Below are positions 1-64,000 of a stretch of DNA of 64,000 bases, one piece after another. The DNA is from Chiloscyllium plagiosum. Lineage: Eukaryota. The translations under genes were made by a program, and so were the position numbers. Position 1 is the stretch's first letter; each line of letters starts with the position of its first letter. Where the stretch lies: positions 3,317,514-3,381,513 of the forward strand of contig NC_057753.1 in NCBI RefSeq assembly GCF_004010195.1, given 5' to 3'. The notes under the pieces are model-generated. The model was not told the DNA's origin and searched no databases. It worked only from the letters and a program-made list of their open reading frames with translations.

Positions 1-151
1 ATCCCTTCCCACAGTCCCCACATTTCCATAGCTTCTGCCCAGTGGGGCTGCACTCATGTCCCGAAAGGCTAGGTGGTCGACTGAAGTCTCGTCCACACCC
101 ACAACACATGTACGGTTTCTCCGCCCTGTGAACGGTGGTCGTTCCTTTCAT
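1..151 (-). CDS. C2H2 zinc-finger protein, 5' end of CDS (continues off the left edge)
   Basis: Manual translation from ATG at 151-149 gives [50 protein letters not shown], open to the window edge. It has EKPY/TGQK linkers and CxxC pairs; the first finger is degenerate. A splice acceptor (polypyrimidine tract...tttcacAG) puts the exon start at 252. Not in the ORF track. Confidence 0.75.
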   Translation of the reverse strand, partial: MKGTTTVHRAEKPYMCCGCGRDFSRPPSLSGHECSPTGQKLWKCGDCGKG

Positions 152-606
152 AATCAAAATCCAAACCCAGGTTACAGTAAATGGTGTCTTTCAGTTAGAG
201 TTTTGATGTTTGGTTTCAGATTTCCGATTACAAATCCTCCCTTCCTTACATCCTGTGAAATTGATTCAAAATAGAGAAGGCAGTCAGAGAGAGAGTAACA
301 AAAGTAGGTTTTCACGAATGTACTTCAGAGAAGGGAACCAATCACTAAGGTCAGACCTGGGAAGATTCTGGCTACTGGGAGGGGAGAGAGGTAAGGAAGA
401 GGGAGTTTATACATCCACAGCTGTATGTAACTCAACAAGAAATTTGATAAAACTTCCTAAACCCTGAACCTCCCCCACACAGATGGACCAGGACAGCAGG
501 TATTTGTGAACATCATCACTTCCAAGTTATCTCCAAATCATACGCTTGTCTGGATGAAGCAGAAATTTCCGATTGAAAATACAATTAAATATACTGATTT
601 CCTCTT

Positions 607-1430
607 AAAGTTACAGAGATATCCAGCACAGAAACAGACCCCTTCGGACCAACCCGTCCATGCCGACCAGATCTCCAAACCTAATCTAGTCCCACCTACC
701 AGCACCCGGCCCATATCCCTCCAAACCCTTCTCATTCACATACCCATCCAGATGCCTTTTAAATGCTGTAATTGTACCAGCCCCCCCACCACTTCCTCTG
801 GCAGCTCATTCCACACAAGTACCACTCTCTGCGTGAAAACGTTCCCCTTAGGTCTCTTTCATATCTTTCCTCTCTCACCCTAAACTTATGCCCTCCAATT
901 CTGGACTCCCCCAACCCGGGGAACAGACTTTCTCTATTTATCCTGTCCATACCCCTCATGACTTTATAAACCTCTATAAGGTCGCCCCTCAGCCTCTGAC
1001 ACTCCAGGGAATACAGCCATATCCTATTCAGCCTCTCCCTATAGCTCAAACCCTGGCAACATCCTTATAAATCTTTTCTGAACCTTATCAAGTTTCGCAA
1101 CATCTTTCCAATAGGAAGACCAGAACTGCACGCAATATTCCAAAAGTGGCCTAACCAATGTCCTGTACAGCCACAACATGACCTCCCAACTCCGGTACTC
1201 AATACTCTGAACAATAAAGGAAAGCATATCAAACGCCTTCTTCACTATCCTATCTACCTGCGACTCCACTTTCAAGGAGCTATGAACCTGCACTCCAAGG
1301 TCTCTTTGTTCAGCAACACTCCCTAGGACCTTACCATTAAGTGTATAAGTCCTGCAAAGATTTGCTTTCCCAAAATGCAGCACCTCATATTTATCTGAAA
1401 TGAACTCTGTCTGCCACTCCTCAGCTCATT
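607..1430 (-). mobile_element. CR1/HER1-type LINE, 5'-truncated 3' end
   Basis: ORFs 1039-1383 and 759-1049 encode the CR1 ORF2 C-terminus (RDLGVQVH, LYRTLVRPLLEYCVQFWS, RLRGDLIEVYK), followed by the CR1 3' UTR. Confidence 0.9.
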
Positions 1431-1789
1431 CAGTCTCTTCATCACCAAGATTGTCTTTTTCCACCTCAGTAGGTTTATGCACTCCGTCCCAGTCTCTACT
1501 CATCTGCCTTTGAAGCTTCCAATCATTTGTTTGTTAGCTCCAGACCATCTCTCACATTCAACCTTCAGGTCACCCAAACTCTGCTGCATGGACCCTCACT
1601 CACACCGAGTGCTGCTTACCCATTGCCCTGTGTTCACGGCACACACAAACCCCAGCTAGGAAGCACCAAAAGATGACGATTCTCATTCCTTGCTTTCAAA
1701 TCCCTCCATGGCTGCCACCACCATTATCTCTGCAATCACCTCTGTACAGTCAGCGCTCTGAGATTAACTGGTGGAAGTAAACACACAAA

Positions 1790-1912
1790 TGAAAGCACAA
1801 TACTGCAGATCAAACAATAACTGTGAGTAGCCAGAGAAACTCAGGAGGTCTGGCAACATCTGTAGGGAGGGGAACAGTTAACGTTTTGAGTCCAATAAGA
1901 CTCTTTTTCAGC
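1790..1912 (-). mobile_element. Old Penelope-type terminal fragment with a decayed hammerhead motif
   Basis: Minus strand of 1877-1911 reads CTGAAAA-A-GAGTC-ttattg-GACTC-AAAA-CG-TT. Stem II is intact and the core is mutated. Confidence 0.55.
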
Positions 1913-2128
1913 TCTTTTTGTTTTATTTCAAAAGGAATTAACTTGTGTTTAATATAATAAAACAGGTGAACACACTGCATTTAAAATAAGCTTAATACAC
2001 ATGACTTTTATCCACAATATTAACCAGTAGAAGTGGGGTGGCGTTTATTAGTGTCAGCAGAATCAGACCCCAGAGAACATGGTTCTGTCCTAGATGCGAT
2101 GAACAACAGAATCCCATTAAAGCAGTCA

Positions 2129-2218
<90 letters not shown>

Positions 2219-2239
2219 TCAGCAGATCGGACAAAACAG

Positions 2240-2830
2240 TGAACTCGCTGCTGCTCAGTGAGGGGAAATGACTGCCTGAACCCAGTCCCACAGGGACTGA
2301 ATGGTCTCTCCTCAGTGTGAACACATTGATCTTCCCAAGAACCCTTAAACCACTGCCCACGGTTTGAGCATTTAAAAGGTGTCTCCTCCTGCAGGTGTCT
2401 CAGCACCATGGATGACTTGAGTGAATTCCTTCCCACACTCGAGACAAGGGAATGGTCTCCCTGTACTGTGAATTCATTGATGCTATGGGAGACCTGACGA
2501 CCAATGTGAATTCCTTCTCACACTTGGGGCAGGCAAACGGTCCCTCTCCCTTTCGCCCGGCAGGTGAGGTGAATGAATGAATGAATGAATGAATGAACCT
2601 CATCCCAAGCCTGGGGCAGGATAATGGTCTCTCCTGGTGTGAACTCGCTGGTGTTTGAGAAGGTTGAACAATTGAGCGAATCTCCTCCCACGATCTAGCA
2701 GGCCCCAATGAGTTTGCAGCCCATACAGCGATCTGTGTCTCTCTCTCTCCCCCCCCTCCAGTTCCCACACTCCCGCAGGCTTCTCCCTTTGTGTGACTCG
2801 TTCTGCTCCCTGACACGTTCAAAGCCCGAG
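2240..2830 (-). pseudogene. Decayed C2H2 zinc-finger remnant
   Basis: Fragments GPFACPKCEKEFT, HTEERPFS and QQRVH are spread across shifted frames and interrupted by (TGAA)n at about 2570-2597. Confidence 0.7.
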
Positions 2831-2989
2831 GGGATTGAAGGATGCAAACTGGGCAGCTCCACTAGAAACCAGCTCGGTTCGAGCTTCCTGACTGCCAAGC
2901 CTTACCAGCCAGCGGTTGGCGTGCTCCCAGTGTCAGGGGAGAGGGGACAGGCGTGCAGAGAGAGCTGCAGTGGGAGGGGTCCAGGGACA

Positions 2990-3365
2990 AGACAACAGGC
3001 TCTGCATTGGCCGCGCATGCGCGCTGCCGCCGGTTGACGCTGCAAACATGGCGGCGGCGGCCCCCCGCCCGCTCGAGCGAGTGGGCCCGGACGACCGGCC
3101 GGAGAAACCCCCCGCGGCCGCGAACCCCCGGGGTGGGGGGGGGGGACCTGCAGCTTCTCCTTCGGGAGTCTCAGCGTCTCGCTAGCTGCTCACGAAGGCG
3201 CCCCGCCCCTTCCCTCCCCTCCCCTCGCAGCCCTGAAGCCGCGGTGGCCCCCGGCGACAGAGAGAAAACAAGCAACGAACCTCTCCGCGGCGTCGCCGGC
3301 ACTGCGCATGCTCTCCCGGTCACCACGGCAACCCCGGGGGGTGGGGTTACTTGACGGCCGCCCTT
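2990..3365. promoter_or_regulatory. CpG-island promoter, probably of the minus-strand ZNF gene
   Basis: CpG-rich, with NRF1-type GCGCATGCGC (~3013) and ACTGCGCATGCTC (3301), and YY1-type AACATGGCGGC (~3045). Candidate minus-strand donors are TTC|GTGAGC (exon end 3194) and CTG|GTAAGG (exon end 2906). Confidence 0.7.
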
Positions 3366-3900
3366 CACCAATAGGAAGCGGGTTGGCGGGGCGGGCCTGG
3401 AGGACCGCGAGACCGGGGCTGATCTGCCAACCAATCGGAGTGAATGGGGTGGGAAGGCGGGGCTGGAGGACCGCCCGGCCGCGGCTGGTCTTCCAACCAA
3501 TAGGAGTGAGCGGCGGGGCGGGGCTAGAGGACCGCTCGGCCGCGGCTGGTCTTCCAACCAATAGGAGTGAATGGCGGGGCGGAGCTGGAGGACTGCCCGC
3601 TCGTGGCTGGTCTTCCAACCAATAGGAGTGAACGGCAGGGCGGGGCTAGAGGACCGCCCGGCCGTGGCTGGTCTTCCAACTAATAGGAGTGAATGGCGGG
3701 GCGGGGCTGGAGGACCGCTCGGCCGCGGCTGGTCTTCCAACCAATAGGAGTGAATGGCGGGGCGGAGCTGGAGGACCGCTCGGCCGCGGCTGGTCTTCCA
3801 ACCAATAGGAGTGAATGGCGGGGCGGAGCTGGAGGACTGCCCGCTCGTGGCTGGTCTTCCAACCAATGGGAGTGAACGGGGGTGGGGGAATGGGGCTGGA
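3366..3900 (+). repeat. 61-bp minisatellite (~9 units), each unit with a CCAAT box and a GC box
   Basis: CCAAT at 3368, 3431, 3497, 3558, 3619, 3680 (CTAAT variant), 3741, 3802 and 3863. The period is exactly 61 from 3497. Most units contain GGGGCGG(G/A)G. Confidence 0.95.
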
Positions 3901-4230
3901 AGAGCTGGACCTCTCTGCTTGAGGCTTTGAGCAGATGGAGCACCGTGGGAGTGGAGCAAACCTTTGTAAAGTCCAACTCGTTTATGCAACCCAGATATCC
4001 TATCCTAATTTATCCCATTTTGCCAGCATTTGGCCCATATCCCTCTAAACCCTTCTTAATCATATACCCATCTAGAGTGTTGTGTGATTTTTAATTTTGT
4101 GCACCCCAGTCCAACACTGGCATCTCCAAATCATCGAGGAGAAAATGAGGTCTGCAGATGCTGGAGATCAAAGTTGAAACTTTATTGCTGGAACAGCACA
4201 GCAGGTCAGGCAGCATCCAGGGAACAGGAG

Positions 4231-4266
4231 ATTCGACGTTTCGGGCACAGGCCCTTCTTCAGGAAT
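4231..4266 (-). ncRNA. Minimal type I hammerhead ribozyme motif (Penelope-associated)
   Basis: Reads ATTC-CTGAAGA-A-GGGC-ctgt-GCCC-GAAA-CG-TC-GAAT: stem I ATTC/GAAT, core CUGANGA/GAAA, and a GUC cleavage triplet. Confidence 0.8.
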
Positions 4267-4630
4267 GAGCAGAGAGTGTTCAGCAGGAGAAGATAAAAGG
4301 TAGGGAGGAGGGACTTGGAGGAGGGGCGTTGGAAATGTGATAGGTGGAAAGAGGTCAAGGTGAGGGTGATAGGTCGGAGTAGGATGGAGGCGGAGAGGTC
4401 AAGAAGAAGACTGCAGGTCAGGAAGGCGGTCTCAACCTTGTCTCAGCCGGATCCCTCCAGCCCGGCACCGCCTTCCTGACCTGCAGTCTTCTTCTTGTCC
4501 TCTCCGTCTCCATCCTACTCCGACCTATCACCCTCACCTTGACCTCTTTCCACCTATCACATTTCCAACGCCCCTCCTCCAAGTCCCTCCTCCCTACCTT
4601 TTATCTTCTCCTGCTGAACACTCTCTGCTC

Positions 4631-4666
4631 ATTCCTGAAGAAGGGCCTGTGCCCGAAACGTCGAAT
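4631..4666 (+). ncRNA. Minimal type I hammerhead ribozyme motif
   Basis: Same 36-mer as 4231-4266, on the + strand. Confidence 0.8.
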
Positions 4667-4924
4667 CTCCTGTTCCCTGGATGCTGCCTGACCTGCTGTG
4701 CTGTTCCAGCAATAAAGTTTCAACTCCAAATCATGACCATCTAGATGCCTTTGCAATGTTGCAATTGTCCCAGCCTCTACCACTTCCCCGGCAGCTCATT
4801 CCATACACGCGGCGCCCTCTGCGTGAAAAGGTTGCCCTTATGTCCCTTTTAAATATTTCCCCTCTCACCTTAAACCTATGCCCTCTAGTTCAGGACTCGC
4901 CCACCCCAGGGAAAAGAATTTATC

Positions 4925-5150
4925 TCAAGAGTATGGCGCTGGAAAAGCTCAGTCGGTCAGGTAGCATCTGAGGATCAGGGGAGTCGATGTTACGGGCATC
5001 AGCCCTTTGTCAGGAATGAGGTCAAGAAATCAAGATTCCTGATGATGAGCTTATGCCTGAAATGTTGATTCTCCTGCTCCCTGGTTGCTGCCTGACCTGC
5101 TGTGCGTTTCCAGCACCACACTTTAAACTCTGATCTCCAGCATCTGTAGG
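4925..5150. mobile_element. Short inverted Penelope-terminal remnant with two decayed hammerheads
   Basis: Degenerate motifs at about 4982-5017 (-) and 5035-5070 (+), each flanked by the shared GCTGCCTGACCTGCTG-type terminal sequence. Confidence 0.75.
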
Positions 5151-5696
5151 CCATTTACCCTATGCAGGCCCCTCATGATTTTATAAACCTCTATAAGGTC
5201 ACCCCTCTGACGCTCCAGGGAAAACAGCCCCAGCCGATTCATCCTCTCCCGGTAGCTCATACCCTCCAACCCTGGGAACATCCTTGTAAATCTTTTGTGA
5301 ACCCTTTGAAGTTACACAACACAGAAGGGAGATCAGAATTGCACACAATATTCCAAAAGTGGCCTAACCAATGTCCTGTACAGCCGCAATGTGACCTTCA
5401 AGATCTCCAATTAAAATAGAGTCATAGTCATAGAGTTGTACAGCACGGAAACAGATCCTTCGGTCCAACTTGTCCATGCCGACCAGGTGGGACCATAGTA
5501 AAATAATGGACAAATAATTCAAAAGCTTACCGAAAGGAATAATAGGGAGACAGGGTGTGTCACTATCAGATCAAGAAATAAACCATCTTCTCTATTTTGC
5601 ATGTGAGCAAAGTAGACCCACATTGTCCTTTGGGCACTTTCTTTTGCATCTGTATTACCCCCACTGCTACTCTGGGCATTTGCTGTAGGCAGCATT

Positions 5697-5910
5697 GAGA
5701 GTGTGATGCTGGAAAAGCGCATTAGGTCAGGTAGCATTTGAGGAGCAGGCGAATCAACGTTTCGGGCAAAAGCCCTTCATCAGGAATGGGGGGGCATGTG
5801 CCCGAGGTTTCAGTTCTCCTGCTCCTCGGATGCTGCCTGACCTGCTGTGCTTTTCCAGCACCACACTTGCAACTCTGATCTCCAGCATCTACAGTCCTCG
5901 CTTCCTCCTC
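5697..5910. mobile_element. Short inverted Penelope-terminal remnant
   Basis: Same terminal sequence family present in both orientations. Confidence 0.75.
5752..5787 (-). ncRNA. Minimal hammerhead ribozyme motif (GUU site)
   Basis: Reads ATTC-CTGATGA-A-GGGC-tttt-GCCC-GAAA-CG-TT-GATT. Confidence 0.7.
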
Positions 5911-6507
5911 TTTTGCTCCAGGCACCTTTAAAACATTTTGCACTCAATTTTCGTCACCGACCAACAGCACAGAAACCACCATTTTCCAGCCGCGCTCAGT
6001 TTTGAAGTAGCACCAGACTGCACTTGAAATGTTAACTGTCTTTCTCTCTCCAGACATCCTGCCACATCGGCTGAGTTTTCTCATGCTCTGTTTTTATTTC
6101 AGATTTCCAGCATCCACCATTTTTAAATTGATCTCTGGTTTGCTGGTAACAGTAGGGGAAGGGAGGGGGATGGTAGGGGGGATATGCTGGGCCATGCCAT
6201 TACTGATTGTATTTTGAGTAGAATTCTGATACAGCTGATGGCTGGCAGTGCTTCATGAATGCCTGACTTTGAGTCACTAGATCTGTTCGAAATATATCCC
6301 TGATTGGATAGGGTTAATAGCCCCAATCAGGGAACTCACATTCTATGTGATTCACCTGACCGACCTCATTCAAATTACTACCTTCCCCAACTCAGTCCTG
6401 GGACGTAGGTCTGTTCTCTTTCCTGTCGCTTCCCCTAGGGTATTTTTGCACGAAACTCAGTTCCTCAGACACAGCCTTGCATACTGGGCGGCTTGTATCG
6501 GACCATT

Positions 6508-6857
6508 GGGGGTGCCACAGTGGTTAGCACTGCAGCCTCACGGCACCAGGGTCCCAGGTTCGATACCAGCCTCGGGGGCGACTGTCTGTGTGGAGTTCGT
6601 ATGTTCTCCCCGTGTCTGCGTGGGTTTCCTCCGGGTGCTCTGGTTTCCTCCCACAGTCCAAAAGATGTGCAGGTCAGGATGGATTGGCCACGCTAAATTG
6701 CCCCATAGTGTTGAGGGATGTGCAGATTAGTTGCATTAGGCTGGAGAAAACACAAACGTAATAGGGCTGGGGAGCAGCTTTGGGTGGGATACTCTCTGGA
6801 GGGTGGGTGTGGACTTATTGGGCCGAAGGGCCTGTTTCCATACTGTAGGGATTCTAT
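6508..6857 (+). mobile_element. HE1-like tRNA-derived V-SINE
   Basis: tRNA-like head (AGTGGTTAGC; GGTTCGATACC B-box), central GGGTTTCCTCCGGGTGCTC domain, and a CR1-like tail GGGCCGAAGGGCCTGTTTCC. Confidence 0.85.
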
Positions 6858-7497
6858 GTGCTGTTGGGATTCTATTGCCTGTCCCTTGTACCTAGTTTGT
6901 CTAAGCTGCAACTCATCTCCTTCAGGTGGTAATGTCTGCTATGTCCATCTCACCCTCAGAGGTTTCTTCAACGTTAGGCAGAAGGGAAGTACCCGAGGGC
7001 ACAGACCTTGCTGGATGAGCTGAGTATGTTTTGCTGCTGCCCAAGTGCTTTTGTATAGTCCACGCGATCCTTCAGGACGGTCTCTCCGCCCCGATTATTG
7101 CACGTCACTGGACCTGACCCCGCGTCGACTGCGCCTCCTACCCACGCAGAGCCCTTCCAGTGGTTTCGACAGCAAACCTCATCCCCTGAATTGAACTGCT
7201 TTTCGCTCAGAGGAGTCTTGTGTCTGGCGTTGGAGTTCCTGATGCTCTTTCACTCCCTCTCCCCCACCAACAAGGAACAGGAAGGTCAGATTTGACCAGG
7301 AACAGAAACCTCTCTACCATGATCACTTCTGCTGGAGCTATCCCTGCCGCTGGGCCCCACCTCTGCATCGCTGCAATCAGCAACCAGACCCAACCAACCA
7401 TGATGTCGTCCCGTCCTCCGGTGCCAGCTCGCCGACATTACCTCAGCCGAAGTAGAGGCCGCCGATTCCAGGTCATGCGCTCGCTCTGGAGTAGATC

Positions 7498-7783
7498 AGA
7501 TTATCTACAGTGTGGAAACAGACCCTTCGGCCCAACAAGTCCACACCAACCCTCCGAAGATTAACCCACCCAGACCTAGTTCCCTCTGACTAATGCACCT
7601 AACACTACGGGCGATTTAGCATGGCCAATTCACCCTGAGCTGCACATCTTTGGACTGTGAGAGGAAACCGGAGCACCCGGAGGAAACCCACGCCGACACG
7701 GAGGGAAAGTACAAACTCCACACAGACAGTCGCCCCGAGGCTGGAATCGAACCTGGGACCCTGGTGCTGGGAGGCAGCAGTGC
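7498..7783 (-). mobile_element. HE1-like SINE
   Basis: Reverse complement of the same consensus. Confidence 0.85.
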
Positions 7784-8509
7784 CTCTCCTCAGGGCCAGC
7801 TCGAGGTCTGTGGTAGGCCCAGCTGAGGCCTATGCCCCTGGGCCCGGCTCGAGTCCACTTGAGGACCCCACGCTGTGATCTCGCAGCTGTCGATGCCCTC
7901 CAAGCTCAGGACAAGGGAAGTCACTGACAACGAGGAAAAGAGATGGAAAAAGAAATAGCAATTGGAACCGAGAAACTGCAGCACTGAGGCCCTGTTCCAC
8001 CGCCAGATTGATTCCTGAGCTGAAAGTCTTGCCTTGTGAAAGGAGATTGAGCACTTTAGGCCCTTACTCCCTGGAAGCTGGAAGAATGAGAGGAGATTGG
8101 AGTGAGCTATATTAGTTGCGGAAGGGATTGACAAAATTGACAGAGAAAGGATGTTTTCATGTATGGTACTTTCGGAAGAGCAGGAATGCCAAATTCCAAT
8201 GTTTGTCTGTTCTTCATGTGCAAAGACTGGACAGAACTGCTTCAGTAACTGTGAATGTATATTGGGATTTTTTTTAAAGAATAAAGTTTATTTTTGCAAT
8301 TCAAAAGCGCTCCCTATCTGTTTAAGGTGTTGTGCTTGTACGCGTGTATGTCTGTGTATGTGTGCGTGTGTGTGTGTTAGTGTTAGTATTTCAAGCCTCT
8401 TGTTTATTATTGTCCTATGATTTGTTTGTGTTGTGATGTTGTGCAGCATGTTTCGGATGGGGAGCTGGTGCAAATAATCCTGGGCTCTTGCTGTGTAATT
8501 TGGTTTCAA

Positions 8510-9560
8510 AATTGTTCTCGGGTCCCGAGGCGGAAGATGAGGCTTTCATCCTCCAGTTGGCGGGTGGATTTGGTTTGGCAGTGGAGGAGGCCCAGGACTT
8601 TCATGTCCTTGGGGGAGTGGGAGCGGGAGTTGAAGCGATCGGACACAGGGCAGTGGGGTTTTTCGGTGCGGGTGTCCCAGAGATGGTCCCTGAGCCGCTC
8701 TACGAATTGCCGTCCTGACTCTCCGATGTAGAGGAGACCACATCGAGAGCACAGTCGATGAGGTGGTGGAGGTGCAGGAGGTGAGGGCGGAGGCAAGGGA
8801 AGATGCTGGGTGTGGAGGGTGGGTTTGTGGGGCGTGGACCCAACGAGGGAGTCGCAGAGGGAATGGTCTGTGCAGAACACAGATAGGGGTGGGGAGGGAA
8901 ATATATCCCTGGTGGTGGGGTCTGACTGGAGGTGATTGAGTATAAAGTGCTGTATGCGGAGATTAGTAGGGTGGAAGGTGAGGACCAGGGGTTGGTTCTA
9001 TCCTTGTCATAATTACGGGTGGGGTCCGAATTGGAGGTGTGGGAAGTGGAGGAAATGCAATAGAGAGCATTGTTGGTCACATGGGAGGAGACATTGCAGT
9101 CCTTGAAACAGGAGACCATCTGAGATGTCATGGAGTGGAATTGCTCCTCCTGGGAGCAGATGTGGCCAAGATGGAGGCGTTGGGAACAAGGGATGGAGTT
9201 CTTACAGGAGGCAGGGTGGGAGGACGTGCAGGCCAGGTCGCTGGGGGAGTCGATGGGTTTGTAGAAGATTTCCGTATTGAGTAGTTCGCCAGAGACAGAG
9301 ATGGAGAGGTCCAGGAAGGGGAGGGAGGTGTCTGAGGTGGTCCAGGTGAACCTAAGGTCGGGGTGGAAGGTGTTGGTGAACTGCTCAACCTCCTCGTGGG
9401 AGCACGAAGTGGCGACGATACAGTCATCTGCGTAGCGGAGAAAAAGCTGGGGAATGGTGCTGGTTTAATTGTTGAAGAGAGTCTGTTCCATGTATCCAAT
9501 GAAGGGGCAGTCCTATCTGGGGCCCATGCAGGTGCCTATAGCTATCTCAGGTCGGTAGGA
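8510..9560 (-). mobile_element. Penelope-like element, decayed RT C-terminus and GIY-YIG endonuclease
   Basis: ORF 8506-8880 contains CSRCGLLYIGESGRQFVERLRDH...LEDESLIFRLGT (GIY-YIG). RT/thumb fragments lie upstream in shifted frames. Confidence 0.85.
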
Positions 9561-10690
9561 ACAATAGAATAGAACTATAGAATCCCTACAGTGTGGAAAC
9601 AGGCCCTTCAGCCCAACAAGTCTACACCGTTTCTCTGAAGAGTATTCCTCCCAAACCTATCCCCCTACCCTATTATTGTTACCCCGGACTAATGCACCTA
9701 ACCTACATATCCCTGAACACTATGGGCAACTTAGCATGGCCAATCCATCCTAACCTGCACATCTTTGGACTGTGAGAGGAAACCGGAGCACCCGGAGGCA
9801 ACCCAAGCAGACACAGGGAGAATGTGCAAACTCCACACAGATATTCGTTTGAGGCTGGAATTGAACCCGGGTGCCTGGTGCTGTGAGGCAGCAGGAAGTG
9901 GAATGATTTGAAAGAGACTGTCTGTGTGGAGTTTGCACATTCTCCCCGTGTCTGCGTAGGTTTTCTCCAGGTGCTCCGGTTTCCTCCCACAATCCAACAA
10001 TGTGCAGGTTAGGATGAATTAATCATGCTAAATTGCTGGAAGGTGTTGGTGAACTGCTCAACCTCCTCGTGGGAGCACGAAGTGGCGACGATACAGTCAT
10101 CTGTGTAGCGGAGAAAAAGCTGGGGAATGGTGCTGGTGTAATTGTGGAAGAGAATCTGTTCCATGTATCCAATGAAGGAGCAGTCCTATCTGGGGCCCAT
10201 AGCTACCTCGGGTCTGTAGGAACAATAGAATAGAACTATAGAATCCCTACAGTGTGGAAACAGGCCCTTCAGCCCAACAACCGTTTCTCTGAAGAGTATT
10301 CCTCCCAAACCTATCCCCCTACCCTATTATTGTTACCCCGGACTAATGCACCTAACCTACATATCCCTGAACACTATGGGCAACTTAGCATGACCAATCC
10401 ATCCTAACCTGCACATCTTTGGACTGTGAGAGGAAACCGGAGCACCCGGAGGCAACCCACGCAGACACGGGGAGAATGTGCAAACTCCACTCAGATATTC
10501 GTTTGAGGCTGGAATCGAACCCGGGTGCCTGGTCCTGTGAGGCAGCAGGATGTGGAATGATTTGAAAGAGACCGTCTGTGTGGAGTTTGCATATTCTCCC
10601 CATGTGTCCGTCGGTTTTCTGCAGGTACTCCGGTTTCCTCCCACAATCCAACAATGTGCAGGTTAGGATGAATTAATCATGCTAAATTGC
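9364..10690. repeat. Tandem duplication, 673 bp + 654 bp
   Basis: 9364-10036 is repeated at 10037-10690. The second copy lacks 12-bp and 7-bp segments. Each unit is a PLE fragment, a minus SINE and a plus SINE fragment. Confidence 0.92.
9579..9894 (-). mobile_element. HE1-like SINE (duplicate at about 10240-10548)
   Basis: SINE consensus on the minus strand, followed by an inverted plus-strand SINE fragment at 9916-10036. Confidence 0.85.
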
Positions 10691-10836
10691 CCAGAGTGTT
10701 CAGGGATGTGTAGGTTAATGCATTAGTCAGGCGTAAATGTAGAGTAATGGGGAATGGGTTTGGGTGGGATACTCTTCGGACGGTCGGTGTGGACTTGTTG
10801 GGCCAAAGGGCCTGTTTCCACGCTGTAAGGATTCTA
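10570..10836 (+). mobile_element. HE1-like SINE, 5'-truncated
   Basis: V-domain and tail match the other copies. Confidence 0.85.
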
Positions 10837-10844
10837 TACAAACA

Positions 10845-11330
10845 AATAGCAAAAGTTGTTGAGGGTGTGAACCAATTCCGCCAATCGAACGAGAATATCG
10901 GTGCAGGGGTACTGGTTGGGTCGGCAGGAGAGGAAGAAACAGAGGGCTTATCGGCCTTTGTCATGGGGAATGGAGGTGTAGCGGGGCTGGATGTCAGTGG
11001 TGAAGATGAGATGTTGGGGCAAGGGACCCAAACAGCATGGCGGAGCTGGATGACGTAGATGGTGTCCTGGATGTATGTGGGGAGTTCGTCGACCAGGGGG
11101 ACCAGGACGGAGTTGAGATATGAGGAGATGAGTTTGGTGGGAAAGGAGCAGGCTGAGATATTGTGCTGACCAGGGCAGTCAGGTTTGTGAATCTTAGAAA
11201 GGAGGTAGAATCGGGCGGTGCAGGGTTGGGGAACTATGAGGTTGGAGGCTGTGGATGAGAGATCCACTGAGGTGATGAGGTTGTGGATGGTCTGGGCGAT
11301 TATGGTTTGGTGATGGGCAGTGGGATCCTT
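10845..11330 (-). mobile_element. Penelope-like RT, N-terminal part
   Basis: ORF 10677-11267 contains ARFYLLSKIHKPDCPG...PTYIQDT, the PLE RT motif PKIHK variant. Confidence 0.8.
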
Positions 11331-12340
11331 GATACCATCCTGTTCCCGTTAGGCCGGGAACTCCACCAGCTACTTGTGGGACACCACCCATACCCTCCAC
11401 CTGCTCCAAGACTTTCGTTTCCCCGCCCCCCAATGCCTCATCTTCACCATGGATATCCAGTCCCTATACACCTCCATCCTACATGACGAAGGCCTCCAAG
11501 CCCTCTGTTTCTTCCTCTCCCAATGTCCCACCCGGCACCCCACCGGCACATTCATTCAACTGGTTGAATGGGTCCTCATCCTAAACAACTTCTCCTTCCA
11601 ATCCTCCCGCTTCCTCCAAACCAAAGGGGTCGCCATGGGCACCTGCATAGGCCCCAGCTATGCCTGCCTCTTCATCAGGTACGTGGAACAGTCCATCTTC
11701 TGCAGCTACGCCAGCACCACCCCCAACCTTTTTCTCTGCGACATCGATGACTGTATTGGTGCTACCTTGCGCTCCCACGAGGAGGTTGAACAATTCATCA
11801 ACTTCACCAACACCTTTCACCCTGACCTCAAATTTACCTGGACCATCTCAGACACCTCCCTCCCCTTCTTGGACCTCTCCATCTCCATCCCTGGCAGTTG
11901 ACTACAAATCCACCGACACCCACTGCTACCTGGACTACACCTCCTCCCACCCTGCCTCCTGTAAATATGCCATCCCTTATTCCCAAATCCACAACCTCCG
12001 CCGAATATCCTCCCAGGATGACCAGTTCCACCATATCCAAGAAGGCCTTCTCCTTCAAAGACCGCAATTGCCCCTCCCACGTGGTCGACGATACCCACCA
12101 GTGCATCTCATCCATTTGCCGCACCTCCAACCTAGAACCCAACCCCTCCCAATGCAACAAGGACAGAAACCCCTGGTCCTCACCTTCCACCCCACCAACC
12201 TCCGGATACATCACAGCATCACACTCCGCCACTTCCACCACCTACAAACCCACCAGTAGGGATATATTTCCCTCCCCACCCCTATCAGCGTTCCGGAGAG
12301 ACCATTCCCGCTGTGACTCCCTCATCAGATCCACGTGCCC
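11330..12340 (+). mobile_element. Penelope-like RT core (pseudogenised)
   Basis: ORF 11374-11901 contains MDIQSLYTSI, QTKGVAMGTCIGPSYACLF, FLCDIDD and LPFLDL. YKSTDTHCYLDY follows in another frame. Confidence 0.9.
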
Positions 12341-12377
12341 CCCAGCGGTCTCGCGGTGCGGTCCTCCAGCCCGCTTC

Positions 12378-12897
12378 CTATTGCGTGCAATTCTGGTCTC
12401 CTTCCTATCGGAAGGATGTTTTGAAACTTGAAAGGATTCAAAAAAGCTTTACAAGGATGTTGCCAGAGTTGCAGGATTTGAGCTACAGGGAAAGGCTGGA
12501 CAGGCTGAGGCTGTTTTCCCTGGAGCATCGGGGGCTGAGGGCGTGACCTTAAAGAGGTTTATAAAATCATGAGGGGTATGGATAAGGTAAATAGACAAGG
12601 ACCTTTCCTTGGGGTGGGGAGTCCAGAACTGGAGGGCATAGGTTCAGGGTGAGAGGGGAAAAACTTAGAAGGGACCTAAGGGGCAATGATTTCATACAGA
12701 GGATGGGTGCGTATATGGAATGAGCTGGCAGAGGAAGTTGCTGGTACAATTGCAACATTTAAAAAGCATCGAGTCGGGTATGCGAATAGGAAGAGTTTAG
12801 AGGGATATGGACTAGGTGCTGGCAAATAGGACTAAATCATGTTCGGATATCTGGGCGGCATGGAGTGAAGGGTCTGTTTCGGTGCTGTACATCTCTG
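12378..12897 (+). mobile_element. CR1 LINE 3' end
   Basis: YCVQFWSPSYRKDVLKLERIQK followed by the CR1 3' UTR. Confidence 0.9.
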
Positions 12898-13109
12898 TGT
12901 GTGTTTTCTCTGTGTGCTTCTGTGCCAATTTACGTCTGCAATAGGTCACACTTTGCACAAGTTGTTGTGGGGGGGGGGGCGGTGGTTGGAGGAAGGTTTG
13001 CTTGAAAATTAAAATGTGAAGAATTAAAGCCTCACAGCATCTCCATTGCACTCTGCAGCTAAACTGATACAATACCACTCTCTGCTGTCCTCACTACATC
13101 ACTGCACAA

Positions 13110-13480
13110 GTAGGGAGCAGCGCGCAGGCGCCTGCCCGGACCCGGCAAAGGAGCATGCGCAGATCCGTTGACGGCGCTCCGCGGACGTTCTTCCTTTGCA
13201 TTTCGGACATGGTGAACATGGCAGGCTTTAATGGACATTGTGCGTAATCCGCGACCCCCGCGGAGGAGATCGTGGTTGTTTAGACGAAGTCGGGGCGAAT
13301 TATGGAGCAGAGGCTTTCGGCCCAGCCTTCCCGGGGCGACCTCCGCCATCTTTGTTAAGGGGCGCCGGGCAGCTGGGCGCGTGCGCGGCCGCCATCTTTA
13401 TTGGGGCGACCGGTCATCTGGGCGCATGCGCGGCCGCCATCTTGGTGTTGGGATGAATGGGGCGGAGCTTGCAACCCATT
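13110..13480. promoter_or_regulatory. Second CpG-island promoter
   Basis: CpG-rich, with GAGCATGCGCAG (13151) and GCGCATGCGC (~13422), three (G)CCGCCATCTT YY1-type motifs (~13344, ~13389, ~13433) and a GC box GGGGCGGAG (~13459). Confidence 0.7.
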
Positions 13481-13659
13481 GATCAGGTTGGAGGCAACCT
13501 GTCAATCAAACTGCATTGGCCTTTCACACCCAGTGTGTTGTGGGTGAGGTGCAGCAGAGGGATGGAAGGAAACATAGGGAGAGCAATTCCTGCGCTCAGC
13601 ATCCCATTACCTGCATGGGATGTCCTGCCTCAATGCAGCTAAAGATCTGTGAGTCTACT

Positions 13660-14490
13660 CAGGAGAAAGTGAGTGCTGGAGTCCTGAGTGCGGTGCTGGA
13701 AAAGCACAGCAGGTCAGGCAGCATCCCAGGAGCAGGAGAATCAATGTTTCGGGCGTAAGCCCTTCATCAGGAATGAGGCTTGTGTCCCAAGGGGGCGGGG
13801 AATGTCAAAGATAAATGGGAGGGGGTTGTGGCTAGGAGGAGGTAGCTGAAAATGTGATAGGTAGATGAAGGGGGTGGGGTAGTGGTGGGGGGGAAAGGTG
13901 ATAGGTCAGAGAGGAGGATGGAGTGGATAGGTGGGAGAGACGATGGACAGGTCAAGCGGGTGGTGCCGAGTTGGAGGCTTGGGACTGGGTGATGTGGGGG
14001 GAGGGGAAATGAGGAAACTGGTGAAACGCACGTTGATCCCAAGCGGTTTCAGGGTCTCAAGGCGGAAGATGTGGCATTCTTCCTCCAGGCGTCGGGTGGA
14101 TAGGGTTTGAAGAATGCCTCATCTTTTGCCTTGGGACCCTGCAACCACATGGGATTAATCTGGACTTCACCAGTTTTCTCATTTCCTCTCCCCTTACCTT
14201 AACTTAATCCCAAGTGTCCAACTCAGCACAGCCCTCTTGATCTTCTATCGTCTTTCTCATCGATCTGCACCACCCTCCTCTCCAATCTATCACCTTTCCC
14301 TCCCCCCCATCTTCATCTACCTATTGCATTCCCAGCTACCTTCCTCCTAGCGCCCTCCCCCCCAATCTATCTCTCAGCAACCTCCGACACACAAGCCCCA
14401 TTCCTGATGACGAGCTTATGCTCAAAACATAGACTTTCCTGCTCCTCAGATGCTGCCTGACCTGCTGTGTTTTACGAGCACCACACTCTC
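13660..14490. mobile_element. Inverted Penelope-like 3' end pair
   Basis: Minus copy at about 13660-14105 and plus copy at about 14110-14490. Hammerhead variants lie at 13739-13774 (-) and 14400-14435 (+, GAAA mutated to AAAA). Confidence 0.8.
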
Positions 14491-15179
14491 GAATGTGACT
14501 GTATTCAGTCACACGAAGACCCAGGGTAGACTGGCAGGAGGCTAGAAGAACACAGCAAGTCAGGCAGCATCAAGAGGTGATGAAGTCAATGTTTCGGATG
14601 GACAGACCCAGAACAGAAATTCATGATACTGTGTAGATGTAATTATCAAAACAGTTGACGGCCTTCTATGATGACAGAAGGAAACATCCACATCCTTTGT
14701 TTGCCAGGGAGTTAGAAGGAGGGGAGTTCATAGTTGCAAATTCCCACCAGAGGAATAGTTTGCCTCTTCTGAATTGGTATCCTGGACTGATGGATGTTGC
14801 AAACTTCTTTTACAGGACATTACATGGACATCTGCTGACAGGAAACTGAAACAAAACATCACACGACACAATTAGTTGGTGTATATTATCGGGCTTTGAA
14901 TGTAAGTGTGGTATTTCGGATCATGACCATATGCAGGATCAAACTTTCTCTGACATTCTCCCTCTGACTCTTCACCAAGATCTTCAATCATTCAGTGTCC
15001 CAAAATCTTTTTCTATGACCAGCTAATGGGAATAAACATTCCTAATCGACTATAAATTAATACTTCATAAACAAATGTGTCTCATTTTCCACTTAACGTA
15101 TTTCATTCCAAGCAGACAATTTCAGTTCCTGTTGCATAACTAGGTGGCACAGTAGAATGACTAAAATGGTATAGAATGA

Positions 15180-15508
15180 TATAGAATCCCTACTGTGTCC
15201 TTTGGCCCAAGTCCATACCCACCCCCGAAGAGTAACCCACCCAGACCCATTCCCCTACTGCTCTACATATCCCCCCTGCCTAATACACCTAACTTTCATA
15301 TACCTGAACACTATGGGGCAATTTAGCCTGGCCAATTCACCTAACCTGCACATCTTTGGACTGTGGGAGGAAACCGGAGCACCCGGAGGAAACCCACGCA
15401 GACACGGGGAGAATGTGCAAACTCCACACAGATAGTCGCCCAAGGCGGGATTCGAACCCTGGGGCTGTGAGGCAACAGTGCTCTAACCATTGAGCCACCG
15501 TGCTGCCT
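15180..15508 (-). mobile_element. HE1-like SINE
   Basis: SINE consensus on the minus strand. Confidence 0.85.
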
Positions 15509-15719
15509 CAAATTGCTCACTCAACACCAGGTCCACTTCAAGCACCAAGGCGTTTATTGTCTTACAGCTGTGGGGCGAAAGCTACTCCAAGGACCTCTCC
15601 ACTGAACAAATTGAAACATGCACTTTTCAGACATCTGCTTTGCATTTTGTTTTGACAAGCAATACCCTTCTCTTCAGGGGCAATGCTTACGTGGTCGAGA
15701 ATGGGAAGGGGAGGGCAGG

Positions 15720-16010
15720 GATTAAATCAAAATAGTTGGAGGCGGAAAAAAAACACTCCAAGCCCCACGGTGCTCACCTCTCCCTGAAAACCTCGAGGTT
15801 GTTGGTCGACTGTGCTCCTTCTCCAGGGACACTCAGACCTGAATGTAACCTTGGAAAAGGGGCAGGCAATCAGCCCTAATGACCCTCTCCATGGCCCACA
15901 GCCTGGACCTGTTTATAGCCCGCCTGGCCAGGACCAGGAGCAGACCCGCGAGGAGATCCTCTGACTTGCCCTCCCCCCTCCACGCCGTGTGCCCAAAGAT
16001 CAGGAGCGTG
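15720..16010 (-). mobile_element. Tx1/L1-clade LINE ORF2 C-terminal fragment
   Basis: Manual translation EDLLAGLLLVLARRAINRSRLWAMERVIRADCLPLFQGYIQV*VSLEKEH resembles a Tx1-type ORF2 end. This is from recall, not a search. Confidence 0.5.
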
Positions 16011-16349
16011 GGTGCATTTGCTTTTAACTTGCCTTTGGCCGGTATAAATCAATCGGATCATTAAATAGTTGCATGCACATCCAGTCAGGTGAATCATGGG
16101 AACGCATGATCAGTACATGGGCAGCTTTAGGTCATCCCATGGTGTCTACCAGAACACTCCTTCTCGGTTATCCTTGGGCTTTCACGGTGCAACTTCTTCA
16201 ACCACATTCCAGGCTTCATCTCCTGCATCAGCTGTTCAGTACTCCTCTGATTTTAGGAAGGAAGCATCTTCTATCTGCTTTAGAATTTCCACAGGAATAC
16301 AATTAAGTGCACTAATGCCTTTTATACTTAAACACTGCTGTTGGAATGG

Positions 16350-17785
16350 CAAATCAAGGCAGGACTTATGCACTTAATAGGAGTGTTGCTGAACAAAGAG
16401 ACCTTGGAGTGCAGGTTCATAGCTCTGTGAAAGTGGAGTCGCAGGTAGATAGGGTAGTGAAGAAGGCATTTGGTATGCTTTCCTTTATTTGTCAGTGCAT
16501 TGAGTATAGGAGTTGGGAGGTCATGTTGCGGCTGTCCAGGACATTGGTTAGGCCACTGCGCTGACTTCTGGTCTTCCTGCTATAGGAGGGATGTTGTGAA
16601 ACTTGAAAGGGTTCAGAAAAGATTTACAAGGGTGTTGCCAGGGTTGAGGATTTGAGCTGTAGGGAGAGGCTGAATAGGCTGGGGCTGTTTTTCCTGGAGT
16701 GTCGGAGGCTGAGGGGTGACGTTATAGAGGTTTATAAAATAATGAGAGGCATGGATGGACAAGGTCTAGAACTAGAGGGACTAGGTTTAAAGTAAGAGGG
16801 GTGAGATTTAAAAGGGCCCTAAGGGGCAGCTTGTTCATGCAGAGGGTACGTGAGTTTGGAGCGAGCTACCAGAGAAAGTGGTGGAGGCTGGTACATTTTA
16901 AAAGGCATCTGGATGGGTTTGTGAATGTGACGAGTTCAGAGGGATATTGTTACAAAATGGGGTAACCCCCCCCCTGCTTAATTTAAACCAGCAGCACAGA
17001 AAAGATTAATCCCGTGTGGTTATCTGTGAAAATTCAACAGGCCAAGAACTATTTAAAGTAAAAATTAACAACTTTATTTCTTAAAGTATAACAGAGAATG
17101 ATTAACTAATAACTGTTTACAACTCCTTCCTCTAACCTATCTTTTACTTTTCCTTCTATAATACTAGTCCAATAAAACCCCCGATTTAAAATTCAACTTT
17201 CAAAAGCAGGCAGCTTTCGAATTGTCTTTTTACATTTTCCTCTGTCTTTCTTTTCTTCTTCTTAGGGATTTCTGTTTCACTGGTCACTGAAGGTACTTTT
17301 AAGAGAGCTATTCTGTGGGCAGTCTGCAGATGCTGGTGGATTAGCAGTTCTCCCCCCAACTGTTCAATTTTCCCTGGTCTTACACCCCCCAAAGCATTGG
17401 ATTGTGCATTGGCTTTTAATAATGGCTTTATCCTATCCATGCCCCTCATAATTTTGTAAACCTCTATAAGGTCAATTCAACCTTGGAGTTTGGTATGTTT
17501 TGGGTATAATTAAAACTGATTGGCCTAATTCGAATTTGTTTTTGTCTCCAGGCAACCAGCTACACTAGCTGCTGGACCACATGTTACATTGCTCAGAACA
17601 CTTGGTGCTGTCAGATAATGCTGCTAGCTTTTAACTCTCTTAAAGGTACAGTGCACCCACATCTTCATAACAATATGGGCCAAGTGCTGGCAAATGGGAC
17701 TGTATTAATCTAGGATATCTGGTCGTCATGGACGAGTTGGACTGAAGGGTCCGTTTCCATAGAGTACATCTCTGTAACTCCATGG
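16350..17785 (+). mobile_element. CR1 LINE 3' end split by a solo LTR
   Basis: RDLGVQVHSS...KKAFGML; the 3' UTR GAGGGATAT|GGGCCAAG is split at 16947/17673. Confidence 0.85.
16948..17672. mobile_element. Solo LTR-like element (725 bp)
   Basis: TGTTA...TAACA termini with a 4-bp TSD ATAT at 16944-16947 and 17673-17676. No coding capacity. Confidence 0.8.
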
Positions 17786-18228
17786 CTGCATGTTGATATA
17801 CAACGTAGCTGCATTTATCAAGCGGTCTTCACTGACTATGGGTCAGTCCCTACCCTTTTATCCTGTGATCAGTACCAGTCTTTGGACTTGCCAGGATAGA
17901 GGTTTCGATCAGCATTTCTCTGTAATGTTTCTTATCAAACTGTTTCCCAACAAGCAATTGCATTTGCTGTTGTTTTACCACGTCTGTTGTATGCATTTTA
18001 CACGATCCTTTTTATTTTTTTTAATGCAAAGGATATGCTTCTTCTATGAAAGCTGCAATTACTCTATTAATGGTTCAACTTCAAGCATCATGTTTGAACA
18101 CCACTGTTTCTCTTCCTAACTGCGTTTTTCTGTGTTTGAAAGGTTGTTTGCAATGAGAGAATTCAAACAAAACCGCATCCAGATTGGACCGTTACGCTGT
18201 TTTTCATGACATCCTTATTACAGGTTTT

Positions 18229-18688
18229 TAGAGTCATAGAGATGTACAGCATGAAAACAGACCCTTCGGTCCAACCCGTCCATGCCGACCAGATATCCCA
18301 CCCAATCTAGTCCCACCTGCTAGCACCCGGCTCATATCTCTCCAAACCCTTCCTATACCTATACCCATCCAAATGTCTCTTAAATGTTGCAATTGTACCA
18401 GCCTCCACCACTTCCTCTGGCAACTCATTCCATACACATACCACCCTCTATGTGAAAAAGTTGCCCCTTAGGTGTCTTTCATATCTTTCCCCTCTCATCC
18501 TAAACCAATGCCCTCTACTTGTGGACTCCCCCACCCCAGGGAAAAGACTTTGTCTATTTATCCTATCCATGCCCCTCATAGTTGTTCAGCAACACTCCTT
18601 AGGACCTTACCATTATGTGTATAAATCCTGCTAAGATTTGCTTTCCCAAAATGCAGCACCTCGCATTTATCTGTATTAAACTCCATTT
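18229..18688 (-). mobile_element. CR1 LINE 3' end with internal deletion
   Basis: TAGAGTCA-type tail and CR1 3' UTR; the sequence jumps at about 18580. Confidence 0.85.
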
Positions 18689-18692
18689 AAAT

Positions 18693-19282
18693 GTGGAAGG
18701 AACAAGCACAGTTTGAAATGGAGAGAAACACCCACCGTCTGTGTGTGGAACAATCCGTGAAGAATCATCTGAAATGTCAAAACACCCGCACAGGGGAGAG
18801 ACTGTGGAAATGTGGAGATTGTGGGAAGGGATTTCTTTTCCCATCCCAGCTCGAAATTCATTAACACCGTCACACTGCGGAGAAACCAGTCACCTGCCCT
18901 GAGTGTGAGAAGGGAATTCACACAGTCATCTGACCTGCTGAGACACCAGCGCGTTCACACCGGAGGGAGACTGTGCACTTGCTCTGAGTGTGGGAAAGCA
19001 TTCACTCGCTCAGCTAAACTGCTGGCGAACCAGCGAGCTTGCACTGGGGATAAACCATTCACTTGCTCGGTGTGTGGGTAAGGATTCATCGTGTCGTCCA
19101 AACTGCTGAGATTCCAGCAAGTTCACACTGGGGAGAGACCGTTCGCCTGTTCTGAATGTGGGCAATGCTTTGCTGAATTATCCTACCTGCTGGCACACCA
19201 GTGGGTTCACATTGGGGAGAAACTATTCAACTGCACCCAGTGTGGAAAGGGATTCATTTGGTCATTTGTTCATCTGGCCTGA
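18693..19282 (+). pseudogene. C2H2 zinc-finger pseudogene, paralog of the gene at 1-151
   Basis: Starts VEGTSTV*NGEK (compare MKGTTTVHRAEK). Contains [20 protein letters not shown] and [13 protein letters not shown], an in-frame TAA at 19079-19081 (CG*GF) and frameshifts. Followed by CR1 sequence from about 19290. Confidence 0.85.
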
Positions 19283-19289
19283 TGAGACT

Positions 19290-20490
19290 TAAATGTAGCC
19301 CCTTAGGTCCGTTTAATATCTGTCTCCATTCACCCTAAACTCTGCACACCCATCCTGGATTCACCCACCCCAGAGAAAAGACTTTGCCTATTTATCCTAT
19401 CCATGCACCTCATGATTTTAGAAACTTCTATAAGGTCACCCCTCAGTCTCCGAAGCTCCAGGGAAAACAGACCCAGCCTATTCAGCCTCTCCCTGTCACT
19501 CAAATCCTTCAACCCTGGCAACATCCTTGTAAATCTTTGTGGGCGGCACGGTGGCATTGTGGGCGGCACCGTGGCATCGTGGCATCGGTGGCGCAGTGGT
19601 TAGCACTGCTGCCTCACAGCGTCAGAGACCCGGGTTCAATTCCTGCCTCTGGCGACTCTCTGGATGGAGTTTGCACATTCTCCCCGTGTCTGTGTGGGTT
19701 TCCTCCGGGTGCTCCGGTTTCCTCCCACAGTCCAAAAAATGTGCAGGTTAGGTGAATTGGCCATGCTAAATTGCCCGTAGTGTTAGGTGAAGAGGTAAAT
19801 GTAGGGGAATGGGTCTGGGTGGGTTGCGCTTCGGCGGGTCGGTGTGGACTTGTTGGGCCGAAGCGCCTGTTTCCACACTGTAAGTAATCTAATCTAATTT
19901 TCTGAATCCTTTCAGTTTCGCAACATCCTCCAGATAGGAAGGAGACCAGAATTGCACAGAATATTCCAAAAGTGGCCGAACAAATGTCCTATACAGCCTC
20001 AACATGACCTCCCAACTCCTGTACTCAATGCTCTGACCAATAAAGGAAAGCATACCAAATGCCTTCTTAACTATCCCGTCTACCTGCGACTCCATCTTCA
20101 AGGAACTAAACAACCTCTACTCAAGGTCTCTGTTCAGCAATGCTCTCTAGGAACTTACCATTAACTGAACAAGTCCTGCTCTGATTTGCTTTTCCAAAAT
20201 GCAGCACCTCATATTTATCTAAATTAAACTCCATCTGCCACTCCTTCACCCATTGGCCCATCTGATGAAGATCCCATATAATTTGAGGTAACCTTCTTCG
20301 CTGTCCACTCCACCACCAATTTTGGTTTCTTCTGCAAGCTTATTAACTGTACCCCCTATGTTCATATCTAAATCATTTATATCATTGACGAGAAGTAGTG
20401 GACCCAGCACTGATGCTTGTGGCACACCACTGGTCTCAGGCCTTCAGTCTGAAAAGCAAGCCTCCACCACCACCCTCTGTTTTCTATCTT
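19290..20490 (-). mobile_element. CR1 LINE interrupted by a SINE
   Basis: ORFs 19330-19569 and 19889-20113 are CR1 ORF2 C-terminal pieces. Confidence 0.85.
19541..19895 (+). mobile_element. HE1-like SINE, near full length, with reiterated 5' head
   Basis: A GGCGGCACGGTGGCA-like head is repeated at 19541-19590. A- and B-boxes are present and the tail is (TAATC)n. Confidence 0.9.
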
Positions 20491-21506
20491 CAAGCTGTAT
20501 CCATATGTACTGACATTTTGGCTAAAATGGTCATAAAAGTGTCCATCTGTAGGGCAGCGTTTGCAAATGATCTCAATTCACTGTGTATCAACACATTCAC
20601 ACTGGATCGAGGCGATCCATCTGCACACTTTATGAAAATGTACTTTCTAGTACATCAAATGGTCAACGGGAATTAGAGGAACAAAATTGCAGGGAGATTG
20701 AGGAGACTTGCAGGAGCACTAGGGTTGAAATATTAGGGGATTTTAATCTATACAGCCTCAACTTGACCTCCCAACTCCTGTACTCAATGCTCTGACCAAT
20801 AAAGGAAAGCATACCAAATGCCTTCTTCACTATCCTGTCTACCTGTGACTCTACTTTCAAGGAACTAAACAACCTGCATTCAAGGTCTCTGTTCAGCAAT
20901 GCTCTCTAGGAACTTACCATTAACTGTATAAGTCCTGCTCTGATTTGCTTTTCCAAAATGCAGCACCTCATATTTATCTAAATTAAACTCCATCTGCCAC
21001 TCCTTCGCCCATTGGCTCATCTGATGAAGATCCCATATAATTTGAGGTAACCTTCTTCGCTGTCCACCCCACCTCCAATTTTGGTTTCTTCTGCAAGCTT
21101 ATTAACTGTACCTCCTATGTTCATATCCAAATCATTTATATCATTGACGAGAAGTAGTAGACCCAGCACTGATGCTTGTGGCACACCACTGGTCTCAGGC
21201 CTTCAGTCTGAAAAGCAAGCCTCCACCACCACCCTCTGTTTTCTATCTTCAAGCTGTATCCATATGTACTGACATTGTGGCTAAAATGGTCATAAAAGTG
21301 TCCATCTGTAGGGCAGCGTTTGCAAATGATCTCAATTCACTGTATATCAACACATTCACACTGGATCGAGGCGATCCATCTGCACACTTTATGAAAATGT
21401 ACTTTCTAGTACATCAAATGGTCAACGGGAATTAGAGGAACAAAATTGCAGGGAGATTGAGGAGACTTGCAGGAGCACTACGGTTGAAATATTAGGGGAT
21501 TTTAAT
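19989..21506. repeat. Tandem duplication, 2 x 759 bp
   Basis: 19989-20747 matches 20748-21506 with a few substitutions. The ORF track shows duplicated peptides. Confidence 0.95.
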
Positions 21507-22455
21507 GTTCTTAATGAGATTGTCAGAGTGTTTTGGGTTTGGATGGGTTGGATTTGTTAAGTGAGTTGAGGAAAGTTTCCTTCAGCAGTGTATAGAGGGT
21601 CCTACTCGGGAAGGGGCAAAACTCGACCTACTCTTGGGCATTAGGGCAGGACAGCTGCCAGAGGTGACAGTGGGGGAGCACTTGGGACCAGTGACCACAG
21701 ATCTGTTAATTTTAAAATAATTATGGAGAGGGACAAAACTGGTCCACAGGTTCAGGTTCTGAACTGGGGCAAGGCAAATTTTGATGGAATTAGACAAGAG
21801 CATGCAGGGGTTGATTGGAATAGTTTGTTTGCAGGCAAAAGGACCTCTGGCAAGTGGGAGGTTTTTAAAAGTGTGATTGCTGGAGTTCAAAATCTATATG
21901 TTTCTGTGAGCGTGAAAGGCACAATTGACAGGAACAGGGACCCTGGATGACAAGAGACATTGAGGCTTTGACCGGAAAAATGGAAGGAGGCTTTGCTCAG
22001 GCACAAGCAACTTGAAGCAAGGGAATCCCTGGCAGTATGCCGGGAATACAGGAGTTTACTGAAGAAGGAAATCAGGAGAGTGAAAAGGGGGCACGAGATA
22101 GCCATGGCTAAGAAGATTAGGTTGAATTCAAAGACGTTGTTTAGTTATATTAGAGGAAAAAGAATAACTGGAGAGAGAGAAAATAGGGCCCGTCAGGACC
22201 AAAATGGACATGTCTGTGTAGAACTGCAGGAGATGGGCGAGGTCCTCAATGAATATTTCTCCTCTGTGTTTACTGTGGAGAAAGACGTGAAGACTTGAGG
22301 AGTCTACTGGTGATATCTTGGTGACAGTCCATATCACAGTCAAGGAGGTGCTGGGTGTACTCGAATGTACGAAGGTGGCTCAATCTCCACATCCTGACCA
22401 GATATACCCAAGAACACTGCAAGAGGCAGGAGAAGACATTGCGGGGGCCCGAGAT
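21440..22455 (+). mobile_element. CR1 ORF2 endonuclease-to-RT linker fragment
   Basis: ILGDFN, LNWGKANF, LNEYFSSVFT, SPHPDQIYPRTLQE. Confidence 0.8.
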
Positions 22456-22459
22456 GATA

Positions 22460-23800
22460 TTGTTTTAAGTTCTACCTTATCTATTGTCTCTGTCTTGCTC
22501 ATTCCAACAGGAATGGTACTGTTGTCCTTCTCCTTGAAAACTGAGGCAAAGTATTGATTCAGCATCTCTGAAAATTCACTGTTAACTTTACGGTTTCATC
22601 TGCCAAGAGACAAACAGTCACATTGATGACTCTCTTTCCTTTTAAATATCTATGGAAGATTTAGCTATCCTGTTTGTTGTTTTGGACTAGTTTTCTTTCA
22701 TAAGTTACCTAGCTCTTTTTTAAAATGTTTAAATATCCCTTTGATTATGTCTGAAACTTTCCCAACCTTCGACCCTGCCACTAGCTTTGGAAATATGGTA
22801 TACGATAGTTTTTGACTTTAATATTGTCCTTGACCTCCTTTTTATCCCTGGATTTTTTTTTGTTTTACCTTCCTTACGTCTTTCTTTCTCTCTGGGACGT
22901 ATTTTAATTGTGAGGAATTGAGTAGCTCCTTAAACATTTATCACTGCTCATCCACTGTCTCACCATTTAGCTTTCCTGTTCAATCTACTCATGCCAAATC
23001 TGTCCTCACCCCGATCTAATTTCCTTTGTTGAATTGCAGAACACTAATGTAGGACTCCACTTACTCACCCAAAACTGAATTTTGAATTCTATCATAGCAT
23101 GGTCACTACTCCCTGGAGGATGTTTAACTATGATGTCATCAATTAATCTCCCCTCATTGCACAATACAACATCCAGAGTAGCCTGCTTACTGATTGGTTC
23201 CACAACATAATGCTCCAAGAATGAAATCTCCAAAATATTCAATTAACTCTTCCTCCAGGCTTCTCTTGCCAAATTGATTCTTCCAATATATGTGCATGAT
23301 AAAATCACCCATGATTATTGCTGTGCCTTTCTTACTAGACTCTAATATTTCCTGGTTTTTACTGTGCCCCGCTGAAGAATCACTGTTTGGGGACCTATAG
23401 ATTACTCCTTAAAGGTACTTCTACCCTTTGCCATTTCTTATTTCTACCCAGACTGATTCAACATCTTGATCTCACATGCTTATGTTATTTCTCATTACAG
23501 CACTGAGAGAGGCCACATCACCTCCTTTTCCTTTCAGCCTGTCTTTCCGAAATGCTGAGTACCCCTGGGTATTCAATTTCCAGACCTGATCTCCTTGTTA
23601 CCATGTTTCAGCAATCGCTCCCAAATCGTACCTTTTTGTTTCTATTCGCAGTATTAAAGCATTAATTTTGTTTGGAGCTTTTGTGCATTTATATACAAAA
23701 CTTTTAAATTCATTCCACCTTTAAATTTCCCTACTTTTTAAAAATAATTCCTTGGTGAATAAAAATGTTTGCCTGTTCTCTCCTTCACCTTTATTGTCAG
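22460..23800 (-). mobile_element. Old CR1-type LINE fragment (endonuclease region)
   Basis: ATLDVVLCN...GSSDHAMIEF and MLNQYFASVF. Confidence 0.7.
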
Positions 23801-23929
23801 GTAATCATCCGCCACATCACTAACCTGCAATCTTACCTCCTCCAAGTAGGGTTTTCTAATTTCATCTATAACGGGACCCCCCAAGCCCCTCCATTTAGTT
23901 TAATTCATTTATATAACTGGTTTGGAATA

Positions 23930-24820
23930 TGGAAGACATGATTAGCAATGTTGAGGATGACAGCAGAACTGGTGGCATCGTGGACACTAAAGAAGGTCAT
24001 GTCAGATACAAAGAAATCTTGATCAATTGGATCAGGAGTGGCAGATAGAATTTGATTTGGATAAATGTGAGGTATTGCATTTTCATAAATCAAGTAAGAG
24101 CAGGATTTATATAATAAAAAGTATAGCCTTGGATGGTATTGTCGAATAGAGACACCGAGGTGTTCAGGTACACAATGCTTTGTAACGTGCACCACATGTA
24201 GATAGGGTGGCCAAGAAGAAATTTAGCACACTTGCATTCATTGCTCAGAGCTTTGAGTCTAGGAATTGGGACGTCATGTTGAGTTTGTACGAACGTTGGT
24301 GTTCACTTTTCTTGCGTGGTGTTCAGTTCTGCTCACCATGATATAGGAAGGATATTATTAAACTGGAGAGGGTTCAAGTGTTTCTAGGAGTGGATGGTTT
24401 GAGTTATAAGGAGAGGCTGGACAGATAGGGATTTTTTTCACTGGAATTAGAAGTTTGAAGGGTGACCTAATAGACGTTTATACAATCATGAGGGTATAGA
24501 TAACGTGAATGGCAGGTGTCCTTTTCCTCGGGTTGGGAATTTCAAGACCGGGGGCATATTTGTATCGTGAAAGGAGAAAGATTTGCAAGAAGACATGAAG
24601 TACATCTTTTTTAAACAGGGAGTAGTACGGACTTCCAGAGGAAGTGGTGGATACGGGTATGGTTGCAATGTTTAACAGACATTTAGATAAGTACATGCAT
24701 AGGACAGATTTTGAGAGGTATGTGCCAAGCGCAAAGGAGGTGCAATGAATTTAGTTTGGGATTATGGATGACATAGACTGTTTGGATCAAAGTGTCTGTT
24801 TCTGTGCTGTATAACTCGAT
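23930..24820 (+). mobile_element. Old CR1 LINE 3' portion
   Basis: Degenerate CR1 ORF2 end and 3' UTR. Confidence 0.7.
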
Positions 24821-26023
24821 GATGAAAAGAAAGTTCTCACTTCGACCGAGACTGCTGGTTATGTTTGATTCCAACATGTTCACTAATAAAGAACACGTCA
24901 CTCCGCCCTCACAATAAGCTCATTATTTTGAACCGAGGTCCCGAGACCATCCTGGGGCCTTGGATGTGCGGTTCGACGGCAATACCACGAGGCAATAGCT
25001 TTCCCTTATGATACTGCGATTTGGCAAGTGAAGGTGTGAATGAAGTGCTGACCAGCACAGAAGTCATCCATTGTGGCAGCCCGCTGTCTCAGGGGGTTGG
25101 AGGACTGTGTGTATTTATTCACGTGCACTCCACAAGCGAATGACCACGACAGTATGTGAATGCACAGAGGGTTATACATATTCCTTTTCCTCTTCCCGTA
25201 CGGAATTTTCTGGGCCATCTGGATATCAGCTGTGACAATATTAGGACATTGTCATATATCCTTCTAAAGCATGGAATCTAAAGCCTTCTTTCACCAGCCG
25301 TGGCATTTGCTCAGCCCCACACCCCTGCCACATGCTCCCACTCTGCAAGACTGGTTGTATTGTGACGACTTTATCAATAGTCTTGATGAGAGACAGATTT
25401 TACTCGGCTAAACTGATGATTGATTCTGATGGATTCTGGTTAAATTTTGCAATTTACTCGAAATGCCATTGCACGTGAAAGCAAATATAGAAGTTTTGAA
25501 CATGTTGTTAAGTGTAATTTAATGACAGATTAAGAATACAATTAATAATGAGCAAGTATGAACTGGTATTTCAGGAATGAGCAGTTTGGAAGAAGGATGT
25601 AATTACATTGACATCTCAATTATCCATCTTTCATTACCGATAGAGTACATGGTGATCAAGTAACTCGGTGCATTATTCTTACACAGCAAATTCCAATGTT
25701 CAGTTCCAATGAAGATTGCCCAGCCATAGCGCTCAAATGTGGAACTCACTGATGTCAAACTTGGGAATTAGCATTCAGGCGAATGAGCAGGTGAGAGAGG
25801 TCGTGGGTATGAGGGAACACCAATGGGCTTATGGCTGTCACTGTGGTGTAGCAACAGGGAAATCTCTGACCAGATTAGACAGCCCTGACTGGACAAAGGG
25901 GTGGAGCTGAACAGTCTTTTGGTGGAACCAAGCATCTGGCTGCACATGTGAAAGATAATAAATGACCTGAAGTTCTTTACTAAAATGCCTGAAGTGCGCA
26001 GTGTACCCTTTAAAAAAAAAGCA

Positions 26024-27966
26024 TCACCATTTTAAAAGTTTAATAAGCAATCTCTGTGGATATTTCAACCCATTCCTTAACTCGTCTCTGAACTTATTCT
26101 GGGTCCCTGCATAAATAAACGGATTGATGCAGGAGCTCAGCAACTGAAGCATATACCCGGATTCCTCCAGGATAAAGTATGAGATGTTATCATCATAAAC
26201 CGAGTAATAAACCACCTTTGCGATTCGGACGTAGAAACACTGTTGCAAAAAATACCGAATAAAACAAAACAAAACTACCTGAAATGCCAAAGAGTAAGAT
26301 AATGGACTTCTTCCGTTTCTCCATCTCTGGATCAGTCTGATCCTCTCCATTGCTCAGGATTCGGAGTCTCCTGCGGGCTCGATTGGCCACTAAGATATGC
26401 CTGACAGTCAGAGCATTGAGCAGCAAAATCAGAATGAATGGGAGGCAGGGGACCAGAATGGAACGGATCAAATCATATGCGGCCCAGGCCTGTGAGGTAC
26501 TAAATATTAATTTTAGAACACAGAACCAGGGCACGTCATTAATTACGTACAATGGTTCAAATATAAAATATGAAAACACATTTTTACTACAGCTCAGCAC
26601 GCAGACGCCTCCTATCACCCACTTTGCTGTTATTTCTGTACAGTATTTGACTTTCAGCTTCTGGCAGCAAATGGCCACAAATCGATCAAAGGTGAAAGCG
26701 ACCGTTAACCAGGCAGAAATATCGATGACTGAATAAATTAGGACAACGCGGAGACTGCATACCGGTGTGATGGATAAGAAGCTGAATGGGAAATAAATGC
26801 CAGCAGTTCGGTTTATAATCACATTAACAGTAATGACCAAGAGATCTGCTAGCGCCATGGATACCACATAGTAAATGATGCATCCAGTGAGACCACATTT
26901 TCTTCGGTACAAGATTACAATCACTGACACATTAGCTGAAACAGAGAGAATGAAGAGGGAATAGTGAGAATTATGCCCGAGAGAGTGAGAGCAATGATAT
27001 CATTAGTTCAAATTTCAGCAAAATCGTACAGTTTGCACAATTCTGTGTGAATGCCAGAGAGTTGTGACTAGCTTTTGCTTCACTCTCTTTACCTGACAAC
27101 GGGGTAATGCTCTGAAAGTTTGTGATTTCAAATAAACCTGTTGGACTATAATCTGGTTTATTCTCGATAACATCTCCTTTGAGATTTGCAGCTCAGGTTG
27201 AGGTTCTGGATGTAAGTGTGCTCACTGCGCTAGAAGGTTCATTAGCAGTCATTTCGTCACCATACTAGGTAACATTATGAGTGAGCCTCTAGAACGTCAT
27301 CTGGAGGCTCACTGACGAGGTTAGTGATGAAAGGTCTGACAAAAATCTTCCAGCTCAATGGTCAAATGTACATCCATATATAAAAACTGTTCAGGCAGCT
27401 ACCATTAAGGGCAGGAATACACTGCCTGATTGCATGATGGAGGCAACGTTCAAAATTGAATTGAACACTGTGCAGCTTTACAGGGAGAATGTGGGAGAAT
27501 AGCATCAATTGAATTGTTTATCTGCAGAGCCGATACACACAAGATTAGCAGAATGCCTTCCTTCAGCTATCAAGTTCATGGAGAAAGTCAATGTGGAAAC
27601 ATCTTAAAGAAACTCAACTAGTAATGAAGATAAAGCATATTCATAACATAGACGATTAATAATGACAAACACAGTCAACAAGTCAAGTAAAATAACTCAA
27701 ATAACGTGGAGAATATTCTGACGGATAGATTTTAAAAATGGGATCTTAAGATAGAAGAGCCTAACTATTAAAGAAGAAATCAGAGTACTTTAAGTTGGAG
27801 AAGAGATATCCGCAATGTGAAAATGGACTATTAATGTTAAGCAAAGAGGGTTGATTCAACAAATCATCGAGTTAGGTCATAATTACAAATCTTTACCTGG
27901 TATCCCGATAGCTGCAAGAAAGTTATAATAAATGGAAAACAACAGGCCTTTTGGTGATATGTGCAT
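26024..27966 (-). pseudogene. GPR139/GPR142-like class A GPCR copy A: two exons, one +1 frameshift (pseudogene or sequence error)
   Basis: Exon 1 is 27966-27897 (MHISPKGLLFSIYYNFLAAIGIP), followed by a GT-AG phase-1 intron at 27896-26936 and exon 2 at 26935-26024. Motifs FTFDRFVAIC and CINPFIY are present. One extra base near 26234 splits ORFs 26193-26930 and 26024-26350; corrected length is 326 aa. Confidence 0.85.
27190..27378. mobile_element. Decayed palindromic Penelope-terminal remnant (second family), intronic
   Basis: Arms are inverted around GAGCCTC...GAGGCTC and carry residual CTGACGA...GAAA motifs. Another terminal remnant lies at about 27090-27158. Confidence 0.55.
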
Positions 27967-28017
27967 TTCTGTCAGAGGTTTGAAGCACATTGCATGCTGC
28001 ACTGTAATTTTCCACAC

Positions 28018-28051
28018 TTATATACGAGTCAGGCCCAAAGGGTTTAATTAG
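28018..28051 (-). promoter_or_regulatory. GPCR A proximal promoter: TATA plus O/E-like and homeodomain composite
   Basis: TATATAA on the minus strand at 28024-28018; CCCAAAGGG-T-TTAATTAG at 28034-28051. Confidence 0.55.
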
Positions 28052-28549
28052 TTGGTTGAATTTTTTTACAGAAATTGCCATGTTTACCAAAACAAAACAG
28101 ATAAGTGCAGCTGCATTTCTCCATACTTTGATGGTCTGAATCTAGAATGGGAAATGTCCAGGGATTGGAAAATGCCTTGACTGCCTTTACCAAAGTTCAT
28201 GGCCTGGGTTTTCAGTTCATGGCTGAAACAATTGGGTTTTCTCATGGTCAAGCTTAAAGGTGCGAATTCTCCTTGTTTGCTGTCACTGCGATTAAATACA
28301 ATCTCTGGCCGATGCATTGTTAGCCAAATAAAGTTCCGGTGCAGCCCAGCGAAGAGGCCAAATCTGGGAAAAGACACTCCCAATTATTGCATGACTGGTT
28401 GAATACAATCTTGTTCATACCCGTTTTTAGCTCAAAGATAGCGATATACTTTCTGATGACACTTATTATTTCTTCCAAACGCAATAAAAACTTCATTTTG
28501 TATTCATTTAATTCTGTTGAAAATACACTGGTCTTCCTACGTAGAACAT

Positions 28550-28876
28550 CACCAAAGATCTGTCGTCAGCACCTTCCAAACCCACGACCACTTCCATCTA
28601 GAAAGAAAAGGCCAGCGGGAACTTGGGAACGCGACTACCTGCAAGTTCCCCTCCAAGCCGCTCACCATCCTGACTTGGAAATATACCGCCATTCCTTCAC
28701 AGTCGTTGGGTCAAAATCCAGGAATTTTCAAACTACCAGCATTGTGGGTCAACACACAGCAAGTGGACTGCAGCGAGTCAAGAACACAGATCACCACGAC
28801 CTTTTCAAGGGCAAATGGGGATGGGCTATCAATGCTGGCCAGCCAGCGACGCCCAAGTCCCACAAATGAATAAAAC
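28550..28876 (+). mobile_element. L2/CR1-group LINE 3' end
   Basis: RQHLPNPRPLPSR and tail ATGCTGGCCAGCCAGCGACGCCC...AATGAATAAA. Same family as the copy at 55200-57248. Confidence 0.75.
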
Positions 28877-29579
28877 AAATCAGTTTGGATGCTGTAAATC
28901 TGAAATAAAACCATAAATACTCGAGAAGCTCAGAAGGGCAGGAAACATATTTGCAGAGAGAAAGTTAACATTTTGAATCCTATATTCCTGTTCATTACTC
29001 ATGTGAAACTCTGTTTTCAGCGCCAGATCAGAGATGCAGATTATTGTAGATGAAAATCACCTTCTGTCTCCCCAAAACCTGGCAATCTACAAAGCCATCT
29101 ACAAGGCACAAGTCAGAGGTCTGATGGAATATTTCCCCCAGGGTTGTACGAGGGCAGGTCCATTAACACTGGAGAGGTTTGGCACCAATGGAGGAGGAAA
29201 CAGCCCTCAGCAAGTGGGACGTGACCTCGGGCCTCCTAGCTCAGTAGTAAAGACGCTACTACTGCACCACAAGCACTTTACTGCACATGTATGAACACAT
29301 GTATGCGTTAGTTGGAATGCATATGGAGTAAGTGAGTATGAACAACAGAAGTGGAAACCAACTCAGAGTAGGGTACACTACTGCATGTTGTGCATCATAA
29401 ATTCATTCAGCTTGTTATGATCACAGAATGCACGAGACAATGTGTGGGTAGACGGGACGCAGTGAATGCCATGAACAAAAACAACAAAGAATCGATATTA
29501 ATGTATTTTCTATATGTACAATGTTTTACACACACGCATATATATATATATATATATATTTCATCTTCATGAAGTAAAT

Positions 29580-30470
29580 GGTTTAGTAATTAAATTGAAT
29601 AAATACTTTTCCCCGTTATTCAATTTTTCTCACATTTACTCTGTGCACAGACATAAACACTTGAGCTGATGCAATAACTCAAGAGCTCAAGACATTTTCA
29701 TCCAGACTAAGTAACAAATTAGAGAAATTGGACCCCGAAAAATAAGTGACATTTGTAATTTGAGTGAAATTAAAAATACTGAATAATATAAAGTGAAGCT
29801 GTCCGACATGGCAAAGATTAAAACAATGGACCTTGTGCATTTCTCCATGTCAGACCCCCTCTGATTCTCCACTTTTCTGAGCCCAGAGTCTCCGACGAGC
29901 GTTATTGGCCATTGGAATGTGACTGATCTTCACAGCATTGAGCAGTGAAATCAAAATAAATGGCAGATAATGTGTTAAAATGATGAGAATCCAGGCAGAT
30001 ACAACTAATATTGGTGAAATCAAACATATTGATTTTCCTTGAAAAAAACAACAGGGTATACTGTCAATCATGAAGAAGACTTGTCCAAAGTACAGAGGGA
30101 TGTTTACAGCAGAATTCAGTTCACAGATAGTTTCTATTATAATAGCTGACTTTTTCTTGATATAGGGCTTTGTCTTCATATTTTGGTAGCACATAGCAAT
30201 TGAACCATCAAATCTGAAAGCAGCCACTATCAGACAGAACAATCTCTGAATCCCTTTTTCAGAAAAAACGCCAAACGACAGATTGGATTGAAGGATAGCA
30301 AACTGAATGGACGATAAACACGTAGAATACTGTTTTCGATCACAGCTGTAAACATGCACAGATCTGTCGAAACCAATGACTTTGGTGTTTGCATGTTCGG
30401 TATCAATCAGGAGAACTATGCATACCTTGAATGTGAACAAACTGTCTCTCAAGACATTTTAATGTCACTA
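29580..30470 (-). pseudogene. GPR139-like GPCR copy B, heavily decayed exon 2
   Basis: AFRFDGSIAMCYQNMK (decayed FDRFVAIC), YLPFILISLLNAVKISHIPMANNARRRL and DMEKCTRSIVLIFAMSDSFTLYYSVF, in different frames. Confidence 0.85.
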
Positions 30471-32354
30471 ATGAGAAAGGTGAAACATACAAGTGTAATG
30501 AAGGCTCATTATGCTAGTGAAGGATAGCTATAATTAAATGGAGGGTTGAAATGGACAGTTGGAAGAAATGATGCTCTTTGGGGGTCGGGCAAATCATACC
30601 TGTTAAAGGTTAAAAACTAGTTTGTTTTTGTTAATGGACAAGTGATCTGTTTAAATGTAGAAATGACATCACTACCATGGAGAAGTACGCGATGAAAATG
30701 AGAAAATGAGAGCTATGCAAATAATCCCATAAGTAGCAATTGGCTAAGATTCTATGCCTGGAAGCCCGATTTTTGGAAGAAATGGTTAGTAAATGACAAA
30801 CACTAAGACTTTTAGTAATGAATGCATTTCTGGTCAAAAATTTGAGCATGTTATTCATTATGTTCCCAGATGGTCATGTCTTCTCTTCACGTCTTTCTCC
30901 ATGCAGAATATTAGTTGGTTTTCCCTGCTACATTAATGGTAATAATTGAAAGTGAAAAAAAAAAACACAACTTCATGAAGTTTTCACTGGCCTTACCCAC
31001 ACGTTGTAATGAAATGGATATTTTTGCAACTGCATGTTTTCCAATATTGAAACGCACAGAGATGATAAAAAGCTCATCGCGCTTTCCTTTTGCTCACTCA
31101 AAACAAAACGTTCAATGAAAAAGAGAAGATTTAACGTGGAGGACAAAACTGGAGTCGAAGAATTACTACCTTTAGCTCCTCAATGGTGAATTCAATGATG
31201 ATTGCACAATTTACAATTGAGCACGAATATTTTGAATAAATAAATGATAAATGCCAAATTTAATTGACACCTTATAAGGGCTGTCACGCAGTTTTCTGCA
31301 TTTTCTTTGCGGAGTAGTCGAGTTCAGTAATGTTACAGTTATATGTTATATTCAGCTCAGTTTTGGTGTGAGTTAATGTAGTCCAGATTAATTATATATT
31401 GTGTGTATGAGTTCACATGACGGTGTTGACTTTCAGAATGAAAAGGCTAATTCCTGCATGGTGGCGCTCAATTCCATTTCAGCACAGGTAAATTCTGGCA
31501 TTGTTCGCACTGATTAATCCGGGACAAGATTCGTGTGGTTTTCTTCGAAGTCTAGCTCCGTGTCATTACTTTCAGTGCGGCGATACCGCACTGATAGAAT
31601 CAATGGAAACATGCTCAGCCACTATTATGGTGAATATAACTAAGGTAGAAAATGTCCATTTGGTGTTTCCAAGTGCATTGCAGTACATGATTTTATTTAG
31701 TGAAAACACGTACAGGTTAAAGTCGGCACATTCACAGTACAGAGGCTAAATTCAGTGAAATCACACACTGAGTCCAAAATAATCCAGTTCCACGTCCTGA
31801 GCTGACAAGGTATTATTCAGCACGTTTACTTTCAGTGTGTATACATCGACCTTAAAGGTTTATTGTCAGTGTGGGATGCGACACAGCATTAAGGTCAAGT
31901 TCAGTTTTTAATAACAGCAAAATTGGCTGGAATTAATGTTCAGGGTCAGCAGCACAAATTGCCATATATTATCAGACCTGTTGAAAGTTTACACAATTTA
32001 ATAATTATTCTTCAATTTAAATGTCCTAAACCGTCTTTGCTCTGTATTATATGTTTACTTGTACATGAATATTTCAGCACATATTCAATCATTACGTATA
32101 TAGTTAGATCAGCATAGCTCTTTACAGTTTATACAGATCAAGTTATGTAATGTTAGATTTGGCGTGGACTTCGCTTCAGTCTGCCATCATGTATTGCGAA
32201 AACTTTCAGTTCATTCCCTTCCCACTCCAATGCCTAATTCTTCAGTTATCCTTTGACAGTTCTGGATGCCTGTCATACTTTAATTTTCACCAAAAAACAT
32301 TTAAAAACTCTGTATTTGCAAATACAGGCAACGGCATCCCATTGCTCCCAGCAG

Positions 32355-32642
32355 AGGCGGCACGGGGGCTCAGTGGTTAGCACTGTTGCCGCACAACACC
32401 AGGATTCCGGGCTCGATTCCAAGCTCGGGTGACTGTCTGCGTTGAGTTTGCGCATTCTCCCCGTGTATGCGTGGGTTTCCTCTGGGTGCTCCGGTTTCCG
32501 TCCACAGATGTGCAGGTTGGATGAATTGGCCATGCTTAAATTGCTAATTAGGTGCATTAGTCGGAGGGAAAAGAGGTTTCGGTGGGTTGGTGTTCGCCTG
32601 TTAGGCCGAAGGGCCTGTTTCCACACTGCAGGGAATCTAATC
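32355..32642 (+). mobile_element. HE1-like SINE
   Basis: Head, V-domain and tail match the other copies. Confidence 0.85.
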
Positions 32643-33299
32643 ATGTTGTCTTGTACACAAATCATGCAATTTTCATTGCTAATCCCTTTCCTCAATTTAA
32701 AGTTTTGAACGATTAATTTATGCTTTAATTTAACTACATCCTTCATATAAATCTGTTTCCATGTGTCAACTCATGTGGCAGAGCCATGTCTGCATTATGT
32801 CGTACGTGTGCACCTCGTTTATTGCAGTCCTAATCTTCATTTGTGCCTGACGTCTGTATCCGTGCACTATCCCCTTTGCTAAATATAACGCATTTATTTC
32901 AACATTCTCCCTCCTCAAGCTTTTATTTGGTCTCTGGAAACTCCCTGTGTTTCCCAAATTTGAAGTTCATTCGCCTGGCCATAGACCAAATCCCATTATA
33001 CATTTTAGGTCCTTACCTCCAGAAACACTTGCCACCACAGATGTCAGCTTTCTGCAAAATGGACTCACTCTGTGAGCTCAAAGAAAAACGTCTGGAGGCA
33101 CTGGATCCTGCAAAACTACAGTCCCTGGCAACATTCTGGCAACAGTACTGAAGTCTTGTATTCCAGAATGTACCACACACAAAGTCAAGCTGTTCCAGTA
33201 CAACCACAACACTGACATTTACCATGAAAATGTAGAAAATATACCACCCTATTTGTTGCACACACAAAAAAAGGAAAAATTCAATGAAGTCTTCCACTG

Positions 33300-34310
33300 T
33301 TCCATCAGTCTAGTCTTGATCATCATTAAAGTGATGGAAAGTGACATCACAATGTTTTAAGATCCTTAATTTAAAAGAAAACAGAAGCTGGATTTCAGAG
33401 ATGAGGTGGAAGTGACTGCCCTTGAAATTGAAAGTGAAACTACATTTGACAGAATAAGGTATAATGGAGCTGCATCGAAACTGACGTCAGTGGGTAACAT
33501 GAGGTAACAGTCTGGTGGTTTGTGTTTTGGCTGGCAAAAAAGCTGTGGTCGTTGTAGGTCTGTCAAATCACCTATAGGATATCACTGCAGGAGTTTCACA
33601 GAGGAGTGTCTTCGGTCCAACCTTCAGCTTCAGCGGCTTTACATCATCACGAGATCACAAGTTGCAGCTTTGCCGGTGAATGCACAATGACCAATCTTCT
33701 GTTGCTGAAGCAGTGCACACGAAAATATGCAACACCGTGACGTTAACAAAGCTTGAGATGACAAAAGATCCAAACGTGTTTCACACCAGAGAAGTGCCAG
33801 GCATGGACCATTTCCAAACAAAAGACAACCTGACCATTGTCTCGTGACACTCAATTACACGACTACCACTGACTGTCAACATCCTGAGGTGGAATTGAAC
33901 TGATCTAATCATATTAATGCTGTCGCCACGAGAGCAGCTCAGAGACTCGGAATCATGCTGCCAGTAACTCTCCACCGGACCTCCTAACAGGTTCGCACCA
34001 TTTTAGAAACCAAGTTAGGAGTGTGATGGGATGCACCTCATTTGCCTGGATATGTGTCGCTTCAACATCGCTCAAGAAGTTGACAACATTCAGGACTAAA
34101 CAATTTGCTCGATCTGCACGACATCCAGAGCTCTTCACTGGCTCTACGAGCAGCAATGTGCACCATCTCAAAAGGTAGACTGCATAAGGTGCCCAAAGAT
34201 AATGAGGCAGTACCCTCCAAACCAGCAAACACCTCTCTGCAGATGGACTCCGGTACCAAATAGAAGAGAATACATTTATGGCATTGCATAAGTTCACTTT
34301 GCAGTTGTAT
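33300..34310 (+). mobile_element. Old L2/CR1-group LINE fragment
   Basis: Degenerate match to the element at 56030-57000. Confidence 0.55.
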
Positions 34311-35099
34311 GAATTTCTTACCGGCATTTTCCACCTGGTCTCACCCATTGGGAATATCATGGACATGCTGGTGTTTAATTGGCACGAGAGACATATCTTT
34401 GCTGATATAAACTGCACAGCTTTTTTATTTGACTGTCATTCATCGAGTTATCTGAGTAAAGCGTCCTTATCCATCTGTTGATATGAACACATCCTAGGAC
34501 CTTTCATAACTCATACCTTAAATGTTTTGTCAAGAATTTGTTTGGGGGAGGTAGTTTGCAACTCTGCGTCCTGCATGCATTCAGTGTCGGACCCTTGGAA
34601 GCTCTGGCAATGGGAAGAGCACATAAAATGCCTGCAGACGATGCCTTCTTGTGACAATGCAGCAGTGCTACTCCGATTCTGTAATCAGTTATAGGTATCT
34701 GGCTTTTTGCGCTAGCAGGTCTCTGTAAACGATCTCGCTTGGTGAACATTGAAAAACAAGGTTCATGACTGGCTCTGATAGTTCCTCTTCAAAGAAATTG
34801 CCGCATCTGCCCTTATTACAAAATTTAAATGAAAACGCACCATTTTAAGTCGTTATCTCTTCCATCATTAACTAAATTTGGCGGATGATGAAATGTATTA
34901 ACACTGTGTTGAACGTCGAGGAGGGTTTTATTGAGCAGTACGTCAATCATCCAACTCAGGAAGGAGTCATTCTGGAACCTGGTTTTGGGGAATGAGCCCA
35001 GCCAGGTGGTTGAACTTTCAGGAGGGAATTATTTTGGAAATGGAGATCACAATTCCTTAAGTTGTAGAATACTCTTGAACAAAGACGAGAGTTGTCTGA

Positions 35100-37330
35100 A
35101 ATGAAGAACGTAGAACAATACAGTGGAGAACAGTACCTTTGGCCCTCGATGTAGTGCCGACCTGTGATATAATCTAAGCCCATAGCCCTACACTATCCCA
35201 TCATCATCCATTTGCTTATCCAAGGATTGTTTTAATCTCCCTAATGTGGGTGAGTTAAATACATTGGTAGGCAGAGCATTCCACGCCCTTACCACCCTGT
35301 GAATAAAGAACCTGCCTCTGACATTTGCATTAAATCTATCACCGCTCAATTTGTAGCTATGCCCCCTCTCCGTGAAAGCTGACGTCATCACCCTAGAAAA
35401 AAGACATTCACTGTCTCCCCGATGTAATCCTCTGATCATCTTGCATGTCTCCATCAAATCCCCTCTTTGCCTTCTTCTTTCCCATGACAACAGACCCAAG
35501 TCTCTCAGCCTTTCCTCATAAATCCTTCCCTCCAGACCAGACAATATCCTGGTAAATCTCCTCTGCACCTTTTCAATGCTTCCACATCCTTCCTGTAATG
35601 GAGCGACCAGAACTGTACACCAGAATTCCAAGGGCTGCCGTACTAGCGTTCTGTATAGTTGCAGCATGACATCACGGCTCCGGAACTCAGTCGCTCTACC
35701 AATAAAACCGAACACACTGTATGCCTTCTTAACAGCACTAAAAAACCTGGGTGGCAACTTTCAGGGATCAATGTACATGGACACCACGATGTCTCTGCAC
35801 ATCCACACTACCAAGAATCTTTCCATTGACCCAGTATTCCGCCTTTCTGTTCTTCTTCCCAAAGTGATCACCTCAGATTTGTGTACATTGAACTCCATTT
35901 GCCACCTCTCAGCCCAATTCTGCTGTCTATCCAAAATCCCCTGCAGCTTGGAACATTCTTCCACACTGTCCACTACTTCACCAACTTTACTGTCATCTGC
36001 AACTTACTAACTTAACCACCGATGCCTGCGTCTAAGTCATTTATAAAAATGAAAAATAGCAATGGTCCCAAATCAGATCCTTGTGGCACATCACTGGTAA
36101 CTGGACTCCAGGCTGAATAATTTCCACCGACTACCACTTGTTGCCTTCTTACAGAAAGCCAGTTTCTAATCCAAACTGCTAAATCATCCTCAATCCCATG
36201 CCTCTGCATTTTCTCCAACAACCGACCATGTGGAACAACATCAATGGTTTTACTGAAGTCCATGAGTACCACATCAACTGTCTAACCCTCAGCCACTTGC
36301 TTGGTCACCTTCTCAAAAACCTAACGTGGTCTGTGAGACATGACCTCCCTTTGACGAAACCACGTTGACTATCTGCAATCAAATTATTGATTGCTTGATG
36401 ATTATAAATCCTATCCCTGATAATCATTTCCAAAACATTTTCCTACAACAGATGTAAGTCTCACTAGTCTATAATTACCTGCGTCATCTGTACTGCCCTT
36501 CTTGAATAAGGGAACAACATTTGCAATCCTCCAGTCCTGTGGAACTAAACCTGTAGATAAGCCGAATCAAAGATCAAAGACAAAGTCCCCAACACCTCCT
36601 CCCTTGCTTCCCAAAGAATCCTCCGATAAATCTCGTTCAGCCCAGGGGACTTGTCTATTTTCACTCCTTCTAGAATTAATAACATGTCTCCCTTATTAAC
36701 CTTTATCCTTTCTATTCTAACATCTCGTATCTCATTCTTCACCTCTGCAATATTCTTCTTTCCCTGAGTGAAAATGGATGATAAATATTCGTTTTGTACC
36801 TCTCTGATTTCCCTTGGGTCAACACACAACTTCTCACTTCTGCCTTTGACTGGTTCTATTCCTGCCCGAGTCATCCTTTTGTTCCTCACATCCGGCACTG
36901 TGGCTCAGTGGTTAGCCGTGTAGCCACACAACGCTCAGGAACCCGGCTTCGATTCCAGCCTCTGGCGGCTGTCTGTGTGACGTTTGTGCGTTCTCTCCGT
37001 GTCTGTGTGGGTTTCATCCCACAGCCTGGTGCAGGCCCGTTGAACTGGCGATGCTCATATGCCTATAACGTTAGGTGTGCTAGTCAGGGGTAAATACAGG
37101 GGAATGGGTTTGGGTGGGTTAATCTTCGGAGAGTCAGGGTGGACTTGGTGGGCTGAAGGGCCTGTTTCTATACTGGAGGGAGCCGAATCTAATACCTATA
37201 GAAAGCTTTAGGTTTCTCCTTTATTCTGCCTGCTAAAGATTTTCATGTCCTCGCTTTGCTCTTCTTAACTCTCTCTTTAAATCCTTCCGAGCCAATCTGT
37301 AACTGTTCATCACCTTATCTGAACCATCTT
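35100..37330 (-). mobile_element. CR1 LINE (RT region to 3' end) interrupted by a SINE
   Basis: [47 protein letters not shown]. Confidence 0.9.
36893..37192 (+). mobile_element. HE1-like SINE
   Basis: Degenerate SINE consensus. Confidence 0.8.
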
Positions 37331-37339
37331 GTATCGTTT

Positions 37340-39385
37340 TGGTAAACTGGGGGAAAATTTCACAGGAGCTGTGAGATGTGGATTGCTAGTAACTGTTTGA
37401 AGGTAAATCAACATTTGATGCGTGGGAGGTTTTTAAACAGAGGTTGATTGGAGTGCAAGAAAGACGTGTTCCTGCGAAAATGACAGATAGAGATAGGGAG
37501 ATTAGGGAACCCTGGAGGACAGCTGAAATTGTGAGACTAGCTAAGAGGAAATAGGAAGCATATATTAGGTCTGGGAGACTGAAGACAGCCGAAGCTTGGG
37601 AAGAATATTAGGAGCGTAGGAACAATCTGAAACGAAGAATTGAGAGAGATAAAAGTGATCATGTGTTACCTTTAGCAAACAGGGTTAAAGAAAACGCCAA
37701 AAGCTTTATTCACATATAACGGCCAAAAGCGTAACTAGAGAAAAGGTTGGCTCACTCAAGGACAAAGGAGGAAAGTTGTGCGCAGAGGCAGATAGAATGG
37801 AAGAGATTTTTACTGAGTACTTTGCATGTGTATTCACTGAGGCGAGTGAAATGACAGATGTTGAGGTTAGGAATCGATGTTTGATTGTTCCAGGTCAAGC
37901 CAGCAGAAGGAGAGAGGAAGTGTTGGGTATTCTAAAAAAGCATTAAGGTAGACAAGTGCACATGTCCGGTCAGGATCTATGCCAAGTTACTGAGTGAAGC
38001 GAGAGAGGAAATAGCTGGGGTCTTAACAAATATATTTGCAGCATCGTTGTACACGGATGAGGTCCCAAAGGACTGGAGAAGTGCTAATGTTGAACCCTTG
38101 AATCAAGAAGGTTTATCAGGGATAACACAGGTCACTTTGAACTGGTGATCCTGACGTCAGAAGTAGAGAAACTGCTGGAGAAGATACTGAGATATAGGAT
38201 CTAATCCCATTTGGAAGAAAATGGGCTTATCAGTGATAGACAACATGGTTTTGTGCAGTGAAGGTCTTTTCTTACCAACTTAATACAGTTCGGAGAGGAA
38301 GTGACAAAGTTGATTGATCTGGGAAGAGCTTTAGATGTCGTATACAGGGGATTCAGTAAGATATTTAATAAGGTTCCCCATGGTAGGCTGATTGAGAAGG
38401 TGAAGTAGCTTGGGCTCCAGGGTGTACGAGCTAGATGGATCTAGAACTGGCTGATCAGCAGGAGACAGAGATTCGTAATGGAAGGGATCAGGAAGTTTGC
38501 TGATGCCACGAAGGTGGGTGGAGTAGCAGATAGTGAAGGGGACTGTCAGAGAATAGACCTGAGTGTAGATAGATTGGACAGATAAATGGTAGATGAAGTT
38601 CAGTCCAGGCAAATGCGAGTTGATGTATTTTCGAAGATACATTTCAAGAGTGACCCATATAGTAAATGGGAAAGTTCTGAGGAAAATTAATGTACAGAGA
38701 GATCTGGGTGTTCAGGTCCATTGTTCTGTGAAGGTGGCAACGCAGAGTATTGAAGAAGGCATATGGCATGATTTTCTTCATCAGATGGGATATTGAGTAC
38801 AAGAGTTGACAGGTCATGTTACAGTTGTAAAAGACTTTAGTTTGGCCACATTTGGAATACTGCGTAGAGATGTGGTCACCACATTGTCAAAAGGATGCGG
38901 ATGCCTTGGAGAGGGTGCAGAGGAGATTCACTCGGATGTTGCCTGGCATGGAGGACGCTAGCTGTCGAGGGTCTGAATAGGTTACGATTGTTTTCATGAG
39001 AAAGACAGAAGTTGAGGCGACATGTTTGAGGTCCACGAAATCATAAGAGGTTTCGACAAGGTGGATAGCAAGTAGCTGTTTCCTAGTGTGCGGGGATTCA
39101 ATTACTCGGGGTCATGAGTTCAAGTTGAGAGGGGCACCTTTTCAGGGAGAGACGTGTCGGAAGTTCATTAGGCAGAGAGTGGTGGGTTCCTGGAATGCAG
39201 TGTCAGTGGCAGAGACAGGCACGATGGCATCATTTAAGATATATCTTGACAGATGCATGAGTAGGAAGAGAGCAAAGGGATACAGACCCTTAGAAAATAG
39301 GCGACGGGTTTAGTTAGAGGATCTGGATCAGTGCAATCTCAGAGGGCTGAAGCACCAGTTTCTGTGCTGTTATTTTCTTTATTCT
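37340..39385 (+). mobile_element. CR1 LINE, decayed
   Basis: RDLGVQVHCSVKVA and RGHEFKL; many stops. Confidence 0.8.
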
Positions 39386-39544
39386 TTGCTGCTGTTCTAT
39401 ATTTTTGCAGCTTACAAGTGCAGTGAAAGATTGCTGTGACTAGTATTTGAAATGCATTAGTAACGTCCGCTATACACAGTGACAGAACGATGGCAGGACT
39501 CTTGATTTGTGAACACGACGAAAGGTACAGGTACTGTTTCGGAA

Positions 39545-40155
39545 GTACATAGAACATAGAACATAGAACATAGAACATAGAAGAATACAGCGCAGTACAG
39601 GCCCTTCGGCCCTCGATGTTGCGCCGATCCAAGCCCACCTAACCTACACTAGCCCACTATCCTCCATATGCCTATCCAATGCCCGTTTAAATGCCCATAA
39701 TGAGGGAGAGTCCACCACTGCTACTGGCAAGGCATTCCATGAACTCACGACTCGCTGAGTAAAGAACCTACCCCTAACATCAGTCCTATACCTACCCCCC
39801 CCCTTAATTTAAAGCTATGCCCCCTTGTAATAGCTGACTCCATACGTGGAAAAAGATTCTCACTGTCGACCCTATCTAAACCCCTAATCATCTTGTACAC
39901 CTCTATCAAGTTACCCCTAAACCTTCTTTTCTCCAATGAAAACAACCCCAAGTGCCTCAGCCTTTCCTCATACGATCTTCCTACCATACCAGGCAACATC
40001 CTGGTAAACCTCCTCTGCACCCGTTCCAGTGCCTCCACATCCTTCCTATAGTATGGCGACCAAAACTGCACACCATACTCCAGATGCGGCTGCAACAGAG
40101 TCTTATACAACTGCAACATGACCTCAGCGCTCCGGAACTCAATTCCTCTACCAAG
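39545..40155 (-). mobile_element. Young CR1 3' end with (TTCTATG)n tail
   Basis: LQLYKTLLQPHLEYGVQFWSPYY. About five ACATAGA units at about 39548-39582. Lies about 420 bp downstream of the GPCR C stop codon. Confidence 0.9.
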
Positions 40156-40575
40156 TCTGTGAATATTCGACATAGCTTCAACAACTTGCATAGCTCTGGT
40201 CAAAGGAGTGGTACAATGTTTCTGATTCGAGAATAATTTATCAATGAGTAGCAATGGTTGTAGTTGTTTGCAACAGTCTCCAAATAGGAACAAATGCACA
40301 ATAATAATAGGAAAGAATCCTCCTGACTGACTCACACTATCAATCCCACTTTCAACATTAACATTCTGGACAAATCCTGAATAAGCAGGGGACGGACAAT
40401 TGGAAATCAACTGCAAACAAATTGCTACACTGGCTTTTATAGCCTTGCAACGTTCCTCGTACATTTCTGAATTTATCAGTAAGGCAATGTCTAACAAACC
40501 CCGCATGTGTAGCTGACTGTCAAGAGGAGGATGTGCTACACTAAAGCATGCAATTGATTTCAGGCTATCCCTTTA

Positions 40576-43297
40576 TCAATGTTTAAACGTTTTAATAAAT
40601 AGGTTCAACATAAATTTCTTTAATTCATCTCTAATTTTGCTCTGCGTTACAGCATATATAAATGGGTTGATGCAGAAACTCAATAACTGGAGCATATATC
40701 CAGTTTGTTGCAAATAAAATGTGGCATTACGCAAAGTGGATCCTGAGGAATACGTAACATTCGCAATTCGAACATAGAGAATGTTTACGAAAAATAACGA
40801 ATATAATAGAATGAAAGTGCCCGAGATGGAAAAGAGTAAAATAATGGACTTTCTCCGTTTCTCCATCTCTGGGTCACGCTGAGTCTCTCCATTATTCTGA
40901 AGCTGGAGTCTTCTCCTGGCTCTATTGGCCAAGAGAATGCATCTCACTGTCAGTGCATTTAGTAGTAGAATTAGAATAAAAGGGAGACATGGATTTAAAG
41001 CAGAACGGATCCAGTCATATGCAGCCCAAGCAGGTGACGTATAAATAGTAGTCATTATGCTACACAGCCAGGGTGTATTGTTGATTACGTATCTGGGTTC
41101 AAATTGAAAATATATGAAAATGTTTTTCATACCGCACAGAGTAGACACTACCCCTATCACCCACGCTGTCACCTTCTTGGTGCAATATTTTACTTTCAGG
41201 TTCTGGCGAGATATAGCCACAAATCGATCAAAAGTAAAAGTGACAGTTAACCAGGCAGAATTGTCAATAACTGCCAGATTTAATGCAGCACGAAAACTGC
41301 ACACTGGTGTGATAGAAAGGAAACTGGATGGGAAATAAATCCCAACAATTCGATTTAAAATCACAGCTGTGACCATGACCAGGAGATCTGTTGCTGCCAT
41401 TGCCACCAAATAGTAAGTGATACATCTAGAGAGACCACAGGTTCTTCGAGATAGGACTGCAATCACTATTAGATTAGCTGGAAGAAAGAAAGAGAGTGAG
41501 TTACAATCGGACCATTTCTTCTTCTAATTACAATCAGGTTTCCTATATTACAGGACTTTTTCAGAAGTTTCAAGATTTTAGAAAGAAATCATAATTTGGA
41601 CATCATTCCTTACTTTGTGGAATAATTGACTTTTGAATGAAACACTGAAACGTGGAAACCAAATTAACGACGCAACAAAGATTTAGAAATCTTTGCAGAT
41701 AGCAACAATTCACCCACCAACAATTCACCACTTCTTTCAGTTGAGACCAATTCCAGGACAAGAATACATTTTAAAAATGCATTTAATATGTCACAAGCAT
41801 AAAAATACCAAAGTAAGCAAATCCTCCCAACAAAGAGAATATGTTGAAAGAGGTAATCTACAAAGCACAAACAATATGGTGGAAACTGGCAATGACATGA
41901 ATTAAACTGGAAATATGCAACTCTCCAACTTCACAGACTTTATTCTGGGATTGATTCGATGACCGAGCTATTCATGGGAGAATAATCTCTCATTTGTGGC
42001 GACGATGGAAAGCATGGAAACTGGGTGGTGATGAGAATTTGTTCAGAGAAAGTCCTTCCTGCAGTGCAGCACTCACCAGAGGTTGATTGCACAGTCATGA
42101 TAAATAATGACGCGTTTCTCATTTGCATTTTTAAAATTAAACCTTACAAATGCAATACAATAAATGCGAAAATTGTGAAGATTCATTCAATTTTAGAAGA
42201 ACAACAAAACTAGAAACAGTCCAGGCTAATGTCGAAAGCTTAGGGTGAGAGGAGAAAGCTATAAAAGGGACCAAAGAGGCAACTGTTTCACTCAGATGGT
42301 GGTACGTGTATGGAATGAGCTGCCCGAGGAAGTGGTGGAGGCTGGTACAATTGCAACATTTAAAATGCCTTTGGATGGGTATATGAACAGGAAGAGTTTG
42401 GTGGGATATGGGCCGGATGCTGGCAAGTGGGACTAGATTGGTTTGAGGTATCTGGTCGGCATGGACGAGTTGGACTGAAGGGTTTGTTTCCACGCTGTAC
42501 ATCTCTATGACTCTATGAAAGATGGAAATTCCATATCAGCAAACATCGCATTAGAACAATCAGAAACATTTAATGTAGAATGAACGTGCAACGCTTAAAC
42601 TGCCAGCACTAGTGACTGTAAACAAAAACAAATGCGTTCTGTGCATTATTGACAAATTCCAATTTTCACTTAAAGCAGAAACACAATATTGTTATATATC
42701 TTTGAACATTTCGAAAACTAATTAATCCCCTTCGTTAAAATCAGTCATTAAATGCAGATGGAAATTGTTCAACAGTTGAATATACTGAAGCAATAATGCA
42801 TTCATGCATTTTTCCCCTTTCCTTCAAAGAAAATTGCACTTTCAATCCAGATGTATGACGGGATGATGGTGGAAATAACCTCCACAAAAGAAAACTAAAA
42901 TATGATGATAACCTGAAAGTTTCGTTAATAATGCCACGATAGATCTACTTTTACAGAACAGTAACTGCTTAGTAATTGACCAAGTCTCATGTTGCCAACA
43001 CTGCAGCTGAATTGGTTTTAAATTGTGACTCATGCCTTTAACACTGTAGAAATCTATTACATTATGTATCCACCTTCACGGAACATATCACAATGTTGAA
43101 TCCAAATGTTTCATCCTATTGAATCGGAGAAACAATATTTATTGCTACTGGCGTCGTGATACTGGTAAAACTGGAGAACTGACGCAACTAATCAGTAACT
43201 CTACATTTTGAACTCTCAACGTTTTACCTGGAAGACCAATAGCTGCAAGGACTGGATAATAAATGGCAAAGACCAAACCTCTTGGTATCTCATGCAT
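40576..43297 (-). CDS. GPR139/GPR142-like class A GPCR copy C, intact, two exons, 323 aa
   Basis: Exon 1 is 43297-43228 (MHEIPRGLVFAIYYPVLAAIGLP), followed by a GT-AG phase-1 intron at 43227-41478 and exon 2 at 41477-40576 (ANLIVIAVLSRRTCGL...). It has seven hydrophobic segments plus MAATDL, FDRFVAI and CINPFIY. Exon 1 is 70 nt, as in copy A. In-frame upstream ATGs exist, so the start is inferred from the paralog. Confidence 0.9.
42240..42517 (+). mobile_element. CR1 3' end in the GPCR C intron
   Basis: VWNELPEEVVEAGTIATFK and a CTATGACT tail. Confidence 0.9.
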
Positions 43298-43377
43298 TTC
43301 TGACAGATGGTCTGAGCACTTTTCATGAATCATCGAAACATGACTACATTTGTACATAGTTACATATGCATTTCAAA

Positions 43378-43395
43378 CTCCAGGGAATTAATTAG
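43378..43395. promoter_or_regulatory. GPCR C proximal O/E(EBF) plus homeodomain composite
   Basis: CTCCAGGGA (matches YYYCARRRR), then A, then TTAATTAG, about 80 bp upstream of the ATG. Confidence 0.6.
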
Positions 43396-46061
43396 TCAAA
43401 TTTGCTTTTTCCATTATGACTTTCATTGCAGTGAGCAGATTGGTGTTTTTTCTGATTATTTCACTTTTAATTGGAATGGATGTTCAATTCATGCGGCCTG
43501 AAATTGATCTGAAGTGACATGCACAGCGATTAAATGAGGACGAAGGTATTATTTCGACATTTAAAAAAAGCATTATTGCTGTCTGAATATTGCCTTTAGA
43601 ACACAGCAGTGGATTCCTTTGGAAACTTTAATGAGATAGGCAAACATTTCGACGAAAGCACAGCCATGCTCTACCACTGTTATATCCTTTCAATCATGAT
43701 TCAGATGCGACATGAATCCAGTCAATGCAGATGCAATAAAACATCAGTCTAACATTGCGTTAACATTCAACTTGGAAGAGACATTGATGACGATGCCTCC
43801 AGCAAATTCCTATCATTTTAACGCACAGGGATAGCAACCCAAACCAAATTACCATCTCCAGCACTAAATTAGAACAAACTATTAAATGTCCAGCAAAATT
43901 GCTCGATTGTTGTTAAACAAGCTTTCCAAACAACCAAACTTCGAGAACAAGTTTACCACTTGAGTAGAAAATGTAGCTTTTACAGAGGACAAATAAAGTG
44001 TAAGGCAATATCTGTGATTTAAATCTAATTGTCTTTGAATATATATCAAAGGCAGACAGGCAAACACAGTTAATGAATCAATATTTTAAAAGTAATGCTA
44101 ATTTGCCAGGTGAATAACCATTTCATCGCCAAATACCAGACAGTCATGAAATACTTTGATGATGGTGGTATTCAAGTCGTATATATTTTGCATGAATTCT
44201 GAAGTCACTGGAAAGCGTAAAAAACATCTGAATGCCCCTGGAGACATCTGGTGCAAACTGGTGTTCTTCTCTCAGAACTTTCAACAAATTGATGACGAGA
44301 AAATAGCTACAGACAGCAAAACTGAAAACAGCTTCCTTGTCTGGCAGCTTCGAAAACGATACTGTTTGCTGCCCAAGCCCAGGCAAGAAACGTTTATTTT
44401 TTGTTTTCTCTTTATTTTTCAATTTTCCCCGTGTTTGCTTCGCCAGCAACGGTTCTCACTTGTTGTCCAATTCAACATCTAAACAGCTGCTATTTCCTGA
44501 GCATGATAATATTTAGGTGCTGATAGGCTATCTCTCCTGGCTCTTTAAACAAACTGCATTGAGAAAATAAGCACTGCGACTTATTGCTTCTTCAATAAGT
44601 CTGAACTGCACGACGTACACTTTCCAATTAAGCACACGTCTTATGGCTTCCATGGAGAGATTCCTGACCAGTCAGCTTGCTCTTATAAAAAGCTTCTGAC
44701 AAGGTTCCACGTGATAGACTCTTGCTCTTGCTAATTTGATACAATAAGTACACGAAACATTGTTATTATTCTTTTCCCCTTTATGTATACATCCAATCCT
44801 GTGAAAAACCTGACCAATGATGTGGGCAGCCCTAGGTTCCCATGGTCTTATGATGCTTACCATACTTTGTAATCATCAGGCTTACAAAGTATCCCATAAA
44901 TCCACATTTCAATGTCAACAATTATTCTCTTTTCGAGACATTTACCAAGCTCGCTTACATTTAAGGGTTGCTTGAATTCTGGAATTAATTTTATTCATTG
45001 CTATCACCATCAAAGTATCTCCCTCATCTTTCATTCCCACTCGGGAGAGTGGTGCTGGAAAAGCACAGCAGGTCAGGCAGCATCTGAGAAGCAGGAGAAT
45101 CAACCTTTCGAGCATAAGCCCATTTTGATCAAGCCAATCCTCCTGCTCCTTTCCTCACTCTCTTCTTATAATTCCCACTGATATAATCACAGGGTATACA
45201 AAAGGAAATTAGTTCCTAGCTATTGATTATAAGATTCCTAATATTAGTTCGAATATAAAGTTAATTAAATGTAAAGTTTTATGTTTACACCTATTGCTAG
45301 AAACCTTGAGATAATGATTTGTGCACAGTTTTGGCACACCTGCCCTTGGAGTTTCTGTTAGGCACTATTGCTCAAACTTGCAACTGCATTATAACTCATT
45401 CTAGTCACATGCTGATTTCTGTGATTAACATTTTCTCCTCCTAAGATAATATATCTTTCATTGATAAGACGAAAGTTTAATCACTGCCACAGCTCAATGA
45501 ACTTCTCCAATCTCCGAGATTTTTCGGAGTCATAATACCATCCTTACCATTTGTCTCTGATATTATGGGATCCCAGTTTTATGTTTAATGCTTGCTACAG
45601 ATGTCAGGTTGTCTGATCTTGCAATCTCTTATCGAACTGTCTCCTACACTCATCTGCAGCGAGTGATTTTTTGCAGTTCTCCCTGTCAATTATTTGGTAA
45701 GATTCTTTGTTCAACGTGGACTCTGTTACGTTGGGAAACGTCCTTTTCAAAGCTACCATTGTGCTACCTTTTGCACTCAATTTAATGCTGGACGAGGCAG
45801 GCTAATTCTATTGCTGCTGCTATATGTATGTCAACAGACGACCATATTGTGCCACCTCTGACCAGGGGCTGCCCCGACACAGAGCAAATAATCAAGGTTT
45901 GGTTTTCAGACTGGAGGGATGTGACCAGCTATGCCCACTTTTGTTTGTCATTTATGTAAATTATTTAGGAGAAAGTGAGGACTGCAGATACTGGAGACCA
46001 GAATTGAAAAATGTGTTGCTGGAAAAGTGCAGCAGGTCAGGCTGCATCAAAGGAGCCGGAG

Positions 46062-46097
46062 AATCGACGTTTCGGGCATAAGCCCTTCTTCAGGAAT
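46062..46097 (-). ncRNA. Minimal hammerhead ribozyme motif
   Basis: Reads ATTC-CTGAAGA-A-GGGC-ttat-GCCC-GAAA-CG-TC-GATT. Confidence 0.75.
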
Positions 46098-48358
46098 GAG
46101 GAGGGTGTGCCAAGCAGGCTAAGATAAAAGGTAGGGAGGAAGGATTTGGGGGAGGGGCATTGGGAATGCGATAGGTGGAAGGAGGTTAAGGTGAGGATGA
46201 TAGGCCAGAGAGGTGGTGGGGGCGGAGAGGTTGGGAAGAAGATTGCAGGTCAAGAAGGCGGTGGTGATTCCGAGGGTTGGGACTGAGATAAGGTGGGGTG
46301 GAGGGGAAATGAGGAAGCTGGAGAAATCTGCATTCATCCCTTGTGGTTGGAGGATTCCTAGGTGGAAGATGAGGCGCTCTTCCTCCAGGCGTCGTGTGGC
46401 CAGGGTCTGGCGATGGAGGATGCCAAGGACCTGCATGCCCTTGGCGGAGTGGGAGGTGGAGTTAAAGTGTTCAGCCTCGGGGCGGTTGGGTTGGTTGGCG
46501 CGGGTTTCCCAGAGGTTTTCTCTGAAACATTCTGCAAGTAGGCAGCCTGTCTCCCCAATGTAGAGGAGGCCACATCGGGTGCAGCGGATGCAGTAAATGA
46601 TGTGTGTGGAGGTGCAGGTGAATTTGTGACGGATATGGAAGGATCCCTTGGGGCCATGGAGGGAAGTGAGGGGGGTGGTGTGGGCGCAAGTTTTGCATTA
46701 CTTGCGGTTGCAGGGGAAGGTGCCGGGAGTGTAGGTTGGATTGGTGGGGGATGTGGACCTGATGAGGGAGTCACAGAGGGAGTGGTCTTTCTGGAACGCT
46801 GATAGAGGAGGGGAGTGAAATTGATCCTTGGTGGTGGGGTCTGTTTGGAGGTGGCGGAAATGATGAAGGATGATACGATGTATCTGGAGGTTGGTGGGGT
46901 GGTAGGTTAGGACCAGTGGGATTCTGTCCTGGTGGCGATTGGAGGGGCGGGGTTCACGGGCAGAGGAGCGGGAAATGGAGGAGATGTGGTGGAGAGCATC
47001 GTCAACCACGTCTGAGGGGAAATTACCGTCTTTGAAGAAGGAGACCATTTGGGTTGTTCGGTATTGGAATTGGTCCTCCTGGGAGCAGATGTAGCGGAGG
47101 AAAAGGTGGGGGGTGGTGCCAGTGTAGCTGTGGAAGATGCGAGGAGGTTGAAATATTCATCCACTTTACTAACACCTTTCACCCCGAACTCAAATTTACC
47201 TGGACCGTCTCAGACTCCTCCCTCCCCTTCCTAGACCTCTCCATTTCCATCTCGGGCGACCGAATAAACACGGATATTTACTATAAACCGACCGACTCCC
47301 ACAGCTAACTAGATTACACCTCCTCCCACCCTGACCCCTGTAGAAATACCATCCCATATTCCTAATTCCTTCGCCTCTGCCGCATCTGGTCCTAGCAGGA
47401 CCAAGTCCAATATCGAACAACCCAGATGGCCTCCTTCTTCAAAGACTACAATTTCCCCTCAGACGTGGTTGACGATACTCTCCACCCCATCTCCTCCACT
47501 TCCCGCTCCTCCGCCCTTGAATCATGCCCCTCCAATCGCTACCAGGACAGAACCCCACTGGTCCTCACCTACCAGCCCACCAACCTCCAGATACATTATA
47601 TCATCCTTCGTCATTTCCACCACCTCCAAACAGACCCCGCCACCAAGGATATATTTCCCTCCCCTATCAGCGTTCCAGAAAGACCACTCCCTCCGTGACT
47701 CCCTCATCAGGTCCACAGCCCCGACCAATCCAACCTCCACTCCCAGCACATTCCCGTGCAACCGCAAGAAATGCAAAACTTGTGCCCACACCTCCCCCCT
47801 CACTTCCCCAAGGGATCCTTCCATATCCATCACAAATTCACCTGCACCTCCACGCACATTTACTGTATCTGCTGCACCCGATGTGGCCTCCTCTACATTG
47901 GGGAGACAGGCCGCCTACTTGCGGAACGTTTCAGAGAACAGCTCTGGGACACCCGCACCAACCAACCCAACCGCCCCGAGAGTGAACACTTTAACTCCCA
48001 CTCCCACTCCGTCAAGGACATGCAGGTCCTTGCCCTCCTCCATCGCCAGACCATAGCAACACGACGCCTGGAGGAAGAGGGCCTCATCTTCCGCCTAGGA
48101 ACCCTCCAACCACAAGGGATGAATGCAGATTTCTCCAGCTTCCTCAGTTCCCCTCCCCTCCACCTTATCTCAGTCTCAAACCTCGGAATCAGCACCGCCT
48201 TCTTGACCTGCAATCTTCTTCCTGACATCTCCGCCCCACCCCCTATCTGGCCTATCACCCTCACCTTAACCTCCTTCCACCTATTGCGTTCACCAACGGC
48301 CCTCCCCCAAGTCCCTCCTCCCTACCTTTTATCTTAGCCTGCTTGGCACACCTTCCTC

Positions 48359-48394
48359 ATTCCTGAAGAAGGGCTTACGCCCGAAACGTCGATT
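48359..48394 (+). ncRNA. Minimal hammerhead ribozyme motif
   Basis: Reads ATTC-CTGAAGA-A-GGGC-ttac-GCCC-GAAA-CG-TC-GATT. Confidence 0.75.
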
Positions 48395-48769
48395 CTCCTG
48401 CACCATATAAATTATTTAGCTGAGAACATGGAAGGCATGATTATTATGTTTGTAAGTGAGATCAGAATTGGCAGTATATGGGACAGCGATGAAGGTAATT
48501 GAAGATTATAAAAAGATTGTGATCAATTGGGTCAACGAGACAGAGAATTGCAAACGAATTTTAATTTGGATAAGTGTGAGGTATTTTATTTTGATAAACA
48601 AACAAAGGCAGGACTTATCCAATTTTAAGTCAGGCCTTGAATGATGTTGTGGAAGCGAAACTTCTAGGGTTAAGATACACGATCCTTTGAATCTTGAGTC
48701 ACAATAGATAGGATGGCTAAGAGGGTGTTAAGCATATTAGCATTCAATGCTCAGAGTTCTGCGTTTTGC

Positions 48770-49905
48770 GCAGTTGACGTGGTATATATGGACTTGAGTA
48801 AAGCCTTTGATAAGGTCCCACATGGTAGGCTGTTGGAGAAAATGCAAAGGCATGGAATTGAGTGTGATTTAGCAGTTTGGATTAGAAACTGGCTTTCTGA
48901 ATGAATACAGTGAGTGGTGGTTGGTGGAAAATATTCAGCCTGGAGTCCACTCACTAGTGGTGTGCCATAAGGATCTGTTTTGTACCACTGATGATTGTCA
49001 TTTTTATAAATGACTTAGACGCAGGCATAGGTGGATGGAGAAAAAAATTGCAGACGATACCATAGTCGGTGGAGTAGCGGACAGTGTGGACGAATGTTAC
49101 AGGTTGCAGGGGGACTGCAGAATTGGGCTGAAAGGTGGCAAATGGAGTTCAATGCAGCTAAATGTGTGGTGATGCACTTTGGGAAGAATAACTGTAAGAT
49201 AGAGCACTGGGTCAAATTGAAAGATTCTTGGTCGCGTGGATTTGCAGAGGCACCTTGAAAGTTGCCACCCAGGTGGATAGTGCTGTTACGAAGGCCTATG
49301 GTGCGGTAGATTTCATTCGTCGAGGGATTGAGTTGTGGAGCCGCAATCTCATGCTGCAACAATACAAAACGTTGGTCGGTCACACTTGGAATGTTGTGTA
49401 CAGTTCTGGTCCCCATATTTCGGGAAGGACGTGGATGCATTGGAAAAGGTGCAGAGGAGACTTACCAGAATGTTGCCTGGTCTGGAGGAAAGGCATTATG
49501 AGGAAAGGCTGAGAGACTTGCGTCTGTTCTCATTGGAAAGAAGAAGGCTAAGAGCGGATTTGATAGAGACATACAAGATGATCAATGGATTAGATAGATG
49601 AGACAGTGAAAGTCTTTTCCCTAGGTGATGATGTCAGCTTTTACGAGGGGGGCATAACTACAAATTGAGGGGTGATAGATTTAAGACAGATGACAGAGGC
49701 AGGTTCTTCACGCAGAGAGTGGTAAGGGTGTGGAATGCCCTACCTGCTAATGTAGTCAACTCAGCCACATTAGGGAGATTCAAACAATCCTTAGATAAGC
49801 ACATGGATGATTTTGGGATAGTGTAGGGGGCCGAGCTGAGAATAGTTCATAGGTCAGCGCAACATCGAGAGCTGAAGGGCTGTATTGTTTGATGATCTAT
49901 GTTCT
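48770..49905 (+). mobile_element. CR1 LINE nested in an older CR1
   Basis: VDVVYMDLSKAFDKVPHGRL...HLECCVQFWSPY. Host CR1 pieces lie at about 45900-45968, 48420-48760, 49905-50105 and 51260-51600. Confidence 0.88.
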
Positions 49906-50107
49906 AGAACTTCATGTTCAGTTTGTACAAGACGTTGGTGAGGCCCCTTCTGGGGAACGAGTCCAGTTCTGGTCTCCCTGTTACCTGGAAGAAATAATTT
50001 CAGTTGGAGACGGTTCAGAAGAGATTTTCGTGGAATGAATGTTTTGAGTTAGAAGGAGAGGGTGTTTTTTTTTCACTGGAGTGTAGAAGCTTGAAGCGTG
50101 ATCTTTC

Positions 50108-51259
50108 TGTAGTTGATTTTAGTAAGGCATTTAATAAGGTTCCCCATGGTAGGCTTATGCGGAAAGTCAGGAGGCATGGGATAGAGGGAAATTTGGCCAA
50201 TTGGATAGAAAACTGGCTAACCGGTCGAAGTCAGAGAGTGGTGGTAGATGGTAAATATTCAGCCTGGAGCCCAGTTACAAGTGGAGTTCCGCAGGGATCA
50301 TTTCTGAGTCCTCTGCTCTTCGTAATTTTTATTAATGGCTTGGATGATTGAGTCGAAGGGTGGGTCAGTAAATTTGCAGATTATACGAAGACTGGTGGAA
50401 TTGTGGATAGTGAGGAGGGCTCTTGTCGGCTGCAAAGGGACTTAGATATGATGCAGAGCTGGGCTGAGGAGTTGCAGATGGAGTTCAACCCTGCCAAGTG
50501 TGAGGTTGTCCATTTTGGAAAGACAAATAAGAATGCGGAATACAGGGTTAACGGTAGGGTTCTTAGTGAGGTGGAGGAACAGAGGTATCTTGGGGTCTAT
50601 GTTCATAGGTCTTTGAAAGTTGCCACTCAGGTGGATAGAGCTTGTAAGAAGGCCTATGGTGTATTAGCGTTCATTAGCAGAGGGATTGAATTCAAGAGTC
50701 GTGAAGTGATGTTGCAACTGTACAAGACCTTGGTAAGGCCATATTTGGAGTACTGTGTGCAGTTCTGGTCGCTTCACTTTAGGAAAGATGTGGAAGCTTT
50801 GGAGAAGGTGCAGAGATGATTTACCAGGATGTTGCCTGGAATGGAGAATAGGTCGTACGAGGATAGGTTGAGAGTGCTAGGCCTTTTCTCGTTGGAACGG
50901 CGAAGGATGAGGGGTGACTTGATAGAGATTTATAAGATGATCAGAGGATAGATAGAGTAGACAGTCAGAAACTTTTTCCCCAGGTACAACAGAGTGTTAC
51001 AAGGGAACATAAATTTAAGGTGAAGGGTGGAAGGTATAGGGGAGATGTCAGGGATGGGTTCTTTACCCAGAGAGTGGTGGGGGCATGGAATGCGCTGCCC
51101 GTGGGAGTGGTAGAGTCAGAATCTTTGGTGACCTTTAAGCGGCAATTGGATAGGTACATGGATGGGTGCTTAGGCTAGGACAAATGTTCGGCACAACATC
51201 GTGGGCCGAAGGGCCTGTTCTGTGCTGTATTGTTCTATGTTATATGTTCTATGTTCTAT
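50108..51259 (+). mobile_element. Young CR1 LINE with (TATGTTC)n tail
   Basis: [45 protein letters not shown]. Confidence 0.9.
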
Positions 51260-53149
51260 ATAGCCATGAGCCTTATCACTAAGTTGAATTTAGTGTCTTT
51301 TTGCTATGGCGTAGAATTTCAAGGCGGGTGGCATATTTTATGGTGAAAGGATAAAGAGTTTAAGAAAGACATGAGGGGCATTTTTTTTAATACAGAGTAT
51401 GGTCCATATGTGGAGAGAAAGTGAAGGATACGGAGGCAATTATAAATTTCAAAATACATTGAGATAAACATATGAGTAGGACAGGTTTTGAGTGATATCT
51501 ATTAAGCACAGGTCGGTAGGACTGGTTTTGCTTGGGAGTATGGTCGGCATGGACTGTTTGGACCGAGTAGTCTCTTGCTATGCTGTATAATTCTCCGGAT
51601 CTATGATAATAAGGAAGTTGTCACTTCGAACATAACTGCAGTTTGCTTTAGATTCCATCATGCTAAATGATATGTAACAAATCACCTCGCCTTTCACAAT
51701 CGACCCACCACATAGCAATCCTTCTCGATAGTCTGTGTAATGAAAGCAATAACAATACAACTGATACTTGCAGACCCTGCTGAAGTTAAAGACTCTGACT
51801 TCCACTTCGGTTCGTCATACCCTATCCAACAGTTTGAAGTAAGGTTTCGGTTCATCTCTGATGTTCTGCTGTTGGTGGGGCGACAAAGCCATGTTGTTGA
51901 ACCCATCTGGGAAAAAAAGTAACTTGTGTGAAATTCTAAATAAAATAAAGCAGATTGATTCCACACCTAATAGATTATCAAATGACCTTCTAGGATGAAC
52001 GGTCAGAATGGACAGAGGTCATTACTGGATGTGGTTACCAAATACAGATAAAGCAGAAACACATCCACTTAGTCACAAACTACTCGCTACACCTTGTCTC
52101 CAGGACATTTGCAGAAAGGACTGGCTCCCTGCTCAGTAGAGGACATTCGCACAGCTTCACATAAAAGTGATTGACTCGGTTCTTCACCAAGGTTTTATAT
52201 ATTTGAAGGGTTCCACAAACCAAAACCTTGGAAAAGTTTCCGCATAGAATGAAAGAGTTGGCATTCAACGTTGATGGACAAATAAGATAATCCCCTGACA
52301 CATGCAGGATATCTGAATTAGCCTTAACCCATTGTGAAGTCAGTGCATGTTCTTTTTCTTAGAGGAAAATGTGAGGCTGTTCACATACACAGAAATCATA
52401 AATGTCTGTTCTTCACTGGGAATGTGGTTGTGTGTTAGCATCGTTGCTGAGAATCAACTGAGTCTTCCATGTTCCCAGTGAGAGAACTGCACACGATTAT
52501 TGTACTTGCACCGATTGACACCCCACTGCCACAGAATCTCAGAATAATTGCTAATTATCTGATCACACTGTGATTGTGTCATCACTCTGTTGCACGGCTC
52601 AATTCAGATCCATTGCTGCACATGTGGTTTTTCTACTCTCCCACTTGCCTTTTGTGATGGAAAACTGACTTTTCACAGGGAAAGTGATTGTAAGTGGATT
52701 TTCCCTCGTCTGTTCTAAATTCCCACTTTCGAAAAAAGAAATCCGCAGATTTGCCTCAGGATTCTGAGTGATTGATAATCTAACGATGGGTCACCGGATA
52801 ATCAACACAATTGAAAAGGTGGGCCGTGAAAGTAATCGAAAGAAGAATATTTTAAAACAAAAGAAAACTATAAAGGCGTGTGCAAATATCTGAAAAGGAA
52901 GCGAAAAGCTGATGTAAGAGTTGGTTTATTACAGAGAAGTTGAATTATTTTTGGAGCGACAAAATAGCAGAAACATTGTTTTTTGTGTTAAAGAACACGT
53001 ATTGCTAAAGCCCTGTAAACCTGTTAAAATGAAATTCGACAAAATGAATAAAACCGCACTGATTTGGCATAGAATGCCAGAATGTTACTATGTTTCTTTT
53101 GACTTGATTGCAGTTCATTGACAGTCGATATTGGCCCTGACAACACAAA

Positions 53150-54875
53150 GAGCAAAATGTAGAAAGAACAATAAAGCACAAGACAGGCCCTTCGGCCTTC
53201 CAAGCCTGCGCCGACACATTTTCCCTTCCCATACGAAAACTGTCTTCACTTACATGATCCGAATTTCTTTATTCCCTTCCTATTCGTGTATCCATCTGAG
53301 TGCTTCCTGATTGCGTCTGCTTCCACCACTTACTCTGCCAGTGCACTCGCCGCACCAACCACACTTTGTGTGAAAACCTGCCTCGCGTATCTCTTTCAAA
53401 CTACTCCCACCATCCCGCACCTTGAACACGTGTGCTCTAGTACCTGACGCCTGCACCCTGGGAAAAAAGACTCATACTTTTCACTCTATCCAAGCCATTT
53501 ACAATCTATCCAGTGAAAACAAACCCAGTCTGTCCAATGATTTATCGTAGCAAAAATCTTTCATACCAAGCAACATAATTGTCAACCTTTACTGTAACCT
53601 GTCCAGAGCATCCTCATCCTTCTGCAAACGTCTATGCAATATTACAAGTATGGCCTTACTAAAGTCTATAAAGCTGCAGAATACACTCAGTGCTCGTTCC
53701 AATGAAGGCAAGTAAACCATAGGCTTTCCCCCCACCTCATCTATCTGCGTTGCCAGCTTTAGTGATCTGCAGACCTGCACACCCACATACCTCTGCATAG
53801 CAATATTCCGAAGGTTTCTGCTATTCGATGTATAATCTTTACTTACAGTTGACCTTCTAAAATGCATCATCACACATTTGTTTGGATTAATCTCCATCTA
53901 CCACTTTCTGCTCTTGCCTCCAATGATGTTTATCCTGATCTATCCTCTGACAAAACTCCTCATTATCCTGAACTTCAAAAATTCTTGGATCATCCTCAAA
54001 CTTATAATTAGACCAACGATTTTTTTCCTCCAAATCATATTGTCGACCGCGAACAGCAAATGTCCCAGCATTGATCCCTGTGACAAATCATTAATCAGTA
54101 ACCCTCCATTCGGAAAAAAAAAGGTCCATCCACTGCTACCCTCTGTGTCTTATTACTAAGCCATTCTGAATCCGTTTTGCCTACTCACCCCTGATCCAAT
54201 GTGATTTAATGTTTTGTACCAGTCTGCCATGAGAGACCTTGTCAAAGGCTTTACTGAAGTCCATATAGACAACATCAACTGCTTTCCCTTCATCAATCAT
54301 CTTCATCACCTCCTCGAAAATCTCGATCAGTTTAGTGAGGCATGACCTCCCTCCCATAAAACCATGCTGTCTATCGCTAACAAGTCCATTTGCTTCGAAA
54401 TGTGCATCGATCTTGTCCCGGAGAAAGTCTTCGAATAGTTTCTCCTCCACTGATCTGAGACTTCCACAGGCTGTATTTTCCTGGATTATTCCTACTGCCA
54501 TTCTTCAACAATTAGACATCATCGGCTATTCTTCAGTTCTCTGTGACGACACCGGTGACCAAAGAGGATACAAAATGTCTATCAATGCTCCAGAAATTTG
54601 TTCTCTTGCCTCCTTAAATATTTTGTGCTGGATCTCATCAGCACTCGGGGACTCATCTGCCGTCATACTTTTTACGATGGACAGCACCACTTCTTTTTTA
54701 AGAGCAACTTGGCTTAGAATTTCGACACTCCCTTCCCTGATATCATCTTCCACCAACTCTTTCGCTTTAGTGAATACCGAGACAAAACATTCGTTTTTGA
54801 CTTCACCTATCTCTTCTGGCTCCACACATAGACTCCATCCTTTGTCCCTGGGCGGGCCAATCTTTTCCCTGGCCA
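53150..54875 (-). mobile_element. CR1 LINE, decayed
   Basis: QHGFMGGRSCLTKL and DVVYMDFSKAFDKV. Confidence 0.88.
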
Positions 54876-54884
54876 ACCAGGCAA

Positions 54885-55195
54885 GGGGAAGCGATGGCCT
54901 AGTAGTGATATCGTTCTACTATTTGTTCAGAATAATGCTCTGGGGATCTCGTCCCGAATCCCGCCACGGCAGGTCGTTGAATTTGAACTTCATTTTAAAA
55001 ATCTGGAATTAAATTCGACTGATGACCATGAAACCATTTTCAATTTTGAAGAGAACCTATCTGGTTCATTAATGTCCTTTAGGGAAGGAAATTTGTCAGC
55101 CTTCCCTGGTCTGGTGTACCTGAGGCTCCGGAGCCACAGCAATTTGGTTGACTCTCAGCTGTCCACTGGAATAGTCTAGCAAGCCACTCAAACCA
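54885..55195 (+). mobile_element. Second tRNA-derived SINE family (possibly MetaSINE-type)
   Basis: Decayed A/B boxes (TGGCCTAGTAG; CGAATCCC) and central CTGGTTCATTAATGTCCTTTAGGGAAGGAAAT. The family name is from recall only. Confidence 0.55.
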
Positions 55196-55199
55196 CCGA

Positions 55200-57248
55200 T
55201 ACTGGGCTCCAGCCAATTCGATTCACTCCACGTGATGTCAGGAAACGGCTGGAGACACTGTATACTACATAGAGAGTGGGCCCTGATAACAGTTCGGCAA
55301 CAGTTCTGCAAACATGCCCTTCAGAACTTGCTATTCCCCTGCCACTACAGTTAGAACACTGGCATCTACCCGACAATGCAGAAAATTGCTCAGGTATGTC
55401 CCGTAAACATAAAGCAGGAAAAAGCCAATCTAGCTAATTACCGCCCAATCAGTGTCCTCTTCAGTAACTTCATCAGTGAAGTAACGGAAGCAGTCATCAA
55501 TATTGCTATCAAGCAGCACCTTCTAAGCAACAACCTGCTCAGTGACGCCCAGTTCTGAGCACTCAGTTCCTGATTGTGGTGTAAAATTCCAAGCAGTGGA
55601 ATGTGGTGAAACGGTTAAAAATTATGTCCCAATACATGTGTGAATCTAACCGGAATGGAGGTGTTGCTTAGTCCCGTGTGAATCTTCTTATCTGTATGTA
55701 ACCAGAATGGAATGTGTTTTTTTAGCCTTGCTCTGCTGTTCACATGAATGTTTATATCTGGAAAAGAGTATATCAGCTGGAAAAGTCTCCAGTTCGGTGA
55801 GTCTGCTCCGGGGTTACGTTTAACCGCCGAGCGTGGGTTGTTGGCAACCGCTCTACGAGAACTGACGGCTCCCAGTTTTTGTAACATGTAGAGTGAGTAT
55901 AAGCCAGACCCGTTGTCCGACGCTGCGGGGAATAAAATGCCCATATTCTAGCAGTCTCGCCTCTTGGTCGTTTGTTCTGTGTCAGACTACTCTCCTACGA
56001 ACCTGACCTTGAGAATTTTTTAAAACACTGATCTAATTACAGCCTTGTTTCAAACATGGATAAAAGGGCTGAATTCAAGAGGTGAGCTGAGAGTGACAGC
56101 CCTTGACTTCAAGGACACTATTGACTGAGTGTCGTATCAAGGAGTCCTGGCAAAAGTGGAATCAATAGGTATCAGGCGGCAAATACTCCCCTTGTTAGAG
56201 TCATACTTAACACAAAGGAAGATGTTTGTGTTGATGGTGGGGCCGTCATCTTGACTGCAGGACTTCTTTGCAGGATACCCTCAGGGTAGTGTCCGAAGGT
56301 CAACACTCTTCAGCTGCTTCATCAATGCCCTTCCTTCAGTCAGAAGTTGGAACGTTAGCCGATGATTGTAGTGTTAAATGCCATTCCCCACTCCTCAGAT
56401 ACTGAAGCAATTCATGCTCAGATGAAACAAGATCTAGAAAATACCCAGGCTTGGGCCACCAAATGGCAAGTAATGTTCACGTGACAAAAATTCCAGACAA
56501 TGACGATCACCAATAAGAGACTCTCTAACCACCATCCCTTGACATTCAACGGTATTACCATCATTAAATCCTCCAGTGTCAACATCCTTGGTATTACTAT
56601 TGTTCAGAAACTCAACTGGACTCACCACATCAACATAATGGCTACAGGAGCAGGTCAGAAACTACTAATACAACGGCGAATAACTCACCTCCTGACACCC
56701 CAAAGTCTATCCACCATCTACACAGTACAAGGCAGGAGTGTGATGGAACCCTCCCAACTTGCCTGGATGGGGGCATTTCCAACAACACTCATAAAGCTTG
56801 AAACCATCCAGGGCGAAGCAACCCGCTTGATCGACACCACATCTGCAAATATTCAATGCCTCCACCACCGGCACTCAATAGCAACAGTTTGTACGATCTA
56901 CAAGGTGCACTGCAGACATTTATCAAAGATCCTTAGACAGCACCTTCCAAACCTACGACCATCTCCATCCAGAAGGACATGGGTGGCAGGAATTTGGGAA
57001 CACTACCACCTGCAAGCTCCCCTCTAAACCATTCATTGCACTGTCTTGGAAATATACCGCCGTTCCTTCACAGTTGTTGAATCCAAATTCTAGAATTCCC
57101 ATCCTATCGGCATTGTGGGTCAACTCACAGCAACTGGACTGCAGTGATTGAAGAAGGCAGCTCACCACCATCTTCGCAAGAGCGAATGGGGATGGCTGAA
57201 CAATGCTGGCCAGCCAACGATGCCCAAGTTCCACAAATGAATAAATAA
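55200..57248 (+). mobile_element. L2/CR1-group LINE RT region and 3' end, split by a solo LTR
   Basis: ANYRPISV, a PQGS-region remnant and ILGITIVQKLNW. The tail is shared with 28550-28876. Confidence 0.8.
55575..56027 (+). mobile_element. Solo LTR (453 bp)
   Basis: TGT...ACA termini with a 5-bp TSD CTGAT at 55570-55574 and 56028-56032. TATAAG at 55898 is followed by AATAAA at 55931. Confidence 0.85.
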
Positions 57249-57625
57249 AGTTCCCTGTTGCTTTTTTTACGTGTTGGAATTCTCTTAATCCTGGTTGCAA
57301 ACGACTTCTCATGACCCCTTTTGGCCCTTCTCGTTCCTTCTGTACGTTCTTTCCCAATTTCCTTCTATACTTCAAGGGCTTCATCAGTTCCCATCCTCCT
57401 GGACCTTCTGCATGCTTCTTTTTTATTGTTGGCCAACATTATGACATGTCTGGTCATGGAAGGGTCACATAAGTTGTCAAAACTATCCTTCATTCTCGCA
57501 GGAACGTGCCGCTCCTGAAATCGTACAAACTGGCATTTGTAATGCTCCCGCCTGTCCCAAGTGGATTTACCCTCAAATAGGTGCCTCCAATCAATATTTT
57601 CCATTTTTGGCCTGATGTTATTTTA

Positions 57626-58706
57626 TAGACAATAGACAATAGGTGCACTTCGAGCCAGCACCACCATTCATTATGATCATGGCAGATCATCCTCAATCAG
57701 TATCTTGTTCCTGCCTTATCCCCATAACCCTTGATACCACTATCCGTAAGAGCTCTTTCTTGAAAGTATCCAGAGACTTGGCCTCCACAGCCTTCTGGGG
57801 CAGAGCATTCCATACACCCACCACTCTCTGTGTGAAGACGTTTCTCCTCAACTCTCTTCTCAGTGGCTTAAAACTTATTTTTAAACTATGTCCTTTGGTT
57901 CAGGACTCACCCATCAGTGGAAACACGCTTCCTGTATCCAGCGTGTCCAATCCTTTAATAATCTTATACGTCTCAATCAGATCACCTCTCAGCCTTCCAA
58001 ACTCAAGCGTATATCAGCCCAGTCACTCCTATCTTTCAGCGTAAGATAGTCCCGCCATTCTGGGAACTGACCTCGTGAACCTACACTGCACTCCCTCAAT
58101 AGACAGAAGTCTTTCCTCAAATTTGGAGACCAGAACTGCACAGAATATTCCAGATGCGGTCTCACCAGGACCCTGTGCAGCTGCAGAAGAACCTCTTTGC
58201 TTCTATACTCAATCCCTATAGTTATGAAGGCCAGCATGCTATTAGCTTTCTTCACTACCTGCTGTACCTGCATGCTTACCTTCATTGACCCATGTACAAG
58301 AACACCTAGATCTCGTTGCACTGCCCCTTTACCTAACTTGACTCCACTTAGGTAGTAATCTGCCTTCCTGTTCTTGCCACCAAAGTGGATATCCACACAT
58401 TGATCCACATTAAACTGCATCTACCATGCATCCGTCCACGCACCATGCCTGTCCAGGTCACCCTGTATTCTCCTAACATCCTCCTCACATTTCACCTGCC
58501 ACCCAGCTTTGTGTCATCAGCAAATTTGCTAATATTACTTTTAATACCTTCATCTATTTCATTAATGTACATTGTAAAAAGCTATGGTCCCAGCACTGAT
58601 CCCTGCGGCACACCACTGGTCACTGCCTGCCATTCTGAAAGGGGGCCATTTATCACTACTCTTTGTTTCCTGTCAGCCAACCAAATTTCAATCCATGTCA
58701 GTATTT
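57626..58706 (-). mobile_element. CR1 LINE, distinct subfamily with (ATTGTCT)n tail, inserted in an older CR1
   Basis: QRDLGVLVHGSMK...VRPHLEYSVQFWSP. Older CR1 pieces lie at about 57250-57625 and 58730-59010. Confidence 0.88.
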
Positions 58707-60759
58707 AGTTCGCCTTCCCCCAGTTTAAAACCTTCATCCAAGGACTGCTGTAATCCCTATCCATGAGTATCTTAAATCGGACGCTATTATGGTTACATTC
58801 CCAAAACTCCCCCCGCTGAAACTTGACTCACTTGACTCTGATCATTTTCCAAGACCAGGTCAAGTATTACCCCTTACCTGTATAATTACCTGCTTGGACT
58901 GTTTACATATTGTTTACAAGAAACTTCCACGTTCTGTCCCATCCAAGTCCCAAGAAATAATTGAATCCCAGTCAACATACGGGAAGTTAAAAACATTCAC
59001 TTCAACAACCATCCTCCCTCAGTGCAGTCTTAAGATGATCCTGTACCAGTAATGCAACTCCTCCACTGCCTTTATATTTATTCTTTCATATCTATTGTGA
59101 AGGTGAAGGCATGTACTGTGCCTTGCAAAGAGAGTGAATGATTTTCTGAATTGACAGGTTACAAACACCTGTGTGCATGACCGAATGGCAGACAGAGAGC
59201 ACCGGAAATTTAAAATATATGACATTTTATCAAAAACTCCGATTTAACCAGTCAACGTCAATTGTGCACAGAATATTAAAGCCCCATTGAGTTTAATTCT
59301 TTGCTTTTCCAACAACGATCCAATGTTATGAGGATATAAAATGCGGATCCTTTGAAAATTGGTCAGTGAACAACTGCCATCGAGACAGAAATACACGGGA
59401 CTTGGGTGGGGATGGGGGTGGGCATTGAGGCTAACACCTTGCTCTCCAAGAAATTCGAAAACACTCTCTATCAAAGGTACCTCTGCATATGAAGCTCTGT
59501 ATTGAAGGTACCTTTTCCGATGAAGTCTGTTTGCAGGAACAAAGAAAGAACACGACCCATAGGGTCGTCGACAGCGTCTGTGCGGGTTTGAAAGTAAGCT
59601 GGTTTAATTTTAACAATGTCTTATTGTAACAGCAAATTCTTACAGAAATGGCGGCAGATAATAAGCAGATAAGAGAAAGGGAGTCTTAGATTTGTGAATG
59701 GTTGTTGCTTAATGATCACTTTTTCAGCTATTCAAAAAAAGGTTATTTTCCTTAAATAGCCCAATCTGGGAGTTCTCAAATGAGAGGCGGGGCCAGCTTT
59801 TGTCGGCGATTGGTTTAATTAAGGGAGGGATTCACCTCAGTGTCATAACACATCTGAAACAACAGTCGACTTATGCAGATTTTTCTGAAGCCAGTGACAG
59901 GGATAAATTTGCACTAAACGTTATTGTGGAAATGTTGAGCTTAGCCGACATTTGTATTCAACTGTAATTGCCACACTAAATACAATTGTCCTACAGCAAA
60001 TTGACAGTCTTAGAATAGTGTGGAATCATGTTGCCTGTGAGCCGTGATCATATGGATTGACTCGTGGTCAATGCTGAAAGCTTGCCAAGATTGCCTTTCA
60101 GCCCAGTACATCTGTTAAGAAATGTGCGATGTGCCATATAGTAATCATGCCTGATATCACAAATTATATCTGCAAACCATATCATTAAAAGTTAAACGGA
60201 CAAAGCAATAAACAATTGGGGAAGAATGAAAAAGTACGTGACAACAGTCAGTTTTGCAAGAAAATGGCCTTGCAGTGAGAACAGACTGTTTTGCAACAAT
60301 GCGTGGAGTTATTTTTGATTACCAAGCAAAATGTAATGGTTAGACTTTGATTAACCTTCACTCTGGATTTGTGACTGATGCCTTGGAAAGTAATGTCGAG
60401 CTGCATCACCGTCATAATGGGCTCCCCGATTGGCTTGTTTGAATATATCCAATTACTTCAAACGAATCATTTTGGAAAGCTAATGAATAATGAAAATCAA
60501 GCAATTGAATCTGGTATATTTGCAATACATAAGATCACACTTGCTTTCTTGTATTCGTTTTGATCAAACACTCTTTAAAGTCGAAGAGGAACATTTGGCG
60601 CTGTGAACAAGGTCGAAGGAAAACCTTCAAGAGGAAGTCAAATGTTTGGTTTGAGGAAGTATTTGGTATCCTAATGCGGCTTTGGGATTGCAAAGAATTG
60701 GTTAAATTAGTTAGAGCACCGCAATTTTGGGATAAGGATTTTGAGCTTATTCCAAAAGG

Positions 60760-63700
60760 ACTATGTAAAGGTTTGTCAGGAGGAAGCGACCGAAAAGCAG
60801 ACCAAAAGTGTCGCCCAAATACAGTGCATTCTGTTGATCAGAGTCCATGGTGCGACTCGAACCCAAGGATGGACTACACCTGAACCCGAGGAGTACCAAT
60901 ATCCGGGAGGGGTTGGGGAGGAATTTGCTAATGCTCTTTGGCAGGGTTTAGACTAATTCAGCAGGTTGATGGGGACTAAATTACAGTTCCAGTGTCCAGG
61001 AGTTTGTGAATAGTGAGGTCATAAATGAGTTTGCAACGTCGCAAGAGTTCACTGGCAAGAAGGAAGGTGGTTTGAAGTGTGAATACTTCAATTCCAGGAT
61101 CATCTGAAATAAGGTGGTTGAAATTACAGCATGGTTTGGTATCAGGGACTTCGTTGTTGTGGCTATTTCGGAGTCATGGATGGAGCTGGGACAAGATTGG
61201 TTGTTGCAGGGTCTGGAGTTTTGATGTTTCAGTAAGAACAGAGAAGCTGGCAGAAAAGCGGGGAGGTGTGGAATTCTTAGTCAAGAACAGGATTGCGGGA
61301 GCGGAGAAGACCTTTTAGGACTTGTCTACTGAGATAGTATGTCTTCAGGTGAGAAACAGGAAAGAGGCCACCGTGTTGGGAATTTGCTACAGGCCTCTGA
61401 ATAGTTCCAATGATGGAGAGGCAAGTATTGCCGACATACTCCTCAATAGGAGAGACAGTAACAGGTTATTTGTTGTTGTGGACTTTAACTTTCCAAACTT
61501 GATTAGAATTACTGTAGTTCCAGTACTTAAACGGGTCAGTTTTTGTCCAATGTGCCTCACAAACCTTACTGAGTTCTTTGAGATTGTGACAAAGCAGGTG
61601 GATGAGGGTAAAGTGATTGATGCGGAGCATATAGATTTCGATAAGGTGTTTCCTTGATTGGTCATAATTTTTCTCGAGTCATTCTTTTATTCCTGATATA
61701 CCCATAGAAAGCTTTCGGGTTTTCATTGATCCGATCTGCCAACGGCTTCTCATGTCCTCTCCTTGATATTCTTAGCTCTCTCTTTAGGTCTTTCCTGGCT
61801 AATGTGTAACTCTCAAGCGTCCGAACTGAGCTTTCACTTCTCATCCTAACATAAGCATTCTTCCTTCTCTTGACAAGAGATTCAACTTCTTTAGTAAACC
61901 ACGGCTACCTCTCTCAACCACTTCCTCCCAGTGTGACAGCTGCTTTCTTTTCAAGGACACGCAGTAGTTGTTCCTTGAATAAGCTCCACGTCTAATTGCG
62001 CCCATCCTCTGCAGTTTCCTGCCCTATCTGACGCACCGTAAAACTTGCCTAATGGCATCATAGTTGCATTTAGCCCAGCAATAACCATTGCCCTACGTTA
62101 CATACCCTCCCTTTCCATTGCAAAAGTAAACAGGACAGAATTGTTGTCAGTATCAACAAAGTGCTCACCTACCTCCAAAACTGACACCTAGCCAGGTTCA
62201 TTACTCAGTACCAAATCCAATGTGGCCTCGCCCCTTATTCGTTTGGCTACATATTGTATCAGGAAACCATTCTGCACACATTGGAACGTTGTGCCTGGAG
62301 TCCGAGGAGATGGGGAAGCGATAAATGAATATTTTTCCTCAGTATTCACCCTGGAAATATATATTGCTGTCGAGGAGAATTCTGAGATACAGGCTACTAG
62401 ACGAGACGTGATTGCGTTTCACAAACAGGAGGTATTCGCAATGCTGGCAAATATGATTATATTTAAGACGCCTGGGCTGGGTGTGAGTCATTCTAAAATT
62501 CTCTGAGATGGCAGGGAGGAGATATAGAATCTTTAGCTGTGATCTTTATGTTATCATTATCGACACGAATAGCGCCAGAAGACTGGAGGATAGCAAGTGT
62601 TGTCGCCTTGATCAAGAAGAGGAGTAAAGACAACCGTGGTAATTATAGACCAGTGAGACTTACTTTGATTGTGAGTAAAGTGTTGGAACGGGGTTAGAAG
62701 AGATCGGATTTATATTCATCTACACAGGAGTACATTGATTAGGAATAGTCAGCACGGTTTTATGATGGTAGGCCGTGCCTCACAAATCCTACTGAGTTCT
62801 TTGAGATGGTGACCAAACTGGTGGATGAGACTAAAGCGGTTGATGTAGTGTATGTGGATTTCAATAAGGCATTTGTTCAGTTTCTCCACGGTCGGCTATT
62901 GCACAAAATACGAAGACATGACATTGAGGGTGATTTAACGGTTTGGATCAGACATTGGCTAGCTGAAAGAAACTGGTAATTGAAAGGAAATGTTCATCAT
63001 GGATTTCGGTTTTTAGTTTTAGACCGCAAAGACCTGTTTTGGGTCAACTGCCGTTTGTCGTTTTTATAAATGACCTAGATGAGGGTGTAGAAGGATGCGT
63101 CATAAATTTGAGGATTTCACTAAGGTCTGTGGAGTAGTGTATAGTGCTGAAGAACGTTGTAGTTTGCAGTGGGACTTAGATAAGTTGCAGAGCTGGTTTG
63201 AGAGGTGGCAAATGGAGTTTAACGTGGAAAAGTGTGAGGTGATTCACTTTGGAAGTAACAAAAATAATAAAAACAACTGAGCTAATGGGAAGATTCTTGG
63301 ACGTATGGATGAGCAGAGAGAACTCGGTTGTCCATGTACATAGATCCCTGAAATTTGCCACCCAGGTTGATAGGATTGTTGAGAAGCAGACGGTGTTTTA
63401 GCTTTTATTGGTGGAGGGATTGCGTTTCAGAACCATAAAGCCACGTTACAGCTGTGCAAATCTCTGGTGTGACCGCACTCGGAGTACTGTGTACAGTTCT
63501 GGTCGCTGCACGAGAGAAAGGATGTTGAAGCTCTGGAAAGGGTTCAGAGAAGATTTAGTAGGATGTTGCCTGAAAGAGAGGGAGGTCTTATGATGAAACG
63601 CTGAGGGGCTTGAGGCTATTTTCATTAGAGAGAAGAAGGTTGAGAGGTGACTTAATTGAGACATGGAAGATAATCAGAGGTTAGATCGGTTGATCAGTGG

Positions 63701-63980
63701 TCATGGCTAGCACGACATGTCACAGCTTTAAATTGAGGGGCAATAAAGGGAGGACATATGTCAGATGTAGTTTATTTACTCAGAGAACTGGGGGAATAAA
63801 ACACACTGCTGTAATAGTCATAGACTGGCCAACCTTAACTGCTTTTAAATGGTCATTGGATAAACAGACACCGGAAAAGGAATAGTGTAGATAGGCTTCG
63901 GAATGGTTCCACAGGTTGGCGCAACATCGAGGGCCGAAAGCCCTGCACTGATCTGTGATGTTCTATGTTCCATGTTCTAT
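60760..63980 (+). mobile_element. Long decayed CR1 with an internal inversion
   Basis: Endonuclease motifs (KRGGV, GICYRP, VDFNFP), an inverted block at 61651-62285, then RT and a 3' tail ATGTTCT at about 63958-63980. Confidence 0.85.
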
Positions 63981-64000
63981 TCCCTGCATCCCTGGATTAA

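Follow-up and report, generated by a model that had tools for sequence, protein, structure and literature searches.

We find a TAATTA homeodomain site, followed after one base by an Ebf-like site, ahead of two GPR139-like receptor genes in the window (the whole stretch of 64,000 nucleotides analysed), in each case with a TATA or TATA-like box some 30 bp downstream; a decayed version precedes a third gene. This composite is probably a real proximal-promoter element. It resembles a switch of mouse smell-receptor genes, and by that likeness the members of the shark family may themselves be smell receptors. An olfactory-type promoter signature in a family of hundreds of orphan receptors is significant because it offers a cheap, direct test for an overlooked chemoreceptor family.

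The window holds three tandem two-exon genes of this kind on the minus strand (copies A, B and C; Table 1), one or two of which are broken. The original prediction described A and C as both preserved. Copy C is intact, with a protein 84% identical to the whale-shark protein P0001, but an extra base in a run of T at 26235-26237 shifts the frame of copy A ahead of TM7, which leaves C as the sole intact copy among the three. Copy A could be a young pseudogene or reflect an assembly error; its whale-shark orthologue, P0118, is intact at 326 aa. The prediction had also counted two copies of the element, whereas the decayed copy B carries a third, which starts at -87 from the ATG. A 26-bp satellite was sought ahead of these receptor genes, and none was found.

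Table 1. Positions of the receptor-gene exons and upstream elements in the window (offsets are relative to the ATG).
Feature	Positions	Strand	Description
Copy C exon 1	43228..43297	-	70 nt from ATG, GT donor
Copy C exon 2	40576..41477	-	With exon 1 encodes an intact 323-aa class A GPCR
Copy C composite	43377..43395	-	C-TAATTAA (43394-43388), 1-nt spacer, Ebf-like TCCCTGGAGT (43386-43377)
Copy C TATA-like stretch	43351..43366	-	Degenerate; TATGTAAC at -69, TATGTACA at -61
Copy A exon 1	27897..27966	-	70 nt, GT donor
Copy A exon 2	26024..26935	-	Frameshifted by 1 extra base
Copy A composite	28033..28051	-	C-TAATTAA, spacer A, CCCTTTGGGC
Copy A TATA box	28018..28024	-	TATATAA, -58 to -52
Copy B exon 1	30758..30827	-	In-frame TAA, GC at donor site; pseudogene
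Copy B exon 2 remnant	29629..30376	-	Frameshifts; tblastn, three frames
Copy B composite	30896..30914	-	Decayed; C-TAATATT, spacer C, TGCATGGAGA

The letters, positions, orientation and 1-nt spacing first described for the motif are confirmed, with CTCCAGGGA-A-TTAATTAG at 43378-43395 in copy C and CCCAAAGGG-T-TTAATTAG at 28034-28051 in copy A, and so is the TATATAA beside copy A. The element starts at -98 in copy C and at -85 in copy A, with six and five of the eight Ebf bases in register, respectively; copy B keeps ACTAAT and five of the eight. The TATA-like stretch of copy C may act as a TATA box, as its position would suggest, and no TATA box was found upstream of copy B. Against the published composite pattern, copy C has no mismatches, copy A has one and copy B has three (B was counted by hand). 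This pattern is permissive, with 112 exact matches within the window. Of the 21 TAATT sites that lie within one mismatch of it, those of C and A score highest for Ebf. They are also two of the six TAATTR sites in the window, out of 87, with at least five of eight Ebf bases. The composite as originally defined, with at most one O/E mismatch, occurs three times in 128,000 strand-positions, and two of these occurrences are at the promoters of A and C.

In copies C and A, a homeodomain site precedes an Ebf site at 1-bp spacing and in fixed orientation. The mouse Greek-Island Lhx2/Ebf composites (Monahan et al. 2017, PMC5608512; PMC11643329; J element, PMC7804114) have the same order, orientation and spacing and a similarly degenerate Ebf half, and the mouse Sfaktiria EMSA probe (PMC5608512 supplement) has the orientation and register of the shark element. 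In composites, according to Monahan et al. (PMC5608512), pyrimidine and purine runs at fixed spacing are tolerated in the Ebf half. However, Greek Islands are intergenic enhancers within OR clusters, apart from promoters, and serve ORs, whereas the putative shark element occurs singly within a proximal promoter, starting 85-98 bp ahead of the ATG with a TATA or TATA-like box close by, and belongs to non-OR genes, which places it outside the Greek Island class. The composite had been presented as typical of OR promoters and enhancers; this holds for mouse enhancers, but the 1-bp composite is depleted from mouse OR promoters (PMC11643329). Mammalian OR proximal promoters, as summarised in PMC3247230, resemble those of the shark genes in that O/E-like and homeodomain sites lie near the gene start in a clustered birth-and-death GPCR family, but OR promoters mostly hold the two sites apart. 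The shark genes further differ from ORs in their split coding region, with an exon 1 of 70 nt, and in an apparently very short leader.

Two gene models from other sharks read through the promoter into coding sequence. The horn-shark model P0069, which is 63% identical to copy C, contains the residues LIISLES, which can encode TAATTA and seven of eight Ebf bases at -86. A single mismatch in 18 nt suffices to match the composite of copy C, whereas other windows of P0069 need at least two mismatches and non-overlapping ones at least three. A composite of this type at -100 to -80 was encodable in none of 1015 control frames and in 0.6% of shuffles. Under neutral homology at 52-60% identity, the match has P 0.005-0.02, or P 0.02-0.09 when it may fall in any window of six codons, and P 0.08 at the site were neutral identity 70%, with the qualification that this support is a single case read through codon ambiguity. 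The zebra-shark model P0122 can encode a homeodomain site at -91, with just four of eight Ebf bases in register and five of eight on the other side. In both models, Y-K codons at -57 are compatible with the TATA box of copy A (with TATAAA in P0069). Among 20 N-terminal extensions of at least 25 aa, P0069 alone can encode a forward composite with at least six Ebf bases; most of the others resemble spliced-on predictions and are uninformative. Searching with P0069 residues 1-150 revealed no read-through model besides these two among the 120 matches listed of 407, and residues 1-68 returned two candidates only. The exon-1 pattern had no matches in viral and prokaryote contigs. One stretch that matched this pattern in metagenome contigs was rejected, since the match arose by chance in DNA that is unrelated and seemingly bacterial.

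The receptor family is large, with 1789 database relatives, and most members are called 'probable GPR139' by RefSeq. Pfam assigns 7tm_1 only, and the best solved relative is GPR139 (E 6e-7); the class A receptors GPR139 and GPR142 (PDB 7VUG, 9M42) provide the nearest solved structures, yet they are distant kin. GPR139 is an amino-acid-activated receptor. Whereas GPR139 is brain-expressed, the shark genes form a clade of their own (100/100) with very many members, in a tree that contains single-copy bony-fish rows and no verified human GPR139 row. All copies seen with the element fall in one subfamily of this tree. By sequence, the genes do not belong to the OR, TAAR, V1R/ORA or V2R/OlfC families, and no listed relative is so named; in the functional sense of an olfactory family, they do form a large clustered repertoire with pseudogenes. 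Chemoreceptor families are likewise large and clustered, with gene death. Many paralogue contigs align to exon 2, and none of the listed contig pieces spans the motif.

The predicted homeodomain plus Ebf promoter element gains support from the mouse geometry, from the distance of about 30 bp to the TATA or TATA-like box and from its recurrence in P0069; P0122, which lacks an in-register Ebf site, supports the homeodomain half only. We propose that a compact TATA promoter with olfactory-type wiring uses the element as its upstream activator site and was duplicated along with each subfamily gene, an overall explanation whose chances we consider evenly balanced. A homeodomain protein of the LIM or paired type (Lhx2/Lhx9 or Emx) would bind TAATTA, and an Ebf/COE dimer would occupy the degenerate palindrome next to it, across a gap of one base. 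The TATA box would lie about 30 bp further downstream, with transcription starting roughly 25-30 nt ahead of the ATG. What selection would retain is the core of the homeodomain site, the spacing and, in the Ebf half, a pyrimidine-then-purine shape rather than exact letters, as in mouse composites. Only neurons with both factors would express the genes, and olfactory sensory neurons are the most plausible candidates. Among the parts of this proposal, the homeodomain site is likely to be functional, function of both halves is slightly favoured, and expression of the family in olfactory tissue is plausible at somewhat less than even chances.

Ebf and LIM-homeodomain factors also work outside the nose, and the element could be a real promoter site of non-olfactory cells, where either the homeodomain core works alone or Lhx and Ebf factors drive these genes in different neurons, those of the brain, of lateral-line or electroreceptor organs, or solitary chemosensory cells. 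We regard this as a substantial minority possibility. It would account for letter conservation that sits mostly in the homeodomain half and for the lack of an in-register Ebf site in P0122. In addition, GPR139 in mammals and zebrafish is a brain gene that peaks in habenula and striatum (PMC12208981), and Lhx2 and Lhx9 are widespread in the forebrain. However, the shark clade is separate from the single-copy bony-fish rows, which indicates that the brain pattern of GPR139 need not transfer, and the Ebf-like half, in the mouse register, has at least five of eight bases in each of the three window copies and as many as seven in P0069. Even if the family is non-olfactory, the element would indicate which type of cell these very numerous orphan receptors belong to.

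We also compared the motif with the neutral divergence of its surroundings, which bears on whether the word was present by chance in the ancestral gene and is simply still unlost in the paralogues. As originally described, the flanks of A and C are poorly conserved: in 30-nt bins between -300 and -31, 40-60% of aligned bases are identical, compared with 52% at fourfold-degenerate sites (33/63). Conservation between A and C lies in the homeodomain half, identical at 9/9 positions; the spacer and O/E half matches at 5/10. The homeodomain word is the longest common word in the 300 nt upstream (9 nt for A-C and 11 nt for A-B). A neutral model with 52% identity gives P 0.33 for a common run of 9 in 288 homologous bases, and a three-way run of 6 has P 0.28; in a blind scan, conservation inside the window does not by itself exceed neutral ancestry (P about 0.3). 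A chance relic would also be consistent with the bases retained by pseudogene B and with the restriction of all copies seen to one subfamily. Against it, the pattern on which the best-kept word falls has a single other occurrence in 128,000 strand-positions, and in the horn-shark paralogue, too, this word gives the best match. We consider a chance relic improbable.

ACTAAT is similar to the branch-point consensus, and very unlikely is a reading in which CTAAT is a branch point and CAG/AAATG a 3' splice site, with an untranslated exon and the true promoter further upstream. In each of the three copies a CAG stands two bases ahead of the ATG, and 5' untranslated exons occur in most V1R genes of the mouse (PMC3247230). 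However, CTAAT lies 80-93 nt from that AG with three to five other AGs between, the pyrimidine fraction before the AG is 0.59 compared with 0.88-0.94 at real exon-2 acceptors, a TATA box separates CTAAT from the AG in copy A, and P0122 has K rather than E before Met, which probably removes the AG and keeps the purine at -3. An immune-cell promoter, in which the B-cell factor EBF1 drives an expanded receptor family in lymphocytes, is the least probable reading: EBF1 binds the same class of site and shark immune families are often expanded, but the adjacent homeodomain site, the best-kept half, would be left unexplained.

Returning to the olfactory-type promoter, sharks are described as keen-nosed, yet with a small receptor repertoire dominated by about 34 V2Rs (PMC10116579). 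A point against olfactory-type wiring is that in the catshark every olfactory neuron is reportedly microvillous, a type that does not express ORs (PMC10116579). A new olfactory family, if real, would far exceed that known repertoire. Sharks and rays might possess an additional, so far undescribed family of olfactory receptors whose hundreds of genes derive from GPR139 and each have their own promoter Lhx2/Ebf composite, a possibility that we offer as speculative. Were the composite present in each gene of such a family, the enhancer motif of mammalian receptor choice would go back at least to the jawed vertebrates, before sharks and mammals split, and might have originated in promoters. It would then also be located in promoters, a place from which it is depleted in mouse receptor genes.

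In 2/100 of the single-cell run X5, copy C had depth 0 over its promoter, first exon and 3' end and about 1 over part of exon 2, and run X6 gave no alignments to it; X5 and X6 are not counted as evidence because the sample carries no tissue label. Runs X1 and X2 behave as DNA.

The window is shark DNA with many repeat fragments, which we take to be CR1-like and Penelope-like, and its minus strand carries three class A GPCR gene copies in tandem, each with a coding exon 1 of 70 nt and a single long exon 2. The original prediction regarded the GPCRs of copies A and C as preserved, which holds for copy C (323 aa, intact) but not for copy A as assembled, in which a short T run (26235-26237) is one base too long, so that TM7 is lost. 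Its whale-shark orthologue, P0118, is intact; the break in copy A is either a young pseudogene's or an assembly error. Copy B is a decayed pseudogene. A protein database search with copy C exon 2 returned 1789 relatives out of 3929 candidates. Among the 120 relatives listed, 119 were shark proteins, mostly named 'probable GPR139', one was without a name, and the best match to copy C was whale-shark protein P0001 (84%). One database relative, P0074, is fused to zinc fingers. Membership of the ORs, TAARs, V1Rs or V2Rs was rejected, and the best solved relative is GPR139. A 43-row tree placed the shark receptors in a clade (100/100) separate from the coelacanth, teleost, lamprey and amphioxus rows. 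Because a long-branched salamander 'GPR139' (P0220) is nested inside that clade, the family may extend beyond cartilaginous fishes. In X1 and X2, two sequencing runs that behave as DNA, summed contig depth at 85% likeness to copy C, a measure not equal to copy number, was 2469-3647 over mid-exon 2, 170-192 over exon 1 and only 5-21 over upstream DNA including the motif bin, which shows that many paralogues exist with diverged upstream DNA.

Re-checking the sequence bore out exactly the two motifs predicted before copies A and C, as well as the TATATAA, and we found a third instance, omitted from that prediction, upstream of copy B (see table). With at most one O/E mismatch, the composite as first described has 3 matches on both strands of the 64 kb, two of them at the copy A and C promoters, and at least 5 Ebf bases lie in register at 6 of the window's 87 TAATTR sites; the element is therefore real and rare within the window. 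A second TAATTAA in the copy C intron, followed by TCCCC, may be due to chance.

We also compared the element with its surroundings. Fourfold sites of copies A and C are 52% identical (33/63), and aligned identity in upstream bins from -300 to -31 is 40-60%. The claim that the motif is conserved amid poorly conserved flanks stood insofar as the homeodomain word is the longest upstream word in common (9 nt for A-C, 11 nt for A-B). However, under a neutral model that allowed no indels, P for a run of 9 anywhere in 288 nt is 0.33 when identity is 52% and 0.69 when it is 60%; for a run of 6 shared by all three copies, P is 0.28-0.62. The spacer plus O/E half is identical at 5 of 10 bases between A and C. 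Data from the window alone therefore do not prove selection on the element.

Two database gene models, horn-shark P0069 (63% identical to copy C) and zebra-shark P0122, run in frame across the promoter and expose upstream DNA in translation; from their similarity, we infer that these extensions are contiguous genomic DNA. The P0069 extension features LIISLES at -87 and R-Y-K near -57, and its codons are compatible with TAATTA and 7/8 Ebf bases at -86, such that one mismatch in 18 nt to the copy C composite suffices; nowhere else does the extension match the copy C upstream DNA as well. Among 1015 open 44-codon frames of the window, 7 could encode the composite anywhere and none at -100 to -80, where 0.6% of 3000 shuffles could do so, and 1 of 400 control frames matched copy C as well as P0069 did. 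If descent were neutral, the P0069 match would have P values of 0.005, 0.02 and 0.08 for identities of 52%, 60% and 70%, respectively. P0122 has S-N-Y, which is TAATTA-compatible, at -91, and, like P0069, carries Y-K at codon -19, which would allow a TATA box at -57; its Ebf bases number 4/8 in register and 5/8 on the other side. Thus, the homeodomain and TATA sites fit both models and the full composite is backed by one; the evidence for selection on both composite halves comes from that single outside gene model, P0069.

CTAAT together with CAG/AAATG could instead represent a branch point and acceptor, but 80-93 nt with 3-5 intervening AGs separate the two, and the fraction of pyrimidines, 0.59, compares with 0.88-0.94 at true acceptors. 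The homeodomain site lies ~30 nt from the TATA position in A, C and P0069, and we interpret the region as a compact TATA promoter whose leader would span ~25-30 nt. We consider the element most likely to be a working promoter site made up of a homeodomain and an Ebf half, and put the full account at even chances. No 26-bp satellite array was found upstream of A, B and C. Elsewhere in the window, a GC-rich stretch contains an array of GC-rich units, each with CCAAT and GGGCGG words, which looks like a tandemly repeated promoter.

According to Monahan et al. (PMC5608512), 35/63 OR enhancers contain an Lhx2 and Ebf composite whose Ebf half is degenerate and whose spacing is fixed, and the Sfaktiria probe shown there agrees with the shark element in orientation and register. 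PMC11643329 places the sites 1 bp apart and supplies a pattern for searching; copy C fits this pattern, copy A deviates from it at one base, and it matches the window exactly 112 times. The J element of class I ORs requires the composite (PMC7804114). The original prediction called adjacent O/E and homeodomain sites typical of OR promoters and enhancers; both site types are indeed present in OR promoters (PMC3247230), but composites are depleted from them according to PMC11643329. The shark element resembles the enhancer composite but is promoter-located, and therefore is not a Greek Island.

Olfactory expression of the receptor family is possible, though we would put it somewhat below even chances. 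In its favor are the motif type, the large clustered family with gene death and an amino-acid-activated relative. Counted as against or open are the brain expression of GPR139 itself (PMC12208981) and the report that catshark olfactory neurons are microvillous without exception (PMC10116579). Excerpts on a catshark 'brain and olfactory epithelium' library include no GPCR among the 50 most specific genes (PMC11979771), which is uninformative for a family with one gene active per cell.

The shark element varies a known motif, and the pay-off from testing it would be high. Neither the expansion of the receptor family nor its promoter was found in literature on shark or chondrichthyan GPR139 or on catshark or vomeronasal Lhx2/Ebf, a scope that leaves most subscription literature outside. 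A 2019 white-shark genome paper reportedly noted an orphan GPCR in additional copies and suggested a role in smell. Likewise, neither the family's expansion nor its promoter was found in the excerpted portions of the whale-shark genome paper, the catshark paper (PMC11979771) or a vertebrate GPCR survey (PMC6504862).

The local duplications and fold-backs of the window are recent, and the copy C intron contains a very high-copy repeat whose summed contig depth is in the millions and which RNA reads also contain.

Composite elements (gene strand, counted from the ATG) and other features (window positions)
Feature	Position	Sequence or size	Identity	Ebf bases in register
Copy C composite	from -97	TAATTAA-T-TCCCTGGAGT		6/8
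Copy A composite	from -84	TAATTAA-A-CCCTTTGGGC		5/8
Copy B composite	from -86	TAATATT-C-TGCATGGAGA		5/8
Second TAATTAA, copy C intron (+)	42719-42736			4/8
High-copy repeat, copy C intron	42236-42518
GC-rich unit array	3384-3876	8 copies of 61 bp
Repeat, probably a C2H2 zinc-finger relic	18976-19162	84-bp period
Direct repeat	19989-21506	759 bp	97%
Repeat	9364-10690	673 bp	94%
Palindrome	4172-4725	554 bp	95%
Inverted pair	46052-48404	1056 bp	89%
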